64,000 nt of DNA, from positions 9,143-73,142 of the forward strand of contig DATKQX010000052.1 of assembly GCA_035532495.1 (NCBI GenBank). The letters are read 5' to 3'. Position 1 is the stretch's first letter. Each line of letters begins with the position of its first letter. The DNA comes from Candidatus Saccharimonadales bacterium. GTDB lineage: Bacteria > Chloroflexota > Dormibacteria > Aeolococcales > Aeolococcaceae. Below are positions 1 to 64,000 of this stretch, in pieces. A model generated the notes under the pieces. It saw nothing but the letters and a program-made list of their open reading frames with translations, ran no database searches and was not told where the DNA came from. The position numbers and the translations under genes were made by a program.

Positions 1-491
1 CGGTCTCCGCGGGAGGTCGCAACACGTCCCGCTACCGGCCGACCGATCGCGACCAGGCCAGAGCGCACGTCGCTCGTCTGCTCGCCACGGATCGCACCGT
101 GCTCGTGCAGCGATACGTCGAGTCGGTCGACACCAATGGCGAGACCGGGCTCATCTTCTTCGAAGGAGTCTTCTCGCACGCGATTCGCAAGGGCCCGGTG
201 CTCCGCGCTCACAGCGTCGCTACAGACCAACTCTGGGCGCCGGAGGAGATCTCCGTCCGCGTCCCGGATGCGATCGAGCGCGCGGTCGCTGAGCAGACGC
301 TCGACGCAGTACCGTGGCCGCGCAACGAGCTCGTCTATGCTCGCGTCGACCTCGTCCGCGGTGACGGCGGGGCACCGCTGCTGCTCGAACTCGAACTCGC
401 TGAACCCTCGCTCTTCCTGGGATACGGCGACGACGCGCCGGCGAGGCTTGCGGCAGCGATCGCCGGCCGCATCCGCGATGCAGCGCCGTGA
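1..491 (+). CDS. ATP-grasp fold protein, C-terminal part (5' end outside window)
   Basis: Frame is open from the window edge into ORF 99..491. The C-terminal LVYARVDLVRGDGGAPLLLELELAEPSLF resembles RimK/glutathione-synthetase-type ATP-grasp C-domains. Confidence 0.55.
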   Translation, partial: VSAGGRNTSRYRPTDRDQARAHVARLLATDRTVLVQRYVESVDTNGETGLIFFEGVFSHAIRKGPVLRAHSVATDQLWAPEEISVRVPDAIERAVAEQTLDAVPWPRNELVYARVDLVRGDGGAPLLLELELAEPSLFLGYGDDAPARLAAAIAGRIRDAAP

Positions 492-926
492 CCTTCGACC
501 GTCAGTGCTCCGCGGCCCCTGCGCTCATGCCACCAGAGGATCCGTTGCCGCGGACTCCGAGGGCTCGATGTGTTGCACAACCGGACCATTCCTCGTTGCG
601 CGGTCCCGAGAAGCCCGCTCAGCGCGATTCGTGGAGATCAATCGCGTGACCAGCGCGCTGAAGGTCTCATCGGGACCGAGCGGTTCCTGCCGAGAGTTCG
701 CGATGCGTGCGGTCATGTCCTTTGCCTCAGTTCTCGTCAGGCATGCCAGCAATGCTTTGCGCATCCACGATCGCCGTCGCTCCACGAGCCTCAGCATGAG
801 TATCGGACGGTCGCACCACGCACCAGCCTCCTCTATCGGAGCATCCCTACTGGCATTTCCCTTGCAGTCAGGGCATAATCTGCGCACAGCTCGCGCAAAG
901 TCTGTCCGTAACCGCACATAGTTCGA

Positions 927-1697
927 GTGGGAATCCTCGCCAAGACAATGACCACTCCCGCAACGACCACGGACGAAGGATTCAGTCGTAATCGCATCCT
1001 TTCCGCGCTTCCAGCCCTCGAGCGTCAGCAGGTGTTCGAAGTGGTTGAAAACGTCACCCTTCCGATCAAGACGGTGCTGTTTGAACCCGGCGCCCCAATT
1101 GACGCGATCCATTTCCCCATAGACGGGGTGATCTCCCTGGTGACGCCCCTCAACGACGGCGCCATCGTCGAAGTCGCGACCATCGGCAACGAAGGCATCG
1201 TCGGGGTCCCGCTGGTGCCCACCGGGGGGCTCGCGGTCCGCGCGATCTCGCAGGTCGCCGGCCATTCCCTGCGCATGGAAGCCACCACCTTCCTCGACTG
1301 GGCGGACCGGAGCAACGCGTTCCAGGCGCTCGTCGAGAGCTACACCCAGGCGCTCTTCGGGCAGATCTCGCAGGCGGCGGCGTGCAACCGCCTCCATTCG
1401 AGCGAGGAGCGTCTCAGCCGCTGGCTCCTCATGAGCCACGATCGGGTCGGCTCGGACGAGTTCATGATCACGCAGGAGTTCCTCGGGCAGATGCTCGCCG
1501 CGCGGCGATCGACCGTATCGGTTTCCGCCGGCATCCTGCAGCGAGCCGGACTCATCCGGTACGTCCGCGGCCACGTGACGATCGTCGACCGCGCCGGGCT
1601 CGAGGCGGTGTCGTGCGAGTGCTACACCGTCATCAAGACAGAGTTGGATCGGGTGGCGTGGCACGCACCGCGACCGGACGGGGCCTCGACCTCCTAG
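927..1697 (+). CDS. Crp/Fnr-family transcriptional regulator
   Basis: ORF 927..1697 has a cNMP-binding-like N-terminal half and a C-terminal HTH (ITQEFLGQMLAARRSTVSVSAGILQRAGLIRY). Start is GTG 927 or ATG 948. Confidence 0.8.
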   Translation: MGILAKTMTTPATTTDEGFSRNRILSALPALERQQVFEVVENVTLPIKTVLFEPGAPIDAIHFPIDGVISLVTPLNDGAIVEVATIGNEGIVGVPLVPTGGLAVRAISQVAGHSLRMEATTFLDWADRSNAFQALVESYTQALFGQISQAAACNRLHSSEERLSRWLLMSHDRVGSDEFMITQEFLGQMLAARRSTVSVSAGILQRAGLIRYVRGHVTIVDRAGLEAVSCECYTVIKTELDRVAWHAPRPDGASTS

Positions 1698-1731
1698 AGT
1701 CCCCGCTCGCGGTGATGACCCAGGGATTCGT

Positions 1732-2658
1732 GTGAGCGTCTCGCCGTCCGGCCGGGAGTACGCACTGGTCAATGGAGACCAACGCGCAGTGATCGTCGAG
1801 GTCGGCGCCGGACTTCGCTCCTACCGGTCCTCCACAACGGACGTCGTCGACGGATTCCGGCGGAGCGAGCCGGGCGAGGGGGGACGCGGCCAGATACTCC
1901 TCCCGTGGCCGAACCGAATCGCCGATGGGCGCTACTCGTTTGGCGGACGGGAGATGCAGTTGCCGGTCAACGAATCCCGGACCGGGTGCGCGATTCACGG
2001 CCTCACTCGGGCGCTGCCATGGGCGCTCGTCGACGCGGCGATGGACACCACCACCCTCTCCCTCGACCTGTGGCCGTCCACGGGTTATCCATTCGCACTG
2101 TCGCTGGCGATCACGTACGCACTGACCTCCCACGGTCTCACGGTGCAGACCACGGCCCGGAACACCGGCGACAATCCGTGCCCTTATGGCGCCGGGGCCC
2201 ACCCGTACGTGCGGGTTGACGATGCGCATCCCGTCGACGCTTCGCTGCTGCACATGCCGGCGAGCGCCACGCTGGAAGCCGATGCCCGCGGGATTCCGAC
2301 CGGCGTCACGTGCTCGGTCGAAGGAACGGACTTCGACTTCCGTACGCCGCGTCGAATCGGGTCGCTGCTGCTCGATACCGCGTACACGGCACTGTCAGCC
2401 GACGCCGATGGTATCACCCGGATTTCGCTCGCCGCGCCGGATGGGGATCGAGTCGTGACCGTCTGGATGGACGCGACCCATCCCTTCGCGATGATCTACA
2501 GCGGCGACACGCTCTCCGATGTGCGGCGCCGGCGGCACGGGCTCGCCATCGAGCCGATGACGTGCGCGCCCGACGCTTTCAACTCGGGATTCGGTCTGAT
2601 CACGTTGCAACCCGGCGAGTCCCACGTCAGCACATGGGGCATCAGCCCGGCTCACTGA
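1732..2658 (+). CDS. aldose 1-epimerase (galactose mutarotase-like) family protein
   Basis: ORF 1732..2658 with GTG start. QILLPWPNRIADGRYSFGGREMQLPVNE..CAIHGL is typical of the aldose-epimerase family. Confidence 0.75.
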   Translation: MSVSPSGREYALVNGDQRAVIVEVGAGLRSYRSSTTDVVDGFRRSEPGEGGRGQILLPWPNRIADGRYSFGGREMQLPVNESRTGCAIHGLTRALPWALVDAAMDTTTLSLDLWPSTGYPFALSLAITYALTSHGLTVQTTARNTGDNPCPYGAGAHPYVRVDDAHPVDASLLHMPASATLEADARGIPTGVTCSVEGTDFDFRTPRRIGSLLLDTAYTALSADADGITRISLAAPDGDRVVTVWMDATHPFAMIYSGDTLSDVRRRRHGLAIEPMTCAPDAFNSGFGLITLQPGESHVSTWGISPAH

Positions 2659-2684
2659 ACGCGACGACTCGCGGCTGTTGCACC

Positions 2685-3146
2685 ATGGACGCGAAGATGC
2701 CCTCACGCCGCGCCAAGAGCGCCCGAAAGCACATCGTCCTCATCGCTCATGACAACCGCAAGGCCGATCTGCTCGAGTGGGCACGCTTCAACCGCGAAAC
2801 CCTGTCGCGGCATGACCTGTACGGCACCGGCACCACCGGTGCGATGGTTGCCGATGCCCTGGGCCTCCCCGTGCATCGATTCCTCACGGGCCCGCTCGGC
2901 GGGGATCAGCAGGTCGGCGCCGCAATCGCCGAAGGACGGATCGATCTGGTCATCTTCTTCTGGGACCCGCTCGAGCCCCAGCCGCACGACGTCGATGTGA
3001 AGGCACTCCTCCGAATTGCGGTCGTCCACAACGTGCCGATCGCCTCCAATCGAGCAACGGCCGACTACATCATGTCGAGCTCGTTGATCGACGAGATATA
3101 CCCGCGGTCGCTCGACGGGGTCAAGCCCCGGGAACCGGTGGTCTGA
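2685..3146 (+). CDS. mgsA: methylglyoxal synthase
   Basis: Internal ATG 2685 of ORF 2310..3146. HIVLIAHDNRKADLLEW...LYGTGTTG...GPLGGDQQVGA...VIFFWDPLEPQPHDVDVKALLR matches MgsA throughout. Confidence 0.9.
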   Translation: MDAKMPSRRAKSARKHIVLIAHDNRKADLLEWARFNRETLSRHDLYGTGTTGAMVADALGLPVHRFLTGPLGGDQQVGAAIAEGRIDLVIFFWDPLEPQPHDVDVKALLRIAVVHNVPIASNRATADYIMSSSLIDEIYPRSLDGVKPREPVV

Positions 3147-3155
3147 CCGTAGTCC

Positions 3156-4259
3156 TCAGCCTGTCCCGATCATGCGGGCCAGCGACACCGGGTTGAACAC
3201 GTGGAGCCGTCGCGGCGCTGCCGACAGCACCACCGAGTCGCCGACCTTGAGCACGTTGTCGACGTCGACGATTGCGACCACGTCCTGACCGCCCGAACTG
3301 CCGTGAATGAGCACGTCGTTGCCGAGGAACTCGATGACGTCAAGCGTCACCGTGACGTTGAGACCAGGTCCCGCGAGCGCGCCGACCTCCAGGTGCTCCG
3401 GCCGGAAGCCAACCGTCACGATGTCAAGGCCGCTGTCCCGGAGGAGAGCCGACAGCGTCGGGTCCGGTTGCAGCTCACTGCCCTCGCCTTTCAGTGTTAC
3501 GACCCCGCCTTCGTTGGAAACCTTGAGGTCGATGAAATTCATCGACGGCGAGCCGATGAACCCCGCGACAAAGCGGTTGAGCGGCGCTTCATACAGCTCT
3601 TTCGGCGTCCCAACCTGCTGGAGCACCCCCTCGTTGATGACGGCGATGCGATCGCCCATCGTCATCGCCTCGACCTGGTCGTGGGTGACGTAGATCATCG
3701 TGGCCTCGAGCCGGGTATGGATGCGCGCGATCTCCGCGCGCGTCTGCACGCGCAGCTTCGCGTCGAGGTTGGAGAGCGGCTCGTCCATGAGGAACACCGA
3801 CGGCTCGCGGACGATCGCGCGGCCGAGTGCCACGCGCTGACGCTGGCCTCCTGAGAGTTGCCCGGGCTTGCGGTCGAGGAAGCGCTCGAGGTCGAGGATC
3901 TTGGCAGCCGCCTCAACGGCCCTGTCGATGTCGGCCTTCGGTGTCTTGCGGAGCTGCAGACCGAACGCCATGTTGTCGCGCACGCTCATGTGCGGGTACA
4001 GCGCGTAGCTCTGGAACACCATGGCGATGTCGCGGTCCCGCGGCGGCAGATTGTTGACCACACGATCGCCGATGCGAACCTCGCCGCTGGTGATGGTCTC
4101 GAGCCCGGCGATCATGCGAAGCGCCGTCGTCTTCCCGCATCCCGACGGGCCGACGAAGCAGATGAACTCACCGTCCTTGATGTCGATGTTCAGCTTGTTG
4201 ACGGCGAGGGCGCCGCCGTCGTACCGCTTCGTCAGATCGTCGAGGACTACGCCGGCCAT
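3156..4259 (-). CDS. sugar ABC transporter ATP-binding protein (MalK/UgpC/MsiK type)
   Basis: ATG at 4259 (MAGVVLDDLTKRY). Walker A GPSGCGKTT, signature LSGGQRQRVALGRA, Walker B FLMDEPLSNLD, and a C-terminal MalK-like regulatory domain. A GAGGAG SD overlaps the stop of the upstream permease. Confidence 0.9.
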   Translation of the reverse strand: MAGVVLDDLTKRYDGGALAVNKLNIDIKDGEFICFVGPSGCGKTTALRMIAGLETITSGEVRIGDRVVNNLPPRDRDIAMVFQSYALYPHMSVRDNMAFGLQLRKTPKADIDRAVEAAAKILDLERFLDRKPGQLSGGQRQRVALGRAIVREPSVFLMDEPLSNLDAKLRVQTRAEIARIHTRLEATMIYVTHDQVEAMTMGDRIAVINEGVLQQVGTPKELYEAPLNRFVAGFIGSPSMNFIDLKVSNEGGVVTLKGEGSELQPDPTLSALLRDSGLDIVTVGFRPEHLEVGALAGPGLNVTVTLDVIEFLGNDVLIHGSSGGQDVVAIVDVDNVLKVGDSVVLSAAPRRLHVFNPVSLARMIGTG

Positions 4260-4269
4260 GACACGCTCC

Positions 4270-5190
4270 TCATTTGACCGCCCCGGCGAGCACGCCTCGG
4301 ACGAAGTATCGCTGGAAGGCAAAGAACACGATCAGCGGCACGACGATCGAGATCATCGCACCGGTGGAGATGATCCAGTAGTTGGACGACAGGAAACGTG
4401 TTTGCCCGTACAGGAACAGCGTCAGTGTCTGATGCGTGTTGTTGGCGAGGAACACAAGGGCCACGAGCAGATCGTTCCATACCCAGATGAACTGGAAGAT
4501 CGCGAGCGATGCGGCCGCCGGCAGGCCGAGCGGCATCACCACCTTGCGGAACAGCGTCCACTCTCCAGCGCCGTCGATCCGTCCCGCTTCAAGCAGGTCG
4601 TGCGGAATGCCCGTGTAGAAGTTGCGCATGAGAAAGATGCCAAACGGAAGGCCAAAGGCGACGTGGAAGATGATCACGCCGATCACCGTGCCGAAGATCT
4701 TGACGCCGGTGGTGTCGCCGATGAAGTTGTACAGACTGGCGACGGGGATCAATGCCATCTGGAGCGGCAGGACCAGCATCGCGACGATCAACAGGAACAC
4801 CACCGTCCGTCCGCGCCACCGTCCGAAGACGAGCGAGTACGCGGTAATGCTCGATATCACCGTGACCAGGATAGTGACCGGGATGGTGATCGCCAGTGAT
4901 GTCGTCAGCGAGTCGAGCACGCCCCCGGCCTGGAATCCCGCTGAGAACAAGGTCTTGTAGTTGGAGAAGGTGAGCTGCGCGGGAGCGGTGAACACGGTCC
5001 ACCATCCCGACTGCTCGAACGCGCTCTCCGGACGCAGCGAGATGATCGCGATCCCGATGGCGGGTACGAGCCAGAAGATGGCGATTGCCGCAAGCACCAC
5101 GTTGATGACGAGGCGGGACGGACGGAAGCGCGTGCGCCGCGTCGGCGCCGGCTTGGCCACGGGCAACGACGCAGCCTGGACGACACTCAT
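4270..5190 (-). CDS. carbohydrate ABC transporter permease (MalG-like)
   Basis: ATG at 5190 (MSVVQAAS) overlaps the upstream TGA (ATGA at 5187..5190). Six-TM pattern with EAA-type loop LLEAGRIDGAGEWTLFRKVVMPL. Confidence 0.9.
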   Translation of the reverse strand: MSVVQAASLPVAKPAPTRRTRFRPSRLVINVVLAAIAIFWLVPAIGIAIISLRPESAFEQSGWWTVFTAPAQLTFSNYKTLFSAGFQAGGVLDSLTTSLAITIPVTILVTVISSITAYSLVFGRWRGRTVVFLLIVAMLVLPLQMALIPVASLYNFIGDTTGVKIFGTVIGVIIFHVAFGLPFGIFLMRNFYTGIPHDLLEAGRIDGAGEWTLFRKVVMPLGLPAAASLAIFQFIWVWNDLLVALVFLANNTHQTLTLFLYGQTRFLSSNYWIISTGAMISIVVPLIVFFAFQRYFVRGVLAGAVK

Positions 5191-6629
5191 CCTCTGATCC
5201 TCTTGAGATTCATCAACATTGCGGGGACGACGAGAATGAAGAGGATCACCGCGAGCGCGGCCGCGAGTCCCTGCCCATTGTTGCTTGCGAAATTGTTGTA
5301 GATGTCGAGCGCGATCGTGCTCGCGCCGCTCTGCGATGACGGTGTCGCCATGTTCAAGATGATGTCGAAGATCTTCAGGACGTTGATGAGCATGGTGACG
5401 AAGACCACGACGAGCACGGGGCGGAGCATCGGCACGGTGACGCGGCGCAACGTCTGCCATTCCGACGCACCGTCGATCTGCGCCGCCTCGAGCACCTCGC
5501 GGTTGAGTGCCGCAAGTCCCGCACCGATCACCACCATCGCGAACCCTGCCCAGATCCAGAGGTACGCGATGATCATCGCGATGTCGACGATCGGCAGGCT
5601 CAGGACCGCCTGCAGCGTCGGGTTCAGCGAGCCCGTTGGAGTCAGCGATTGCGTGCCGAGAAAGAAGATGCCGTTGAAGCCGGCCTGGAAGTTGTTGGCC
5701 GTGATCTGGATGCGATAAATGCTCGACCCGACGCCGGCAAACGAGAAGCTCCCATCCGACGCGGTCGTTGTCGTCGCCCCGACGGAACCGTCAGCGCTCA
5801 GCAGGGCAACATGCATCCCCGCAATTCCGTCCTCGTCGGGGAACACCTGACCGCGTGCCGTCGGGTGCGACGGCGAGAAATCCCGCCATACCAGACCTGT
5901 GATCGCACCGCTTGATGAGGACGGTACCTGCGCGGTCGTCGCATGGTTCGTCTGGAGCACGGCCGGGCTGATCCCCGTGAGCCCGAGCTCGATGGTGCCG
6001 CCCGCGGTCACCGTTGATTTGCTTTGCAGCGTTCCTCCGGGTCCGGACTCCACGCCGGTGGCAGCAAGCGCGCCCACACTCTCCCCCGCCGACGTGTCGA
6101 CGGGATACAGACCCGGAGGATTGACCCCGTTGGCGACGCCCTGCACCGCAGCGTTCACCACGCCGGTGTGCGGATCGTTGAAGAAGATCGAGGCCCACGT
6201 GAGCCCGGCGGCGGTCGCGCTGAACACGAGTGGCATGAACACGATGGTCTTGAACGCCGTCCCCCAGCGAATCCGCTCCGTGAGCACGGCGAACACCAAC
6301 CCGAAGAACGTGACCAGGAAGGGGAAGACCACCACCCACACGACGTTGTTCTTGAGAGAGACGATGATGTCCGTCGTCGAGAAGATCGCCTTGTAGTTGC
6401 CGAGCGCGATGAATCGGGTGCCGGAGCCGTCGAACAGACTACGGACAATCGTCGCAATGAACGGGTAGACGACGATGATCAATAACCAGAGCGCGCCCGG
6501 CAGCAGGAAGAGAAGTGAACCGAGATGGCTCTTCCAGCCACCGCCACCGACCGGCGCACCAATCGTCGGAACGACGTCCTGCTTCGGCTCAACCGGCAGC
6601 GCGTCCGCTGTCGGATCGGCAACGCTCAC
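5187..6629 (-). CDS. carbohydrate ABC transporter permease (MalF-like) with large extracytoplasmic insert
   Basis: GTG at 6629 is preceded by GAGGGA. EAA loop VLEAAQIDGASEWQTLRRVTVPML. About 190 extra residues lie between TM3 and TM4. Confidence 0.85.
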   Translation of the reverse strand: MSVADPTADALPVEPKQDVVPTIGAPVGGGGWKSHLGSLLFLLPGALWLLIIVVYPFIATIVRSLFDGSGTRFIALGNYKAIFSTTDIIVSLKNNVVWVVVFPFLVTFFGLVFAVLTERIRWGTAFKTIVFMPLVFSATAAGLTWASIFFNDPHTGVVNAAVQGVANGVNPPGLYPVDTSAGESVGALAATGVESGPGGTLQSKSTVTAGGTIELGLTGISPAVLQTNHATTAQVPSSSSGAITGLVWRDFSPSHPTARGQVFPDEDGIAGMHVALLSADGSVGATTTTASDGSFSFAGVGSSIYRIQITANNFQAGFNGIFFLGTQSLTPTGSLNPTLQAVLSLPIVDIAMIIAYLWIWAGFAMVVIGAGLAALNREVLEAAQIDGASEWQTLRRVTVPMLRPVLVVVFVTMLINVLKIFDIILNMATPSSQSGASTIALDIYNNFASNNGQGLAAALAVILFILVVPAMLMNLKRIRG

Positions 6630-6872
6630 GCGACATCCCTCAGCACAGTTGGCCCGAGATGCTAGTCCGCTCGACGGTCGAAGGCAACACCGGAGATTTG
6701 TCGGCGTACCGATCTCGCGGCCCGGAGGGCGTTGTTGAGGGGTATCCCCCGATAGGGTGAGATGCAATTCGATCGGTTGCGTTTCGGGTGCATGTGGAGT
6801 ACATAGGTCTCGACGCGGTGATTTGTAAGGAGAGCGGGTCCAATGGGTTCGCCTCTCCGTAGAGGAGAACGT

Positions 6873-8258
6873 ATGACGCAGGTCAGCACCCTGGGAAAGC
6901 TGGCAGTCGTGACCGCCGGAGTGCTCGGAATTGCGACGGCGTGCGGCTCGACCAGCACGACGCCGCCCGCGAGCTCGAGCGGCTCATCGAGCAACAAGAT
7001 CGGCGGCTCGGTCACCGTCTGGGGCGAGTGGACAGCACAGGAGCAGCAGAATTTCCTCGCGGCACTCGTGCCGTTCCATACGCAAACGGGCATCACCGTC
7101 AACTATTCAGGGAAAGGCAGCAACATGGATACCGCGCTGAATTCCGCGGTTTCCGGCGGTTCGCCTCCGGATGTGGCGTTCGTCCCTGATCCCGGTACGC
7201 TCAACAGCCTTGCCAAGGCTGGAAAAGTCAAGGATCTGACCAGTCTGCTCGGCAACTTGACGTCCAACTTCGGCGCCGCGTGGAACACGCTCGCGAGCTA
7301 CAGCGGCAAGCAGTACGGCGTGTGGTTCAAAGGTGCGAACAAGAACACCATCTGGTACAACCCCGCGCTCTTCACGGAGGCGGGCATCAGCACGCCGCCG
7401 ACCACGTGGGAGCAGTTGCTCACCGACGCAGGGCAGTTGAAGGCCGCCGGTGTCACGCCATTCTCACTGTGCACCGACGTCGGCTGGCCGGTCGCGGACT
7501 TCTGGCAGAACGTCTACCTGAAGACCGCGGGTGCGGATAGCTACAACAAGCTCGCGACGCATGCGCTCAAGTGGAGCGACCCAACGGTGACGACGGCGTT
7601 CACCACGCTCGGTCAGCTGTTCAGCAACACGTCGTACCTCGCCGGTGGCCTGAACGGCGCGCTCGCCAACTCCTACCCGCTCTGCGTCGACAAGGTCTTC
7701 CCCAAGGCCGGATCGCAGCCACAGGCGGCGATGGTCTTCGAGGGCGACTTCGTGGTCAGTGAGATCACCGGGAACTCGAAAAGCTACGCAGCTGGAACGA
7801 CTGGAACCGGCGGCGCCGCGTGCACCACCGACGCGAGCAAGACCCCGTGCTACGACTTCTTCCCGTTCCCGGCACCATCCGCGGACAGCGCCAACCAGAA
7901 TGCGGTTCAGGGTGCAGGCGATGTCGGGATGATGCTCAATGCCACTCCGCAGGCCCAGGCGCTGATGAAGTACATCGCGGGACCTGAGCCCGGATCGATC
8001 TGGGCAAATGCCGGTGGGTTTGCATCACCGAACAACAAGGTGACCGGCGACTCGTACCCGGACGCAGTGTCGAAGGCGGACGCGGCGGCACTCGTCAACG
8101 CGACCAGCTTCGTCTTCAGCCTCGACGATCTGCAGGGAAGCTGGGAGCCGATGATGTGGGCCGACCTGCTCAACTTCCTGAAGAACCCGACGAGTTCGAA
8201 CATCGCCACCGTCGAGGCGACCATGGATCAGCAGGCGACAGCGGCCCTGGGCCACTAG
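6873..8258 (+). CDS. ABC transporter substrate-binding lipoprotein (family 1 solute-binding protein)
   Basis: ATG 6873 follows GAGGAG. Signal peptide plus lipobox GIATAC, then an S/T-rich linker and an SBP-like body. Divergent from the permease operon. Confidence 0.85.
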   Translation: MTQVSTLGKLAVVTAGVLGIATACGSTSTTPPASSSGSSSNKIGGSVTVWGEWTAQEQQNFLAALVPFHTQTGITVNYSGKGSNMDTALNSAVSGGSPPDVAFVPDPGTLNSLAKAGKVKDLTSLLGNLTSNFGAAWNTLASYSGKQYGVWFKGANKNTIWYNPALFTEAGISTPPTTWEQLLTDAGQLKAAGVTPFSLCTDVGWPVADFWQNVYLKTAGADSYNKLATHALKWSDPTVTTAFTTLGQLFSNTSYLAGGLNGALANSYPLCVDKVFPKAGSQPQAAMVFEGDFVVSEITGNSKSYAAGTTGTGGAACTTDASKTPCYDFFPFPAPSADSANQNAVQGAGDVGMMLNATPQAQALMKYIAGPEPGSIWANAGGFASPNNKVTGDSYPDAVSKADAAALVNATSFVFSLDDLQGSWEPMMWADLLNFLKNPTSSNIATVEATMDQQATAALGH

Positions 8259-8279
8259 CCGCAACCACCGTGTCGTCAC

Positions 8280-8313
8280 GGCCAGCCCGGCCCGGTCACC
8301 GGTCGGGCTGGCC
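8280..8313 (+). terminator. GC-rich hairpin downstream of the SBP gene
   Basis: GGCCAGCCCG (8280..8289) pairs with CGGGCTGGCC (8304..8313), with an inner CCGG/CCGG pairing. It is followed by ACGTTCGTTCTG. Confidence 0.55.
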
Positions 8314-8370
8314 ACGTTCGTTCTGCGCCGCAACACCACGTGATGAGCGCTCGCGTGGTATGACCTGCAC

Positions 8371-9147
8371 ATGCCATCCGTGAAGCGTCCGTCGCTGGCA
8401 CTCTTCGTGAGCGAGCCCGGTCGGGCGCTGGCCGACTATGGCGCGATGCTCGCGACGTCGCCGGTGTTTCTGTTCGCGCCGCGAGGCGATGGCCATCCGG
8501 TGCTCGTCATGCCGGGACTGCTTGCTGAGGACGCGTCCACGGCGACACTCCGCTGGTACCTGCGGTCGATCGGGTACGAGGTCGGCGGCTGGCTTCTCGG
8601 TCGTAACCTCGGTCCGACGCCCGAGATCATGAGCGGTATGACGGCGCGTCTCGATGAGCTGCACGCGGCGGCCGGCAGGACGGTCAGCCTCATCGGGTGG
8701 AGCCTCGGCGGCATCTTCGCGCGTGAGCTGGCACGTTCCCGGCCGCAACTCGTCCGCCAGGTCATCACCCTCGGCAGCCCATTCGGACTCGACAACGTGC
8801 ATCACAGCCGCGCGGGCGGCGTCTACCAGCGGCTGACCGGCCAGCACGTCAGCGCCGGCTCGCTGCCGCCGCGCCGACACCTACGCCGCTCGATACCCGT
8901 CCCGACGACCGCCGTCTACTCGCGACTCGATGGCGTGGTGCCGTGGGAGGCGTGCATCAACACCCCTGGCCCGCGCTGCGAGAACGTGGGCGTCTACGGC
9001 AGTCACCTCGGACTGGGCCACAACCCGGCAGTGCTCTGGGTGCTGGCGGACCGCCTCGCCCAGGCCGAAGGTGCGTGGCAACCATTCCGTCCCCCGGCGA
9101 TTGCCCGTCATCTCTTCCCTGAGCGAGGCGAGGCCGAAGCGGCCTGA
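8371..9147 (+). CDS. alpha/beta-fold hydrolase
   Basis: ORF 8371..9147. Nucleophile elbow GWSLGG, with a later ITLGSPF segment. Confidence 0.7.
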   Translation: MPSVKRPSLALFVSEPGRALADYGAMLATSPVFLFAPRGDGHPVLVMPGLLAEDASTATLRWYLRSIGYEVGGWLLGRNLGPTPEIMSGMTARLDELHAAAGRTVSLIGWSLGGIFARELARSRPQLVRQVITLGSPFGLDNVHHSRAGGVYQRLTGQHVSAGSLPPRRHLRRSIPVPTTAVYSRLDGVVPWEACINTPGPRCENVGVYGSHLGLGHNPAVLWVLADRLAQAEGAWQPFRPPAIARHLFPERGEAEAA

Positions 9148-10592
9148 CGTGACCGCCGCGGAGTCGACCGCTTCCGGGAGCGCGATGCCCGGCGCGGCCT
9201 GCCGCCTGCAGCGGCGACGAGTTCGCGCATCCCCGACTCGATGCCGTCCCGGAGCACGTCGATGTCGGCGACGGTGTCGTAGTCACCTGTGATCCCGAAG
9301 AACAGCCTGCCGCAGTACGAGAAGATCGCGATGCTGACGCGCACGCTGCCCATGATCGGCACATACGGATACGAGTAGACCATCGGTCGTCCGGCGACGT
9401 AGAGCGTGTACTGCGGCCCGGGGACATTGGTCGTGACCGTCTGCAACGCGCGTTGCGGCGTTCGAGCGGCGAGACGCGCTCCGAGCGCCAGCAGCATCGG
9501 CGGCGCGAACCCGGCAAGACGCACGAGCGCGTCGCCGGCGACCGCCTGCTTCGAATCCTTGAGGGTCGACAGCTGCGCCGAGATCGATGCGAGACGCTCG
9601 GCCGGATCCTCGATGGACACGGGCAGGCCCGGGAACATCCCGGATACGCGATTGTTGAACGTCCCACGCTCATGCTCCGCGCGGACGGACACCGGCACCA
9701 GCGTGCGCACCACGCGGTTCGAGAGATCCTCGCCGCGATGCTCGAGCAGTGCCCGGAAACCTGCGGTGATGGACGCGAGCACGACATCGTTGACGGTGCC
9801 CCCAAGCGCGTCGCGCACGAGCTTGACGTCATCGAGAGTCGCCTCTGCCCAGCTCCAGCGCCGATGCGGACCGATCGGACCGTTGAGCGAGGTGGCGGAT
9901 CTCTTCCCCCAGTCCGCCAGAGAGCGGACCAGCGTGGCGGCCTCGCCGATCCGGGTCCGAGGACCGGCGGTGAGCTGCAGGACATCGGCGACGTTGCGCA
10001 GGCTGCCAAGCGGGTCCGCAACGGTCCGGAGTGCGGCCGCCGCTGCGAGACGCAACGCGCCGGGTTCGGAATCCGGGAACCACTCGTCGGGTGGCTCGAG
10101 ATCCGGCGCTTCCTGGCTCGCGTCGAACATCACGGTGAGCAGGTCGGTGGCGGCGACGCCGTCGACCATGCAGTGATGCACCTTCGAGATGATCGCCCAG
10201 CGACCGTCTTCGAGCCCCTCCACCATCCAGAACTCCCAGAGCGGCTTGCTCCGGTCAAGGACTTGCGCAAAGACACGGCCCGCCAGGTTGCGCAGTTCGT
10301 CGCGACCGCCGGGCGGCGGAACTGCCGTGTGGCGGATGTGGTACAGGATCTGGAAGTGCGAGTCGTCGACCCAGACCGGCCGTCCCAGACCGCCGGGCGC
10401 GAAGCGGACCTTCTGGCGGTACCGCGGCACCAGCGGCAATTTCGCGGCAATGAGCCGGACGAGGTCCCCGTATGCCGGGGCCGGCCCGTCGAGCACGGCA
10501 ACGGATCCGATGTGCATCGGGTTGTTCCCGTTCTCGACGTCGAGGAACATCGCGTCCTGCACGCTCATCACGTCCACGTCGTGTCCCTCCAT
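9108..10592 (-). CDS. wax ester synthase/diacylglycerol acyltransferase (WS/DGAT)
   Basis: Active-site motif HHCMVDGVAATDL (HHxxxDG) and N-terminal DAMFLDVE..NPMHIG. Start is ATG 10592 or 10568. The 3' end overlaps the convergent hydrolase gene by 40 nt. Confidence 0.85.
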   Translation of the reverse strand: MEGHDVDVMSVQDAMFLDVENGNNPMHIGSVAVLDGPAPAYGDLVRLIAAKLPLVPRYRQKVRFAPGGLGRPVWVDDSHFQILYHIRHTAVPPPGGRDELRNLAGRVFAQVLDRSKPLWEFWMVEGLEDGRWAIISKVHHCMVDGVAATDLLTVMFDASQEAPDLEPPDEWFPDSEPGALRLAAAAALRTVADPLGSLRNVADVLQLTAGPRTRIGEAATLVRSLADWGKRSATSLNGPIGPHRRWSWAEATLDDVKLVRDALGGTVNDVVLASITAGFRALLEHRGEDLSNRVVRTLVPVSVRAEHERGTFNNRVSGMFPGLPVSIEDPAERLASISAQLSTLKDSKQAVAGDALVRLAGFAPPMLLALGARLAARTPQRALQTVTTNVPGPQYTLYVAGRPMVYSYPYVPIMGSVRVSIAIFSYCGRLFFGITGDYDTVADIDVLRDGIESGMRELVAAAGGRPRRASRSRKRSTPRRSRQAASASPRSGKR

Positions 10593-10686
10593 ACGCCATG
10601 CGCCCGATAAGTTGATCGCGGCGAGGCCAGCGATAGGGTGCGATCATCACCCATCGGAGCAAGGAACGTCAGGTGCAAAAACTCAG

Positions 10687-11283
10687 GTGAGCGAACGTCA
10701 CGGGAGCGAACGTCACGCCCGATTCGGAGCGAGGCGCTGTTGGCAATCCGCCATCGCGCTTGTGGGACTTGCCCTTTCGGCGTGTGGTCAATCGAGCGTC
10801 GCCACAGCGCGGCCGGCCACCACCGCCTCTGAGCTCAAGTCGTACCTCGCGACGATCGAGCCGATCCGGCTGGGCGTCAACGCGCTCCTCAACAATGCCG
10901 ACCCCATCATCGAAGGGTTCAAGAGCAAGAAGCTCACCGATGCGGAGGCGTCCGCGCAAATGGGGGCACTCGAACAGTCCTTCGCCACGTTTACCGTGGA
11001 GGCCAACGCATTGCAGCTCGCGGATCCGGCGCTGGCGGCGATCAACGCGCCGTATGCGCACACGTTCATCCTCGAGGACTCGTATTTGAATGCGCTCGTG
11101 AACGGGCTCGCCGAGGACAACTTCGACAGCCTGCCAAACACGCAATCCGATCAACGCGCCGCGATCATCGAGTGGCGCGTGCAGCTCGAGGTGCTTGCGC
11201 AGAGGCTGCACGTGTCGCTGCCGGAGGATCTCCAGCAGGCCGGGCGCGGCGAGATCGCACCGTCGGTGTCCGGCGCCAGCTGA
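10687..11283 (+). CDS. hypothetical lipoprotein
   Basis: In-frame GTG 10687 within ORF 10189..11283. Signal peptide with lipobox LALSAC, followed by a helical soluble domain. Confidence 0.6.
   Translation: MSERHGSERHARFGARRCWQSAIALVGLALSACGQSSVATARPATTASELKSYLATIEPIRLGVNALLNNADPIIEGFKSKKLTDAEASAQMGALEQSFATFTVEANALQLADPALAAINAPYAHTFILEDSYLNALVNGLAEDNFDSLPNTQSDQRAAIIEWRVQLEVLAQRLHVSLPEDLQQAGRGEIAPSVSGAS
10689..10718 (+). repeat. 2 x 15-bp in-frame tandem duplication
   Basis: GAGCGAACGTCACGG followed by GAGCGAACGTCACGC, encoding SERHG-SERHA at the N-terminus of the lipoprotein ORF. Confidence 0.9.
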
Positions 11284-11285
11284 GC

Positions 11286-11654
11286 TCAGCGCACGACGCG
11301 CGATTTCCCACGCCTCGCGCTGCACGGCATGCACTGCGCCGCCCACGGCACGAGGGCCAATCGCTCGTCGGGAATGTCGTTGCCACAGACGACACAAAGT
11401 CCGTACGTGCCGGCGTCGACCCGCTCCAGTGCCTGGTCGATCTCCGCGACGGTCGCATAGATCGTGCGCGCCTGGTACGCGTCGGTCATTCGCTCCACGG
11501 CATAACTCGTGGCGTCACCGATACGCTTGCCGAACCCGAGATTTGCGATCTCTGCCGGGTCATGCATCCCGAGTTGCTCGACCTTCGCGACAATCTCCGC
11601 GCGCTTCTCGCCCAGCAAAGCACGAGTCTCCTCGGTCGTCGGCGGTCGACTCAC
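11286..11654 (-). CDS. TraR/DksA-family C4 zinc-finger protein
   Basis: C-terminal CVVCGNDIPDERLALVPWAAQCMPC (CxxC-N17-CxxC). The 4-nt overlap with the upstream ArsR gene indicates co-translation. Confidence 0.8.
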   Translation of the reverse strand: MSRPPTTEETRALLGEKRAEIVAKVEQLGMHDPAEIANLGFGKRIGDATSYAVERMTDAYQARTIYATVAEIDQALERVDAGTYGLCVVCGNDIPDERLALVPWAAQCMPCSARRGKSRVVR

Positions 11655-12061
11655 GACCCGGAGGACGCGACGCGGGTGATCCGCATTGCCTCGCCTTCGC
11701 GGACATATCGCGTCGCGCCGGCGGAACGATAGAAGTCCCGGGCACGCTGTAACTCGGTCTCCGCCTCGACGTGTCGATGCTGATCGAGTAACGCCGGTGT
11801 CCAGAGCGACGCGAGCCAGGCCTGGAGCGCGCCGATCCCCGCGGGATCGATCTCATAGAGCCGGCGGGTGCCCGACGGCCGGTCAAGCACAAGACCAGCC
11901 GCCTTCAGGACGCGGAGATGCTGGGAGACCGCGGGGCGGCTGATCGGGAGCCGGTTTGCGAGGACGCCGACGGGCATTGGACCCTCTGCGAGCGCTTCGA
12001 AGATGCCGCGCCGAGTTGGATCACCGAGCGCATCGAGCACCTGCGATCGGTTCGTCATCAC
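11651..12061 (-). CDS. ArsR/SmtB-family transcriptional regulator
   Basis: LGDPTRRGIFEALAEGPMPVGVLANRLPISRPAVSQHLRVLKAAGLV is a canonical ArsR wHTH. Start is GTG 12061 or ATG 12058. Confidence 0.85.
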   Translation of the reverse strand: MMTNRSQVLDALGDPTRRGIFEALAEGPMPVGVLANRLPISRPAVSQHLRVLKAAGLVLDRPSGTRRLYEIDPAGIGALQAWLASLWTPALLDQHRHVEAETELQRARDFYRSAGATRYVREGEAMRITRVASSGS

Positions 12062-12064
12062 TTA

Positions 12065-12084
12065 CCGTAAGCTACTACTTACGG
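12065..12084. promoter_or_regulatory. inverted repeat CCGTAAG-N6-CTTACGG abutting the ArsR start (candidate operator)
   Basis: Perfect 7-6-7 inverted repeat. On the minus strand a TAGCTT (TANNNT) hexamer lies 7 nt upstream of the GTG. Confidence 0.45.
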
Positions 12085-12191
12085 ATGCCGCTGTCAAGCG
12101 GTCGCCAACGCTGGATGGATATGGCGATCCTCCGCCGGAAAGCGACCATTCCGTTGTCAACGAAACGCGCGCGAGACAGCACACTCGTCGG

Positions 12192-14699
12192 GTGCTTCCA
12201 CCTGCCCCGGATCTGCGCCTCGACGTTCTCACGCAACTTGGGCACCGCCTCCCGCGGACCCGTGGTCCTGAGGAAGCAGCGACGGAAGTTGTGACGACTC
12301 TTGCGGCACTCGACGTCGCAGCGATCGTCAGCTCCGTCGAGTCGGACATCGCGGTGGTCACGGCAATGCATTCGCCGTCGAGCCTCAATGGGCGTCTCTC
12401 GGCCCAGATGACGGCCAGCGTCGTCGGGATGCGCATTCCGCTTGACGGCGTGGAGTCCCTTCGCCAGCCCGTGCGCCTGCGCAAGCTGTACTACGGGTCG
12501 GCGGATGCTGCCGCCACCCTGCGCCGGCTCACCACGGACTCCGCGCTGGCCAAGGCCCTCCCGAATGCCGCCGACGAGCGCTCGGTGCTTGCCGTGCCCG
12601 TCACCTGCCGCGACCGCGTCGTCGCAGTCCTCAGCGTTTGGGGTCCCGGCTGCAGTCCCGAACTCGGCCCGACCCTGGAGGTCGTGGCGGCAATGCTCGC
12701 CTCGGCCTGGTCGACGGAGGCACAGCCCGCGATCGGGCGTTTCGAGGCGCAGCCATCGGCGGCCCCGGACCCGGAGCTTCGCGGCATCATCGACTCGCTC
12801 CTCTGCGGGGGCAAGATCGTCGCGGCGCTGCAGCCGATCGTCCGGCTCGTCAATGACACCGTCATCGGCTACGAGGCGCTGGCCCGCTACCCACCACTCC
12901 CTCGTGTTCGCACGCCGGACGAGCTCTTCGCGTCGGCGGCATCCCTGAACATGCAGAGCGCGGTTGACCTCGCGTGCGTCAGCGCGGCACTGCGCGCGGC
13001 ATCGAACATCGGCGAGGCGGATCTCTTCGTCAACGTGCTCATCGGCACGCTCGTCGATCAGCGGGGTGTCGCGGCCCTCGACAAGGCGGTGCATGATGCG
13101 CGTGTCGACCCCGCATCGATTGTCCTCGAGTTCAGCGAACGCGAGCCGGTTCCGGACCTTGCGCTGCTGCAGCGGATCGCCGCCGAGCTGCGCGCCCGAG
13201 GGTTCCGCATCGCCGTCGACGACGCCGGCGCGGGGCACGCGAGCATGCGCGTCATCGCTGAGTTGCGACCTGAATTCATCAAGGTCGATCGCTCGCTCAT
13301 CCAGGCGGTTGACGCCGACCGTGCGCGACGCGCGCTCGTCGTCGCACTGCTGTCGTTCAGCGGCCATATCGGAGCCCGCGTCATCGCTGAGGGCATCGAG
13401 ACGGTTCGCGAGCGTGAGACGCTCCAGTCGCTCGGCGTGCAATTTGGACAGGGCTGGCTGCTCGGCCGACCGGTGCTGATGCACCAGCTCGAAGGCAACA
13501 ACGAGGAGGTCGTCGATCCGACGTGGTTTGCGCGCCGCCCGGTGTCGCCGACGCGCGTCGGCCTGAGCGATTCACCCGAGCCCGAGGGGTTGCACGCCGT
13601 CCCTAGTCGATCGAATCACGGCAAACGGGGGCTTGCGCGCGCACTGAGCGACGCCGCACTCGCTCTGCAGAGCGAGCACGATCCGATGCGCATCCTCGGC
13701 GTCATGGCCGACCAGATGAGTCGGGTCGTGCAGGTGACGGAGATGGCGATTTTCGTTGCCGACTACGAGACGTTCCGCCTCGTTCCCGTCCTCGCAACGG
13801 GCGTTGACGCTGACGAGATCCTCGCCGACAGCATGTCGCTCGACGCGGGCATCACCGGCTGGGCGTTCGCAAAGGGAACGCCCCAGAACATCCCCGACAC
13901 ATCGAAGCATCCACTCGCGCGTCAGATCCCCGGCACAGCATATGTCGAGGAGTCGTTGCTGCTCGTCCCGCTCGTGGCGACCGAGCACAAGCTCGGGATC
14001 ATCAACTGCTGGCGGCTTGGAGTGGGACAGTTCAGCGATCGCGAGCTCGAGGCGGCGTCACTGTTTGCGCACGTCGCCGCGTCCGCCTGGCGCAACGCGC
14101 AGCTCTACGGCGAGCTCGTCAACGCCGCCATGACCGATCCGCTCACGCGCCTCTACAACAGCCGCTGGCTACGCGACACAGGCGAGCGGGACCTTGCGCG
14201 CGCGGAGCGTGAGTCCAAGCCGCTTTCGCTGCTGCTCATCGACCTCGATCATTTCAAGGCGGTCAACGACAGCAGCGGTCACGCCATCGGCGACCTGCTC
14301 CTGCAGCGTGTCGCGACGCAGCTCCGGACCACCGTCCGCGGCGCGGACGCCGTCGTCCGCCTCGGCGGCGAGGAGTTCGTCATCCTGCTCCACGAATGCA
14401 GTGCCGACGCCGCCCTGCACGTCGCCCAGGCGGTCCGCGCCGCAGTGCGCGACGTCGCGGTGCCGGACGGATGCAGTCTCGACCAGCTCACAGCGTCCGT
14501 CGGCGTGGCGACATATCCCGATCACGGCCGAGATCTGGACCAGTTGCTCGGCGCCGCGGACCGCGCCATGTATGCCGCCAAACACGAAGGTCGTGACCGG
14601 TCGGTGCGAGCGTTGCCGCCGGCCGACAGCGCCAAGATCATCACGTTGCCACGCCGCCGCCCTCCGCGAAGGCCCACGAAGCTCGTCGCCGGGAACTGA
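12192..14699 (+). CDS. c-di-GMP turnover protein, GAF-EAL-GAF-GGDEF
   Basis: EAL motifs GYEALAR, EFSERE, DDAGAGHAS, IKVDRS, AEGIET, QGWLLGRP. GGDEF motif RLGGEEF with an RGAD I-site. The start is uncertain (GTG 12192 chosen). The upstream part of ORF 11868.. is antisense to ArsR. Confidence 0.8.
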   Translation: MLPPAPDLRLDVLTQLGHRLPRTRGPEEAATEVVTTLAALDVAAIVSSVESDIAVVTAMHSPSSLNGRLSAQMTASVVGMRIPLDGVESLRQPVRLRKLYYGSADAAATLRRLTTDSALAKALPNAADERSVLAVPVTCRDRVVAVLSVWGPGCSPELGPTLEVVAAMLASAWSTEAQPAIGRFEAQPSAAPDPELRGIIDSLLCGGKIVAALQPIVRLVNDTVIGYEALARYPPLPRVRTPDELFASAASLNMQSAVDLACVSAALRAASNIGEADLFVNVLIGTLVDQRGVAALDKAVHDARVDPASIVLEFSEREPVPDLALLQRIAAELRARGFRIAVDDAGAGHASMRVIAELRPEFIKVDRSLIQAVDADRARRALVVALLSFSGHIGARVIAEGIETVRERETLQSLGVQFGQGWLLGRPVLMHQLEGNNEEVVDPTWFARRPVSPTRVGLSDSPEPEGLHAVPSRSNHGKRGLARALSDAALALQSEHDPMRILGVMADQMSRVVQVTEMAIFVADYETFRLVPVLATGVDADEILADSMSLDAGITGWAFAKGTPQNIPDTSKHPLARQIPGTAYVEESLLLVPLVATEHKLGIINCWRLGVGQFSDRELEAASLFAHVAASAWRNAQLYGELVNAAMTDPLTRLYNSRWLRDTGERDLARAERESKPLSLLLIDLDHFKAVNDSSGHAIGDLLLQRVATQLRTTVRGADAVVRLGGEEFVILLHECSADAALHVAQAVRAAVRDVAVPDGCSLDQLTASVGVATYPDHGRDLDQLLGAADRAMYAAKHEGRDRSVRALPPADSAKIITLPRRRPPRRPTKLVAGN

Positions 14700-14702
14700 C
14701 CC

Positions 14703-15464
14703 TCAGGGGATGTCGCGGCGGATCGTGAAGATCCATCCGGACGCGGCGAAGAGCAGCCCCCACCCGAGCAACACGACGCCGCCGGCCCAGGGGACGAGCA
14801 ACGACGAACCGGAGCGCCCGGCGCCCGTGATCGCGCTGGCCGCGGCGCCGGGGAGGTAGGGGTAGATCTCCTTGACCAACGGGACGATCGAAACGAGCGG
14901 CTCGAGGACGAAGAGGTACGCAAGCGCTCCGATCACGGCGGTGATCTGATTGCGAATGAGCACCCCGAGACCGATCCCGACGACGGCGAAGATCGCGATG
15001 ACCACGATCGCGCTGAGCAGTGACTCGAGAACGCCGCCATCGATCCAGTGGATGGTGTCGCCCTTGGCGCCCAGCCACGGGATCATGATCGCGGCCGTCA
15101 ACAGCGCGCACACGATGCCGTAGATGATCCCGATGAGCGCGGCAACGAGCATCTTGGCCACGATCACGAGGCCGCGTCGCGGTTCGATGAGGAAGGTCGG
15201 ACGTGACGTGAAGTGGCGAAACTCGGTGGTGATCAGGATGATCCCAACCACGATCGAGAACAGGTAGGCGCTGCTCGCGGACGCCGCGATCGACTTCTGC
15301 ACGGATGCATCGCTCAGCGGGAGTTGCACACCTCCGCGGACCCCGTTGCTGGCGATCTGCGCCACCACGCCGAGCGCGGCCAATGCCATCGCCCCGAGGA
15401 GCATGCCCCACCCGAGCTTGATGCTCGTCACCTTGCGCCATTCGGCGCGCAGAAGCCGGGTCAC
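14703..15464 (-). CDS. ABC-2 type transporter permease
   Basis: Six-TM protein with the N-terminal LLRAEWRKVTS motif typical of ABC-2 permeases. Its start overlaps the ATPase stop by 4 nt. Confidence 0.8.
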   Translation of the reverse strand: MTRLLRAEWRKVTSIKLGWGMLLGAMALAALGVVAQIASNGVRGGVQLPLSDASVQKSIAASASSAYLFSIVVGIILITTEFRHFTSRPTFLIEPRRGLVIVAKMLVAALIGIIYGIVCALLTAAIMIPWLGAKGDTIHWIDGGVLESLLSAIVVIAIFAVVGIGLGVLIRNQITAVIGALAYLFVLEPLVSIVPLVKEIYPYLPGAAASAITGAGRSGSSLLVPWAGGVVLLGWGLLFAASGWIFTIRRDIP

Positions 15465-16393
15465 GGTTCGGGTCTCGGCAGGTCCGGGATGTCGGACGTG
15501 AGGCGGAGGAATGTCTCCTCGAGGGTCGAGCTGCCGGTGCGCAGCTCATGAATCTCGACATGCGCGTCCCAGGCCGCGTGGCCGACTGCTTCGAGCGTCA
15601 CGCCCGCGCCGCCGACGGCGACGGCACCATCCTCGCGCTGCTTCAGCGTCGCGTGGAGCGAGGCGAGGGCAGCACCGAGCGCGTCCGGTGTCGGCGTGCG
15701 GACGACAACGCCGGTACTGGCACCCTCGAGATCGTCAAGCCGTCCCGCGTAGATGAGGCGGCCCTTGGCGATGATCACCACGCGGTCGACGGTCTGCTCC
15801 ACCTCCGACAGGACATGGCTGGAGATGAGGACGGAGCGGCCGTCGACGTCCGCGAAATGGCGGAGCAGCCCACGAAGCCAGACGATTCCCTCGGGATCGA
15901 GGCCGTTGGCCGGCTCATCGAGGAGCAGCACCCGGGGATTGCCGATCAGCGCGGTGGCGAGGCCGAGACGCTGGCGCATCCCGAGCGAGAAATCGCGAAC
16001 CGCGTACTTGCCGGCCTGGGTGAGCCCGACCAGCTCGAGCACCTCATCGGCGCGTTTGTCAGGGATACCGGCTGCCGCGCAGAAGACCCGGAGGTGGTTG
16101 CGGGCGGAGCGACCCGGGTAGAAGCTCGTCGCCTCGAGCACGGCGCCGACCGTCCGGCCCGGCGCCGGAAGGTGAGCGTAGGCGACGCCATTGATCGTCC
16201 CCTTTCCGGCGGTGGGTGTCGCGAGCCCGAGGATCATCCGGAGCGTCGTCGTCTTGCCAGCGCCGTTGGGACCGAGGAAGCCGGTGACCGACCCTGGCTC
16301 CACGGTGAAGCTCAGATCTTCGACCGCCTTCACCTGACCGAATACCTTGGTGAGGCCGTCGGCCACGATGCGGCCCTCGGCGCCAGAGGTCAC
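15461..16393 (-). CDS. ABC transporter ATP-binding protein (DrrA-like)
   Basis: GTG 16393. Walker A GPNGAGKTT, signature FSLGMRQRLGLA, Walker B LLLDEPANGLD. Confidence 0.9.
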   Translation of the reverse strand: MTSGAEGRIVADGLTKVFGQVKAVEDLSFTVEPGSVTGFLGPNGAGKTTTLRMILGLATPTAGKGTINGVAYAHLPAPGRTVGAVLEATSFYPGRSARNHLRVFCAAAGIPDKRADEVLELVGLTQAGKYAVRDFSLGMRQRLGLATALIGNPRVLLLDEPANGLDPEGIVWLRGLLRHFADVDGRSVLISSHVLSEVEQTVDRVVIIAKGRLIYAGRLDDLEGASTGVVVRTPTPDALGAALASLHATLKQREDGAVAVGGAGVTLEAVGHAAWDAHVEIHELRTGSSTLEETFLRLTSDIPDLPRPEP

Positions 16394-16404
16394 AGCAGGC
16401 GGGC

Positions 16405-16752
16405 TCAGCGCGAAGCGACCTCCGCCCCGAGATGGACGTGGGCCCAGTCGCCGAGCGCGACGAGCGCCGGCCGCAACGCTTCACCTCTCGGCGTCAGCCT
16501 GTAGAGCGACGCGATCGGTGGTCCTTCGAGCACCTCCCGGGTGACCAGGCCGGCATCCTTGAGTTCGGACAGCCGCGCCGAAAGCATGCTCTCGGTGATC
16601 CCGGGGATTGCGCGGGCGATCTCGGCAAAACGTGCCGGACGTTCGAGGAGCACCCCGATGACGAGGCCTGTCCAGCGCTTGCCAAGCACCCCGAACACCG
16701 ACGCAAGCGCCGCGTCGCAGCGAATGGCCGCTGCCTCGCAGATCTCATCCAT
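16405..16752 (-). CDS. HxlR-family transcriptional regulator
   Basis: ATG 16752 (MDEICE). VLGKRWTGLVIGVLLERPARFAEIARAIPGITESMLSARLSELKDAGLV is a canonical HxlR wHTH. It lies 11 nt upstream of the ABC ATPase gene. Confidence 0.8.
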   Translation of the reverse strand: MDEICEAAAIRCDAALASVFGVLGKRWTGLVIGVLLERPARFAEIARAIPGITESMLSARLSELKDAGLVTREVLEGPPIASLYRLTPRGEALRPALVALGDWAHVHLGAEVASR

Positions 16753-16976
16753 AGCGTCATCGTACTGCCTGGTCGGCCCGCCGGATAGCGACTTGCGCAA
16801 CCGGAGCGACATGGGAAACACAAGCCCGGGGATTGAACGACGCGCCGTGCCGGCCGAAACAAAGCTGTACGGACAGACGGGTAAGTGCGTCAGCGAACAG
16901 ACCGCACGTTCGGACTGCACCACGCTTACCGCAGGGGGGCCTCCTGCTCGCTCCAACCTGAAGGGAATCCCCCGAC

Positions 16977-18941
16977 GTGTCAGTTCCGCTCTCGGATCGA
17001 GCGCCCGTGTCGCCGCCTCGCGAGGGCATCCGCGACGGGGGGCGTGGGCACGTGCATGTAATTGTCGGTCGCAAGATCGACAAGCCGGTGGCAGCCGTTA
17101 CGAGTGCCGACTCATTGCTCATCGCGACGCTGTCGCTCTTCAACGAGTCGGATGACATCGACGCCACCCTGCAGCAATGCCTCGGGCTCGTGACCGCGGC
17201 GACGGACGGCGTGGCCGGCGAGATATGGCTGCGGGCGGGAGAGGCGCGCGACGTCGCCCTCCGATACGCGTCCTCAGATGGCTCACCTGTGATGGTGGCG
17301 TTCGAAGCACAGGGCCGCGCCCTCGGTCTCGGACCCGGGCCGGCCATGGTGAGCCAGGTGGTGCGCACCGGCCGCGGAGGATCAGGCGTATCGGTCGCTG
17401 ATGGCTGGGGTGGTCGGGCGGATGCAGCTTCCGCCGCCGACATCCACGGTGCTCTGACGTTCCCGATCCGAGCCAGGACCGGCGTCATCGGCGTCCTCGC
17501 CCTGTTCCGCGAGGCCACCGCGCGTCCACACAGCAGCGTGATCGACACCATCCCGACGATCTGTCACCACATGGGGCGATTCGTCGAGCGCATCCGGGCA
17601 GAGGGAGCGATCCACGAAGCGGCGATGGAGCTTTCGGCGCTCGCATCGACGGATGCCCTCACCGGGCTGAAGAATCGGCGGGAATTCGATCGCGCGCTCC
17701 GGACGATCCCCCGACTGCCGTTCACCATCCTGTCGCTGGACGTCGATCGCCTCAAGGAGATCAATGACACGGACGGCCACTCGGCCGGTGACGCGCTCCT
17801 CCGCGTCGTCGGACACACCTTGGGGCTGCTCGTGCGTGGCTGGGACGTCATGGCGCGTGTCGGCGGCGACGAGTTCGCGGCGCTCCTTCCGGAGGTCGGC
17901 GTTTTCGGCGCAAACCTCGTGGCCGAGCGCATGCGGCTCGCGATGCACTCACTCAAGCTCGCCAGCGGTCCGGTGCGCATCACCGTCGGCTGGAGCGCCG
18001 CCTCGGCGGGCTCCGATCCCGTTTCCGTCTGGCAGCGTGCCGACGAGTCGCTGTATAACGCCAAGCGCGCCGGCGGCGACCGGGTTGCCGGGTCCTCGTA
18101 CGAACGAGGCGAAGCGGGCGACATCGCCGAGCGTTCCTACTCCGACGTGGTCATCCGCATCCTCGACGGGGGTCCGCTCACAACCATGTTCCAGCCGATC
18201 GTCGACCTCTCGGACGGCGCGGTGATGGGATACGAGGCCCTCGCGCGTCCCGAGGGGTTCGCGGCCATGGACTCGGTGGAAGCGGTGTTTGAAGCGGCAC
18301 GCATCGGTGGACAGATCCGCGATCTCGACTGGGTGTGCCGCAAGCTCGCCGTCGAGGAGGCGAGGAGCCTTCCCGCGAACGTGCCGCTCTTCCTGAACAT
18401 CAGCGCGGCGGCGTTGCTGGACCCTGTCCACGGGGTCGACCAGCTGTTGCTGCTGCTCAAAGCGGTCGATCGCGATCCGAGCACCGTCGTGCTCGAGATC
18501 ACCGAGCACGAACGGATTCGCGACTACGAGGCGCTCGCGCGCGTCCTTGCCTCCTACCGCTCCGAGGGCATCCGCTTCGCGCTCGACGACGTCGGCGAAG
18601 GCCACTCGACGCTCGAGCTGCTCGCAGCATCGTCGAGCGAGTATCTGAAGCTGGGGCGAAGCCTCACGATGACGTCAACTCGCATCGGCTCCCGAGCCGC
18701 CATGGACGCGACGATGGCATTCGCGCGCGTCAGCGGTGCGGTGGTTATTGCCGAGGGTGTCGAGAACGAGTTCGTCGCCGACCGGATGAAGGCCAGTGGC
18801 ATACGCCTCGGACAGGGCTTCGGGTTGGGCAGGCCGACGATCGCGAGCGACGTCGAGGATGTTGCGACAGCCCTGAGCGACCGCGCCGCTCTCAGCGCGC
18901 TGCGACCGAGAACAGCCGCCTCTCGTCAGCTGGCGGGCTGA
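16977..18941 (+). CDS. c-di-GMP turnover protein, GAF-GGDEF-EAL
   Basis: GGDEF motif RVGGDEF with an RGWD I-site. EAL motifs GYEALARP, EITEHE, DDVGEGHST, AEGVENE, QGFGLGRP. Start uncertain (GTG 16977). Confidence 0.8.
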   Translation: MSVPLSDRAPVSPPREGIRDGGRGHVHVIVGRKIDKPVAAVTSADSLLIATLSLFNESDDIDATLQQCLGLVTAATDGVAGEIWLRAGEARDVALRYASSDGSPVMVAFEAQGRALGLGPGPAMVSQVVRTGRGGSGVSVADGWGGRADAASAADIHGALTFPIRARTGVIGVLALFREATARPHSSVIDTIPTICHHMGRFVERIRAEGAIHEAAMELSALASTDALTGLKNRREFDRALRTIPRLPFTILSLDVDRLKEINDTDGHSAGDALLRVVGHTLGLLVRGWDVMARVGGDEFAALLPEVGVFGANLVAERMRLAMHSLKLASGPVRITVGWSAASAGSDPVSVWQRADESLYNAKRAGGDRVAGSSYERGEAGDIAERSYSDVVIRILDGGPLTTMFQPIVDLSDGAVMGYEALARPEGFAAMDSVEAVFEAARIGGQIRDLDWVCRKLAVEEARSLPANVPLFLNISAAALLDPVHGVDQLLLLLKAVDRDPSTVVLEITEHERIRDYEALARVLASYRSEGIRFALDDVGEGHSTLELLAASSSEYLKLGRSLTMTSTRIGSRAAMDATMAFARVSGAVVIAEGVENEFVADRMKASGIRLGQGFGLGRPTIASDVEDVATALSDRAALSALRPRTAASRQLAG

Positions 18942-19186
18942 ACCGGCCCCAGTTCCTTGAGGAGCGCTGCGCTGGCGCGCACGAATTCGGCGTCGACTCC
19001 ATCGATCAGCCGTGCGTCCTCGGCGGCGTCAGCCGCATTGGCACGCGCGTGCAACTCACCACAGCGAGCCGCAAGTGCAAACAGTTTCGAGTGATGTCGC
19101 AGCACCCGGATCGCACAGTCCCTGGGAAGGCAGAGAAACCCCTGACGTGGGCCAACACCGCGGGCTACATCGCACATCTCCGCTCT

Positions 19187-19924
19187 CTAACCGGCGGTGA
19201 TCAGCACGACCGCCGCGAATGCGATGCCGACGGCGGCGACCTGCGGAACGCGGAGGCGTTCTCCGAGGACGATCATCGAGCACAAGACTGTCGACACCGG
19301 GTACAGGGACACCAACACCGCCACGATGCTCAGCAGCCCGCCGTGGACGGACAGCAGGTACAGGGCGTTGGCGGTGACATCGAAGACACCGGCACCGATG
19401 ATCACCAACGGGTTGGTGCGGCCGAAGGTCGGCACGCGTCGCGCGCCGGCTGACGCGGCCACCAGGACGAGCACTGACGCGGCTCGTGCGGTGACCAGCG
19501 GCCAGAGGTTCGCGTCCGTCGACGTCCGTGCCAACGCGACGTAGAACAGCCCGAACCCGATTCCCGCGCCGACCGCCAGCACCAGCGTCGTTCGACCGAT
19601 GCGCCCACCCCTGCTCCCGCCAGCGCTGAGGAGTGCTACAGCGATCACCGCAAGCAGGATCCCTGCATACTGCAGCGCCGCCGGCCGCTCACCCCCACCG
19701 ACCCCGACGACGACCGGGACGACGACCGCAACGACCCCGGTGACCGGCGCGACAAGCGACATCGACCCCGACGCAAGTCCGCGGTACAGCATGGCGACGC
19801 CGGCAGCTCCGGCGAGTCCGCCCAATGCGCCGTACCCGAGGTCCGCTTCGCTCGGCGCCCCGCCGATGATGACGGCAACGACCAGCATGCCGATGAGACC
19901 GATACCCTGCGAGAGCACCAGCAC
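19187..19924 (-). CDS. EamA/DMT-family transporter (canonical-start model; see finding on N-terminal extension)
   Basis: Nine TM segments from GTG 19924 in two EamA-like halves. A tenth, N-terminal TM is encoded in frame upstream with no ATG/GTG/TTG. Confidence 0.75.
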   Translation of the reverse strand: MLVLSQGIGLIGMLVVAVIIGGAPSEADLGYGALGGLAGAAGVAMLYRGLASGSMSLVAPVTGVVAVVVPVVVGVGGGERPAALQYAGILLAVIAVALLSAGGSRGGRIGRTTLVLAVGAGIGFGLFYVALARTSTDANLWPLVTARAASVLVLVAASAGARRVPTFGRTNPLVIIGAGVFDVTANALYLLSVHGGLLSIVAVLVSLYPVSTVLCSMIVLGERLRVPQVAAVGIAFAAVVLITAG

Positions 19925-20013
19925 CGACAGCAGTGGCGTGGTCCGATTGGCGAGCCCGCCGAGAAAATCGCCACTCCCCCAGAGCGCGGCCGCCGCGAGC
20001 GCCAGCCCGATGC

Positions 20014-21648
20014 TCAGGCCGTTCTCACCGCAGCCGCCGTCCGCAAACCGAGCTCCTCGACGGCGACCTCGCGCATCAGATACTTCTGCACCTTGCCGGT
20101 GACGGTCATCGGAAACCCATCGACGATCTTCCAGTAGCGAGGGATCTTGTTGCTCGCGATCCGGTTGCGGCAGAAGGCTTCGAGCATCTCACCCGTGAGC
20201 GCCGCACCCTCTTTCGGTTTGACCCAGGCCATGACCTCCTCACCGTACCGCTCGGATGGCACGCCGATCACCTGCACGTCACTGACGTCGGGATGACCGT
20301 AGAGGTACTCCTCGATCTCGCGAGGATAGATGTTGTCGCCGCCCCGGATGATCATGTCCTTGATCCGGCCGACGATATTCACGTAGCCCGCATCGTCCAT
20401 GGTTGCAAGATCCCCGGTGTGCATCCACCGCGCGCCGTCGATTGCCTCGGCCGTCGCGTGGGGATTGTCCCAGTACCCCAGCATGACGCTGTACCCGCGG
20501 GTGCACAGTTCCCCCGCAGCACCGCGAGGGACACAGTGGTTCGTGCCTGGATCGACGATCTTCACCTCGACGTGCGGATGCACGCGGCCGACGGTGCCGA
20601 CGCGTTTCTCGAGTGGATCGTCGAGCGCGCTCTGGGTCGACACGGGCGACGTCTCGGTCATCCCGTAGCAGATGGTCACCTCGCGCATGTTCATGCGCGA
20701 TTGCACCTTCTTCATCACTTCCACGGGACACGGCGAGCCCGCCATGATCCCCGTGCGGAGCAGGCTGAAATCGAAGCTCGCAAAGTCAGGGTGATCGAGC
20801 TCAGCGATGAACATGGTCGGCACGCCGTACAGCGAGGTGCAGCGTTCCTGCTCAGTGACACGGAGCACAATACCGGGCTCGAACGCCTCAGCCGGGACGA
20901 CGATGCAGGCGCCGTGCGTGGTGCATGCGAGGTTGCCGAGCACCATGCCGAAGCAGTGATAGAACGGCACGGGAATGCAGACACGGTCCGCGGCGGTGTA
21001 GTGCACCGCCTCGCCAATGAAGAAGCCGTTGTTGAGGATGTTGTGGTGCGACAGCGTCGCGCCCTTCGGAAATCCCGTGGTGCCGGAGGTGTACTGAATG
21101 TTGATCGGGTCGTCACACTGCAGGCCCGCCTCTGCGGCGGCGAGTGCGTCCTCCGACACGGCCTCGGCGTCACGAAGCAGCGATTCCCATCCGTCCTCGA
21201 GGACAAGCCCCTCCCGGAGATCCGGACAGGCGCCCTTCACCGCGCCGAGCATTCCCACATAGTCGGACTGTCGGAAGGAGCGCGCGAGCAGCAGGAATGA
21301 CACGCCGGATTGTCGCAACGCGTACTCGAGCTCGGTCGTGCGGTAGGCGGGGTTGATGTTGACGAGGATCGCGCCGATACGGGCCGTCGCGAACTGGACG
21401 ACCACCCACTCGAACCGGTTCGGCGCCCAAATACCGACCCGGTCGCCCTTGGTGACGCCGTGCGCGAGCAGCCCGCGCGCGACGAGTGACACCTGCTCCC
21501 AGAGCTGGCGGTAGGTCGCTCGAAACCGCTGATGCGGCACGACGAGAGCCTCGGCATCCCCGTGATCCTCGACGGTGCGACGCAGGTTCTCGCCGATCGT
21601 CTCGCCGAGCAATGGCAGGGCGCTGGCTCCCGACGCGTAGGAAAGCAT
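20014..21648 (-). CDS. AMP-dependent acyl-CoA synthetase/ligase
   Basis: ATG 21648 is preceded by GGAGGG. AMP-binding motif [12 protein letters not shown], later TGDLA and [16 protein letters not shown]. Confidence 0.9.
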
Positions 21649-21822
21649 GCCGGTGTCCCTCCGGTTCAGGCGCCGTTCAGCAGGCGTTCGCGCCGCACGC
21701 GACAACGATACGCCCGGCGTCAGATGCTGTCGCAGATCACCCCGGCGGTTCGTCCAATCGCGCCTGTGAGCGCGCTCTCGTCCGATCCACCGAACCCGAG
21801 GACAAGCCGGGACCGAGCCTGC

Positions 21823-22566
21823 TCACGGTGAGCCGACGGCGGCCGCCGCGAACGCCGCCATCGACGAGAAGGTCCAATCCGGGCGAACCTCCCGCTCCGG
21901 AGGCGGCGTTGCGCCCCACCCTGGACGGCCGTCGCGCCGGTTGATCCACACCGTCGGCAGGCCGGCCCGGTGCGCCGGAATGTGGTCGTGGAAGAGACTC
22001 TGCGCAACGTGCAGCAACCGTCCAGGCTCGACACCCAGCTCGCCGGCCGTATCGAGCAGGACTTCGAAGTTGCGCGCCGCCGGCTTGTATGCGCCCGCAT
22101 CTTCCGCGGTGACGATCGCGTCGAAGCGGACGTTCAATCTCGCGTTGCTGCCTGCGAAGGACGCCCGATCGACGTTCGAAAGAATGATCAGCCTGTAGCG
22201 CGTCGCGAGCAGGGCGAGCGCCGCTGACGAGTCCGGAAACGCCGGCCATTCCGGAACCGAGCGTGCAAATCGTTCGCAATCGCGATCGGTTGCCGCTGCC
22301 CCGACGGCCGCGGCGACGTTTCGCATTGCTGCCGCAAGGATTTCGGGATACAGCGACAACGGCGACTCCTGCTCCTCACGTGCCTCCGCGACCGCGTAGC
22401 GCTCGAGCAACGCGTCCCTGCTGAGTGGGATCCCGTTGCGCGCAGCCCAGGGAGCGAGCGCAGCGCCGATGCCGGCTTCCCAGTCGATCAGCGTGCCGTA
22501 GCAGTCGAAGCTCAGGGCCTCGAAATCAGCGAGGGTTCTCACACTGCTGCCTGCCTGAGATCGCAC
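21823..22566 (-). CDS. haloacid dehalogenase type II / HAD-superfamily hydrolase
   Basis: HAD motif I FDCYGTLIDW, later ILSNVD and AGAYKP. Start is GTG 22566 or GTG 22542. Confidence 0.75.
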   Translation of the reverse strand: MRSQAGSSVRTLADFEALSFDCYGTLIDWEAGIGAALAPWAARNGIPLSRDALLERYAVAEAREEQESPLSLYPEILAAAMRNVAAAVGAAATDRDCERFARSVPEWPAFPDSSAALALLATRYRLIILSNVDRASFAGSNARLNVRFDAIVTAEDAGAYKPAARNFEVLLDTAGELGVEPGRLLHVAQSLFHDHIPAHRAGLPTVWINRRDGRPGWGATPPPEREVRPDWTFSSMAAFAAAAVGSP

Positions 22567-22647
22567 TGGACCGCGTGCACTCGCCGACGGTACCGAAATC
22601 GGGCTCTCGATGCGAGAGCCCCCCGAACCGCCGCGCGGGGAATAGGC

Positions 22648-23634
22648 TTGGCCACCGTGGAGCGATATGCCGACGGGCCCGCGTACCTCGGGCCGACGAC
22701 GTTCTGCCGCGTCCCGCAGCTGACGACAACCGATCAGCTCGACGAGGTCCGTCCGGACATTGCTGTCGTCGGCGCCCCCTGGGACGACGGGGTGACGTAC
22801 CGGCCGGGTGCTCGATTCGGACCCCGGAGCGTCCGCACCGCGTCATATCAGTCCGCTGAGTGGCATCTCGAGCTCGAGGTGGCGCCGCTCGACATCCTCC
22901 GCGTCGTCGACTACGGCGACGCGATGTGCATGCCCGGCATGGCAGAGATCTCGCACACGGCGATCCGCGAACGAGTCGGCGAGGTGGCGCAACGAGGCAT
23001 CGTCCCGATGGTGATCGGCGGAGATCACTCCATCACGTGGCCGTCAGCCACCGCGGTCGCCGCGGCATACCCGCCGGGAAGCCTCGGCATCGTGCACTTC
23101 GATGCGCACGCGGACACGGGGGACCATCAGTTCGGGAATCTGTACTCGCACGGTTCGCCGATGCGGCGTCTGATCGAATCGGGGGTCGTGCCGGGACGCA
23201 ATTTCGTACAGGTCGGCCTTCGCGGGTACTGGCCGCCCAAGGACGTCTTCGATTGGATGCGCGAGCAGGGCATGCGCTGGCATCTCATGGGCGAGCTCCG
23301 TGATCGCGGCGTCGCCCCCGTCATCGAGGACGCGATCGCTGAGGCGCTCGACGGGCCAACCCACATCTACGTCTCCGTTGACATCGATGTCCTCGATCCG
23401 GGTTTCGCCCCCGGGACTGGCACGCCCGAGCCCGGCGGCATGCAACCGGTCGACCTCCTTCGCGCCATCCGTCAGATCGTGCTGCGCACCGACGTCGTGG
23501 CCATGGACGTGGTCGAGGTCTCCCCGCCCTACGACTGGGCCGAGATCACCGCACAGAACGCGCATCGATGCCTGCTCGAGGCGATCTCGGCGCTCGCGGT
23601 CAGGCGCCGGGACGGGACGGCTGCGAGGGATTGA
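22648..23634 (+). CDS. agmatinase/ureohydrolase-family protein
   Basis: Mn-binding motifs GGDHSITWP, HFDAHADT and SVDIDVLDPGFAPGTGTPEPGG. TTG 22648 or GTG 22657. Confidence 0.85.
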   Translation: MATVERYADGPAYLGPTTFCRVPQLTTTDQLDEVRPDIAVVGAPWDDGVTYRPGARFGPRSVRTASYQSAEWHLELEVAPLDILRVVDYGDAMCMPGMAEISHTAIRERVGEVAQRGIVPMVIGGDHSITWPSATAVAAAYPPGSLGIVHFDAHADTGDHQFGNLYSHGSPMRRLIESGVVPGRNFVQVGLRGYWPPKDVFDWMREQGMRWHLMGELRDRGVAPVIEDAIAEALDGPTHIYVSVDIDVLDPGFAPGTGTPEPGGMQPVDLLRAIRQIVLRTDVVAMDVVEVSPPYDWAEITAQNAHRCLLEAISALAVRRRDGTAARD

Positions 23635-23638
23635 CGAC

Positions 23639-24838
23639 CTAGTCCGGCACCGCGTGAGCGATCGACCGGACCGCGGCACGTCCGGGGAGCGCGATGGCGA
23701 GCGGCAGCCCCAGGACACCGATGGTCGCGAGCGTTGCCAGTGCCAGGTACGCGTTTCCCATCACCGCCTGAATCACCAGGACGAGCACGACCCCGCCGAG
23801 GTTGCCCGACATGAGCAGGAAACCGGCGGCCGCCCCTTCGCGAGCCGATCCGGCATGCACGGCGGACCAGTCGAGCACAACCGGAAGGCACGCCATCAGC
23901 AGGAACCCGGTGGCGAACAGCCATATGGTGAGCCAGACGACATCGTGACGCAGGTCCGTTGCCGCGAATGCGACTGCGGTGAAGACGAGCGCGATGATCA
24001 GCATCGGACGGCGCTGATCGCGTGAGGCCACCAGCGGCGGCAGCACCGCGGCGCCGAGGATGCCGCCCGTCGTGAGCACGGCGATGAGGTTGCCCGCGGC
24101 CCCGCCCTCACCGAACTTCGCGAGCACGGGCTGCAACCACGTCGCCACCGCGTTGTACACGCCCATGCCGATGAAAATGAGGCCGGCGAGCAGCCACATG
24201 AAGCGATCTCTGACAAGCCAGCGCAGGCTCACCGACGTCGACGCGTCGTCCGTGTAGGCGGCCGGAACGCGCAGCAGCAACAGCATGAGGACGGTGGCGA
24301 TCACTGATGGGATCGCCTCGATGGTCAGCACCAGTCCAAGACCGCCCGCGCTGAACAGCGGTCCCGCGATGAGCACTGACGCGAGGATGCCGGCAAACAA
24401 CGCAACGCTGCCCACCGCGATCGCGGTCGCGCGCTGGGAGCGCGGGAAGTAACGGGCGGCAACTTTCGTGATGCTGTTGAGCACGAACGGCTGACCAGCC
24501 GCGATGACGAACTGCCCGACCAACTGCACCGAGAACGATGCCGGGGCGATGAGACGCAGCAATGCCCCGCCACCGGTGAGCACCGCGCCGATCCCGAGTG
24601 ACTGGGTGAAGTGCGAGTCCAGGCGGCGGCCCACCGGGAGCGCGAGCACGACGTAGACCAACGGGAAGATCGCCGCGAGGTCGCCGACGGTGCCGACGTC
24701 GGTGTGCAGCACCTTCGCGGTCTCGGTGTCGATCGCGGCAAAGCTCAACCAGAGGAGTTGCGTGCACGCGGCGAGCAGCGCGTAGATCGCGAGGATCGCC
24801 CAGCGAACCGCCGGCGCACGCGCGGTGTCGGTGCTCAC
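23639..24838 (-). CDS. MFS transporter
   Basis: GTG 24838 overlaps the FGGY stop (GTGA). About 12 hydrophobic segments. Confidence 0.8.
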   Translation of the reverse strand: MSTDTARAPAVRWAILAIYALLAACTQLLWLSFAAIDTETAKVLHTDVGTVGDLAAIFPLVYVVLALPVGRRLDSHFTQSLGIGAVLTGGGALLRLIAPASFSVQLVGQFVIAAGQPFVLNSITKVAARYFPRSQRATAIAVGSVALFAGILASVLIAGPLFSAGGLGLVLTIEAIPSVIATVLMLLLLRVPAAYTDDASTSVSLRWLVRDRFMWLLAGLIFIGMGVYNAVATWLQPVLAKFGEGGAAGNLIAVLTTGGILGAAVLPPLVASRDQRRPMLIIALVFTAVAFAATDLRHDVVWLTIWLFATGFLLMACLPVVLDWSAVHAGSAREGAAAGFLLMSGNLGGVVLVLVIQAVMGNAYLALATLATIGVLGLPLAIALPGRAAVRSIAHAVPD

Positions 24839-26391
24839 GCGTTCAACTTCGCGTACATCCCGTGGAGCCGATGGTACAGGCGCCGATACTCGCCATACAT
24901 CCGCTCGTACACCGCCCGTGCGGGCGGATCCGGATCGAAGGTCCGAGTGACTCGCACCCGCGCCGCAATGTCCGCAAAGTCCATCCGGCCAAGCGATATT
25001 GCCGCGAAGAATGCCGCGCCGCGTAGGTTCGCGTACATCGGATCGGCGACCTGCTCGATGCGCCGGTTGAGGATGTCGGCGTGGATCTGGCACCACAGGT
25101 CGGAGATCGCGCCACCCCCGAGGATTCGCAGCACCGGCATGGGGCGCTTCGTGAACCGCTCGACGGCGTCGAGCAGCCAGCGGGCGTTGAACGCGACCCC
25201 TTCCAGGACGGCGCGGACGAGATGGCGGCGCTCGGTGGTCATCGAGATGTTGAGGAAGGCCGCGCGCAGGTTCCTGTCCTCAACGGGGCTGCGCTCGCCG
25301 TTGAGCCAGGGTGTGAACAGCACGCCGCCGGACCCGGCTGGCGCTGTCGCGGCAAGCGTGGTGAGCCGGGCGTACTCGGATGCTGGAGCCGCGCCGTCGC
25401 CGCCCGCGCCGACCGCATCACGCAGCCACTGCAGGCAGAGTCCCGCAGTCTCGTGGTTGTTGGCGACGAGATATCCGCCGGGACGGACCCCGGGGACCGA
25501 TGCGATCTGATGGAACACGTCGGTGCGCTTGAACGGGACCTCGCAGCCGATCCACGACGTCGTGCTGATCGTCATGTGCCCGGCATATGGCGCCACTGCC
25601 CCCGATCCGAGGTAGGCGGTGTGCAGGTCCGGGATCCCGGCGACCACCGGAACCCCGCTTGGCAGGCCAAGCTCCGTCGCAACGGCCGGCGTGATCTCGC
25701 CGAGGATGCTGCCCGTCGGCAGGAGCTCGGGGAGCTTGGCCGCCTCGCGGCCGGAACGGCGCACGAGTGCCGGCCGGTAGCCGTGACTGCCGCTGCGACG
25801 GTTGTCGGTGAGCCACGACAGGATCATCGACGCCGGGGTTGCGGCGCGGCGGCCGGTGAACCGCATTCCGAGGTAGTCCAGCGGCTCCAGGAGGGTCGCA
25901 GTGCGTCCGTACAGCTCGGGTTCGCGCTCGCGCAGATGCAGGGCGTGACCGAGCGGGTCGGCCCCGTGCGGTGACGGTGCCCCTCCCGTGAGGCGCAGCC
26001 AGCTCACCAGGTTGCCCGGCGAGTACCCGACGATGCTGACCGCGCCGCCCATGCGCTTCGAGGAGAGCGGGGCGCCGCGCGTATCGGCCCAGAGGAGGCA
26101 CGGTCCGACCGCGTCCCCACTCGCATCGACAGGCACCGTCGAGCCCCACTGGCCGGTGATCCCGACGCCGACCACTCCGTCTCGCGGCACCCCGCTCGCG
26201 AGGACATCCGTGACGCCTTCGCGAATTCCGTGCCACCAGGCGCTCGCGTCCTGGACCGCGCCGCCGTCATCGCTGTACGCCGTCTCGACGCGGCGGTGCG
26301 CGACCGCCAGGAGCTCCCCCTCGAGTGATATCGCGCCCGTCTTCGGTCCCCCGGTCCCAAGGTCGACCGCGAGGATCCAGGGCCCGGTCAT
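24835..26391 (-). CDS. FGGY-family carbohydrate kinase
   Basis: ATG 26391 (MTGPWILAVDLGTGGPK) lies 4 nt after the upstream stop. FGGY N- and C-domain signatures are present (GITGQWGS, LRILGGGA). Confidence 0.85.
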   Translation of the reverse strand: MTGPWILAVDLGTGGPKTGAISLEGELLAVAHRRVETAYSDDGGAVQDASAWWHGIREGVTDVLASGVPRDGVVGVGITGQWGSTVPVDASGDAVGPCLLWADTRGAPLSSKRMGGAVSIVGYSPGNLVSWLRLTGGAPSPHGADPLGHALHLREREPELYGRTATLLEPLDYLGMRFTGRRAATPASMILSWLTDNRRSGSHGYRPALVRRSGREAAKLPELLPTGSILGEITPAVATELGLPSGVPVVAGIPDLHTAYLGSGAVAPYAGHMTISTTSWIGCEVPFKRTDVFHQIASVPGVRPGGYLVANNHETAGLCLQWLRDAVGAGGDGAAPASEYARLTTLAATAPAGSGGVLFTPWLNGERSPVEDRNLRAAFLNISMTTERRHLVRAVLEGVAFNARWLLDAVERFTKRPMPVLRILGGGAISDLWCQIHADILNRRIEQVADPMYANLRGAAFFAAISLGRMDFADIAARVRVTRTFDPDPPARAVYERMYGEYRRLYHRLHGMYAKLNA

Positions 26392-26395
26392 CGCC

Positions 26396-27853
26396 TCAGG
26401 GGACCACGTCATACATGGCGTCGAGCGCGGCGGCGAACAGGAGATCCAGGGCCTCGTTGCCCTCGGGCGAACCACCGAGGCCGTACAGCGCACCGCTCGT
26501 GGCCGGCCCCAGGCCAGGCGTCTTCGCGTATGCCACGGCGCCGCGGAGGTCCTCGAGGAACGCATCGGCGACCCCATCCGCGGTATTCGGCCGAGTCACG
26601 CAGAAGTGCAGCCCGGGCGGCAGCTGGAGGGCGTTGAGCCGCCAGCCCTTGCTGATGAGGTGGTCGTTGACGTGATAGATGTCGATGCCGCGGCCGCGGA
26701 ACGCGATGATGAACGTGGGATCGCCGAATACCTCCAATTCGGGGATCGCGGCGATGCCCTCGAGGATGGTTGCCGCAGTCTCGAAGATCCGCTCGGCGAT
26801 CTCCATGTAGCCCTGCTCGCCAAGGCTGAGCATCGCCGCCCACGCTGCAGCAACCACGCCGCCGGACCGGCTCCCCGACAATCCCGGCGACATGTAGATG
26901 CCGCCCGGCCAGTCGGGGTAGCTGAAGTACTGGTAGTGGCGCAGCGCGCTGTTCCGGTAGAGAAGCACCGAGGTGCCTTTGAGCGCGTATCCGAATTTGT
27001 GGGTGTCGGCGGAGATGCTCGTGACGCCGGGCAGCCGGAAGTCGAAGGTCGGGACCGGGTAGCCGAGCTTCTCGGCCCAGGGGAGGATGAATCCGCCCAT
27101 GCAGCCGTCGACGTGGAGGCCGAGGTCATACTCGAGCGCCAGGGCCGACAGCTCGTCGATCGGATCGATGAGCCCGTGCGGGTAATTGCCGGCGGAGCCG
27201 ACGATCGCCACGGTGTTCGACGTCACGTGGTCGCGCATCCACTCGACGTCGGCGCGCCAGTCCTCGCCCACGGGCGCCTTGATCAGCTTGATCCCAAGCA
27301 TGTACGCAGCTTTCTGAAGCGCCACGTGCGCCGTCACCGGGATGATGACCTCGGGCTCGGTGATCTCCTTCTCGATCCTGCCGCGCTCGCGGTACACGAG
27401 CATCGGGTTGATCAGGCTCTCGGTGCCGCCGAAGGTGACCACCCCACAGACCTCCTCGCCGGGGTGGTGCGACGGGATGGCCTCGCCGTGGAGCAGTGAC
27501 GCGGTCATCGCCACGATCTCGCCCTCGAGCTTGGTGGCGCTCGGGTACATGTCGCGCTGCAGGACATTGGCATGCGCGAAGAGCCCGTAGGCCTCGATCA
27601 GGAAGCGGTAGTGGTCGCGCCCACCGTGATAGATCGATCCCGAGACGCGCCCAGCATTCCCGATCCGGTCCTCCTCCTCCGCCATCGCGCCGAGCTCGGC
27701 AAGGATGCTCGCTCGGGAGCGGGGCTCCGTGGGGATTCGGTGGTGGGCCTCGAAACGGTCACGATACGGATGGAAGTCGATGAGACCTCCGAAGTCCTGG
27801 GAATCGTCAGCCAATGTGTGCGCCTCCTCGCGCAGAGGATTGTGGCGCGCCAC
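26396..27853 (-). CDS. PLP-dependent enzyme of the sphingosine-1-phosphate-lyase / group II decarboxylase family
   Basis: PLP-lysine motif SISADTHKFGYALKGTSVLLYR, matching the SPL pattern SxDxHKxGxxxKGxS. GTG 27853. Confidence 0.8.
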   Translation of the reverse strand: MARHNPLREEAHTLADDSQDFGGLIDFHPYRDRFEAHHRIPTEPRSRASILAELGAMAEEEDRIGNAGRVSGSIYHGGRDHYRFLIEAYGLFAHANVLQRDMYPSATKLEGEIVAMTASLLHGEAIPSHHPGEEVCGVVTFGGTESLINPMLVYRERGRIEKEITEPEVIIPVTAHVALQKAAYMLGIKLIKAPVGEDWRADVEWMRDHVTSNTVAIVGSAGNYPHGLIDPIDELSALALEYDLGLHVDGCMGGFILPWAEKLGYPVPTFDFRLPGVTSISADTHKFGYALKGTSVLLYRNSALRHYQYFSYPDWPGGIYMSPGLSGSRSGGVVAAAWAAMLSLGEQGYMEIAERIFETAATILEGIAAIPELEVFGDPTFIIAFRGRGIDIYHVNDHLISKGWRLNALQLPPGLHFCVTRPNTADGVADAFLEDLRGAVAYAKTPGLGPATSGALYGLGGSPEGNEALDLLFAAALDAMYDVVP

Positions 27854-27883
27854 CGCGTCGCGAGGCGTCTATGCTCGGCCGCG

Positions 27884-28900
27884 ATGGCTGATGACGTCGT
27901 GGTGGTCGAGGCATCGGGTCGCGACGTGCAGATCACCAACCCGGGAAAGGTCTACTTCAACGAGCGCGGCGACACCAAGCTCGACCTCGTCCGCTACTAC
28001 CAGTCCGTCGAGGAGCCGCTGCTCCGAGCCATGGGCGGCCGCCCCGTGCTGCTGCAGCGATTTCCCAACGGGGCGAGCGGTCCGTCGTTCTTCCAGAAGC
28101 GGGTGCCCGATACTCGACCCGACTGGCTCGAGACGACGATCGTGAGCACACCCAACGGCACGACGTCACGTGCGCTCGTCGCCGCCGACCTTGCCCACGT
28201 GCTCTGGGCGGTGAACATGGGCTGCCTCGGCTTCCACGTCTGGCCCTCGCTCGCCTCCGACCCCGAGCACGCCGACGAGCTCCGCATCGATCTCGACCCG
28301 AGCCCCGGTGTCACCTTCGCGATGGTGCAGGAGGCGGCGCGCGAGGTCCGCGCGCTCTTCGACGAGCTCGGCGTCGTGTGTCTGCCCAAGACCACCGGCA
28401 ACCGCGGCATCCACGTCTACGTCCGGCTGCAGCCGCGCTGGACGTCGTACGACGTGCGTTCCTCCGCTGTCGCGGTGGCGCGCGAGCTCGAACGCCGGCG
28501 TCCAGACCTCATCACCTGCGCGTGGTGGAAAGAGGAACGCGGCAGGCGAGTATTTGTCGACTTCAACCAGAACGCCCCGCACAAGACCATCTTCGGTGCG
28601 TGGTCGGCGCGGGCGAGGCCGGGGGCACAGGTGTCGACACCGTTCGCGTGGGAAGAGCTCGAGGGCATCGACCCCAACGTGCTCACCATCGTGACGGTGC
28701 CTCCACGGGTGGCACGCGACGGCGATCCGTGGATGGCGATGTCGACGGCACCGCAATCGCTCGAGCCCGTATACGCGCTGCACGAGCGGGACACCGCCGC
28801 GGGGCTCCCCGATGCGCCATGGCCGCCGCAGTACCCGAAGATGCCCGGCGAGCCGTCGCGGGTGGCGCCGAGCCGGGCGCGTAAATCCGAGGCGGACTGA
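27884..28900 (+). CDS. ligD: stand-alone LigD-type NHEJ polymerase/primase domain protein
   Basis: ATG 27884 within ORF 27572... ITNPGKVYF, LQRFPNG, DELRIDLDP, KTTGNRGIHVYV and VFVDFNQN match the LigD PolDom. No ligase or nuclease domain and no adjacent Ku gene. Confidence 0.85.
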   Translation: MADDVVVVEASGRDVQITNPGKVYFNERGDTKLDLVRYYQSVEEPLLRAMGGRPVLLQRFPNGASGPSFFQKRVPDTRPDWLETTIVSTPNGTTSRALVAADLAHVLWAVNMGCLGFHVWPSLASDPEHADELRIDLDPSPGVTFAMVQEAAREVRALFDELGVVCLPKTTGNRGIHVYVRLQPRWTSYDVRSSAVAVARELERRRPDLITCAWWKEERGRRVFVDFNQNAPHKTIFGAWSARARPGAQVSTPFAWEELEGIDPNVLTIVTVPPRVARDGDPWMAMSTAPQSLEPVYALHERDTAAGLPDAPWPPQYPKMPGEPSRVAPSRARKSEAD

Positions 28901-28943
28901 GGCATTTCGCGGTCAGCCCCTGCTGGGACGCTCGCGCCTGCAG

Positions 28944-29150
28944 TCATGGGGCAGCCCGCGGCCCCGATCGCGATTCCGCCGACACCGACGCGCTCAAGCG
29001 TTCCATGATGCGGAGAAGGTCAGCGCGACCACGGTCACTGAGGAGCGCGCGTCGTCGGGATCGGGCTCGCGCGCCACGAGCCCAGCCGCACTCATGCGAT
29101 CGAGCAGCCTGGACACCCCGGACGGCGCACATCGCCCAGCTCGGTCCCGC
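28944..29150 (-). pseudogene. decayed MarR-family regulator relic (at least 2 frameshifts, N-terminally truncated)
   Basis: MarR-like wHTH pieces are spread over three minus-strand frames: TELGDVRRPG / VSRLLDRMSAAGLVAREPDPD / RRALLSDRGRADLLRIMERL. No intact ORF. Confidence 0.4.
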
Positions 29151-29214
29151 GCGCAGCGCCTGGTTTCGCGACCCGGACGGCAACGTCCTGGGCCTGCGTC
29201 AGGCATAGGGGCGC

Positions 29215-29985
29215 TCAGTCGACCCGGCGGATCACCGCGCATGCCGCGGTGTCGCCGCCGTCGATGAACCAGACGGCCGTCGCCGGGTGACCCCGAGCGA
29301 TCGCAAGCTCCAGATCGGAGGTCAGGTCAAGCGGGCGGCGATACTCGAGAACCCCTCGCACCCGCCCGCCGATGGCCCCGCTGTCCGGGCCCGTTGCCAG
29401 TGCGCTCTCAAGTGCCGCCCAGTAGACCGCGTTGTTCGCGTGACCGAGGGTGTCGAGGTCGGACACCCGGATGGGCCAGCGAATCCGCATCGCCGCGGCC
29501 GCAGGCTCGGGTGGGAGTTCGAGCTTCGCCGACACCTTTCGTCCGAGCCCGGATGCGCCGTACAGATCGTCGAAGGCGGTCGGAAGGCGCGCCGGACGAG
29601 AGGTCACGCGATCGAGCAGCACCCAGATGCTCTCCGCCTCCGCGTGACCTCCGGCATCGCCGGTGATCGACGTGCGTCGTGCGGCCCAGTGCGATCCGGA
29701 CCCACTCGCCCAGGTGGCCAGGGATACGGCCCGATCAACGCTGAACGGCCGCTCGACCTGGATCACGGTGCGCCGGACGACCCAGGTGAGCAATTCGTCC
29801 TCAGCTCCCGCGTCCGCGACATCATCAGACGCGATGTCCTGCATATACCGTGCCAGGGCATCGAGCCGGAGACGGCCGTCGACTGCCACGTCGGCGAGCC
29901 GGATCGTGCGCCGCGAGCGAAAAACGCGACCGATGCGAGGCTCGGGGACGAGCGGCGATTCCATGACGGACGGCGCGCCGGCCAT
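29215..29985 (-). CDS. acyl-ACP thioesterase family protein (double hotdog)
   Basis: ORF 29215..30024. RLDALARYMQDIASDDV, a later second hotdog half and LDTLGHANNAVYWAALE. Start candidates are TTG 30024, ATG 29985 and ATG 29964. Confidence 0.75.
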   Translation of the reverse strand: MAGAPSVMESPLVPEPRIGRVFRSRRTIRLADVAVDGRLRLDALARYMQDIASDDVADAGAEDELLTWVVRRTVIQVERPFSVDRAVSLATWASGSGSHWAARRTSITGDAGGHAEAESIWVLLDRVTSRPARLPTAFDDLYGASGLGRKVSAKLELPPEPAAAAMRIRWPIRVSDLDTLGHANNAVYWAALESALATGPDSGAIGGRVRGVLEYRRPLDLTSDLELAIARGHPATAVWFIDGGDTAACAVIRRVD

Positions 29986-30079
29986 TGCTCGGATTGTGAC
30001 CGGAAGGTTTGTCGACTCGGACAATGGGGTAGGATGTCAGCATCACCTCAGTTCACGGGGTGCATCGCTCGTGGTCGTC

Positions 30080-30131
30080 ATTCCTTCTCGAACGGACGCG
30101 CTGCGTCTGTAACTTGCGTTCGAGAAGGAAT
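30080..30131 (+). promoter_or_regulatory. structured 5' leader of the cold-shock gene (15-bp perfect stem with nested hairpin)
   Basis: ATTCCTTCTCGAACG (30080..30094) pairs with CGTTCGAGAAGGAAT (30117..30131). The loop contains GACGC-GCT-GCGTC. The 3' arm ends 1 nt before the SD GGAGAG. Confidence 0.6.
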
Positions 30132-30144
30132 TGGAGAGACCAGA

Positions 30145-30345
30145 GTGACTGGTACCATCAAGAAGGTCGTCGCCGATCGCGGCTTCGGCTTCATTTCCGC
30201 TGAGGATGGACAGGAGTACTTCTTCCATCGCAGCGGCGTCGACAGTTCGTTGAACTTCGACACACTGGCCGCCGACGAGCGCGTGAGCTTTGAAGTGGAG
30301 CGCAGCGACAAGGGGCCCCGCGCCGCCCAGGTTCGCGCAGCCTAA
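30145..30345 (+). CDS. cspA: cold-shock protein (CspA family)
   Basis: GTG 30145 follows GGAGAG. The RNP1 motif RGFGFI and the 66-aa length match the CspA family; the RNP2 region FFH is a looser match. Confidence 0.9.
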   Translation: MTGTIKKVVADRGFGFISAEDGQEYFFHRSGVDSSLNFDTLAADERVSFEVERSDKGPRAAQVRAA

Positions 30346-30362
30346 GTCGCGCCTGAGGGTGT

Positions 30363-30390
30363 GCAGTCACCGCCGAAAGGTGGTGACTGC
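30363..30390 (+). terminator. hairpin downstream of csp
   Basis: GCAGTCACC (30363..30371) pairs with GGTGACTGC (30382..30390). Only a weak T tract follows. Confidence 0.45.
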
Positions 30391-30435
30391 GCACCTTCAC
30401 CATTTCGTAAGGGTGGTCGCCGTACCCTTGGGAAC

Positions 30436-30729
30436 ATGCCCCGTTACTCGCAGCTGGACTCGGCTCGTCTTCGCAGAGACCTGGGCCTTGCGCGTGCAAG
30501 GAAGATCATCGTCTACGCCGGGGTTGGGGCCGCGGGACTCACGACGACCATCGCACTCCTCGCCGCAGCGACCGCCCCGGGCCGGTCCACGGCGACGGGC
30601 TCCGCGACCACGCAGACGAATGCCGGTGGGCCGACGACCGGGGTGACATCTCCGGACTTCGTACCGCCGGGCAACCTTCCGCTTGCGGGCAACGGCGGCG
30701 TCCCCATCGCGGTGTCCGGCGGGTCCTGA
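30436..30729 (+). CDS. single-pass membrane protein, Thr/Gly/Pro-rich C-terminal tail predicted outside
   Basis: ATG 30436 within ORF 30361... Basic N-terminus (RLRRDLGLARARK), one TM (IIVYAGVGAAGLTTTIALLAAA), tail ending PIAVSGGS. Confidence 0.55.
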   Translation: MPRYSQLDSARLRRDLGLARARKIIVYAGVGAAGLTTTIALLAAATAPGRSTATGSATTQTNAGGPTTGVTSPDFVPPGNLPLAGNGGVPIAVSGGS

Positions 30730-30772
30730 TCCCGTCAGTCCAGTGATCGCGGCAGCTCTGGGGCCGACGCCC

Positions 30773-31768
30773 ATGTGGTACGCGACGCGCGCGAGCGGCT
30801 TCACAGCGCTTGTCCTCCTGAGCGCAACGGTTGCCATCGGTCTTGTGACGTCGATGCGCAGGAGTGGACGCGGATGGCCGAGGTTCGTCGTGCAGTCGGT
30901 CCACCGAGACCTGTCGCTGCTTGTCGTGCTCTTCCTGCTGGTGCACATCGTCACGTCCGTGCTTGATCCTTTCGCGAAGCTCTCGGTCCTTGACGCCGTC
31001 GTGCCATTCATCGCTTCCTACCGCCCACTCTGGCTCGGGCTCGGTGTGGTGAGCATTGAGTTGCTCATCGCGATCATCGCGACGAGCTTTGTGCGCCACC
31101 GCTTGAGCTGGCGGACGTGGCGCATCGTTCACCTGCTGGCGTACATCAGCTGGCCGATCGCTGTGATCCACGGCATCGGCACGGGAAGTGACACGAAATC
31201 GGCGTGGGCGCTCCTGCTGGTGACGGTCTGCGTGGCTGTCGTCATCGGCGCTCTCGTGTGGCGATTGACCCAGATCGGACCTCACTTCAAGGCGCTCGGA
31301 TGGCTCGGCATCGCCGCCGGGCTGACAGGGACCGCCGCCCTGATCGCCTGGATGGCGATCGGTCCACTGCAACCGGGCTGGGCGAAGGCCGCCGGCACGC
31401 CGGCCGACCTGCTCGCCGGGTCCTCGACCCGCGCGACGGGCTCCACGCCGGCGCCGATCCACGCCTTGACAGTCGGGCTCAATGACGCCGTCCGCGGATC
31501 GCTCGCACAGTCCCAGACAACCGTCACCGCCACCATGGTTGACACGCGCGATACGACGCTCAGTGTCGTGGTCCTCGCGAGGGCCGACGGCTCAGGACAG
31601 CTCTCGCTGTCGCAGGCCGGGACGTCGCTCTGCAACGCGCCTGTATCGGTCGGCACAAGTGCGATCACCGCCCAATGCGGAACGGTGCTCGTCAGCCTGC
31701 AACTGCAGTCCGACGGCACCGCGATCAACGGCACCATGACGACGCGCCGGGCCGCGGTGACACCCTGA
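30773..31768 (+). CDS. ferric-reductase-like (FRD) transmembrane protein with four conserved heme-ligand histidines and a C-terminal ~130-aa domain
   Basis: Six TMs, with H-x13-H in TM2 (VHRDLSLLVVLFLLVH) and H-x12-H in TM4 (VHLLAYISWPIAVIH). Start is ATG 30773 or GTG 30743. Confidence 0.75.
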   Translation: MWYATRASGFTALVLLSATVAIGLVTSMRRSGRGWPRFVVQSVHRDLSLLVVLFLLVHIVTSVLDPFAKLSVLDAVVPFIASYRPLWLGLGVVSIELLIAIIATSFVRHRLSWRTWRIVHLLAYISWPIAVIHGIGTGSDTKSAWALLLVTVCVAVVIGALVWRLTQIGPHFKALGWLGIAAGLTGTAALIAWMAIGPLQPGWAKAAGTPADLLAGSSTRATGSTPAPIHALTVGLNDAVRGSLAQSQTTVTATMVDTRDTTLSVVVLARADGSGQLSLSQAGTSLCNAPVSVGTSAITAQCGTVLVSLQLQSDGTAINGTMTTRRAAVTP

Positions 31769-33039
31769 TGCAGACGATCACCACGATGCAGCGATTGCTC
31801 CCGGACGCACGCACCCCGGAGAGTCTGGACGCGCACGTCGACGTGTTCGGACCGCGTCCGGTCGTCGATCCTCGCACACTGATCGAGGCTCTCGACGAGA
31901 GTGGGCTGCGTGGACGCGGAGGCGCGGGGTTCCCCACCGGGACCAAGTGGCGCGCCGTCATGCAGCACGCCAACGGTGCCGGGGCGGTCGTGATCGCGAA
32001 CGCCGCAGAGCGCGAACCGGCGAGCCACAAGGATCGAACGTTGATGTTGCTCCGGCCACATCTGGTGCTTGACGGACTCGAGCACGCCGCCGAGACACTC
32101 GGAGCGCGGCGCGCAATCGTCTACACCTCGCGTGCCGACGACGACATGCGCCGCACGCTCCAGGCGGCAATCACTGAACGCCGGCAGGTCGCGGACACGC
32201 GCGTCTTCATCGAGGTCGCAACGGGGCCGAATCGCTACGTCGCGGGCGAGGAGACCGCCCTCATCGCTCGCGTCTCAGGGCGCCTGGCGAAACCACGCGT
32301 CGTGCCTCCGCGCCCGTACGAGAACGGCGTCGACGGGATACCGACTCTCGTGCAGAACGTGGAAACCCTGGCACACGCGGCCCTCATCGCTCGTCGCGGA
32401 GCGAGTTGGTTCCGTTCGGTCGGCACCACTCGCACTCCTGGGACGGCATTGGTCTCGGTCACAGGTGCCGTGGCATCTCCGGGGGTGTTCGAGACTGATG
32501 CGACCGCCACGGTCGGCGACCTTGCCGGACGTGCCGGTGGGGTTATCGGCGAGCCGAGTGCAGTCATGATCGGTGGGTACTCCGGCCGCTGGGTCACCGC
32601 CGCCGCTGTGATGAACGTTCCAATCGACATCGATTCGCTTCGATCCGCAGGCGCCTCGCTCGGCGCCGGCATCCTCGCGTTCCTCCCAGTGAACGCTTGC
32701 GGCGTGGTTGAGACCGATCGGGTGCTGACCTACCTCGCGTCGGAGAGCGCGCGGCAGTGCGGCCCCTGCCACGTCGGACTCCCCGCGCTGGCCGACACGT
32801 TTCACCATGTTGCGACCGGTCGCGCCCGGCCGGCGGCGCTCGACACGCTCTTGCGATGGTCAGGCGACGTTCTCGGCCGCGGCGCGTGCCAGCATCCTGA
32901 CGGGGCGGCGCGTTTCCTCATGAGCGCCCTGCAGGTCTTCGGGGCGGATCTGCGCCACCACCTGCGTAACGGTGCGTGTCGCTATAGCGGCCAACCTCCG
33001 CTGCTGCCCATTCCCGAGTCCGAGGCCGGCTGGTGGTGA
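31768..33039 (+). CDS. NuoF-like (complex I 51-kDa subunit family) flavoprotein
   Basis: ATG 31768 overlaps the upstream TGA (TGATG). GLRGRGGAGFPTGTKW, YVAGEETALI, PTLVQNVET, and Fe-S region ESARQCGPCHVG. Confidence 0.85.
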   Translation: MQTITTMQRLLPDARTPESLDAHVDVFGPRPVVDPRTLIEALDESGLRGRGGAGFPTGTKWRAVMQHANGAGAVVIANAAEREPASHKDRTLMLLRPHLVLDGLEHAAETLGARRAIVYTSRADDDMRRTLQAAITERRQVADTRVFIEVATGPNRYVAGEETALIARVSGRLAKPRVVPPRPYENGVDGIPTLVQNVETLAHAALIARRGASWFRSVGTTRTPGTALVSVTGAVASPGVFETDATATVGDLAGRAGGVIGEPSAVMIGGYSGRWVTAAAVMNVPIDIDSLRSAGASLGAGILAFLPVNACGVVETDRVLTYLASESARQCGPCHVGLPALADTFHHVATGRARPAALDTLLRWSGDVLGRGACQHPDGAARFLMSALQVFGADLRHHLRNGACRYSGQPPLLPIPESEAGWW

Positions 33040-33275
33040 AGTTGCGCCTGAGCGTTGATCCGATCAAATGCAAGGCGCACGGCATGTGCGACGAGCTCAT
33101 CCCCGAACGCATCCGGATGGACGACTGGGGCTACCCCGTCATCGACCCACGCGCCGTGTCCCCGGAGCTAATCGACTTCGCTCGGCGAGCCGTCGGCGCG
33201 TGCCCTCGTGGCGCGCTGAGCATCGTCGCGATCGGTGACTCGGGTGCGCGAACCGTGCCAGACCACCCCGACTGA
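33033..33275 (+). CDS. small single-cluster ferredoxin (CxxHxxC...CP type)
   Basis: GTG 33033 overlaps the NuoF-like stop by 7 nt. CKAHGMC ... ACP gives three Cys ligands, as in actinobacterial 3Fe-4S ferredoxins. Confidence 0.75.
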   Translation: MVKLRLSVDPIKCKAHGMCDELIPERIRMDDWGYPVIDPRAVSPELIDFARRAVGACPRGALSIVAIGDSGARTVPDHPD

Positions 33276-34445
33276 CGTTCCGCCGCCCGGGACGTCTTCG
33301 ATCTCCCACCGCGCGTGGGTTGCTCCGACGATCGCGTTCGCGATCGCGAGACCGAGTCCGGCGCCGTCACCTTCATTCGTTCCGCGGTGAAACCGGTCGA
33401 AAATCCGGTCGCGGCGCTCTTTCGGGAAACCCGGACCAGTGTCCGTGACCAGGAGGCGCACGCGCTGCCGGTCACGCGCAACACCGACGCTGACCCGACC
33501 GCCCCGCGGCGTATACCGACACGCGTTGTCGAGCAGGACCCCGATGAGGCGATCGATGTACTCCGCCGGAGCGTCCACGAGCGCCGGGTCGGTGGGGTCC
33601 GCGACGTTGTCCAGGCGGATCCCCTGCCGGTCCGCAATCGCAACAAATCGACTGACGCTCACATCGACCGCTGTTGCGAGATCAACAGGCTCCGCAACAG
33701 GGTCGGGCGGCATCGAGTCGAATCGCGAGAGCCAGAGAAGGTCCTCGACGATCGTGCGCATGCGTCGCGTTTCCGCAGCGACACGATCGATCGTCTCGGC
33801 GCCTTTATCGCCCGAGCCAAGATGTGCAAGCGCGAGTGATGTCTCGGCCTCGATGACGGCAAGCGGCGTGCGCAGCTCGTGCGATGCGTCAGCGGTGAAC
33901 TCGAGCTGCCTGCGCCGAACGCGCTCGATTGGTCCGGCCGCCTGCCTCCCGACGACGAAAGCGCCGGCGAAGACGAGCACCAGGAGAATTGGGCCGATCA
34001 CCGCCTCGGTGACGAGGAGCGTGGTGAACGACGTCGACTCGGCCGAAAGGCTGATGGCACCGATCAGCCTTCCACCTTGAAAGGAGGCTCCCGCGATCAG
34101 CACGTCGCTGCCCGCAAGCGAGGTCTCGGCGGGCGCCGCTGCCGCCTTGGCACGCTCCGACAGCGCGGGAGCGCCGGGTGTCGACTGGACGACGTTCCCT
34201 GCATCGTCGAGCCGCCAGACGAGGAGTGGATCATCGAGGTCGGGCTCCAGGAGCGCGCGATCGCCGGACCCGGGGATGAGCTGATGCAACTCGGCCGTAA
34301 GGCGCCTCTCTGCGGACGCGCGCACTGTATGCGCCACGACGACGTCAACCGCGATGCAGAGCACCAGGATCAGTCCAGCGACGACGGCTGTCGCGAACAA
34401 CGCGGTACGCAGAGCATTCCGGGCGATACCGGAGCTCGCGCTCAC
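33168..34445 (-). CDS. sensor histidine kinase (2 TM, HAMP, HisKA, HATPase_c)
   Basis: GTG 34445 overlaps the response-regulator stop (GTGA). H-box ADASHELRTPLAVIE, G-boxes DTGPGFP and GAGLGLAIA. Confidence 0.85.
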   Translation of the reverse strand: MSASSGIARNALRTALFATAVVAGLILVLCIAVDVVVAHTVRASAERRLTAELHQLIPGSGDRALLEPDLDDPLLVWRLDDAGNVVQSTPGAPALSERAKAAAAPAETSLAGSDVLIAGASFQGGRLIGAISLSAESTSFTTLLVTEAVIGPILLVLVFAGAFVVGRQAAGPIERVRRRQLEFTADASHELRTPLAVIEAETSLALAHLGSGDKGAETIDRVAAETRRMRTIVEDLLWLSRFDSMPPDPVAEPVDLATAVDVSVSRFVAIADRQGIRLDNVADPTDPALVDAPAEYIDRLIGVLLDNACRYTPRGGRVSVGVARDRQRVRLLVTDTGPGFPKERRDRIFDRFHRGTNEGDGAGLGLAIANAIVGATHARWEIEDVPGGGTSVGVVWHGSRTRVTDRDDAQRATRARADGSPSEVD

Positions 34446-35110
34446 CGCTCCACGAGCCGGTATCCGACGCGGCGGACGGCCTCGATGCGGACTCCGGCGT
34501 CGACGATCTTGGCCCGCGCCCGTGCGATATGGACATCGATGTTGTTCGAACCGATGGCGTCGAGTGAGTCGGGCCACGCGTGATTGGCGATGGCATCGCG
34601 GCGAACCACCGCCGGGCTGCGCCGCGCGAGGAGCTCGACGATCGCGTACTCGGTCGGCGTCAGAGCAATGGACCTGCCGTTCACCGACGCCGAGACTGCG
34701 GCGGGATCGATGATCAGCGCACCGATGCGCAACTGCACGCCGAGCGCCGCGACCGGTCGCCGTAGCAGCGCACGCAGGCGTGCGAGCAACTCGTCGAAAT
34801 CGAAGGGTTTGACGAGATAGTCGTCGCACCCTGCATCGAGACCTCGTATCCGGTCTGGCGGCGTGTCGCGCGCAGTCAGCATCAGCACGGGCACGGAGAG
34901 ACCACGTGCACGCAGCGACGCGACGACTTCGATCCCATCACCTCCCGGCATCCGCCAGTCGATGACGGCGATGTCATATGCCTCGCGAGTGAGGGACGCA
35001 TACGCGTCGTCGCCACGTGACACGGCGTCCACTGCGTACCCCGCCTGATTCAGTCCCCGCATGAGCACGTCGCGGAGCTGGGCGTCATCCTCGGCGACGA
35101 GCAGGCGCAT
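34442..35110 (-). CDS. OmpR/PhoB-family response regulator
   Basis: Receiver domain (MRLLVAEDD...DIAVIDWRMPGGDG...KPF) plus a winged-helix output domain. Confidence 0.9.
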   Translation of the reverse strand: MRLLVAEDDAQLRDVLMRGLNQAGYAVDAVSRGDDAYASLTREAYDIAVIDWRMPGGDGIEVVASLRARGLSVPVLMLTARDTPPDRIRGLDAGCDDYLVKPFDFDELLARLRALLRRPVAALGVQLRIGALIIDPAAVSASVNGRSIALTPTEYAIVELLARRSPAVVRRDAIANHAWPDSLDAIGSNNIDVHIARARAKIVDAGVRIEAVRRVGYRLVER

Positions 35111-35241
35111 GGATGGACTTCACCGCGGCAGGACCCGAAGTACCCATGCCACGCAGCGTACTCTCACCGATGGACCTTCACCGTTCCGCAAGGAACCCGG
35201 AGATACGCTGCGGTGATGGCATACGTCCGTGAGCACGCATC

Positions 35242-35754
35242 GTGACGACGAATATCGCACTTGTCGATCGTGCGCTCGCGCTTGCACGCGTGGATTGGTC
35301 GCCATCGCCGCGCCAGCCCCGGCCCGAGTGGGTCGTCGTGGCAACCGTGCTGGCGATCGCCGGCTCGCTGCTGGCGGATGCTCTCCTCGTGAAGGTCGGG
35401 GTAGCGATATTCCAGTCGACAAATGGATATCCACATTTTCTTTTCGGTGAGTACGCGAAGCTCACCGTCATCGGCGTCGTGGTTGGGTGCGCCGGCTGGC
35501 CGATCGTCACAAGAATCAGTTCCGCGCCACGCTGGCTCTTCAGCCGCCTCGCGGTGCTCATCTCGCTTGTCCTGTTGCTCCCCGATGTCTGGTTGCTGCT
35601 GAGGCATCAGCCGCCGCTTGCAGTGCTCGTGTTGATGAGCATGCACGTCGCTGTCGCCCTCATCACCTACCACGTTGTCGTCCGGGTCGCTCCGGCTCGG
35701 GACCCCCGCAGGCCCCACCGGGCCGCGTTTGCGCGTCTCGACGAGGAAATGTAG
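35242..35754 (+). CDS. hypothetical 4-TM membrane protein
   Basis: ORF 35242..35754 (GTG start). Four hydrophobic segments. Family not confidently recognised (possibly DUF6069-like). Confidence 0.55.
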   Translation: MTTNIALVDRALALARVDWSPSPRQPRPEWVVVATVLAIAGSLLADALLVKVGVAIFQSTNGYPHFLFGEYAKLTVIGVVVGCAGWPIVTRISSAPRWLFSRLAVLISLVLLLPDVWLLLRHQPPLAVLVLMSMHVAVALITYHVVVRVAPARDPRRPHRAAFARLDEEM

Positions 35755-35798
35755 CCCACGTCCGTCAGGCGCGCGCGCCTCGGGTAGAGTCGAACGCG

Positions 35799-36422
35799 AT
35801 GCACGCCGCCGCGATCGGATTCGGGCTCGGTTTCTTCGTGGCCCTGCAACTCGGCCCGATGTCGCTCTTTCTCATTCGCTCGACGCTGCGCAGCGGATGG
35901 AGGGTGGGCCTCGCGATCGGCGCGGGCATCGCCTGCATCGACGGGCTGTACGCCGCCGCAGGCGCGGGTGGCGCCACGCCCCTCCTCAACATCCAGCCAG
36001 TGCGTCTGACGCTCGGACTCATCGGCGCCGCGGTCCTGATCTGGCTCGGCGCGTGCACGCTGTACAGTGCCGTCCGCGTGCGCGTCGGCGGTGAGACGCC
36101 GTTCGAGACGTCTACACCGAGGCGAGCATTTCTCACTGCGCTTGGTGGCACCGCGTCGAACCCCTCCACCATCGTTTCCTGGGGAGCCATGTTCGCCGCC
36201 GCCAGCACCGCCGGACTCGTGCACACCACGAGTGCCGCGGTCGTGCTCGTCGCCGGCGTCGCGATCGGCAGTCTGACGTGGGTGACGATGCTGGCCACCG
36301 GCGTCGCGCTCGCGCGACGCTCGATGAGCGTGCGCGCGGTCCGCGTCACCGACGGAGTCGCGGGTGCCGCGCTCGTCGGGTTCGGCGGCGTGCTCGCGTA
36401 CACCACGATCCACGAGCACTGA
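35799..36422 (+). CDS. LysE/RhtB-family amino-acid exporter
   Basis: ATG 35799 within ORF 35487... Size, TM pattern and the ASNPSTIVSW motif are typical of LysE-type translocators. Confidence 0.75.
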   Translation: MHAAAIGFGLGFFVALQLGPMSLFLIRSTLRSGWRVGLAIGAGIACIDGLYAAAGAGGATPLLNIQPVRLTLGLIGAAVLIWLGACTLYSAVRVRVGGETPFETSTPRRAFLTALGGTASNPSTIVSWGAMFAAASTAGLVHTTSAAVVLVAGVAIGSLTWVTMLATGVALARRSMSVRAVRVTDGVAGAALVGFGGVLAYTTIHEH

Positions 36423-36441
36423 CGGCTGCAGCCACACGGCG

Positions 36442-37659
36442 CTACGCGCCGGAGCCGGTCCACTCCTCACGGTGCTGCGGCTGCGCCGCGAAGGCATCGC
36501 GAACACGCTTGCGGAGATCGGCGTCGAGGATCACGTCGGCGCCGACGCGCGCAAGCACCTCTGCGGCCTGCAGCATCGCCTGCTCTGCACGCGGGGTGAT
36601 CGCGGCCTCACGAAATGCGTGCGTGTGCGGTCCGATGCCCTCGTCGGCGATCGCGAACTCCGGATGCAGGGTGGGAGCCGCGTAGGAAACGTCGCCCACG
36701 TCGGTGGACCCCGTTCGGGCCCACGGCACCACGACATCCTCCCTGAGGCCCACATCGGCCAGGTGCACGCTGGTTCGTTCGGCCAGGACGGCGTTGGAGC
36801 GTAGATCGAGGTACGTCTCCTTCTCGTCGAGCTGCAGCTCACACCCCGTTGCGCTGGCAGCCGCTTCGAAGATCGCGCGAAAGCGAACGTTCATGCCGCG
36901 CAAGTACTCACCGTCGCGAGCCCGTGTCAGGAATTCGCCGCGGGTCAGCTCCGGAATGATGTTCGGCGCTGTACCGCCCTCGATGATGAAACCGTGCACA
37001 CGTGCGTCGTCGCGCAGTTGCTGGCGCCACAGCGCGATGCCGTTGTACGCGTGCACGAATGCGTCCAGCGCGTTGATGCCGTGGTCGGGATTGCCGGCTG
37101 CGTGCGCGGCCTTGCCGCGAAAGGTCCACTCCCAGTGCGTGCATGCCAGGGCGTACTGCATCGCGGCGGTGCGATCCGATGGATGGAAGATGAGGACCGC
37201 ATCGCAGTCGTCGAACAGGCCGTCTGCGCAGAGCGGGATCTTGCCGCCGCCACCCTCCTCCGCCGGAGTTCCGACGATGGTCACACGCGCTTCAACGCCG
37301 CGGCCCTCCAGCGACTTCGCAAGGGCGATGCCCGCTCCGGCCGACGAGGTGGCGATGAGATTGTGCCCGCAGGCGTGGCCCAGGCCCCGCAGTGCGTCGT
37401 ACTCACAGAGGAACGCCACGTGCGGTCCCGTGCGCCCCCGTCTGGCGACGAAAGCTGTCGGCATGCCCGAGACGCCACGCTCCACCTGAAACCCATGCTG
37501 CTCGATCACGCCGCTGAGCAGACGCGACGACTCGACTTCCTCGAAGCCGATCTCGGCCAGCGCGTGGATGGCCCGCGACGTCGTGAGGAGGTCATCGGAG
37601 CAGCCGCCGGCAGCGTCGTGGATCGCGGGGTAGGTATCGACGGATGCAGTCGTGGTCAT
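36442..37659 (-). CDS. M20-family amidohydrolase (M20D/aminobenzoyl-glutamate hydrolase-like)
   Basis: ATG 37659 follows GAGGAG. Metal-site region EYDALRGLGHACGHNLIATS, later GTPAEEGGGGK. Confidence 0.8.
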   Translation of the reverse strand: MTTTASVDTYPAIHDAAGGCSDDLLTTSRAIHALAEIGFEEVESSRLLSGVIEQHGFQVERGVSGMPTAFVARRGRTGPHVAFLCEYDALRGLGHACGHNLIATSSAGAGIALAKSLEGRGVEARVTIVGTPAEEGGGGKIPLCADGLFDDCDAVLIFHPSDRTAAMQYALACTHWEWTFRGKAAHAAGNPDHGINALDAFVHAYNGIALWRQQLRDDARVHGFIIEGGTAPNIIPELTRGEFLTRARDGEYLRGMNVRFRAIFEAAASATGCELQLDEKETYLDLRSNAVLAERTSVHLADVGLREDVVVPWARTGSTDVGDVSYAAPTLHPEFAIADEGIGPHTHAFREAAITPRAEQAMLQAAEVLARVGADVILDADLRKRVRDAFAAQPQHREEWTGSGA

Positions 37660-37768
37660 GCGCCGCTCCTCGTGTGGTCGCTTCAGGCTCCCATGATCGC
37701 GCCAACGGCACGGGTCAGGCGCACGCGATGGCCGCTCACGGCCTCGCGACCGGGCTATCCTGCCGGGC

Positions 37769-40114
37769 GTGGATCCCGAGCTGTACGCGACCGCCGAGGC
37801 ATCGTTTGCCGACTGGGAAGTCGTGAAGGATGTCGTCGACGAGTTCATCGACCTCGCCCTCAACTATCGGCAGAGTGGCCATCCCGGCGGGTCGCGCTCG
37901 AAGGTGCATCTCCTGCTGGCGACGATGCTCTCCGGCGCGATGCGCTGGGACATCCGCCGGCCGTGGCTCCCGTTCGCCGACCGATTTGTCCTCTCGGCCG
38001 GACACACCGCGCCCGTCGTCTACGCGGCGCTCGCCGCACTGAATGAGGTGCTTCGGGTTCGCGCCGCCCGTGACACCGATCCCGCATTCAACTTTCCTGA
38101 CAACGGCAGATGGGCCCTGACATTCGAGGACCTGCTCATGCTCCGCCGCCGCGGAGGTCTCGCCGGCCACCCGGAGATGGCCGGGAAGACGCTCTTCTTC
38201 AAGTTCAACACCGGGCCGTCGGGGCACGGCATGCCGCCGTCCGCGGGCGAAGCGCTCGCTCTCAAGCTGGCCGGCGCCGGCGAGGTCCGCGTCTTCGTCG
38301 TCGAGGGTGAGGGCGGGCTCACCGCGGGCGCGAGTCACGAGACGCGCAACGCGGCGTGGGGACTCGGCCTCTCGAATCTCGTCTTTCTCGTTGACTGGAA
38401 CGATTACGGCATCGATGATTTCCCCGCGTCGTCGGTCGTGCCGGGGACGCCTTCGACGTGGTTCGGCGCTTACGACTGGCGCGTCACCGGCACGATGGAC
38501 GGCAGCGAGTGGGCGCCGGTGACGAGGGCCGTGCTCGAGGCAGCGCGCGGCGAGAATCGCGACCGCGTCCCATCCGTCGCGTGGTTCCGCACGCGAAAGG
38601 GCCGCGGCTACCTCAAGTACGACAGCAAGAGCCACGGCTCACCGCATGCAATGAACAGCGCCCCATTCTGGGAGTTGCGCCGGCAGTTCATGACAAAGTA
38701 CGGCATGAACTACGTCGGGGTCGACGAGCCGGCGCCGGCGGACTCCGCCGCCGTGCGCGAGCAGGCCGCGGAGAACCTCCGCCGCGCGGCAGCGGTGCTC
38801 GCCGATCACCCCGCGGTCGTCGACGCGGTGTCCGATCGGCTGATCAGCCTTGCGGCACAGGTTCCCGATGAGATCGGCGGCGTGACCATCGGCGGTCGCG
38901 GTGCTGACGTGTTCAGCAACCCACGGCTCACCGACTTTCGCAACTACCCGCCGGAGCTGTTTCGCAAGCCGGGCGAGAAGCAACCGAACCGAGCCGCATT
39001 CGGCGCCTGGGCGTCGTGGGTGAACGCGACAGCCCAGCGCGACTACGGTCGCCCGTTGTTCATCGCGGCGTCCGCAGACCTCGCTGACTCCACGGCCCTT
39101 GCCGGCTTCGCGCGGGACTTCGGCGACCTCCCAGGCACCGGTTGGTATCAGCGCGACACGAACCCGCGCGGAGCCCTGCTCCCAACCGAGATCACGGAGT
39201 TCACGAACGCCGGGATGATCGTGGGGCTCGCGACCGTGAACCTGGCGCGCGATCCGTTCAACGACTTCAACGGTTTCTGGGGCGCCTGCTCGACATACGG
39301 GTCGTTCAGCTACCTCAAGTACGGCGAGATGCGTCTCTTCAGCCAGCTCGCACAGGACTGCGAGCTCAAGGTGGGCAAGGTGCTCTGGGTGGCTGGCCAT
39401 TCGGGTCCCGAGACCGCAGAGGATTCGCGCACGCATTTCGGCATCTACGAGCCGGGTGTCACCCAGCTCTTCCCCGAAGGCAAGGTGATCGACCTCCATC
39501 CGTGGGAGTTCAACGAGGTGCCCGTCGTGCTCGCGGCTGCGCTCGCAACCGACGTGCCGATCGTCGCGCTGCACCTGACGCGGCCCGCGATCGACCTCCC
39601 CGACCGTGAAGCCCTCGGCATGCCGAGCCACTTCGAGGCCGCTCGCGGCGCCTATGTCCTCCGCCAGTTCCGCAGCGGCAGCCCTCCGATGGGAACGGTG
39701 GTCGTCCAGGGCACGACATCGACGGCGAATCTCGTGAAGGCGCTCCCGGAGCTCGATGCTCGGCGTCTCAACGTGAAGATCGTTGCCGCGATCAGCCCGC
39801 AACTCTTCCGCATGCAGCGTGCCGCCTACCGCGACGATGTCATCGGGCCTGCTGACCGGCTCGACTCGATGGCGATCACGAACCGCACCTTCAAGCTGAT
39901 GCGCGACTGGGTCGACGGCCCCCTCGGCGCCGAGTACTCGATGGCCGCCGACTGGGACAACCGCTGGCGTACCGGCGGTTCAGTCGACGAGGTCATGGAC
40001 GAGGCGCATCTGACGACGCCGTACATCGTCGAAGGCATCGAGCGGTTCGTCCGCGACCGAGAGAGCCGGCTGCGACGCCTCCGCGAGTTGGTGTCGGCCG
40101 CCGACCGTCGCTAG
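37769..40114 (+). CDS. transketolase-family thiamine-diphosphate enzyme (long, divergent)
   Basis: SGHPGGSRS...DRFVLSAGHTAPVVYA, GPSGHG, and VEGEGGLTAGASHE...LVDWNDYGID (ThDP/Mg motif), plus Pyr and C-terminal domains. 781 aa. Confidence 0.7.
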   Translation: MDPELYATAEASFADWEVVKDVVDEFIDLALNYRQSGHPGGSRSKVHLLLATMLSGAMRWDIRRPWLPFADRFVLSAGHTAPVVYAALAALNEVLRVRAARDTDPAFNFPDNGRWALTFEDLLMLRRRGGLAGHPEMAGKTLFFKFNTGPSGHGMPPSAGEALALKLAGAGEVRVFVVEGEGGLTAGASHETRNAAWGLGLSNLVFLVDWNDYGIDDFPASSVVPGTPSTWFGAYDWRVTGTMDGSEWAPVTRAVLEAARGENRDRVPSVAWFRTRKGRGYLKYDSKSHGSPHAMNSAPFWELRRQFMTKYGMNYVGVDEPAPADSAAVREQAAENLRRAAAVLADHPAVVDAVSDRLISLAAQVPDEIGGVTIGGRGADVFSNPRLTDFRNYPPELFRKPGEKQPNRAAFGAWASWVNATAQRDYGRPLFIAASADLADSTALAGFARDFGDLPGTGWYQRDTNPRGALLPTEITEFTNAGMIVGLATVNLARDPFNDFNGFWGACSTYGSFSYLKYGEMRLFSQLAQDCELKVGKVLWVAGHSGPETAEDSRTHFGIYEPGVTQLFPEGKVIDLHPWEFNEVPVVLAAALATDVPIVALHLTRPAIDLPDREALGMPSHFEAARGAYVLRQFRSGSPPMGTVVVQGTTSTANLVKALPELDARRLNVKIVAAISPQLFRMQRAAYRDDVIGPADRLDSMAITNRTFKLMRDWVDGPLGAEYSMAADWDNRWRTGGSVDEVMDEAHLTTPYIVEGIERFVRDRESRLRRLRELVSAADRR

Positions 40115-41469
40115 ATGTCGGCTCTGCGCAACGTGTGCGGACCGTATTTGATCGCGGTGGCCTTGCCGGCCGTGTTGACGGAGAAGCTCACCTCCTCGCC
40201 GTAGTGGCCGTAGTCGTCACCCTCGACGATGGTGAAGCGGCGCGCGCCGTCCGGACGGAGCCGCGCAGCTGTGGCGAGCGGCGCCGTCTCGGTCGGGTCG
40301 ACGAGGTACAGCGCACGGTTGATGCGCGCCACGATGAACTCCCCGGAGTCGCCCCGATACTGGCCGGTGAAGCGGCCAACACTCGTGCGCGTGTGGCCGT
40401 GCGCGGTTTCCGCCGCACTCTCCCACCGCCTGCTCACCCACGACACCGTGTGGAAGAACACATCGAGCGAAATCGCTGCCGTGGGTGCGGCGATGTTGGT
40501 GAGCACAGCTGCCGCGATGCGCAGGTCGGGCGAGAAGCCGATCTTGGTCACGAACCCCGGGTATCCCCCGCTGTGTCCGCGGATGCCGATCCCATCGACG
40601 TGCCAGATCATCCAGCCGAGCCCATGGTTCGGTTCCTCGGTGCGCTGCCATTGCGTGCGCTGCATCTCGCGGCGCGACAGGTCGGAGACCAGCCCGCCGG
40701 CACCGGGGAAATGGGCCTGCTGATAGCGAAGCAGGTCCAGCACCGTCGAGACGAGGCCTCCGGCGGCTGCAAACGCGCGCGCCTCCGCGTGGCGCGTCGG
40801 GCGCAGCGGCTCGCCGTGACGGCGATAGTAGTAGCCGGTGGCGAGCGTCTTGCGCACGCGCGGCAGCAGTGACGGTGCGCTGCCGGCCAACCCGAGCGGC
40901 CGCAGGATATCGCGCTGCAGCAACGCCTCGAACGGGGCGGACGTGACGGCTTCGAGTGCCTCTCCGAGGAGTGCGTATGCGACGTTGGAGTAGCGGAACC
41001 CCGTCGACGGTTCCGCGAATGTCAACCGCTGGCGGACCTCCTGACGCAGCGTGTCACGGTCGGGGAAGTCCTCGTCACCCCAGTGGTTCGAGCCGTCGCG
41101 GATCACGCCGCCGCCATGAATGAGCAGGTGCCGGATATCGATGTCTTTCGCGTGCGGCAGCTTGCGCGTCCACTCGAGGTAGGTGGTGATCGGCTCGTCG
41201 AGCCGGAGGCGACCCGCCTCGACCTGCTGCATGACCAGCGTCGCGGTCATCGTCTTCGTGATGGATGCGCATCGATAGCTTGTCTCGGCCGCAGTGGCGC
41301 GGCGGTTCCCTGCAACGTCCGAGCAGCCGAGTGCATCCGCGAGGAGGACTCGGTTGTTGTGGCTGAACCCGAACGAGATGCCCGGAACTTCGTCGGCGAT
41401 CGCGCGCGATCGGATCCAGCGCCTCGAGATCTCAGCGGCGTCGGCCAGCTGAGTCGTGGTGATGGTCAT
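40111..41469 (-). CDS. serine hydrolase, beta-lactamase/PBP4* (class C-like) family
   Basis: SxxK motif CASITKTMTA, later YSNVAY (YxN). Confidence 0.8.
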   Translation of the reverse strand: MTITTTQLADAAEISRRWIRSRAIADEVPGISFGFSHNNRVLLADALGCSDVAGNRRATAAETSYRCASITKTMTATLVMQQVEAGRLRLDEPITTYLEWTRKLPHAKDIDIRHLLIHGGGVIRDGSNHWGDEDFPDRDTLRQEVRQRLTFAEPSTGFRYSNVAYALLGEALEAVTSAPFEALLQRDILRPLGLAGSAPSLLPRVRKTLATGYYYRRHGEPLRPTRHAEARAFAAAGGLVSTVLDLLRYQQAHFPGAGGLVSDLSRREMQRTQWQRTEEPNHGLGWMIWHVDGIGIRGHSGGYPGFVTKIGFSPDLRIAAAVLTNIAAPTAAISLDVFFHTVSWVSRRWESAAETAHGHTRTSVGRFTGQYRGDSGEFIVARINRALYLVDPTETAPLATAARLRPDGARRFTIVEGDDYGHYGEEVSFSVNTAGKATAIKYGPHTLRRADI

Positions 41470-41502
41470 CTCGTTGAGCGTATCGGTTCGAAGGCCACAG
41501 CA

Positions 41503-42096
41503 TCACACCGTGAGGTCGGCTCGCTCCACCGCGGCCGTCGCCTCGGGGTCACCGGTGAGCGTCACGTCAGCGGTGGCGCGCCTGCCGCTCAGATACAGCA
41601 CGAGCTCGCTGGCGGTACCGGTCAGCGTTGCCGTCGGTCCCGAACCATAGGTGCGCCGCCGGCCGTCCGGCAGCGCGAGGGCAAGTCCGAACGGCTTGAT
41701 GCGGCGGGCAATGCGCCGAGCCGTGTATCCGGTCATCCGCCAGGACAGCGCCTCCAGGTCATCCGCCTGCGGCCTGGGACCGCCGCCGTTTGCACGCCGT
41801 GCGTCCTCGTGATGGATGAAGTACTCGAGACCGTTGAGGACATTGCGAACGCGCGGGAGACGCCACGGTACGGCCGGTGCGCCTGCCCGCAGCCGGGCGA
41901 TCACCGCCGGGTAGCCTTTGGCTTTCTCGGCGGCTCGCTGCGCATCGGACCAGCGATGGAAGTGCTCGCGGAGCACCAGGTGCGCAGCGAGGTCGGCGGT
42001 CGTCCATCCCTCGCACAGGGTGGGCGCGTCCGGACCGAGTTCGACAAAGAGGTCACAGAGAGCCCGGCGCTCGCGGACGTCGATCGGCTCGGTCAT
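41503..42096 (-). CDS. mycothiol-dependent maleylpyruvate-isomerase-like (DinB-fold, TIGR03085-type) protein
   Basis: N-terminal ERRALCDLFVELGPDAPTLCEGWTTADLAAHLV is characteristic of this actinobacterial family. Confidence 0.7.
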   Translation of the reverse strand: MTEPIDVRERRALCDLFVELGPDAPTLCEGWTTADLAAHLVLREHFHRWSDAQRAAEKAKGYPAVIARLRAGAPAVPWRLPRVRNVLNGLEYFIHHEDARRANGGGPRPQADDLEALSWRMTGYTARRIARRIKPFGLALALPDGRRRTYGSGPTATLTGTASELVLYLSGRRATADVTLTGDPEATAAVERADLTV

Positions 42097-42372
42097 GAGT
42101 CCGCCTCGGGTATGGCTGCGACTCCGTGATGCGGATGGGCCTCCCGCGTCCGATTATCGGCGAGGCGGCCGCCGCCGTGCGTTGCAGGGGTGGTAGGAGG
42201 ATGCGAGTTGACGCGCCTCGTTTCGCGCTCTGTCACTCGCGGGTAACGGCACTTCGCAAACCGTCGCACACTCACTCGGTCGCCCCGCTCGGTGCGTTCC
42301 CATTGACACCAGAGAGGCGTGCACCAGAGGTACGCACCAGATGGGGACCTGGGGGTAACGACCGTGGTGACT

Positions 42373-43116
42373 ATGGATACTCGCGCCGGCGAGACCGGGC
42401 GACGATGGCATCAGGGTGTGCCCGGTGTCGGCAGCCTGCTTCGGCGCGGCAGGCAGGATGCACTCATCGCAACCGTGGCAACCGGCACCACCCAGTGCTC
42501 GATGCGTCGGTGCACGAGCATCACCGCGAAGCCGTGTGCCTATCGGGATCGGCGTGAGCGTTCGTGCCCGACCGCGTTCTGCGCAGCGCACAGCATTTCC
42601 GTCGGCGGGGTCACGTACTGCCGTCGCCACGCCGGCACGGTGCAGGCGATCGGCGAGCTCGCGAAGAACCCGAGCGGCCTCCCCGATCTCTCGGATCGCG
42701 GTCCCGCGCTCATCAACTGGATCGCACGCGACCTCGACAAGGACATCCGCACGCTGCTCGCCCGTACGGTCCGTCGCGGCGAGAGCGTCATCGTCGACGA
42801 CGCCGTCCGCCTCAAACATGACCACCGGCGGCAGGCGCGGTGGGAACGGAGCTGGCGCATCGTTGAGCACACCGGTCCGGTGCTCGCTGTGACGGTGCAC
42901 ATGTCGGAGGACGATGAGTCCCGCGTCCACGTCCGCGTCGGTGCGGAGATGGTCGCCGACAGCGTGCCCCCGTGGATCGCGCGTCGCTCCCAGGGAGTCG
43001 AGGTTGAAGCCGCGATTGACATCTCGCAGCGCCAGCTCTTCTATCAGATGCTCGAGGAGAACATCTCCGCAGCCATCCTCCGATTCCGTGCGCGTGAGGA
43101 CAGCGTGGCCGCGTAG
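42373..43116 (+). CDS. hypothetical protein with Cys/His-rich N-terminal module
   Basis: ORF 42319..43116, ATG 42373 chosen. CSMRRC...C...C-x5-C-x2-H...C-x2-H cluster, followed by a helical domain. Start uncertain. Confidence 0.5.
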   Translation: MDTRAGETGRRWHQGVPGVGSLLRRGRQDALIATVATGTTQCSMRRCTSITAKPCAYRDRRERSCPTAFCAAHSISVGGVTYCRRHAGTVQAIGELAKNPSGLPDLSDRGPALINWIARDLDKDIRTLLARTVRRGESVIVDDAVRLKHDHRRQARWERSWRIVEHTGPVLAVTVHMSEDDESRVHVRVGAEMVADSVPPWIARRSQGVEVEAAIDISQRQLFYQMLEENISAAILRFRAREDSVAA

Positions 43117-43122
43117 GCCCCG

Positions 43123-43881
43123 CTACATCCCCCCGGCAACGCGCAGGATCGCCCCCGTCACGTAGCTCGCCTCAGCGCCGAGGAGCCAGACGATCGCGGC
43201 CGCAATCTCGTGCGCGTCTCCAGGGCGTCCGATCGGGACGCGGCCCGCGAGCCGGTCGGCACGGCCGGCGTCACCGGCATCTGTGTGGATGTCGGTGCGC
43301 ACGATCCCCGGCGCGACGGCATTCACCCGTATCCCCTGCGTCGCGAGCTCCTTCGACAGTCCGAGGGTCAGCGCGTCGACGCCTGCTTTGGCGGCCGCGT
43401 AGTGAACGTACTCGTGTGCGCTGCCGATGGTGGCCGCCGCCGATGAGATGTTGACGATCGCGCCTCCCGCACCACCGCGACCCGTGGACATCACCTGCGC
43501 CGCGCGTCGCGCGCACAGGATGACGCCCGTGAGGTTGACGTCGATGACCTCGCGGATGATGGCGACCGGGGTCTCCGCAAGGTCACCGAGATGCAGCGTC
43601 GCGCCGGCGTTGTTGACGAGACCCGTCACCGGCCCGAGTGCGTCGCACGCGATGGCGAAGAGACGCTCGACGTCCGTTTCCACCGCGACGTCGGCCTGGA
43701 CGGCGACGGCGCGAGCGCCGGCGGTCTCGACCTCACGCACCACCCACTCCGCTGCCTCCTGATTGCGGCGGTAATTCACCACAACATCGTGGCCGCCGCG
43801 AGCAAGATGCACGGCGGTCGCCGCGCCGATGCCCCGACCGCCACCGGTGACAATCGTGATCGGCCGTCGGTCGGGGTCCAC
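43123..43881 (-). CDS. SDR-family oxidoreductase
   Basis: GTG 43881 within ORF ..44115. TGGGRGIG cofactor motif, NNAG, and catalytic YAAAK. Confidence 0.85.
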   Translation of the reverse strand: MDPDRRPITIVTGGGRGIGAATAVHLARGGHDVVVNYRRNQEAAEWVVREVETAGARAVAVQADVAVETDVERLFAIACDALGPVTGLVNNAGATLHLGDLAETPVAIIREVIDVNLTGVILCARRAAQVMSTGRGGAGGAIVNISSAAATIGSAHEYVHYAAAKAGVDALTLGLSKELATQGIRVNAVAPGIVRTDIHTDAGDAGRADRLAGRVPIGRPGDAHEIAAAIVWLLGAEASYVTGAILRVAGGM

Positions 43882-44236
43882 GCGCTGATCATGGCGCAGA
43901 GCACGTCGAGGTGGAGAGTCGAAACAGAGGCGGCTTACGACGAAGGAGGCGCCGGCTACGTCACGCAGGTTGAGCACGAGGTTGAACCTGACCTGGCTCC
44001 CCGAGGCGACGAGCCCGGCTGGCTTGGAACGCTCGGACGACGGAGCCAGCGACCCCGCGAGCATCGCGCGCCCGCCGACTGCTGCAGAGGCCGAGGCCGG
44101 CGTTCCGGAGGCCACGGTCGCTTCGCGACATCCGCGAGCTGGGGATCCTGCTCCGCGGGCTTACGTGGTGAACCAGTTGGCGACGATACCGATCAGGACT
44201 TCAGCGGAGCGGCAAATTGAACGTAGTATTGCCGGC

Positions 44237-45400
44237 ATGACCCGGCGCGTCCTGGTCGTCATCGTCCTCGGACTGGTGGCGGCCGCATGTGGATCGCCGT
44301 CAGTGCGCCCCTCGGTGACAGCCGTCGCGTCGGCAACCCCAGCGCCGACAGCCACGGCAACGCCGACGCCATCGCCGTCGCCCCCCTCGCTGGACGTGAG
44401 TCCACTCATTCCGGAGTTGAGCGCCGGCGGTGGGCTCGACCTGCTGCAGGAGAACGGCACCACAGCCTTCTCGTTCCCGGCATCCAAGGCCTTCGAGCTG
44501 TTCTCACCGTTCGGCAACGCCTTCCTGGCTGCTCCAGTCGTCAACAGCACGCCAACCTCGATCGTGGCGATCCAGCCGGACGGGAGCCTGCAGACGCTCC
44601 AGCCGGTCACCGGAACTGAGGCCTCGACGGGGGTGGCGGGAGCGCTCGACGGCCACGCCTGGGCATGGCTCAGCGGAACCTCCTACTCCAGCCCGTGCAA
44701 CAACGGCGTCAGCACCGGAACGCTCGATATGCAGACGCCGACGTCGCAACCGGCGGTCGTCGCGGCTCTCCCGGCGGGCGGCGCGACGACGGCGTGGTCA
44801 CTCGGCGGATGGGCGGGTGGTGACCTCTGGGTGGTCGAGGATACCGGTTGCCCCAATACCGGTACCGGGACCACCGCCGCCTTCATCGTGCGCGACGGCA
44901 GCACCACGTTGACGCCCGTTCAATCGGCGCTCGGGACAGGATGCCGGCTCACAGCGGTGGCACTCGATGGGTCGATGCTGTGCGTCGTGCAGCCCGCCAA
45001 GCCGACCACGAAGTGGCGATTCGTCGCAGCCGACGGTGCGTCGCAAGATTTCAGCGCCGCGTCGCTTCCATCGCTGTGCGCGGGTCACGGAACCGTCGGT
45101 GACTTCGAGGGGTTCGCCCTCTCGGTCGACGGGCAGTACATCAGTGTCGACGCCGGCTGCAAAACGAGCGCTGCGCGCTTTGATCAGCTGTTCATCATCT
45201 CGACCGCCACGGGGACGGCCAAGGTGGTCGAGTCGCCCACGTATCTTGCGGCCGACTCCTGGCTGCCTGACGACGCGTTGCTCTGCGTCGACCTCGGCAA
45301 CCCCTCGGCTGCGCACTCGTACCTTGTCACGCCGGCTGGAGCGGTGACGCCGCTCGGCACCGGCGAAGCCACCTGGGCGACCACTGACGTGGAGTGGTAA
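44237..45400 (+). CDS. hypothetical lipoprotein
   Basis: ATG 44237 within ORF 43970... Signal peptide with LVAAAC, a Pro/Thr linker and a beta-rich body. Confidence 0.6.
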   Translation: MTRRVLVVIVLGLVAAACGSPSVRPSVTAVASATPAPTATATPTPSPSPPSLDVSPLIPELSAGGGLDLLQENGTTAFSFPASKAFELFSPFGNAFLAAPVVNSTPTSIVAIQPDGSLQTLQPVTGTEASTGVAGALDGHAWAWLSGTSYSSPCNNGVSTGTLDMQTPTSQPAVVAALPAGGATTAWSLGGWAGGDLWVVEDTGCPNTGTGTTAAFIVRDGSTTLTPVQSALGTGCRLTAVALDGSMLCVVQPAKPTTKWRFVAADGASQDFSAASLPSLCAGHGTVGDFEGFALSVDGQYISVDAGCKTSAARFDQLFIISTATGTAKVVESPTYLAADSWLPDDALLCVDLGNPSAAHSYLVTPAGAVTPLGTGEATWATTDVEW

Positions 45401-45481
45401 CAAGCGTTTTCGGCGCGGGATCCGATGCTATCCTCGGTGCCGAGCGGACGTCCCCCACGGTTCCTGAGGAAATCTCCTGCG

Positions 45482-45712
45482 ATGGTGATAGTCATCGATC
45501 CCGCCGGCGAGAAACACCAGTATCAGGGCGGACGGCACATCGAGGTGAGCGACGGCCATCTCATCGTCAAGGACAAGGCTGAGGGCGACGCGATCGGCAT
45601 CTTCGCCCCGGGCAAGTGGCTCAGCGCGCATGTGGACGCGGTGCCGGCCCGGCCCGCCGGGGTCGCCGGTGGTGGTCAGGGCATCCGCACGCGCCTGGGG
45701 CAATCCATCTAA
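45482..45712 (+). CDS. hypothetical small protein (76 aa)
   Basis: ATG 45482 follows GAGGA. No recognised family. Confidence 0.45.
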   Translation: MVIVIDPAGEKHQYQGGRHIEVSDGHLIVKDKAEGDAIGIFAPGKWLSAHVDAVPARPAGVAGGGQGIRTRLGQSI

Positions 45713-45776
45713 AGGCTGACCCCGAAACCCATTTTTCCTGAGGCGGGCGGGCTAATGTCAGGTATAGTTGACATAT

Positions 45777-46121
45777 ATGGCCTACCTCGCCTCCACTGCC
45801 GGCGCGGATTCCGCAGTCGCATCCATTCAGGGGGCGCTGAACGCGCTGCCGACGGGTGACCGCTTGCTGGCTCTGCGATCGCTGGCGGTGATGATCGGAT
45901 CGAAGCGCGCGTCCACCGTGCTGGCCGCCCGCGCCGACGGGATGAGCTGGGGCGACATCGCCGATCGCCTCGGCATGTCGCGGCAGTCCGTCTGGGACCG
46001 CTATGCCGCCGAGGACCACGATCCGCCGCCGCCCGCCCGCGGCCGCGTCGCCCGCACGCGCACCGCGACTCACACGTCGTCCAGTTGCGCCGCCTACAAA
46101 GCCGTCACCACCCGTCAGTAA
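45777..46121 (+). CDS. small HTH-domain protein
   Basis: HTH segment MSWGDIADRLGMSRQSVWDRY. ATG 45777 lies 8 nt after a TATAGT hexamer, so the mRNA may be leaderless. In-frame TTG 45768 is an alternative start. Confidence 0.55.
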   Translation: MAYLASTAGADSAVASIQGALNALPTGDRLLALRSLAVMIGSKRASTVLAARADGMSWGDIADRLGMSRQSVWDRYAAEDHDPPPPARGRVARTRTATHTSSSCAAYKAVTTRQ

Positions 46122-46135
46122 CCAGGAGACCCCAG

Positions 46136-46465
46136 ATGGTCAAACCAGTTGACGACCGTAGCTTCGACATCGACGTGCTCGGAGCCGATATCCCCGTGCT
46201 CGTCGAGTTCGGCGCCTCCTGGTGCCCGCCCTGCCGGATGCTGGTGCAGATCCTCGAGGAGATCGCCGCCGAGCGGGCCGGTTCCCTGCTCGTCGTGAGC
46301 ATCGATGTGGACGCGAACGCGGCGACGCAGGCCCGATTCGGAGTCATGTCGCTGCCGACGATGTTGCTCTTCAAGGCAGGCGAGCCGCTTCGGCAGGCCG
46401 TCGGGCTCATGCCGAAGGGCCGGCTGCTGCAGTTCGTGGACGAGGCGCTCGCGACTGCCGCGTAG
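46136..46465 (+). CDS. thioredoxin-family protein with WCPPC active site
   Basis: ATG 46136 follows AGGAG. FGASWCPPCRM, 109 aa, SLPTMLLFK. Confidence 0.85.
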   Translation: MVKPVDDRSFDIDVLGADIPVLVEFGASWCPPCRMLVQILEEIAAERAGSLLVVSIDVDANAATQARFGVMSLPTMLLFKAGEPLRQAVGLMPKGRLLQFVDEALATAA

Positions 46466-46470
46466 CGACC

Positions 46471-46650
46471 TCAGATGGCGATGGCGAGCTTCACCCCGAG
46501 CAGGATGAGGGGCCAGAGAATCACCGCAAGCACAGCGGACAGGATCGCCCCGATGGTCCCGACGTGGTCGAAGAAGTGATGCGTGGCAGCCACGACCACC
46601 CCGATCACGATCCAGATGATCGGTATCAGCGAGACGCTTGATCTCCGCAT
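46471..46650 (-). CDS. small 2-TM membrane protein (59 aa, below ORF-track cutoff)
   Basis: My own translation: MRRSSVSLIPIIWIVIGVVVAATHHFFDHVGTIGAILSAVLAVILWPLILLGVKLAIAI. High GC3. The ATG lies 3 nt after the csbD stop. Confidence 0.55.
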   Translation of the reverse strand: MRRSSVSLIPIIWIVIGVVVAATHHFFDHVGTIGAILSAVLAVILWPLILLGVKLAIAI

Positions 46651-46653
46651 CGC

Positions 46654-46845
46654 TTATCTGCGATCGATTTCGTTCTTGACGCCCTCGGCTGCGCCCTTCA
46701 CCTTGTCGGCCGCCCCGCCGACCGCGTGTTCGACGTTGCCGGCAGCCTGCTGGGCCTTTCCCTCGGACTCGCGCTCGTCGTCACCGGTGACCTTGCCCTG
46801 CAGTTCCTTCGCCTTGCCGACGACCTGATCCTGTTCACCAGACAT
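46654..46845 (-). CDS. CsbD-family general-stress protein
   Basis: GKAKELQGKVTGD...EGKAQQAAG is the CsbD repeat pattern. GGAGGA SD. Confidence 0.85.
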   Translation of the reverse strand: MSGEQDQVVGKAKELQGKVTGDDERESEGKAQQAAGNVEHAVGGAADKVKGAAEGVKNEIDRR

Positions 46846-46894
46846 GTGACGTCCTCCGTCGTGGCAGCACTCCGGCGGCCGGAAAGCTGCTATT

Positions 46895-46911
46895 TGATAG
46901 TCGCACTATCA
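46895..46911. promoter_or_regulatory. palindrome TGATA-N7-TATCA upstream of csbD (candidate operator, site A)
   Basis: TGATAGTCGCACTATCA, 50-66 nt upstream of the csbD ATG, inside an AT-rich patch. Confidence 0.5.
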
Positions 46912-46938
46912 TAACACGCTACACCAGCACTGGGCTGC

Positions 46939-47304
46939 CTAGCTCGACGGCTCCCGCATCGCCGCTGCGCGTGCCGTCCAGAAGTCGAATCGACGCTCGA
47001 GCCGGTCGGCCTCGGCCCTGAGGATCTTCAGGTCCGTGTCCTCGACTTCAGCCCGCGCGGCATCACCCATGGACACGAGGCGCTCGTCGGTGACCATCAG
47101 CAGCCGGCGCTTGAAGTCCAGCAATTCACCGTAGACCTTCATCCAGTGCTGCGCGTCGTCCATGTGCGGGGTGCGCTCGTCCTCGCCCGGGAGGAGCCGC
47201 TCTGGCTCCACCGCGTCCTGAGCAGCCTCCGCGGCTTCGTCGGCATCGGGTGCGTCACTGCCGGGCGGGCGAACCGCGGATTCGTCGGGGATTTCCGTGC
47301 TCAT
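46939..47304 (-). CDS. hypothetical acidic/coiled-coil protein co-translated with the MerR-like regulator
   Basis: ATG 47304 overlaps the MerR stop (ATGA). No recognised family. Confidence 0.55.
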   Translation of the reverse strand: MSTEIPDESAVRPPGSDAPDADEAAEAAQDAVEPERLLPGEDERTPHMDDAQHWMKVYGELLDFKRRLLMVTDERLVSMGDAARAEVEDTDLKILRAEADRLERRFDFWTARAAAMREPSS

Positions 47305-47675
47305 GTATCCAGTCTCAGACCACCAGGTGTCAGACCACCACCAGGTGATTGATTGACGTCGACGTCGGCCAGGCCGACGGGACGGGGGATCCCGTTGGCA
47401 TCGAGGAGTTGGAGGCATTCGGTGACGTATCGGGCTCCGGCCAGGTTGAGCCCGCGGCCCTGCATCAGTCGCTCGATGGCGCTGATTGACAGGATATCCC
47501 GCTCAGAGAACAGCCGCCGATTGTTCCCCGACCGCCGTGGCACGACCAGCCCGAAGTGTTCGTACATCATGAGAGTTCGGGTCGTGGTGGCCAGGATGTC
47601 GGCCGCGATGCCGATCGTGTACAGCGGCTTGTCGAGATCCCGTCCATGGCCTGGACGCACGGCCGCGCCGGTCAT
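47301..47675 (-). CDS. MerR-family (HspR-like) transcriptional regulator
   Basis: YTIGIAADILATTTRTLMMYEHFGLVVPRRSGNNRRLFSERDI...GLNLAGA. AGGAG SD. Confidence 0.8.
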   Translation of the reverse strand: MTGAAVRPGHGRDLDKPLYTIGIAADILATTTRTLMMYEHFGLVVPRRSGNNRRLFSERDILSISAIERLMQGRGLNLAGARYVTECLQLLDANGIPRPVGLADVDVNQSPGGGLTPGGLRLDT

Positions 47676-47754
47676 CTGATGTTCGCTCCTGTTGAGGGTC
47701 TGGAAGCCTGGCAGGCCCGGTCCCGGAACCTCACAGCGCAGCCGACCGATAATA

Positions 47755-47771
47755 TGATATAGTAACTATCA
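47755..47771. promoter_or_regulatory. palindrome TGATA-N7-TATCA in the merR-like/Zn-ribbon divergent spacer (candidate operator, site B)
   Basis: TGATATAGTAACTATCA. It abuts a minus-strand TATTAT hexamer (47749..47754) and contains a plus-strand TATAGT. Confidence 0.5.
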
Positions 47772-47812
47772 CTAAATCCGCCGAACGTTCGCATATCTGG
47801 AGGTTTGACCTG

Positions 47813-48016
47813 ATGGCTCGCAAGTACACCCCCGTCGAGCTTGATCTGAAGCCGGTGCTGGAGTCACATCTCACGGAGGCCGCGTCCTGCCCCCAGTGCG
47901 GATCGCGCGTCACCCAGGTGCTCGGACGTATGGGCCTGCGGCTGGTCTTTCGCTGCGACAAATGCCTCGTCCGGTTCTTCCGCCAGCGCCCGGCGACCAG
48001 CGCGAGCTTTCTCTAG
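47813..48016 (+). CDS. small zinc-ribbon protein (67 aa)
   Basis: ATG 47813 lies 9 nt after GGAGG. CPQC-N17-CDKC. Confidence 0.6.
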   Translation: MARKYTPVELDLKPVLESHLTEAASCPQCGSRVTQVLGRMGLRLVFRCDKCLVRFFRQRPATSASFL

Positions 48017-48034
48017 CCGTCGGGAGCACGTCGC

Positions 48035-48562
48035 TCACGGCCGCTCGAGCTGAGATCGTGGCCAGTTCTCGGTGCTGAGCGCCCAGCGCTCGTGGTCGCG
48101 CCAGTCCCCGTCCAGTCTGAGATACCGAGGGGAGTAGCCCTCCTTCTGGAAACCGAGCCGCTGCACGAGCGCAAGGGAGCGCGCGTTGGCCGGCTGGATG
48201 TTCGCCTCGAGGCGATGCAAGCCGAGCTCGCCGAATGCCGTGTCGATCACGAGGCGGAGCCCCTGCGTCATCAACCCTCGCCCCGCATGAGACGCGAAGG
48301 CGCCATAGCCCAGGTAGGCCGACTGGAACGCGCCACGCACGATATTGCTGACGTTCGCGTAGCCGACAAGCTCGCCGCACGACGTATGGCGCAGGAGATA
48401 GGCGACGTGGTCGTCCCGTCCGCTCAGGAGCAGGAAGCCGGCGAACCGGGCCTCCGAGTCCGGCGCCTCGATCCAGGACTGGTGCAGCGTACGGCTCGCG
48501 CGAGCCGCCGCGATGAAGTCGCCGGCATCGCCAGACGTTGGCGTCGACACAATGACATCCAT
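48035..48562 (-). CDS. GNAT-family N-acetyltransferase (RimJ/RimL-like)
   Basis: HRLEANIQPANARSLALVQRLGFQKEGYSPRYLRLDGDWRDHERW. ATG 48562 is preferred over 48622. Confidence 0.75.
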   Translation of the reverse strand: MDVIVSTPTSGDAGDFIAAARASRTLHQSWIEAPDSEARFAGFLLLSGRDDHVAYLLRHTSCGELVGYANVSNIVRGAFQSAYLGYGAFASHAGRGLMTQGLRLVIDTAFGELGLHRLEANIQPANARSLALVQRLGFQKEGYSPRYLRLDGDWRDHERWALSTENWPRSQLERP

Positions 48563-48620
48563 CGTCGAGAGTCTGCCCTGCCGGACGCCACCCCGGAGGC
48601 GGTACCGTTGGCGAGTTGAC

Positions 48621-49136
48621 ATGGCCGACGATACGCGCGTCACCGACCTGATCCGCTTGGACCACGACTGGTTCCGCGGCAAGTTTGCCGCGCTCCAGCA
48701 GGCCCGCGGCGATGACGCCGCTTTGCCGGCGCTCTGGAAAGAGCTGTCAGACCGTCTTGAGGTTCATGCCGCCGCCGAGGAGACGCTCTTCTACCCGCGA
48801 CTCCTCAAGGATGACAAGGACTCGGTCGACGACACCCAGGACGCGATCCGCGACCACAACGAGATCCGCGACGGTATCCGTGATTCCGAGGCGCACGCCA
48901 TCGGCGGTGAGGCCTGGTGGAAGGCAGTCGAGGCTGCCACCAAGGCCAACACCGAGCACATGGAGGAAGAGGAAGCCGGACCACTCCGTGAGTTCGATGA
49001 CTTCGCGTCGCCGGACGAGCAGGCGGATGTGGCTGCTGCCTTCGCCGCCTTCGAGCGCGACCACGCCGGACGGCGTGGGATCAGCACCGAGGACAAGGAT
49101 CCCGACCGGTACATCGAGGAACACGCGCCGGGGTGA
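48621..49136 (+). CDS. hemerythrin (HHE cation-binding) domain protein
   Basis: ATG 48621. LIRLDHDWFRGKF...HAAAEETLFYP...IRDHNEIRD...HMEEEE. Confidence 0.75.
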   Translation: MADDTRVTDLIRLDHDWFRGKFAALQQARGDDAALPALWKELSDRLEVHAAAEETLFYPRLLKDDKDSVDDTQDAIRDHNEIRDGIRDSEAHAIGGEAWWKAVEAATKANTEHMEEEEAGPLREFDDFASPDEQADVAAAFAAFERDHAGRRGISTEDKDPDRYIEEHAPG

Positions 49137-49184
49137 TCGCGCTCCCGCAATGCCGCCTGGGGCCGCCGTCTGGGGATGGGCCTT

Positions 49185-49673
49185 TCAGGTTGCCTCGGGC
49201 GATCCTGCCGAGAGCGATCGCGTCACCGCGAAGGACAGTAGAAGCACGACGACGGCTATACCCGCGCCGAACAGAGCGCATTGCCAGGCGGTGAACGGGC
49301 GCTGGAGCAAGAGGACAGATGGAGGACAGCGCATGTAGGGCGGGCAAGATTGAAGCGACTGGAGTTGCGCCGTCCAGAAGCCGACGCCAGCCCCCGCCAC
49401 CGCAGCTGCCGCCGACGACGCCTTGAGCGCTGTTGACCACGACGGTAGCGCCATCGCCACGGAGAGCAGAAGCAGGACGGCCGCGGCATCCGCGCCAAAC
49501 AGGATGCATTGCCAGGTCGCGAACGTAGGCTTCAAATACAGTTTGATGAGCACGCAGAGCGCGTCAGATGGGCACTGGTATCGGCTCGGCGTCAACTGCG
49601 CGGTCCAGAGACCAACCCCAACCCCCACCGGCACGGACGCGAGCCGAAGGACAAGCGCGAGTGTGCGCCCCAT
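49185..49673 (-). CDS. hypothetical 4-TM membrane protein built from two tandem Cys-containing repeats
   Basis: ATG 49673. The repeats are GVGLWTAQL..C..C...FATWQCILFGA and GVGFWTAQL..C..C...FTAWQCALFGA. Confidence 0.55.
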   Translation of the reverse strand: MGRTLALVLRLASVPVGVGVGLWTAQLTPSRYQCPSDALCVLIKLYLKPTFATWQCILFGADAAAVLLLLSVAMALPSWSTALKASSAAAAVAGAGVGFWTAQLQSLQSCPPYMRCPPSVLLLQRPFTAWQCALFGAGIAVVVLLLSFAVTRSLSAGSPEAT

Positions 49674-49744
49674 CTCAGTGATGCTATCGCGCCGATCGGT
49701 CTCCGGAGCGACGCGTTCGCCGGCTCGGAGTGAGCGTGACCCGC

Positions 49745-50413
49745 CTACGCGGCGTGCGGGCGGCACAGGGATCGGAATTCGGCGCGGAGCGCGGGATCCC
49801 CATCGAAGTGACCACGCCAGTACGTGGTGCGCGTCGTCGACTCCGTCTCACGGACCCCGCGCATCTGTGTGCAGAGATGGACGGCCTCGAGGTGCACCGC
49901 AACGCCGTGCGGCTCGAGGATGCTCACGAGCGCATCGGCAAGCTGTTGACCGATGCGCTCCTGGACGGTGAAACGCCGTGCGAACAGCCGCACCAGTCGC
50001 GTCAGCTTCGAGAGACCCAGGATGTGCTCGTGCGCGATGTAGCCGATGTACGCGCGGCCGTAGAAGGGCAGGGAGTGGTGCTCGCAGAGAGCGAAGAATG
50101 GAATCGGACCCTGGACCACCTGGCTGATGCGGCAATCCGGGTCGCCGTGGCACTCGGTCGGAAATGCCTTGACGATCTTCGAGTCGCCCTCGTATCCGTC
50201 GGTGGCGTCGAGGAGCGCTCGGACGAACCGGCGCGGCGTGTCGCGTGTCGACACGTTGCCGATGGTCATCCCCATCGCCTCGAAGATCTCGGCCATGTAT
50301 CCCTCGAACCGAAGCAGTTGCTCCGCGCTCACGGTCCGCGGTGTGACCGCTTCCCACGTGTGCGCCATCACATGAGCAGTGCTGCCGGTCGGGGCCGGCA
50401 TGTGCGTGTCCAT
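49745..50413 (-). CDS. folE: GTP cyclohydrolase I (type 1)
   Basis: FFALCEHHSLPFYGRAYIGYI, GLSKLTRLVRLFARRFTVQERIGQQLA, HLCTQMRGV. Confidence 0.9.
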   Translation of the reverse strand: MDTHMPAPTGSTAHVMAHTWEAVTPRTVSAEQLLRFEGYMAEIFEAMGMTIGNVSTRDTPRRFVRALLDATDGYEGDSKIVKAFPTECHGDPDCRISQVVQGPIPFFALCEHHSLPFYGRAYIGYIAHEHILGLSKLTRLVRLFARRFTVQERIGQQLADALVSILEPHGVAVHLEAVHLCTQMRGVRETESTTRTTYWRGHFDGDPALRAEFRSLCRPHAA

Positions 50414-50419
50414 CGATCC

Positions 50420-51313
50420 TCAGTGCAGCGGGACCGACGGCTTTACGGAGACACGCCCGTGTGCCTCGCGGACATCGAACCGCGGTTGCGAGAATGTCGC
50501 AGGACCGCCCTTCACCGCACCGGTGCACACGTCGAAGATCGAGCCATGCCAGGGGCATGTGATCCTTCCCCTCTCGAGGGTGCCCTCATCGAGTGGACCG
50601 CCCGCGTGTGAGCAGACTGCGCCGATCGCGCACAGCTCTCCCTGCTGACGGACGAGCAACGCCGGCAGGTCCTCGACCATGACGCGGCGAAGCTCGTTCT
50701 CGGGAAAGAACTCGCTGGTCCCGACGTCGACGTAGTCCTCCGCGCCTTCGTAGAAGGCGTTGCGATTCACGGCGGTTCCCATCGAGAACACGACGTGGCC
50801 ACCGATGTAGCCGCCAAGCAGAACGAGGATCAGTCCCGCCGTCGCGAGTCCCACCGCGGCCGGATGCAGCCCGGCACCGCCCACCCAGCGAAAGACCAGC
50901 GACACGATCTCGACGCCAGCAACCGTGGTCATCGTCAGCCCGTGCGCCAGCGCGAGGCGTCGCTCGTGACCGAACGTGTCGTGGAAGTCCGTGTAGCCGG
51001 TCACGATCGCCAGCACACCCGCGATGACGCCGACGAGCAGCGCGATGTCTCCAGCTGCTGCCGGAATGACGTGACCGAAGATGGCCAGGTAGTCGAGGAC
51101 GACACCGACGGTCCATGCGCCGATCGGCAGGTCGGTCATCGCCGGATGCAGAGGGTGACCCAGGAGGGTCGTTCCGTGCAGGAGGTTCTGGAGCATCCGC
51201 CCGGGAACGCCGAGGCCCTTGTAGATGGCGCCGATGACCTTCTGAATGAAGTCGCCGAGGCCGTCCAGCCAATTCTGCTTGCGAACCAGGCGGTCGATCA
51301 GGGGCTCCGACAC
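50420..51313 (-). CDS. DUF2231-type membrane domain fused to a C-terminal Rieske [2Fe-2S] domain
   Basis: GTG 51313 follows GAGGTG. HPLHPAMTDLPIGAW membrane part. Rieske ligand motifs CSHAGGPL ... CPWHGS. Confidence 0.8.
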   Translation of the reverse strand: MSEPLIDRLVRKQNWLDGLGDFIQKVIGAIYKGLGVPGRMLQNLLHGTTLLGHPLHPAMTDLPIGAWTVGVVLDYLAIFGHVIPAAAGDIALLVGVIAGVLAIVTGYTDFHDTFGHERRLALAHGLTMTTVAGVEIVSLVFRWVGGAGLHPAAVGLATAGLILVLLGGYIGGHVVFSMGTAVNRNAFYEGAEDYVDVGTSEFFPENELRRVMVEDLPALLVRQQGELCAIGAVCSHAGGPLDEGTLERGRITCPWHGSIFDVCTGAVKGGPATFSQPRFDVREAHGRVSVKPSVPLH

Positions 51314-51409
51314 CGGGACACCTCGCTTGTATCGTGGTCAGTAAAACTAAGGTATGCTGCTTTTAGAGAACGGTACCAGCTTCCCCCCGTTCGGGTGAGA
51401 GGAGCGGAC

Positions 51410-52117
51410 GTGGACCATCGCCGGCAGGAGAACGAGGGCGTCGCGACGCTCATCGCCGCGCTCGATGACCCGACGCGGCTGGCGCTGTATCGCTACGTTG
51501 CCGGTGCCGATCACGACGTGAGCAGGGACGAGGCGGCAACGGCCGTCCGAGCGCCGCGGGGCACATCGGTGTTTCACCTCGACAAGCTCGTCGATGCCGG
51601 CCTCCTCTCCCCTGTCTTCCGGCGCCTCAATGAGCGGGCCGGCCCTGGCGCCGGGCGGCCTGCGAAGCTCTATCGCGCATCCGAACTCGCCGTCGACCTC
51701 TCGATCCCACCGCGGCGATACATGCTTGCGGGCGAGATCCTGACATCTGCCCTGGACGCGTTGGAAGCGTCGGCGGCCGAGGTCGCGGTCCGCGACGCCG
51801 CGCGCGCCCAGGGTAGGCGCGCGGTCGCAGACGATCGCGCCGCCGGAGTGCCCGCACCCTCGCTCGACTCGACGTTGGGCGCCCTCGGCTACGAGCCGGA
51901 GGTGGAGGCCGATGGGGACATCGCGTTGCGGAATTGTCCCTTCCGCGCCCTCACGGTTCGATCGGAGCAGCGGACCTGTGCCATGAACCAGGCGTATCTC
52001 GAAGGCGTCCTCGAGAGGCTCGGTGACACCACGCATCGCGCCGAGCTGGCACCGAAGCCCGGGTACTGTTGCGTCCGCCTCGTTCAAACGCACCCGGATG
52101 GGCGGCTGGCTGCGTAA
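51410..52117 (+). CDS. ArsR-like winged-helix regulator with a C-terminal Cys-containing domain
   Basis: GTG 51410 follows GAGAGGAG. LDDPTRLALYRYV...VFHLDKLVDAGLL. The C-terminal part has NCPFRAL...C and CC. Confidence 0.7.
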   Translation: MDHRRQENEGVATLIAALDDPTRLALYRYVAGADHDVSRDEAATAVRAPRGTSVFHLDKLVDAGLLSPVFRRLNERAGPGAGRPAKLYRASELAVDLSIPPRRYMLAGEILTSALDALEASAAEVAVRDAARAQGRRAVADDRAAGVPAPSLDSTLGALGYEPEVEADGDIALRNCPFRALTVRSEQRTCAMNQAYLEGVLERLGDTTHRAELAPKPGYCCVRLVQTHPDGRLAA

Positions 52118-52171
52118 TGACCGCAGTCGCGAACCGGGGCCCGGTTGACCGAAGCGTAGCCTGACTACCCC

Positions 52172-52834
52172 ATGCCATCGGAGACTCCTCCCGGCGAGCC
52201 GGGCCGGATCGGCCGTGCCCTGACCGTCCTCGAGGACGGTCCCCATCCGCGACGCAGCGTCCCGGTCGCCGGCAATCTGATCCTCACCTCGCACGCCGGG
52301 CTCGTGATCGTGTTCTTGCTCGTGCTCCTGTATTTCACGGGTCTCGAATTCGCGCCGTTGCGCGCCGTGCACTTCGGTCTCGGGTTCGCGCTCATCCCGA
52401 TCCTGCTCGTCAAGCTCGGCAGCACGGGATGGCGAGCAGTGAACTACTACTTCGACCGCGATCCGTATCGCGCAGCCGGGCCACCGTGGTTGTTGCCGCG
52501 GATCATGGCGATGCCGCTGACCGTGTGCGCTGTCGTCGCGACGATCAGCGGCGTCGTGCTCTGGGCGACTGGGACCGACCGTGGGACGTGGGCGACGGTG
52601 CACATCTGCTCGGTGATCTCACTCGCCGTCGTCGTGGTCGTGCACCTTGCGATGTACACGCGTAAGGCCTTTCGCGCGTCGACGCGAAGCCTCGAGCAAC
52701 CGAAGACCACACGACAGGAGCGCGTCATGGTGTGGGCGCTGCTGCTCGCACTGGTCGTTGGAGCCGCGGCGGTCGGACTCGAGCCGACGTGGAACCCGTC
52801 AGCCACGCCGGCGAGCCCAACGACCCACCGTTAA
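52172..52834 (+). CDS. hypothetical polytopic membrane protein
   Basis: ORF 52172..52834, four to five hydrophobic segments, no recognised family. Confidence 0.5.
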   Translation: MPSETPPGEPGRIGRALTVLEDGPHPRRSVPVAGNLILTSHAGLVIVFLLVLLYFTGLEFAPLRAVHFGLGFALIPILLVKLGSTGWRAVNYYFDRDPYRAAGPPWLLPRIMAMPLTVCAVVATISGVVLWATGTDRGTWATVHICSVISLAVVVVVHLAMYTRKAFRASTRSLEQPKTTRQERVMVWALLLALVVGAAAVGLEPTWNPSATPASPTTHR

Positions 52835-53484
52835 GCGTTGCATGCAGCACGGAGATCCCACCCTGAGGCATACGCGTCCGTCGTGCTGGGGTTCGTTCCT
52901 GCGCAGTAGATATCGTCGACGAGCAGCGTGCCACCGAATGAGACGATCACCAGATCCGTCTTGGACGTATTCGCTCCATCGACGAACGTGACCTCGGCAA
53001 CACCACCGGTTCCGGTTCCGGTTGCGGTGACGGTGATCGTTTCGGTCGGCCATTCGGGGTCCTGACCGCCTCCAACCGCATCAGCAGGGCCACCCCCGGC
53101 GTCGCCTCCCTGGATGTCCTTGGTCAGTTGCTGTTGCAGCCGCTGCGTGAACGGGCAGAGACCGAACGGACTGCCCGCGATCGGGGTCGCGCCGGTCAGG
53201 CCGCTGTCGCATGTCGTGTAGTTGGTGCCATGCCCGACGCAAACTGGATTGGGGCAGGGAGGGAACGTCGCAGCGGCAACGACCGCGAGGGGGTCCCGGG
53301 CGTTTGCGGGAGTCGGCGTCGGCGGCACAGCCGTCGGTTCCGGTGTCGGGGCGGCAGTGGCGGCGACGCTGGGTGCCGGGGTTCGGGTCGGGCTCGTCGA
53401 TCCGCCGCACCCACCGATCACCAGCAGTGCTCCGACAGCAAACGGCGCCCGATCAACCCGCATTCGCCACATCCTCACCTGCAC
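52831..53484 (-). CDS. hypothetical lipoprotein
   Basis: Signal peptide with lipobox VIGGC, a Pro/Thr/Ala linker and a Cys-containing domain. Confidence 0.55.
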   Translation of the reverse strand: MQVRMWRMRVDRAPFAVGALLVIGGCGGSTSPTRTPAPSVAATAAPTPEPTAVPPTPTPANARDPLAVVAAATFPPCPNPVCVGHGTNYTTCDSGLTGATPIAGSPFGLCPFTQRLQQQLTKDIQGGDAGGGPADAVGGGQDPEWPTETITVTATGTGTGGVAEVTFVDGANTSKTDLVIVSFGGTLLVDDIYCAGTNPSTTDAYASGWDLRAACNA

Positions 53485-53516
53485 CCAGCGATCGATCCCG
53501 GGGCGTGGTCCGGAAC

Positions 53517-54401
53517 CTACTCCGTCGTTTGCGGAGTGTCAACGCTTGCTGGAGGGCTCGGGTGCGACTGCGTGGGTGGTCCGTGGCGTACGACTCGCTC
53601 GACAGACTCGGGCTGCTCGCCCGGTGCGATCGCCTCGAGGATCCACGTCACTCCGGCCTCTTCGAGAGACACAACCGCCTCCGGTATCGCCGCCGGATCC
53701 TCGAGCGAGAGTGCGTAGCGGATCGCGATGTCGATGTCGGGGTCGCCTCCCAGTTCCGCCAGCGTGCTCCGAATCGCGACGATGTCGTCGGGCGCCGGCG
53801 GCGATGGCGCGCCGGAGCTTGCGAAGATCGGAAAGCACCCCTGGAGGTGCGCGATCCGCACCAGTGGTCTCCGGTTCGGCCAGCGGACCGCACCCCAGAT
53901 CGGCAGCGGGCGCTGCTGGGGTCTGGGCAGAAAGGGTGTCGTCGCCACGGCATAGTGCCTGCCCTCGAAGCGCACCGCCTCCCCACCGAGGAGGCGCTGG
54001 AGGAGTTCGAGCGACTCGTCGAGCATCTCCCCTCGGAGCACCGGAGACGTCTCGTCCCCAAAGGCGCTGAACTCCTTCCAGCCGTCGTCGCCGAGGCCGA
54101 TTCCTGCGATGAGGCGACCACGCGATAGCTGGTCCAGGGTGGCCATCTGCCGCGCGAGCACCCACGGGCGGCGCCGGGGCAGCGGCGTGACCAGCGCGCC
54201 AAGGCGCATCCGCTTCGTCGCTGTCGCAACCGCCGCCATGGTCACCCACGCATCCGCGACCGCCACGCCCGGTCGGGCCAGCATGTGGTCCCAGAGGAAG
54301 AAACCATCCCAGCCGGCATCCTCGGCGGCCGTCGCGAGCGCCATCACCCTGCGCGGGTCGGCGAACTCCGCAAACGGCGGCAGGAAGACCCCGAAGCGCA
54401 C
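53517..54401 (-). CDS. luciferase-like (LLM class) F420/flavin-dependent oxidoreductase
   Basis: MRFGVFLPPF...GWDGFFLWDHM...RLIAGIGLG is typical of LLM-class oxidoreductases. Confidence 0.8.
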   Translation of the reverse strand: MRFGVFLPPFAEFADPRRVMALATAAEDAGWDGFFLWDHMLARPGVAVADAWVTMAAVATATKRMRLGALVTPLPRRRPWVLARQMATLDQLSRGRLIAGIGLGDDGWKEFSAFGDETSPVLRGEMLDESLELLQRLLGGEAVRFEGRHYAVATTPFLPRPQQRPLPIWGAVRWPNRRPLVRIAHLQGCFPIFASSGAPSPPAPDDIVAIRSTLAELGGDPDIDIAIRYALSLEDPAAIPEAVVSLEEAGVTWILEAIAPGEQPESVERVVRHGPPTQSHPSPPASVDTPQTTE

Positions 54402-54506
54402 GTGCCGATTATGAGAGCCTGTCGACGAGGATCCGATGGTTGTCGGTGTCGGCGTTGAAGAGGTCGGTCGCCGTTGGGTCCGTGGTGCGCCCTTTTTGAC
54501 GGTTGT

Positions 54507-55034
54507 CTAGTGCAGCGGCGTCGGACGAGCAACAAGGATCCCGGCCGCGGCGCCAAGCGCCGTCGCGACAGCGAGGGCGACAATTGACCACAGGAGCTCG
54601 GGCTTGTTCGTCATGACGAACACGATGCCAATCCCGCTCGCCAGCCGCGTCACCCAGGAGATGACGAAGGACGGCGCCGACAGGCGCTCGAGCGCGGCTG
54701 CATCCGTCTCGGTCTGTCCCACGGCAAGGCTGAGTCGGATGCCGTTGACGGCACCCGCAACCGCAACGAGGACCCAGGCGACCAATCCCACCGCAATCCA
54801 CGGCACCCATCCCCAGGTGCTGAACATCATGTAGAGGCCGGAGACGAGGATGGTCACGACAGACGCCGGTCCGAAGATGCGTGCCAGGCGCGCGACGCCC
54901 TCCCACTCACGTACCTGAGCGTTCGTGGTCCCGCGGCGCAGGTGGAAGAGGGCGATCCCTTCCGACGTGAACGCGGTGAACAGGAGGAGCGCGCCGACGA
55001 GGTGCACGAACAGCGCGAACGAATAGAGGCTCAT
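54507..55034 (-). CDS. hypothetical 4-TM membrane protein
   Basis: ATG 55034 overlaps the SDR stop (ATGA). Confidence 0.6.
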   Translation of the reverse strand: MSLYSFALFVHLVGALLLFTAFTSEGIALFHLRRGTTNAQVREWEGVARLARIFGPASVVTILVSGLYMMFSTWGWVPWIAVGLVAWVLVAVAGAVNGIRLSLAVGQTETDAAALERLSAPSFVISWVTRLASGIGIVFVMTNKPELLWSIVALAVATALGAAAGILVARPTPLH

Positions 55035-55795
55035 ACCATCACCTTCCCGCCGGCAATGTCGATGGTCACGCCGGTGATCCACGATGACGCTGACGAGGCG
55101 AGAAACAGCGCAGCAGCTGCGACATCGTCCGGCTGACCGATACGGCCCAGTGGGAACGTCGCGCCGAGTGCGATGCGATCCGCCGCCGACACCCATGCGC
55201 GCATGCGATCGTTCTCGACGGCGGAGGGAGCAAGGCAGTTGACGCGGATGCCATCCTTCCCGAACTCGCCGGCGAGGTGACGGGTGAACGCCACCACGCC
55301 CGCCTTGGCCGCCGCGTACGCTGCCGAGGACTTGGCCGCTTGCCGCGCCGCCGCCGATGACATCGTCACGATCGCGCCCGAGTGCCGTGCGATCATGCCT
55401 GGGAGAAAGGCGGAGATCGTGAGAAACGTCGAGGTGAGCTCGCTCTCGAGTACCGAGCGCCAGTGCTCACCCGTCTCGCGATCGGTCGGGACGGGCATGC
55501 CGTTGCCGCCGGCAAACGTCGCAAGGATGTCGACGGAACCGAGTTGCAGCTCAACCGCGCGGCGGAGCTCTGCGATGTCTTCCTCACGCGTGCAGTCCGC
55601 CGCGACGCCGATGGCTCTCGTCCCCCGCGCGGTGATCGACCCCACGGTTGTGGCGATCGCCTCCGGGTCACGGCCGACGACGGCGACGAGAGCGCCGCTG
55701 CGGGCAAACGCACGGGCGGTTGCAGCGCCGATGCCACGGGATCCGCCGGTGACCACGGCCACCTTGCCTGAAAGGTCGTCGTACCGTTCCATCAT
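55031..55795 (-). CDS. SDR-family oxidoreductase (FabG-like)
   Basis: TGGSRGIG, catalytic YAAAK, PSAV. Confidence 0.85.
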   Translation of the reverse strand: MMERYDDLSGKVAVVTGGSRGIGAATARAFARSGALVAVVGRDPEAIATTVGSITARGTRAIGVAADCTREEDIAELRRAVELQLGSVDILATFAGGNGMPVPTDRETGEHWRSVLESELTSTFLTISAFLPGMIARHSGAIVTMSSAAARQAAKSSAAYAAAKAGVVAFTRHLAGEFGKDGIRVNCLAPSAVENDRMRAWVSAADRIALGATFPLGRIGQPDDVAAAALFLASSASSWITGVTIDIAGGKVMV

Positions 55796-55815
55796 TTACA
55801 GCATACACACTGTAA
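55796..55815. promoter_or_regulatory. inverted repeat TTACAG-N8-CTGTAA in the 34-bp TetR/SDR divergent spacer (candidate TetR operator)
   Basis: Perfect 6-8-6 inverted repeat. TAGAAT (55818..55823) lies 6 nt before the TetR GTG 55830. Confidence 0.5.
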
Positions 55816-55829
55816 GCTAGAATGCAAGC

Positions 55830-56471
55830 GTGAGCCCTCGCCCTTATCGGATGCAGCGCCGCCTCGCCGGCGTCGACGCGACACGCACTCGCATCCTCAC
55901 CGCGGCTCGGCACGTGCTGGTCAGCGGCAGTCCCTTCACGCTCGACGCTGTCGCGCGCGATGCGGGCGTCGCACGCCTGACGATCTACGACCGGTTCGGT
56001 GGTCGCGATGCCTTGCTTGAGGCGGTGTTCGACGATCTCGCCGAGTCAGGCGGCCTGATCCGGCTTCCCGACGCGTTCGCAGACCCGGATCCGCTCGCCG
56101 CATTGGAACAGTTCCTCGTGATCTTCTGCCGTTTCTACTCGAAACACCGCCTCGTCCTGCGCCGCCTCAACGCGCTGGCGGTGCTGCGCCCGGGGGCCAG
56201 GGCGCACGCCGATCGCAATCCCCGGCGCCTGCAGGGGCTCCGCGTGCTCCTCGACCGCGTTGCGGCGGCCGGCCATCCGGGCGCCGGTGCTCCCGACATC
56301 GTTCACTTGGTCCACGTCCTGACCGGGTTCGCGTTCATCGACGAGCTGAGCGGCCCTGAGGGCGACCCCGCGACCATCGCGCCGCAGCTGGTCGCGCTCG
56401 TCTGGACCGTCGTCGGTCTTCAGACGGCGCGTGGGCCGACGAGCTCGAACGCTTCCCACATCGACGCGTAG
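55830..56471 (+). CDS. TetR-family transcriptional regulator
   Basis: N-terminal HTH RILTAARHVLVSGSPFTLDAVARDAGVARLTIYDRFG. Confidence 0.85.
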   Translation: MSPRPYRMQRRLAGVDATRTRILTAARHVLVSGSPFTLDAVARDAGVARLTIYDRFGGRDALLEAVFDDLAESGGLIRLPDAFADPDPLAALEQFLVIFCRFYSKHRLVLRRLNALAVLRPGARAHADRNPRRLQGLRVLLDRVAAAGHPGAGAPDIVHLVHVLTGFAFIDELSGPEGDPATIAPQLVALVWTVVGLQTARGPTSSNASHIDA

Positions 56472-59400
56472 CGACCCCTTCGGGCGAGCAACTCGTCGTG
56501 TGATCCGACCTCGACGATCTGGCCGGCGTGGAGGACGATGACCCGGTCGGCCGATCGTGCGGTCTGCAGGCGGTGCGCGATGACGACGGTCGTCCGCCCC
56601 TGTGACACCTCCTGCATCGCCGCGGCGACGTGCGCCTCGGTGACGAGGTCGAGGTTCGACGTCGCCTCGTCGAGGAGGAGGAGCGGTGGATCGACAAGCT
56701 CGGCGCGCGCCAGCGCGATGAGCTGGCGTTGCCCCGACGACAGGGACCGGCCTCGCTCGGAGAGCTCGTGGTGGTACCCACCGGCCAGGCGTGCGATGAA
56801 GTCATGGGCGCCGACGGCGCGTGCCGCGGCTTCGACGCGTGCGTCGCTCGCGTCCGGCCGTCCGTACGCGATGTTGTCCCGGATGCTCCCCGAGAAGAGG
56901 AACGCCTCCTGCGGCACGTAGCCGAGCTGCCGCCGGAACGACCGGAGGTCGACGTGCCGGAGGTCGTGGCCGTCGACTTGCACGCTGCCCTCATCCGGAT
57001 CGTAGAAACGTGCGAGGAGCTTCATGACCGTCGATTTGCCTGCACCCGTCTCGCCGACGAGCGCGACCGTCTCCCCCGCCGCCACGTGCAGGTCGATACC
57101 GCTGAGCGCCTCAGGTTGCTTGCGCCATTCAGCGTCACGAGAACGCGGCACGCGAGCGTCGGCCGGCCCGTGGCGCCCAGCGCTTTCACCGAACCACACC
57201 TGACCGCCGATCCCGATGGGATAGGAGAAGTGGACGTTGGTGAGCGCGAGGTCGCCGTGCAGACGGCCGGTCGGCTCCGGGATCTCGGGATTCGGGGTGA
57301 TCGTGTCGAGCTGCATGAGCTCGGCGATACGTCCGACCGAAACGCGTGTCTGCTGCCACGCGTCGAACACCTGCGACAGCTGCTGAATCGGCGAGAAGAA
57401 CAGGTCGATGTACAGGAGGAACGCGATCAGTGCGCCCGACGTCAGCTGCCCGGACGCGATCAACTGCGCACCGATGCCGAGCACGATCGCGTCCGCGACT
57501 GCGGACATGAACTGCACGAATGGGAAGTACGTCGCCACGAGCCTCTGCGCCGCGACTCGCGCCTCCAGGTATCGGCGGCCGAGCCGGTGGAACTGCGCGT
57601 TGGCGGCATCCTCGTGGACGAACGCCTGCGCCTCACGAACGCCTGACAGGCTCTCCTGGAAGTCGGCGTTGACAATGGCGATCCGCTCGCGGGACATGCT
57701 GTACAGACGCGCCGCCTTCTTGCGGAACACGACGGTCGCAAGAGCGAGTGGCACCGCGACCGAGAGCGTGCACAGCCCAAGGTCGGTGTTGATGATGACG
57801 AGGGCAACGCCGACACCGACGAAGGTGACGATCGACACGAGCGCTGAGAGCAGTCCGTTCTCGATGAGTGACTCGAACTGATCGACGTCGGTCGTCATGC
57901 GTGTCATGATCCGGCCCGCCATCTCGCGCTCGTAGTAGTCGAGCGACAGGCGTTGCAGCTGCGCCCAGATGCGGATGCGCAACGAGAGCATGATTCGTTG
58001 CGCCGCGCGACCGGTGACGAAGGTCTCTGCGATCTCGTCGACGAGATCGACGAGTGTCGCGACGAGGAACACGCCAGCGGCCGCGAAGAGGACCGTGGAC
58101 GATTCCTTCGACACGCCGTTGTCGATACCGATGCGCACCATGATCGGACCCGCAAGCGTCATGAGGCCGTCGATGACGACGAGCACGAGACCGAAGAGCA
58201 ATGGCCGCCGGAACTCGCGGAGCAGTCGCATCAGGCTGAAATCTCTGTCGCGACGGGACTCACGTTCCAGGTCGACTGTCGCGACGTCACGCACGGGTCG
58301 GAGTCGTGCGACGCGCGCGAGCAGCTCCGGCGTCGGTGCGAGGTTGAGGCGCCACCCACCACCGCTCCCGCCGAGACCGGGGCCAATGCTGGGCGCGCCG
58401 ACGCTGCGACCCCCGGCCATGCTCGCCGAGCGTTGGCCGGCGCCGCCCCACGCCGACGCGGTGGTCCCATCCGCGCCCGCCGACGCCGTCATTCGCGCCA
58501 GCGCCTCGATCGAGTCGATATGCTCGGCCTCTTCCTCGTCGAGCCCTGACAGCAACGTGCGGTACAGCGCGCTTCTCGCGACGAGCTCATCATGCGTGCC
58601 TTGCTCGACGATCCCACCCTCGGAGAGCACGACGATGCGATCCGCGAGATGCAGTGTCGAGCGACGGTGAGCGATGAGGAGTGTCGTCCGGCCGGCGAGG
58701 ACTCCGCGCAGCGCGTCGTGCACCGCAGCCTCGATCCTCGCGTCAATGGAGCTCGTCGCATCGTCGAGGATGAGTACGCGCGGGTCATAGAGGATCGCAC
58801 GCGCAAGCGCAATGCGCTGGCGCTGGCCACCGGAGAGGCTCAGGCCACGCTCCCCCACCGTGGTGTCGTAGCCGCGTGGCAGTTCCTCGATGAACTCGTG
58901 CGCCTGTGCTGCTCGCGCCGCTGCCTCGATCTGCGCGTCGGTGGCATCAGGCCGTCCGTAGGCGATGTTCGCGCGCACCGAGTCGGAGAAGAGAAAGCTC
59001 TCCTCGAACACAACGCCGATCTGCCGCCGCAACGAGCGCAGCCGCGCGCGGCGCACGTCGATGCCGTCGACGCAGACAGTTCCAGCCATGGGATCGTAGA
59101 AGCGTGGGATGAGCATTGCCAGGGTCGATTTGCCGCTACCGCTCGGCCCGACAAGCGCGACGCGCTCTCCCGGCGCCAGGTGCAGGGTGATCCCGCCGAG
59201 CACGGGCTCGCCGCTGCCGTACTGGAAGTGGATGTCCTCGAGGGTGACCTCACCGCGCAGCGTCGGAAGGTCGATCGCATCCGCGGCGTCGGCAATTGCT
59301 GCGGGCATGTCCAGCAACTGAAAGATGCGTTCAAGGCCGGCGCGAGCCTGCTGGCCCACGGTGAGGATGCCGGCGAGCTGACGCGCCGGTGCGATCAGCT

Positions 59401-60265
59401 GAGTCACGTATGTCGAGAACGCGAGGAAGGTGCCGAGCGTGATCTGGTGACGCAGCGCGAGCCATCCGCCGAGCGCGAGGATCGCAACCTGCGCGAGGGT
59501 CGGAATCGCTTCGAGCAGCGGCTGATATCGTGACTGGAGCCTGACCGCGCGCATCTGCGAGCCGTAGAGGACCCTGGCCGCGTCCGCGATGCGCTCCAGT
59601 TCGCGCTCTTCCTGACCGAAGGCCTTGACGACTCGAACGCCGTTGAGATCCTCATCCACGATCTGGACGAGGTCGCCTTCGCGTTGCTGCCCATCCCACG
59701 TGGCGGGAAAGATCCGCCAGCGCATGCGGTACGAGACGACGAGCACGCAGGGCACGATCACGACGCTGACCAGCGCCAGCAGCGGTGACAGGTACAGCAT
59801 CACCACGAGCGAGAGCAGGGTCAGAAGGAGGTTGCTGCTCATGATCGGGAAGAACCCGAGCAGCCCCTGGATCAGCGTCGAGTCGGAGTTCGCGCGCGCG
59901 ACGAGCTGACCGGTCGGCATCCGATTGAGGTTGTCGAAGTCCAGCGCCTGGAGGTGATCGTGCATGGCATTGCGCAGGTCGTACTGGACCGCGAGGGCCA
60001 TTCGCCCACCCCGATAGCGCCGGATGTACGCGAAGCCGAAACTCGCGCCGGCGAGCGCGACGAGGAGCACGAGCCAGGGCCAGAGCGGCGAGTTGTGCGC
60101 GACGATGACGCCGTCGACGATCTGGCGCGCGACCAGCGGGACCGCGGTCTGCGACAGGCTTCCCAGCATCGCCGCGCCGAGGGAGAGCAGGACATCGCCG
60201 CGGTGCCGCAGCGTGTATCCGGCGAGCCGCCGTATCCAGCCCGGTTGCGCGGCGGCCTCAGCCAA
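56420..60265 (-). CDS. fused full-length ABC exporter (TMD-NBD-TMD-NBD, type I exporter fold)
   Basis: 1281 aa. Two Walker A motifs (GPSGSGKST, GETGAGKST), two signature motifs (LSGGQRQ, LSSGQRQ), two Walker B motifs (ILDDATS, LLDEATS). TTG start at 60265. Confidence 0.9.
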   Translation of the reverse strand: MAEAAAQPGWIRRLAGYTLRHRGDVLLSLGAAMLGSLSQTAVPLVARQIVDGVIVAHNSPLWPWLVLLVALAGASFGFAYIRRYRGGRMALAVQYDLRNAMHDHLQALDFDNLNRMPTGQLVARANSDSTLIQGLLGFFPIMSSNLLLTLLSLVVMLYLSPLLALVSVVIVPCVLVVSYRMRWRIFPATWDGQQREGDLVQIVDEDLNGVRVVKAFGQEERELERIADAARVLYGSQMRAVRLQSRYQPLLEAIPTLAQVAILALGGWLALRHQITLGTFLAFSTYVTQLIAPARQLAGILTVGQQARAGLERIFQLLDMPAAIADAADAIDLPTLRGEVTLEDIHFQYGSGEPVLGGITLHLAPGERVALVGPSGSGKSTLAMLIPRFYDPMAGTVCVDGIDVRRARLRSLRRQIGVVFEESFLFSDSVRANIAYGRPDATDAQIEAAARAAQAHEFIEELPRGYDTTVGERGLSLSGGQRQRIALARAILYDPRVLILDDATSSIDARIEAAVHDALRGVLAGRTTLLIAHRRSTLHLADRIVVLSEGGIVEQGTHDELVARSALYRTLLSGLDEEEAEHIDSIEALARMTASAGADGTTASAWGGAGQRSASMAGGRSVGAPSIGPGLGGSGGGWRLNLAPTPELLARVARLRPVRDVATVDLERESRRDRDFSLMRLLREFRRPLLFGLVLVVIDGLMTLAGPIMVRIGIDNGVSKESSTVLFAAAGVFLVATLVDLVDEIAETFVTGRAAQRIMLSLRIRIWAQLQRLSLDYYEREMAGRIMTRMTTDVDQFESLIENGLLSALVSIVTFVGVGVALVIINTDLGLCTLSVAVPLALATVVFRKKAARLYSMSRERIAIVNADFQESLSGVREAQAFVHEDAANAQFHRLGRRYLEARVAAQRLVATYFPFVQFMSAVADAIVLGIGAQLIASGQLTSGALIAFLLYIDLFFSPIQQLSQVFDAWQQTRVSVGRIAELMQLDTITPNPEIPEPTGRLHGDLALTNVHFSYPIGIGGQVWFGESAGRHGPADARVPRSRDAEWRKQPEALSGIDLHVAAGETVALVGETGAGKSTVMKLLARFYDPDEGSVQVDGHDLRHVDLRSFRRQLGYVPQEAFLFSGSIRDNIAYGRPDASDARVEAAARAVGAHDFIARLAGGYHHELSERGRSLSSGQRQLIALARAELVDPPLLLLDEATSNLDLVTEAHVAAAMQEVSQGRTTVVIAHRLQTARSADRVIVLHAGQIVEVGSHDELLARRGRYASMWEAFELVGPRAV

Positions 60266-60352
60266 GGGAGTTCAGATGCGTGCTATCCACTCACAGCGTT
60301 CAAACGACACGCTCAAGGATACCCTCGCACTCCTGTGCGAGGATGTCGCACG

Positions 60353-62152
60353 GTGGATGAGCTGTTGATCAGGTTGCTGGAAGCGCGTAGCGCCGTCATC
60401 GCCGATGTCTCGGCCGACGGCGCCGAATTGCTCGTTCGGTGGGATGACACGGGCAGCATGCAGATCTACCGGCTGCCGGTCGCCGGTGGCGAGCTGAACC
60501 AGGTGACATTCCTCACTGAGCCGATATCGGCGGCGCGCTACATCGGCCGGACGGACGCCGCCGTGGTGGCCGTTGACCACGGCGGCGACGAGAACTATCA
60601 GCTGTGGCGTCTCGACCTGCGCAGCGGAGACCTCAGCGAGCTCGTTGTTGAACCGGGTGTGAAACATGACCTCGGCGACGTCAGCCGTGACGGAGAGAGC
60701 GTCGCTTTCGCATCCACGCGTCGCAACGGGGTGGATTTCGACGTCCACATACTCGACCTCGCGACTGGGGCGAGTCGCATCGTGCTGGAGGGCGGCGCCA
60801 ATATGGTTGAGTCGTTCTCCCCTGACGGAAGGTGGCTGACCGTCTTCCGTCTCGACGGCGAGGTGGCGTTGAGCGGCGACCTGCTGCTCATCGACCTGCA
60901 CGCCGGCGATGTGCGCACCGTTGTCGAGCGGACCGGGGCCGGCACGGCACATGCGACGTCGTGGTATCCCGACTCGTCGAGTTTCCTCTTCAGCACGGAT
61001 GCAGGACGCGACACAGCGGCGATCGCGCGCTACACCATCAAGGATGCGTCGTGGGCGTACGTCCTCGAGGGCGCGTGGGACAGCGAGGCAAGCCTGAGTG
61101 GCGACGGCCGCACGGCACTCGTCGTCCATGCCGAAGACGCGGTGACGCGGCTCCAACTCCATGACGCCGAATCGTTTGCGCTGACGCGCCACCTGTCGCT
61201 GCCCGATGTCGGCGCGGGGTTTGCGATACCGCTGGTCCCGCGGCCGTCACTGTCGCATGACGGAGCGACTGCGTTGCTGACGTTCACCTCGACGGGGAAC
61301 CCGCTGACGCCGTGGCGCATCGACACCGCGGGAACCGCGGCGCCGTCGCGGCTCATCCCGGACTCCGGCGTGGTGACACCAGAGCTTGGGGTCACACCGG
61401 AACTGCATCGCGTCGCATCCTTCGACGGCGAGCAGTTCACGTATTTCCTGTATCGCCCCACGACGGCGAACCCGCCGGCCGTCGTCCTGGTGCATGGTGG
61501 TCCGGAGGCTCGCTTCGTACCCCGCTACGACCCGTTCATCATCCGGCTCGTGGCAGCCGGCATCGCCGTGGTCGCGCCCAACGTGCGCGGATCCGCGGGG
61601 TGGGGCCGTCGCTTCACGTCACTCGATGATCGCCGCCTACGACTCAACTCGGTGCGCGACCTCAGCTCGCTGCACGGGTCGCTTGCCGCGCGCGGCATCG
61701 ATGCCACCCGCGTCGCCGTCATCGGTGCTTCCTACGGCGGCTACATGACGCTTGCAGCACTCGCGTTCTCCCCCGAGCTGTGGGCGGCGGGTATCGCCAC
61801 CGTCGGCATCAGCAGCCTGGTGACGTTCCTCGAGAACACCTCACCGTACAGACGCCGGTTCCGCGAGGTGGAGTACGGGTTCCTCGACACCGACCGCGAC
61901 TTCCTCATCGAGGCGTCGCCGATCACGCGCGTCGGCGACATGTGCGCGCCGCTGATGCTGGTGCACGGCGCCAACGACCCGCGCGTTCCTGTCGGCGAGG
62001 CGCGTCAGTTGCATGCGTTGCTCCGTGCGCGCGGCGTCGAGAGCGAACTGCTGATCTACGACGATGAGGGCCACGGACTCGCGAAACGGGTCAATCGTCT
62101 CGACGCCTATCCCCGGATGTTCGACTTCTTGCTCCGCCACCTCGGCGTCTAG
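60353..62152 (+). CDS. S9-family serine peptidase (prolyl oligopeptidase/acylaminoacyl peptidase type)
   Basis: GTG 60353 follows GAGGA, within ORF 59954... N-terminal beta-propeller-like repeats. Catalytic region GASYGGY, with later GANDPRV and DEGHG. Confidence 0.85.
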   Translation: MDELLIRLLEARSAVIADVSADGAELLVRWDDTGSMQIYRLPVAGGELNQVTFLTEPISAARYIGRTDAAVVAVDHGGDENYQLWRLDLRSGDLSELVVEPGVKHDLGDVSRDGESVAFASTRRNGVDFDVHILDLATGASRIVLEGGANMVESFSPDGRWLTVFRLDGEVALSGDLLLIDLHAGDVRTVVERTGAGTAHATSWYPDSSSFLFSTDAGRDTAAIARYTIKDASWAYVLEGAWDSEASLSGDGRTALVVHAEDAVTRLQLHDAESFALTRHLSLPDVGAGFAIPLVPRPSLSHDGATALLTFTSTGNPLTPWRIDTAGTAAPSRLIPDSGVVTPELGVTPELHRVASFDGEQFTYFLYRPTTANPPAVVLVHGGPEARFVPRYDPFIIRLVAAGIAVVAPNVRGSAGWGRRFTSLDDRRLRLNSVRDLSSLHGSLAARGIDATRVAVIGASYGGYMTLAALAFSPELWAAGIATVGISSLVTFLENTSPYRRRFREVEYGFLDTDRDFLIEASPITRVGDMCAPLMLVHGANDPRVPVGEARQLHALLRARGVESELLIYDDEGHGLAKRVNRLDAYPRMFDFLLRHLGV

Positions 62153-62157
62153 CTTCG

Positions 62158-62871
62158 TCAGACGGGGAATTCGCGACCGAGGAATGCGGACGTCTCATCC
62201 CAGGCACGAGCTGCCGCCTCGGGATGATGAAACATGTCGGCGTTATGGTTGTCGAACGCGTGGTTTGCGCCGCTGTGCACATGGAATTCCGTGTGCGGGC
62301 GCCCCTCGAACGCGAGCTTGACCGCTTCGCGTTGTTCGGCGCTGATGTACCCGTCCGCATCACCGAACTCGAAGAGCATCGGGCAGTGCACGCTGTCCGC
62401 CCTGTCGAGCGCGTCGGGGATGGCTGAGCCGTAGTAGCAGACAGCGACGTCCGGGTCCGAGTCGGCGGCGACGAAGTAGGCGATGCCACCACCGAGACAG
62501 AAACCGATGATGCCGGCGCGGCCGTCGCTCACCTCGGGCAGCCTTCGCAGGTGCGCAAGCGCGTCCGCCGCGTCTCGAACTGCCTGCGGGACGTCGAGGC
62601 GCTGCATCATCCCGAAGGCCTGGGGTAGCGAGTCCGGCTGGCGCTCATCGAGCGCGACGTCCGGTTCGATCCGCGAATACAGAGCAGGCGCGAGCGCCAC
62701 ATACCCGAGCTCGCTGAGCCGGGCACAGACACCCTTGATGTAATCCGTCAGGCCGAAGATCTCCTGGATCACGATCATCCCGGGGCCTTTGCCGCTATCG
62801 GGGACCGCCAGATACCCGGCGAACTCATGACCGTCGCCGGCGTGAATGCGTTCCTCGCGAACCTGCGCCAT
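62158..62871 (-). CDS. dienelactone hydrolase family protein
   Basis: GMIVIQEIFG, nucleophile region GFCLGG, C-terminal ANHAF. Start is ATG 62871 or 62886. Confidence 0.8.
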   Translation of the reverse strand: MAQVREERIHAGDGHEFAGYLAVPDSGKGPGMIVIQEIFGLTDYIKGVCARLSELGYVALAPALYSRIEPDVALDERQPDSLPQAFGMMQRLDVPQAVRDAADALAHLRRLPEVSDGRAGIIGFCLGGGIAYFVAADSDPDVAVCYYGSAIPDALDRADSVHCPMLFEFGDADGYISAEQREAVKLAFEGRPHTEFHVHSGANHAFDNHNADMFHHPEAAARAWDETSAFLGREFPV

Positions 62872-62914
62872 CGCGGCAGCATACATCGCTGAGGATTGGC
62901 GGCCCTGAGGCCTG

Positions 62915-64000
62915 CTACGTCCCCTTCTCGCGCGGCACCGGGTCACTCACGATGCCGTCTCGATCGATGCCGCCGATCTCATCTCCGAGGCGCGGCAGGC
63001 TGTCTTCGCTGATCTTCCCGCGCGCATGCGTGGTCAGCGGCGCCTCTCCCTGCTGCGATCGATATGCGGCGCCGAGCACGATGTTGGCGATCGCCGCGAT
63101 CGGCACGCCGAAGAGCGCGCCAAGGATGCCCCCGACATCAGCGCCGACGAGCAACGCGGCCATAGCGACGAGCGGATGCAGCCGTGTGACACGACCGCTG
63201 ATCCTCGGCCCCACCACATACGCTTCAAGGGCGTGGCCGAGCAGACCAACGGCGGCGGCTTCGATCCCGAGTTGCGGGCTCTGCAGCAGCGCAACGACGA
63301 CTGCGAGGGTCATGGCAATGACCGCACCGACCATTGGCACGAGCTCGAGAACCGCCGCGGCCACGCCCAGCACGATGGCGTAGTGGACGCCAAGGAGCGC
63401 CATGGCGGCGGTCGTGTACACGCCGATGAGCAACGACATGATCACCTGCCCGCGCACATACGCCTCCGCGGTTGATCCGACCGCAAGCGCCATGAAGTCG
63501 AAGAGGCGCGTGTGCCCGGGGAACAGCTTGCGTAGCGTGGCGATGACGGCGCGACCCTCGATGAGGAGGTAGATGGAGATGACGATGACCAGCACCACGC
63601 TGACGATCGAACCGACCACGCCCGTCACGAGTCCGAGCTGGGACGTCAGGCTGAATCCCTTGAAGCTGTTGAACACCGCAGCGATGTTGACCGGCACACC
63701 CCACTGGTTCAACTGCGTCTGCAAGTGCGTGCCGAGCTCCGGCAGCTGCCTGCCCTGGGCGATGAGCGTCGGCCCGACGAGGAACCCGACGCCGACGAGC
63801 AGGGCGAGGAAGATCGCATACAGGAGCAGCGCCGCCGGCCCGCGATGCGATCGGAACGGCCGTGTGCGTTCCGCGAGGTCGAGGACCGGGGTCAGGACGA
63901 CGGCGACGATCGACGCGAAGACGAAGAGCAGCGCAACGCTGAAAACATGGCTGACGAAGGTCTCCGCTTCACGGAAGATCGCCAGCACGCCCGCAACCAG
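62915..64000 (-). CDS. AI-2E (PerM/UPF0118) family transporter, N-terminus outside window
   Basis: ORF 62915..63988, with the frame open to the window edge. Polytopic membrane protein with LELVPMVGAVIA and the C-terminal pattern typical of the AI-2E family. Confidence 0.75.
   Translation of the reverse strand: MVAGVLAIFREAETFVSHVFSVALLFVFASIVAVVLTPVLDLAERTRPFRSHRGPAALLLYAIFLALLVGVGFLVGPTLIAQGRQLPELGTHLQTQLNQWGVPVNIAAVFNSFKGFSLTSQLGLVTGVVGSIVSVVLVIVISIYLLIEGRAVIATLRKLFPGHTRLFDFMALAVGSTAEAYVRGQVIMSLLIGVYTTAAMALLGVHYAIVLGVAAAVLELVPMVGAVIAMTLAVVVALLQSPQLGIEAAAVGLLGHALEAYVVGPRISGRVTRLHPLVAMAALLVGADVGGILGALFGVPIAAIANIVLGAAYRSQQGEAPLTTHARGKISEDSLPRLGDEIGGIDRDGIVSDPVPREKGT

Follow-up and report, generated by a model that had tools for sequence, protein, structure and literature searches.

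How does a ferric-reductase-type membrane protein that has no dehydrogenase domain of its own obtain electrons, and to what are they passed at the outer face of the membrane? This question is raised by an operon at positions 30436-33275 of the window, the 64,000-nucleotide stretch of DNA analyzed here, in which four genes on the forward strand are coupled: gene 1 (g1), the gene of a ferric-reductase-domain (FRD) membrane protein, and the genes of a NuoF-like flavoprotein and a small ferredoxin. A preliminary description of the locus had read these genes as chained by overlaps, and both overlaps are seen, with the FRD stop and the NuoF-like start sharing TGATG (31766-31770) and the GTG start of the ferredoxin gene overlapping the TGA stop of the NuoF-like gene in GTGGTGA (33033-33039). 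The same description had placed the genes in an actinobacterial setting; the lineage of the window is instead Candidatus Dormibacterota.

An orthologous set of 80 species-level genome loci, drawn from the phyla Dormibacterota, Chloroflexota and Actinomycetota, was compared. The NuoF-like gene comes after the FRD gene in all 80 loci, and a ferredoxin match then follows in 76; three of the four gaps coincide with a contig edge, and the gap at locus L056 is unexplained. Genes are usually overlapping or closely spaced, with stops overlapping starts, and g1 was found in 77 of 81 loci. A gene order shared by 80 species-level loci of three phyla far exceeds what chance would give, and the synteny on which the preliminary description had staked its proposal is present. 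The four genes are a single conserved unit of soil bacteria.

The FRD gene (30743-31768) encodes 341 residues from GTG 30743 or 331 residues from ATG 30773, and homologues support one or the other of these starts, the longer form carrying a conserved N-terminal extension (VIAAALGPTP); they do not support TTG 30683, the start of the longest open reading frame, which was rejected. The product matches Ferric_reduct (PF01794) at 39.9 bits against a cut-off of 28, which Actinomycetota orthologues pass too. Its six predicted helices contain H44 and H58 (331-residue numbering; codons 30902-30904 and 30944-30946) as H-x13-H in helix 2, and H120 and H133 (codons 31130-31132 and 31169-31171) as H-x12-H in helix 4.

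These four predicted haem ligands, all located at the spacing first described, are invariant in 80 of 80 loci, and the FRD is, as judged by these motifs, a NOX-type bis-haem domain. Foldseek places SpNOX at the top of its best matches, together with STEAP2, for a transmembrane model of low confidence (pLDDT about 60-70). The fused FAD/NADPH domain was correctly described as lacking: PF08022, PF08030 and PF00175 are absent from the window FRD and its orthologues, and neither Pfam nor tblastn with an FNR-type domain probe detected such a domain, fused or neighboring, in the loci. Over the 80 FRDs, the loops after helices 1, 3 and 5, singled out earlier as basic, hold a mean of 9.7 K+R versus 3.7 in the opposite short loops, so that the C-terminal domain is predicted to lie outside. 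This part of the first account of a Cys-pair domain of about 130 residues stands, but the single domain does not: the AF2 model divides it into a linker of roughly 38 residues and a 92-residue, eight-stranded beta domain (31475-31750; pLDDT about 90) bearing the pair C287/C302. No significant structural relative of the beta domain was found, the best matches (FABP-like, VapB and TiME barrels) having E values of 0.03-0.09. The domain is missing in about 20 of the 80 orthologues, and its Cys pair occurs only in Dormibacterota and Chloroflexota versions; the extracytoplasmic domain is not a required redox module.

The NuoF-like flavoprotein (31768-33039, 423 residues) matches Complex1_51K (132.7 bits) and NADH_4Fe-4S (PF10589, 60.5 bits), and its FMN/NADH motifs are conserved, including GEETAL and the previously noted GRGGAGFPTG at residue 49. 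It shares 35-45% identity-level homology with Complex I NuoF (Nqo1/NDUFV1) over the FMN, NADH and Fe-S regions, and its best PDB match is Mycobacterium smegmatis NuoF (8e9g_F, E = 5e-59). However, it falls short of all NuoF equivalog cut-offs (254.6 versus 558.65 bits) and has no nuo neighbors; neither the 64-kb window nor the annotated loci contain a NuoE, NuoG, hydrogenase or formate dehydrogenase (FDH) catalytic partner. Its Fe-S site also differs from that of Complex I, with Ala replacing the first N3 Cys of the C-x2-C-x2-C motif and with C311 and C404 as two extra Cys, invariant like C331, C334 and C374 in 76 sequences. The ferredoxin (33033-33275, 80 residues) matches Fer4_15 (PF13459) at 34.8 bits, so that all four Pfam families proposed for scanning, Ferric_reduct, Complex1_51K, NADH_4Fe-4S and Fer4_15, were matched. 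Its three-Cys motif, C13-x2-H16-x2-C19...C57-P, is as first described, varies little or not at all across 77 sequences, and is of the kind seen in single-cluster [3Fe-4S] ferredoxins of the Fer4_15 type.

Read most economically, these components would form a relay that takes NAD(P)H electrons to two b-haems. In the cytoplasm, NAD(P)H would be oxidized by the NuoF-like protein at its FMN; the altered Fe-S cluster of this protein would then deliver single electrons to the small [3Fe-4S] ferredoxin, which would reduce the FRD's inner haem b (H44/H120), and from this haem they would cross the membrane to the outer one (H58/H133). This much of the earlier proposal survives; what it missed is a link to the flavin transferase ApbE and the likely role of the single-pass partner, g1, as flavin carrier, since the ApbE link is invisible in the 64-kb window.

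Gene 1 (30436-30729, 97 residues) has a GC3 of 0.80, similar to neighboring genes, and belongs to no Pfam or NCBIfam family; its database homologues are all named 'hypothetical'. A basic N-region (+7/-2) is followed by one A/G/T-rich hydrophobic segment, by a conserved PG[RH] and by a 48-residue tail, rich in P/S/T/G/A/Q, that ends in PIAVSGGS. This plan is kept in a family of at least 174 clusters at 50% identity, recovered by profile search, with disordered tails of 31-120 residues ending in [VI][ST]G[GA]S, an ApbE flavinylation-type motif at the extreme C-terminus that is absent from all other cluster proteins. The VSGGS codons of the window (30712-30726) form a putative flavinylation motif in which the last Ser, S97, is the predicted FMN acceptor. 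In 77 of 81 loci, ApbE or FRD is preceded, at a distance of no more than 400 nt, by an ORF with [ST]G[AG]S as its C-terminus, compared with 14 of about 19,500 other ORFs with this ending (about 0.07%). Among new representatives from the profile search, 94% carry the motif at the end or within 3 residues of it, and new members found by this unbiased route again adjoin ApbE, FRD, NuoF-like and ferredoxin genes.

The known ApbE motif is D-x-x-[S/T]-G-A-[S/T], of which 7 residues are enough, best at protein termini, and in which an Asp-to-Ala change has only a minor effect (PMC12052999). The A-V-S-G-G-S of g1 resembles the canonical A-I-S-G-A-T, with Gly for Ala and no Asp at position -6. Canonical SGAS stands at the homologous position in 10 loci, most tails have SGGS, and an SGGS-ending g1 adjoins ApbE in 23 loci. 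Certain ApbE substrates were left unidentified in a published survey. The g1 protein had been described as single-pass with its tail outside, in agreement with its one hydrophobic segment and with a charge of +6 to +8 in the N-region versus about +1 past the segment, from which the positive-inside rule predicts an outside C-terminus. A twin-arginine precedes the segment in 55 of 77 loci (RK in the window), and distant members have spaced Arg residues; because the twin-arginine is not conserved in the latter, Tat export of g1 is possible at most.

About half of the orthologous loci, those of Actinomycetota, Chloroflexota and deep-branching Dormibacterota, have an ApbE gene (PF02424) inserted directly between g1 and FRD. 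The g1 gene is immediately upstream of ApbE in at least 34 loci, and also in L085, L086 and L087. This is not the case in the window, where ApbE was not found over the 64 kb (best HMM E = 0.18), and it is likewise absent from the 16-kb flanks of about 43 same-clade loci; flavinylation of g1 in this genome is therefore only putative. The window operon nevertheless appears to be, by descent, the same system as the ApbE-bearing loci. In the 31 species of the window clade without an adjacent ApbE, GGS is invariant and [ST]GGS universal while the mid-tail varies freely, which suggests that the motif remains in use. Away from FRD operons, Dormibacteria-type contigs carry signal-less ApbE genes of the same subfamily (about 59% identity), adjoining a YceI gene whose product has no motif. 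The ApbE proteins of the clusters also have no signal peptide, their Pfam domain beginning at residue 5-7, and are thus probably cytoplasmic; together with the predicted outside position of the g1 tail, this implies that the tail would be modified first and exported afterwards.

On balance, the locus is somewhat better explained than not as a regulated module that exports NAD(P)H electrons across the membrane, of the MsrQ-like, flavinylation-associated kind, with an FMN-tailed g1 as outer carrier. The acceptor at the outer face would be FMN, phosphoester-bound to the C-terminal serine of g1 by ApbE, which in the window lineage would be encoded outside the operon. With g1 anchored through its N-terminal hydrophobic segment, the disordered tail could let the flavin swing between the outer face of the FRD and an external acceptor, and the beta domain, where present, may be a dock for this flavin. 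By its sequence, g1 appears to be a flavin carrier of a new type, a floppy tail that terminates in a site for flavin attachment. The fuller claim, that g1 is a new class of ApbE substrate, a ribosomally made, membrane-anchored disordered leash that lacks a folded flavin-binding domain, has FMN esterified to its C-terminal serine as its sole functional group and is loaded before export by a cytoplasmic, signal-less ApbE, is put forward tentatively, at slightly less than even chances.

A considerably less probable reading keeps the same wire from cytoplasm to haem and makes g1 an unflavinylated structural or assembly subunit in this lineage, ApbE having been lost from the operon. The outer haem would then itself reduce the acceptor, much as NOX turns O2 into superoxide and Fre/FRO reduces chelated Fe(III). 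NOX-type FRDs require no outside cofactor, SpNOX is the best fold match, and the missing ApbE in the window and the same-clade flanks fits this account; the [ST]GGS end, held invariant in 31 ApbE-less species despite tail drift, and the related ApbE genes located away from FRD operons argue against it. Rather unlikely is a flavinylated tail that stays in the cytoplasm, where the tethered flavin would work between the NuoF-like/ferredoxin pair and the inner face of the FRD, as a covalent version of the Fre-MsrQ FMN exchange. The signal-less cluster ApbE proteins are consistent with such a tail, there is precedent for cytoplasmic ApbE enzymes acting on targets in the same compartment (PMC12052999), and MsrQ works with Fre via FMN at the cytoplasmic face (PMC12525009). 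However, the charge bias of g1 predicts an outside C-terminus, the FRD retains both haem sites, and a flavin and one-electron carriers are already supplied by the NuoF-like protein and the ferredoxin. Long, variable tails rich in P/S/T/G/A are, moreover, typical of envelope-spanning linkers.

The E. coli MsrPQ and Fre proteins, a 'two-component NOX-like system', are similar in that their membrane protein, also of the FRD superfamily, has no dehydrogenase fused to it and relies on a cytosolic NAD(P)H oxidoreductase in trans (Juillan-Binard et al. 2017; FEBS J 2025, PMC12525009). In that system, MsrQ holds one haem and FMN, and Fre is a small flavin reductase (PMC12525009), whereas two haems are predicted here, with a complex-I-type flavoprotein and a ferredoxin and without an MsrP partner. 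It is very improbable that the FRD is a true MsrQ, serving as membrane donor to a periplasmic MsrP-type molybdoenzyme that repairs oxidized methionines: JGI names homologues MsrQ and the domain superfamily is in common, but MsrQ and STEAP lack one ligand and have one haem plus flavin (PMC12525009), all four His are invariant here, and no Oxidored_molyb gene is adjacent, with weak matches about 8 kb off in 2 of 80 loci. NuoF-like modules do occur in hydrogenases, formate dehydrogenases and Nfn, but the view that the NuoF-like protein and ferredoxin form a soluble dehydrogenase only incidentally adjacent to the membrane protein is close to refuted by synteny, the coupled FRD-NuoF-like order being kept in every one of the 80 loci from three phyla, and the window and the annotated loci lacking the partners sought.

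The preliminary description knew of no characterized system of this composition; a precedent does exist in Meheust et al. (2021, eLife), who described 31 MsrQ-like flavinylation clusters that include a NuoF-like protein and took NAD(P)H to be their cytosolic donor (PMC8238504). Those clusters likewise pair a PF01794 six-helix bis-haem protein with ApbE, a NuoF-like protein (PF10589) replacing the fused NAD-binding domain (PMC8238504). The PF10589 gene that marks this subtype is present in the window and in 80 of 80 loci, and the cluster definition of PF01794 with ApbE/FMN_bind (Meheust et al. 2021) applies to roughly half of the orthologous loci, whose gene order is the same; the window operon differs in having no ApbE. 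The flavinylated partner of the described clusters is expected to be an FMN_bind protein (PMC8238504), whereas no FMN_bind domain was found in the present loci, where a disordered protein that lacks annotation and has its motif at the C-terminus is the candidate substrate. Also beyond that description are the conserved ferredoxin, the altered Fe-S site of the NuoF-like protein, the lack of a signal peptide in ApbE and the linkage to a two-component system. To our knowledge, the NuoF-like subtype is a predicted one with no characterized member. The grouping of NuoF-like, PF01794 and ApbE genes as a flavinylation cluster was already known.

NOX, SpNOX and Fre/FRO share the H-x13-H / H-x12-H bis-haem core and its orientation, but have a fused cytoplasmic C-terminal FAD/NADPH domain; the FRD lacks the first helix of the NOX core and has an additional, sixth one that would bring the C-terminus outside to the beta domain. 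In the flavin-based extracellular electron transfer of Listeria (Ndh2, EetA/B, PplA, FmnB), NADH electrons also reach an ApbE-flavinylated, membrane-tethered outside protein that reduces outside acceptors (PMC8238504). That route runs through quinone and EetA/B to the folded FMN_bind domains of PplA, whereas here the electrons would take a haem wire to a flavin carried by an unfolded tail. The engineered flavin-tag shows that FMN can be attached covalently to a short peptide at a protein terminus that bears no more than the ApbE motif (Tong et al. 2021; PMC12052999). The tag is artificial (DxxSGAT), and g1, with [AV][VI][ST]G[GA]S and no Asp, would be its natural counterpart.

Regulation and acceptor are suggested by neighboring genes. 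The OmpR/HK pair reported as convergent immediately downstream is confirmed on the reverse strand: a 425-residue sensor histidine kinase (33168-34445; HisKA, HATPase_c), with two TM helices flanking an outside segment of roughly 110 residues, has a GTG start overlapping the stop of a 222-residue OmpR-family response regulator (34442-35110; Response_reg, Trans_reg_C). About 61-63 of 77 loci have such a pair no more than 8 kb away, in differing arrangements, and the sensor part of the kinase has homologues within Dormibacterota only; the kinase is probably a regulator of the operon, whose expression the adjacent two-component system would set. No terminal reductase or acceptor gene is conserved among the loci. 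In 10 loci, Nramp metal transporters are encoded at a distance of up to 8 kb, and VIT1 linkage has been described for MsrQ-like clusters (PMC8238504); both linkages hint at the acceptor, which would most likely be Fe(III), another metal or an oxidant. If the proposed role of g1 is correct, the flavin on its leash would swing between a NOX-type outer haem and acceptors tens of nanometers away, within or past the cell envelope, and the operon would provide Dormibacterota, Chloroflexota and many Actinomycetota with an NADH-driven, quinone-independent form of extracellular electron transfer.

The operon lies on the forward strand of the window and comprises g1 (30436-30729, 97 aa), the gene of a ferric-reductase-domain membrane protein (FRD, ending at 31768), a NuoF-like gene (31768-33039, 423 aa) and a ferredoxin gene (33033-33275, 80 aa). 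The overlaps that had been noted between them are real (TGATG at 31766-31770, GTGGTGA at 33033-33039), and a Pfam scan returned the anticipated families for genes 2 (Ferric_reduct), 3 (Complex1_51K and NADH_4Fe-4S) and 4 (Fer4_15). No Pfam family was matched by g1, NCBIfam holds no family for g1, FRD or the ferredoxin, and the NuoF-like protein falls far under every NuoF equivalog cut-off there. The longest-ORF start of FRD, TTG 30683, was rejected from homologue N-termini. FRD homologues are 325-340 aa long, many with a conserved xxAAxGPTP N-terminal extension, so the start is likely GTG 30743, 13 nt past the g1 stop, or ATG 30773. GC3 is ~0.8 in all four genes, and the operon region, searched against Rfam and for tRNAs, promoters and terminators, gave nothing relevant. 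Upstream (26396-30345) lie genes for a PLP-dependent decarboxylase (-), a LigD Prim-Pol domain protein (+), an acyl-ACP thioesterase (-) and a cold-shock protein (+, 30139-30345), an order kept in L001, a homologous locus on a 1.97-Mb contig, with no evident tie to the operon. At the other end, the ferredoxin gene (+) and a histidine-kinase gene (-) converge with a 108-nt overlap (33168-33275), which is annotated likewise in L001 (8393-8500); in each protein the part encoded there is a C-terminal tail that is not conserved.

The window had been attributed to Actinobacteria, wrongly: the closest FRD homologues (52-91% identity) belong to metagenome-assembled genomes of Candidatus Dormibacterota, although the system is also present in Actinomycetota. 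In L001 the neighbourhood of the window is conserved on both flanks, with the decarboxylase, Prim-Pol, thioesterase and cold-shock genes upstream and the sensor histidine kinase and response regulator (HK/RR), DUF6069, LysE and M20 peptidase genes downstream. With each GTDB species represented by one genome, a pattern scan yielded 80 loci spanning Dormibacterota, Chloroflexota and Actinomycetota (Solirubrobacterales, Streptosporangiaceae, Acidimicrobiia, Gaiellaceae). All 80 have a NuoF-like gene next after FRD on the same strand, and the ferredoxin gene comes next in 76; three of the four gaps are contig edges, and one locus (L056) is without explanation. We regard it as close to certain that FRD, the NuoF-like protein and the ferredoxin function together. 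Apparent gene fusions were set aside as products of frameshifts in long-read assemblies: a NuoF-like/ferredoxin fusion in locus L085 (8479-9855), which would have been Rosetta-stone evidence, is an assembly artefact, and FRD/NuoF-like ORFs of 755-756 aa in L009 and L041 are out-of-frame read-throughs. Two metagenome-assembled genomes labelled 'Candidatus Acidiferrales' and 'Candidatus Saccharimonadales' (L005, L022) have operons with 60-81% identity to those of Dormibacterota, which suggests that the labels are misassigned or the bins contaminated.

On the cytoplasmic side, the NuoF-like protein aligns over its full length with complex I NuoF (best match M. smegmatis 8e9g_F, E = 5e-59) and retains the GRGGAGFPTG motif recognized earlier, as well as GEETAL. 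In contrast to complex I NuoF, it has Ala in place of the first Cys of the canonical C-x2-C-x2-C...C cluster motif; this substitution, together with the set of invariant cysteines (C311, C331, C334, C374 and C404 in 76 orthologues), points to a rewired, family-specific Fe-S site. No NuoE or NuoG gene was found near the operon in the window or in the annotated loci. The ferredoxin residues C13, H16, C19 and C57-P are kept in 75-77 of 77 sequences, and the three-cysteine pattern is that of [3Fe-4S] proteins, as known for actinobacterial ferredoxins. The simplest chain is still the one first proposed, in which electrons would pass from NAD(P)H to FMN, to the Fe-S site of the NuoF-like protein, to the ferredoxin, and then to the inner and outer haems of FRD. 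From redox logic and the analogy with NOX, we infer that the flow is outward.

The four haem ligands of FRD that the preliminary description had picked out are invariant in the 80 loci, namely H44 and H58 (H-x13-H, helix 2) and H120 and H133 (H-x12-H, helix 4). The loops after helices 1, 3 and 5 are indeed the basic ones, with 9.7 K+R against 3.7 on the other side among the 80 FRD proteins. This asymmetry would place H44 and H120 close to the cytoplasm and H58 and H133 close to the outside, as in NOX, and from it the FRD C-terminus is predicted to be outside. AlphaFold models are weak in the membrane part (pLDDT 60-75), and their best PDB matches are SpNOX (probability 0.98-0.99) and STEAP2 (probability 1.0). 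True MsrQ and STEAP have lost one haem ligand and have a single haem plus flavin (PMC12525009), whereas FRD keeps all four His, so that the JGI name 'MsrQ/YedZ' is imprecise. Judged from its sequence, FRD is a NOX-type core that shares the two haem sites and their orientation with NOX but not its fused dehydrogenase; no FNR-type domain, FMN_bind domain or adjacent MsrP-type gene was found in the window or the loci.

AF2 models the C-terminal part of FRD as an eight-stranded beta domain, for which no PDB relative is significant. That it could be a divergent form of FMN_bind carrying a flavinylation site of its own was rejected on four counts: no FMN_bind match in Pfam, no conserved [ST]GA[ST], no significant PDB match, and the absence of the domain from about 20 orthologues, in which FRD ends soon after helix 6. 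Since it is dispensable in those orthologues, and its Cys pair is limited to Dormibacterota and Chloroflexota forms, the beta domain is an optional dock at most. The outer face of the core is more conserved (W2/Y3/R6, D65, Y83/R84/P85, G138/D140 and G197-P-L-x2-G-W-A-x3-G-T-P) and is the better candidate dock.

As for precedent, the observation of the operon and its motifs was confirmed overall, and of its interpretation the chain from cytoplasm to haem stood, while the claim of an unprecedented composition did not. An 'MsrQ-like' flavinylation cluster has been defined by PF01794 with the flavin transferase ApbE or FMN_bind, and in 31 such clusters a NuoF-like protein replaces the fused NAD-binding domain, NAD(P)H being the donor proposed (Meheust et al. 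2021, PMC8238504). It is nevertheless correct that no system of this composition has been characterised, and no mention of the FRD/ApbE/NuoF-like combination was found among the later papers that could be searched. The operon is thus a variant of a predicted kind already catalogued but uncharacterised, and its novel element is g1 as a putative 'flavin leash'; the role of this fourth gene is more interesting than first proposed.

The link between g1 and flavin begins with gene order. In the deep Dormibacterota relative L003, the start of FRD is overlapped by a gene for ApbE (PF02424), and tblastn places ApbE immediately upstream of FRD in most loci of Actinomycetota and Chloroflexota as well as in those of deep Dormibacterota; in the clade of the window the same position is without ApbE. 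Of 81 non-duplicate loci, 77 have an ORF that ends in [ST]G[AG]S at most 400 nt upstream of ApbE, or of FRD if there is no ApbE; three of the other four are truncated. The last four residues are SGGS in 64, SGAS in 10, TGGS in 2 and TGAS in 1, and SGGS tails adjoin ApbE in 23 loci. Of ~19,500 further ORFs in this DNA only 14 end in this way, and no such motif was found in other proteins of the clusters. Members of the family share a basic N-region (RDxGLxRxRR-like, +6 to +8), an uncharged A/G/T-rich segment of 21-26 residues followed by PG[RH], a tail of 31-120 residues that is 70-90% P/S/T/G/A/Q with a conserved P-x-Q-x-P stretch, and the ending [AVT]-[VI]-[ST]-G-[GA]-S. Database homologues are all 'hypothetical' and without domains. 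A profile search of 1.84 billion representatives gave 174 clusters; among 148 new representatives the motif is terminal in 111 and followed by 1-3 residues in 28 (SGGSR, SGGSH), a partly circular count in that the profile contains the motif, though only as 5 of 97 positions. Three members that were checked separately again stand beside the same genes. The clearest, L087, is one same-strand block of RR, HK, g1, ApbE, FRD, NuoF-like, ferredoxin and Kelch-repeat genes, adjoined by a divergent Nramp gene.

ApbE recognizes D-x-x-[S/T]-G-A-[S/T] and attaches FMN to the last residue; the seven-residue motif is enough, works best at protein termini and is little affected by replacement of the Asp (PMC12052999). 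The A-V-S-G-G-S of g1 is of the same class as the typical target A-I-S-G-A-T at 5 of 6 positions, and the substrates of some ApbE enzymes are still to be identified (Meheust et al., PMC8238504). On these grounds g1 is the probable flavin carrier and a good candidate for an ApbE substrate. The 'flavin leash' reading is given a roughly even chance, a little under or a little over according to how much of the mechanism is included. A difficulty is that the g1 tail is predicted to be outside, whereas the ApbE proteins of the clusters have no signal peptide, the Pfam model beginning at residue 5-7, and are probably cytoplasmic. Because g1 is so short, its tail would be complete before the hydrophobic segment can meet the translocon, which makes flavinylation ahead of export conceivable. 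A twin-arginine precedes the hydrophobic segment in 55 of 77 loci and is not conserved in distant members, so that Tat export is only a possibility.

No ApbE was detected in the 64-kb window, either by tblastn or with an HMM from 120 ApbE sequences run on six frames. Two arguments suggest that the motif is still used in this clade: [ST]GGS is invariant in 31 species with no ApbE beside the operon while the middle of the tail drifts, and signal-less ApbE is encoded elsewhere in Dormibacteria-type contigs. There, an ApbE of 319-321 aa, ~59% identical to the in-operon enzyme, is followed by a membrane-anchored YceI-domain protein in a conserved pair (L088, 3621-5357; L089, 791-2527; L090, 10001-11746). 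The YceI partner has no flavinylation motif, so its neighbour appears to be an orphan transferase that could act in trans, and it may be the g1 transferase where the FRD operon lacks ApbE. Contig L090 also carries a canonical MsrQ-like cluster (5440-8064) with FRD fused to FAD/NAD domains, a short ApbE and an FMN_bind protein in which GGAT stands in place of the expected SGAT, a case of natural motif variation.

About 61-63 of 77 loci encode an OmpR-type regulator and a HisKA kinase within 8 kb of the operon. In Dormibacterota and Chloroflexota the two genes are downstream and convergent, as first described for the window; Solirubrobacterales have them upstream on the strand of the operon, and the Streptosporangiaceae-like group has them upstream on the other strand. 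One conserved sensor kinase across phyla was rejected, the sensor part being recognisably homologous only within Dormibacterota, so that what links the phyla is the proximity of a two-component pair. In the window these genes are followed by a DUF6069 membrane protein and a LysE-family exporter (35242-36422), an arrangement found throughout the Dormibacterota clade (26 loci in its cluster) and not in other phyla. In the Solirubrobacterales locus L052, a receiver-GGDEF-EAL protein (3253-5013, -) is encoded between response regulator and kinase, upstream of g1, a hint that c-di-GMP is involved in this order.

No reductase partner is conserved across the loci. Ten loci have an Nramp gene within 8 kb. 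Nramp is encoded in L087 (1051-2238, -) and in L045, L046, L050, L054, L060, L065, L067, L078 and L079, and it recurs in the actinobacterial clade with short FRDs and TSGAS tails. In L087, where Nramp is divergent from the operon, a gene for a 667-aa Kelch-repeat beta-propeller (8536-10539, +) is coupled after the ferredoxin gene; Kelch homologues are also found in L058 and L077. Together with the VIT1 genes of 153 MsrQ-like clusters (Meheust et al., PMC8238504), the Nramp linkage makes metal reduction for uptake a reasonable guess, no more, for the role of the operon.

Should the flavin hypothesis fail, the three-gene wire is still conserved, widespread, experimentally tractable and uncharacterised. 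If it is true, proteins could be flavinylated without a folded FMN-binding domain, a disordered tail with a C-terminal tag of five residues would be a natural electron carrier, and some of the remaining 'orphan' ApbE genes (Meheust et al., PMC8238504) would be explained. A complex-I-type flavoprotein would feed a NOX-type cytochrome via ferredoxin, giving a simple split model for the feeding of NOX-like haem wires. Altogether, electrons from NAD(P)H in the cytoplasm would have a complete path to the cell exterior that does not depend on quinones, in soil phyla that are abundant and for the most part uncultured (Dormibacterota, Solirubrobacterales, Acidimicrobiia, Chloroflexota).
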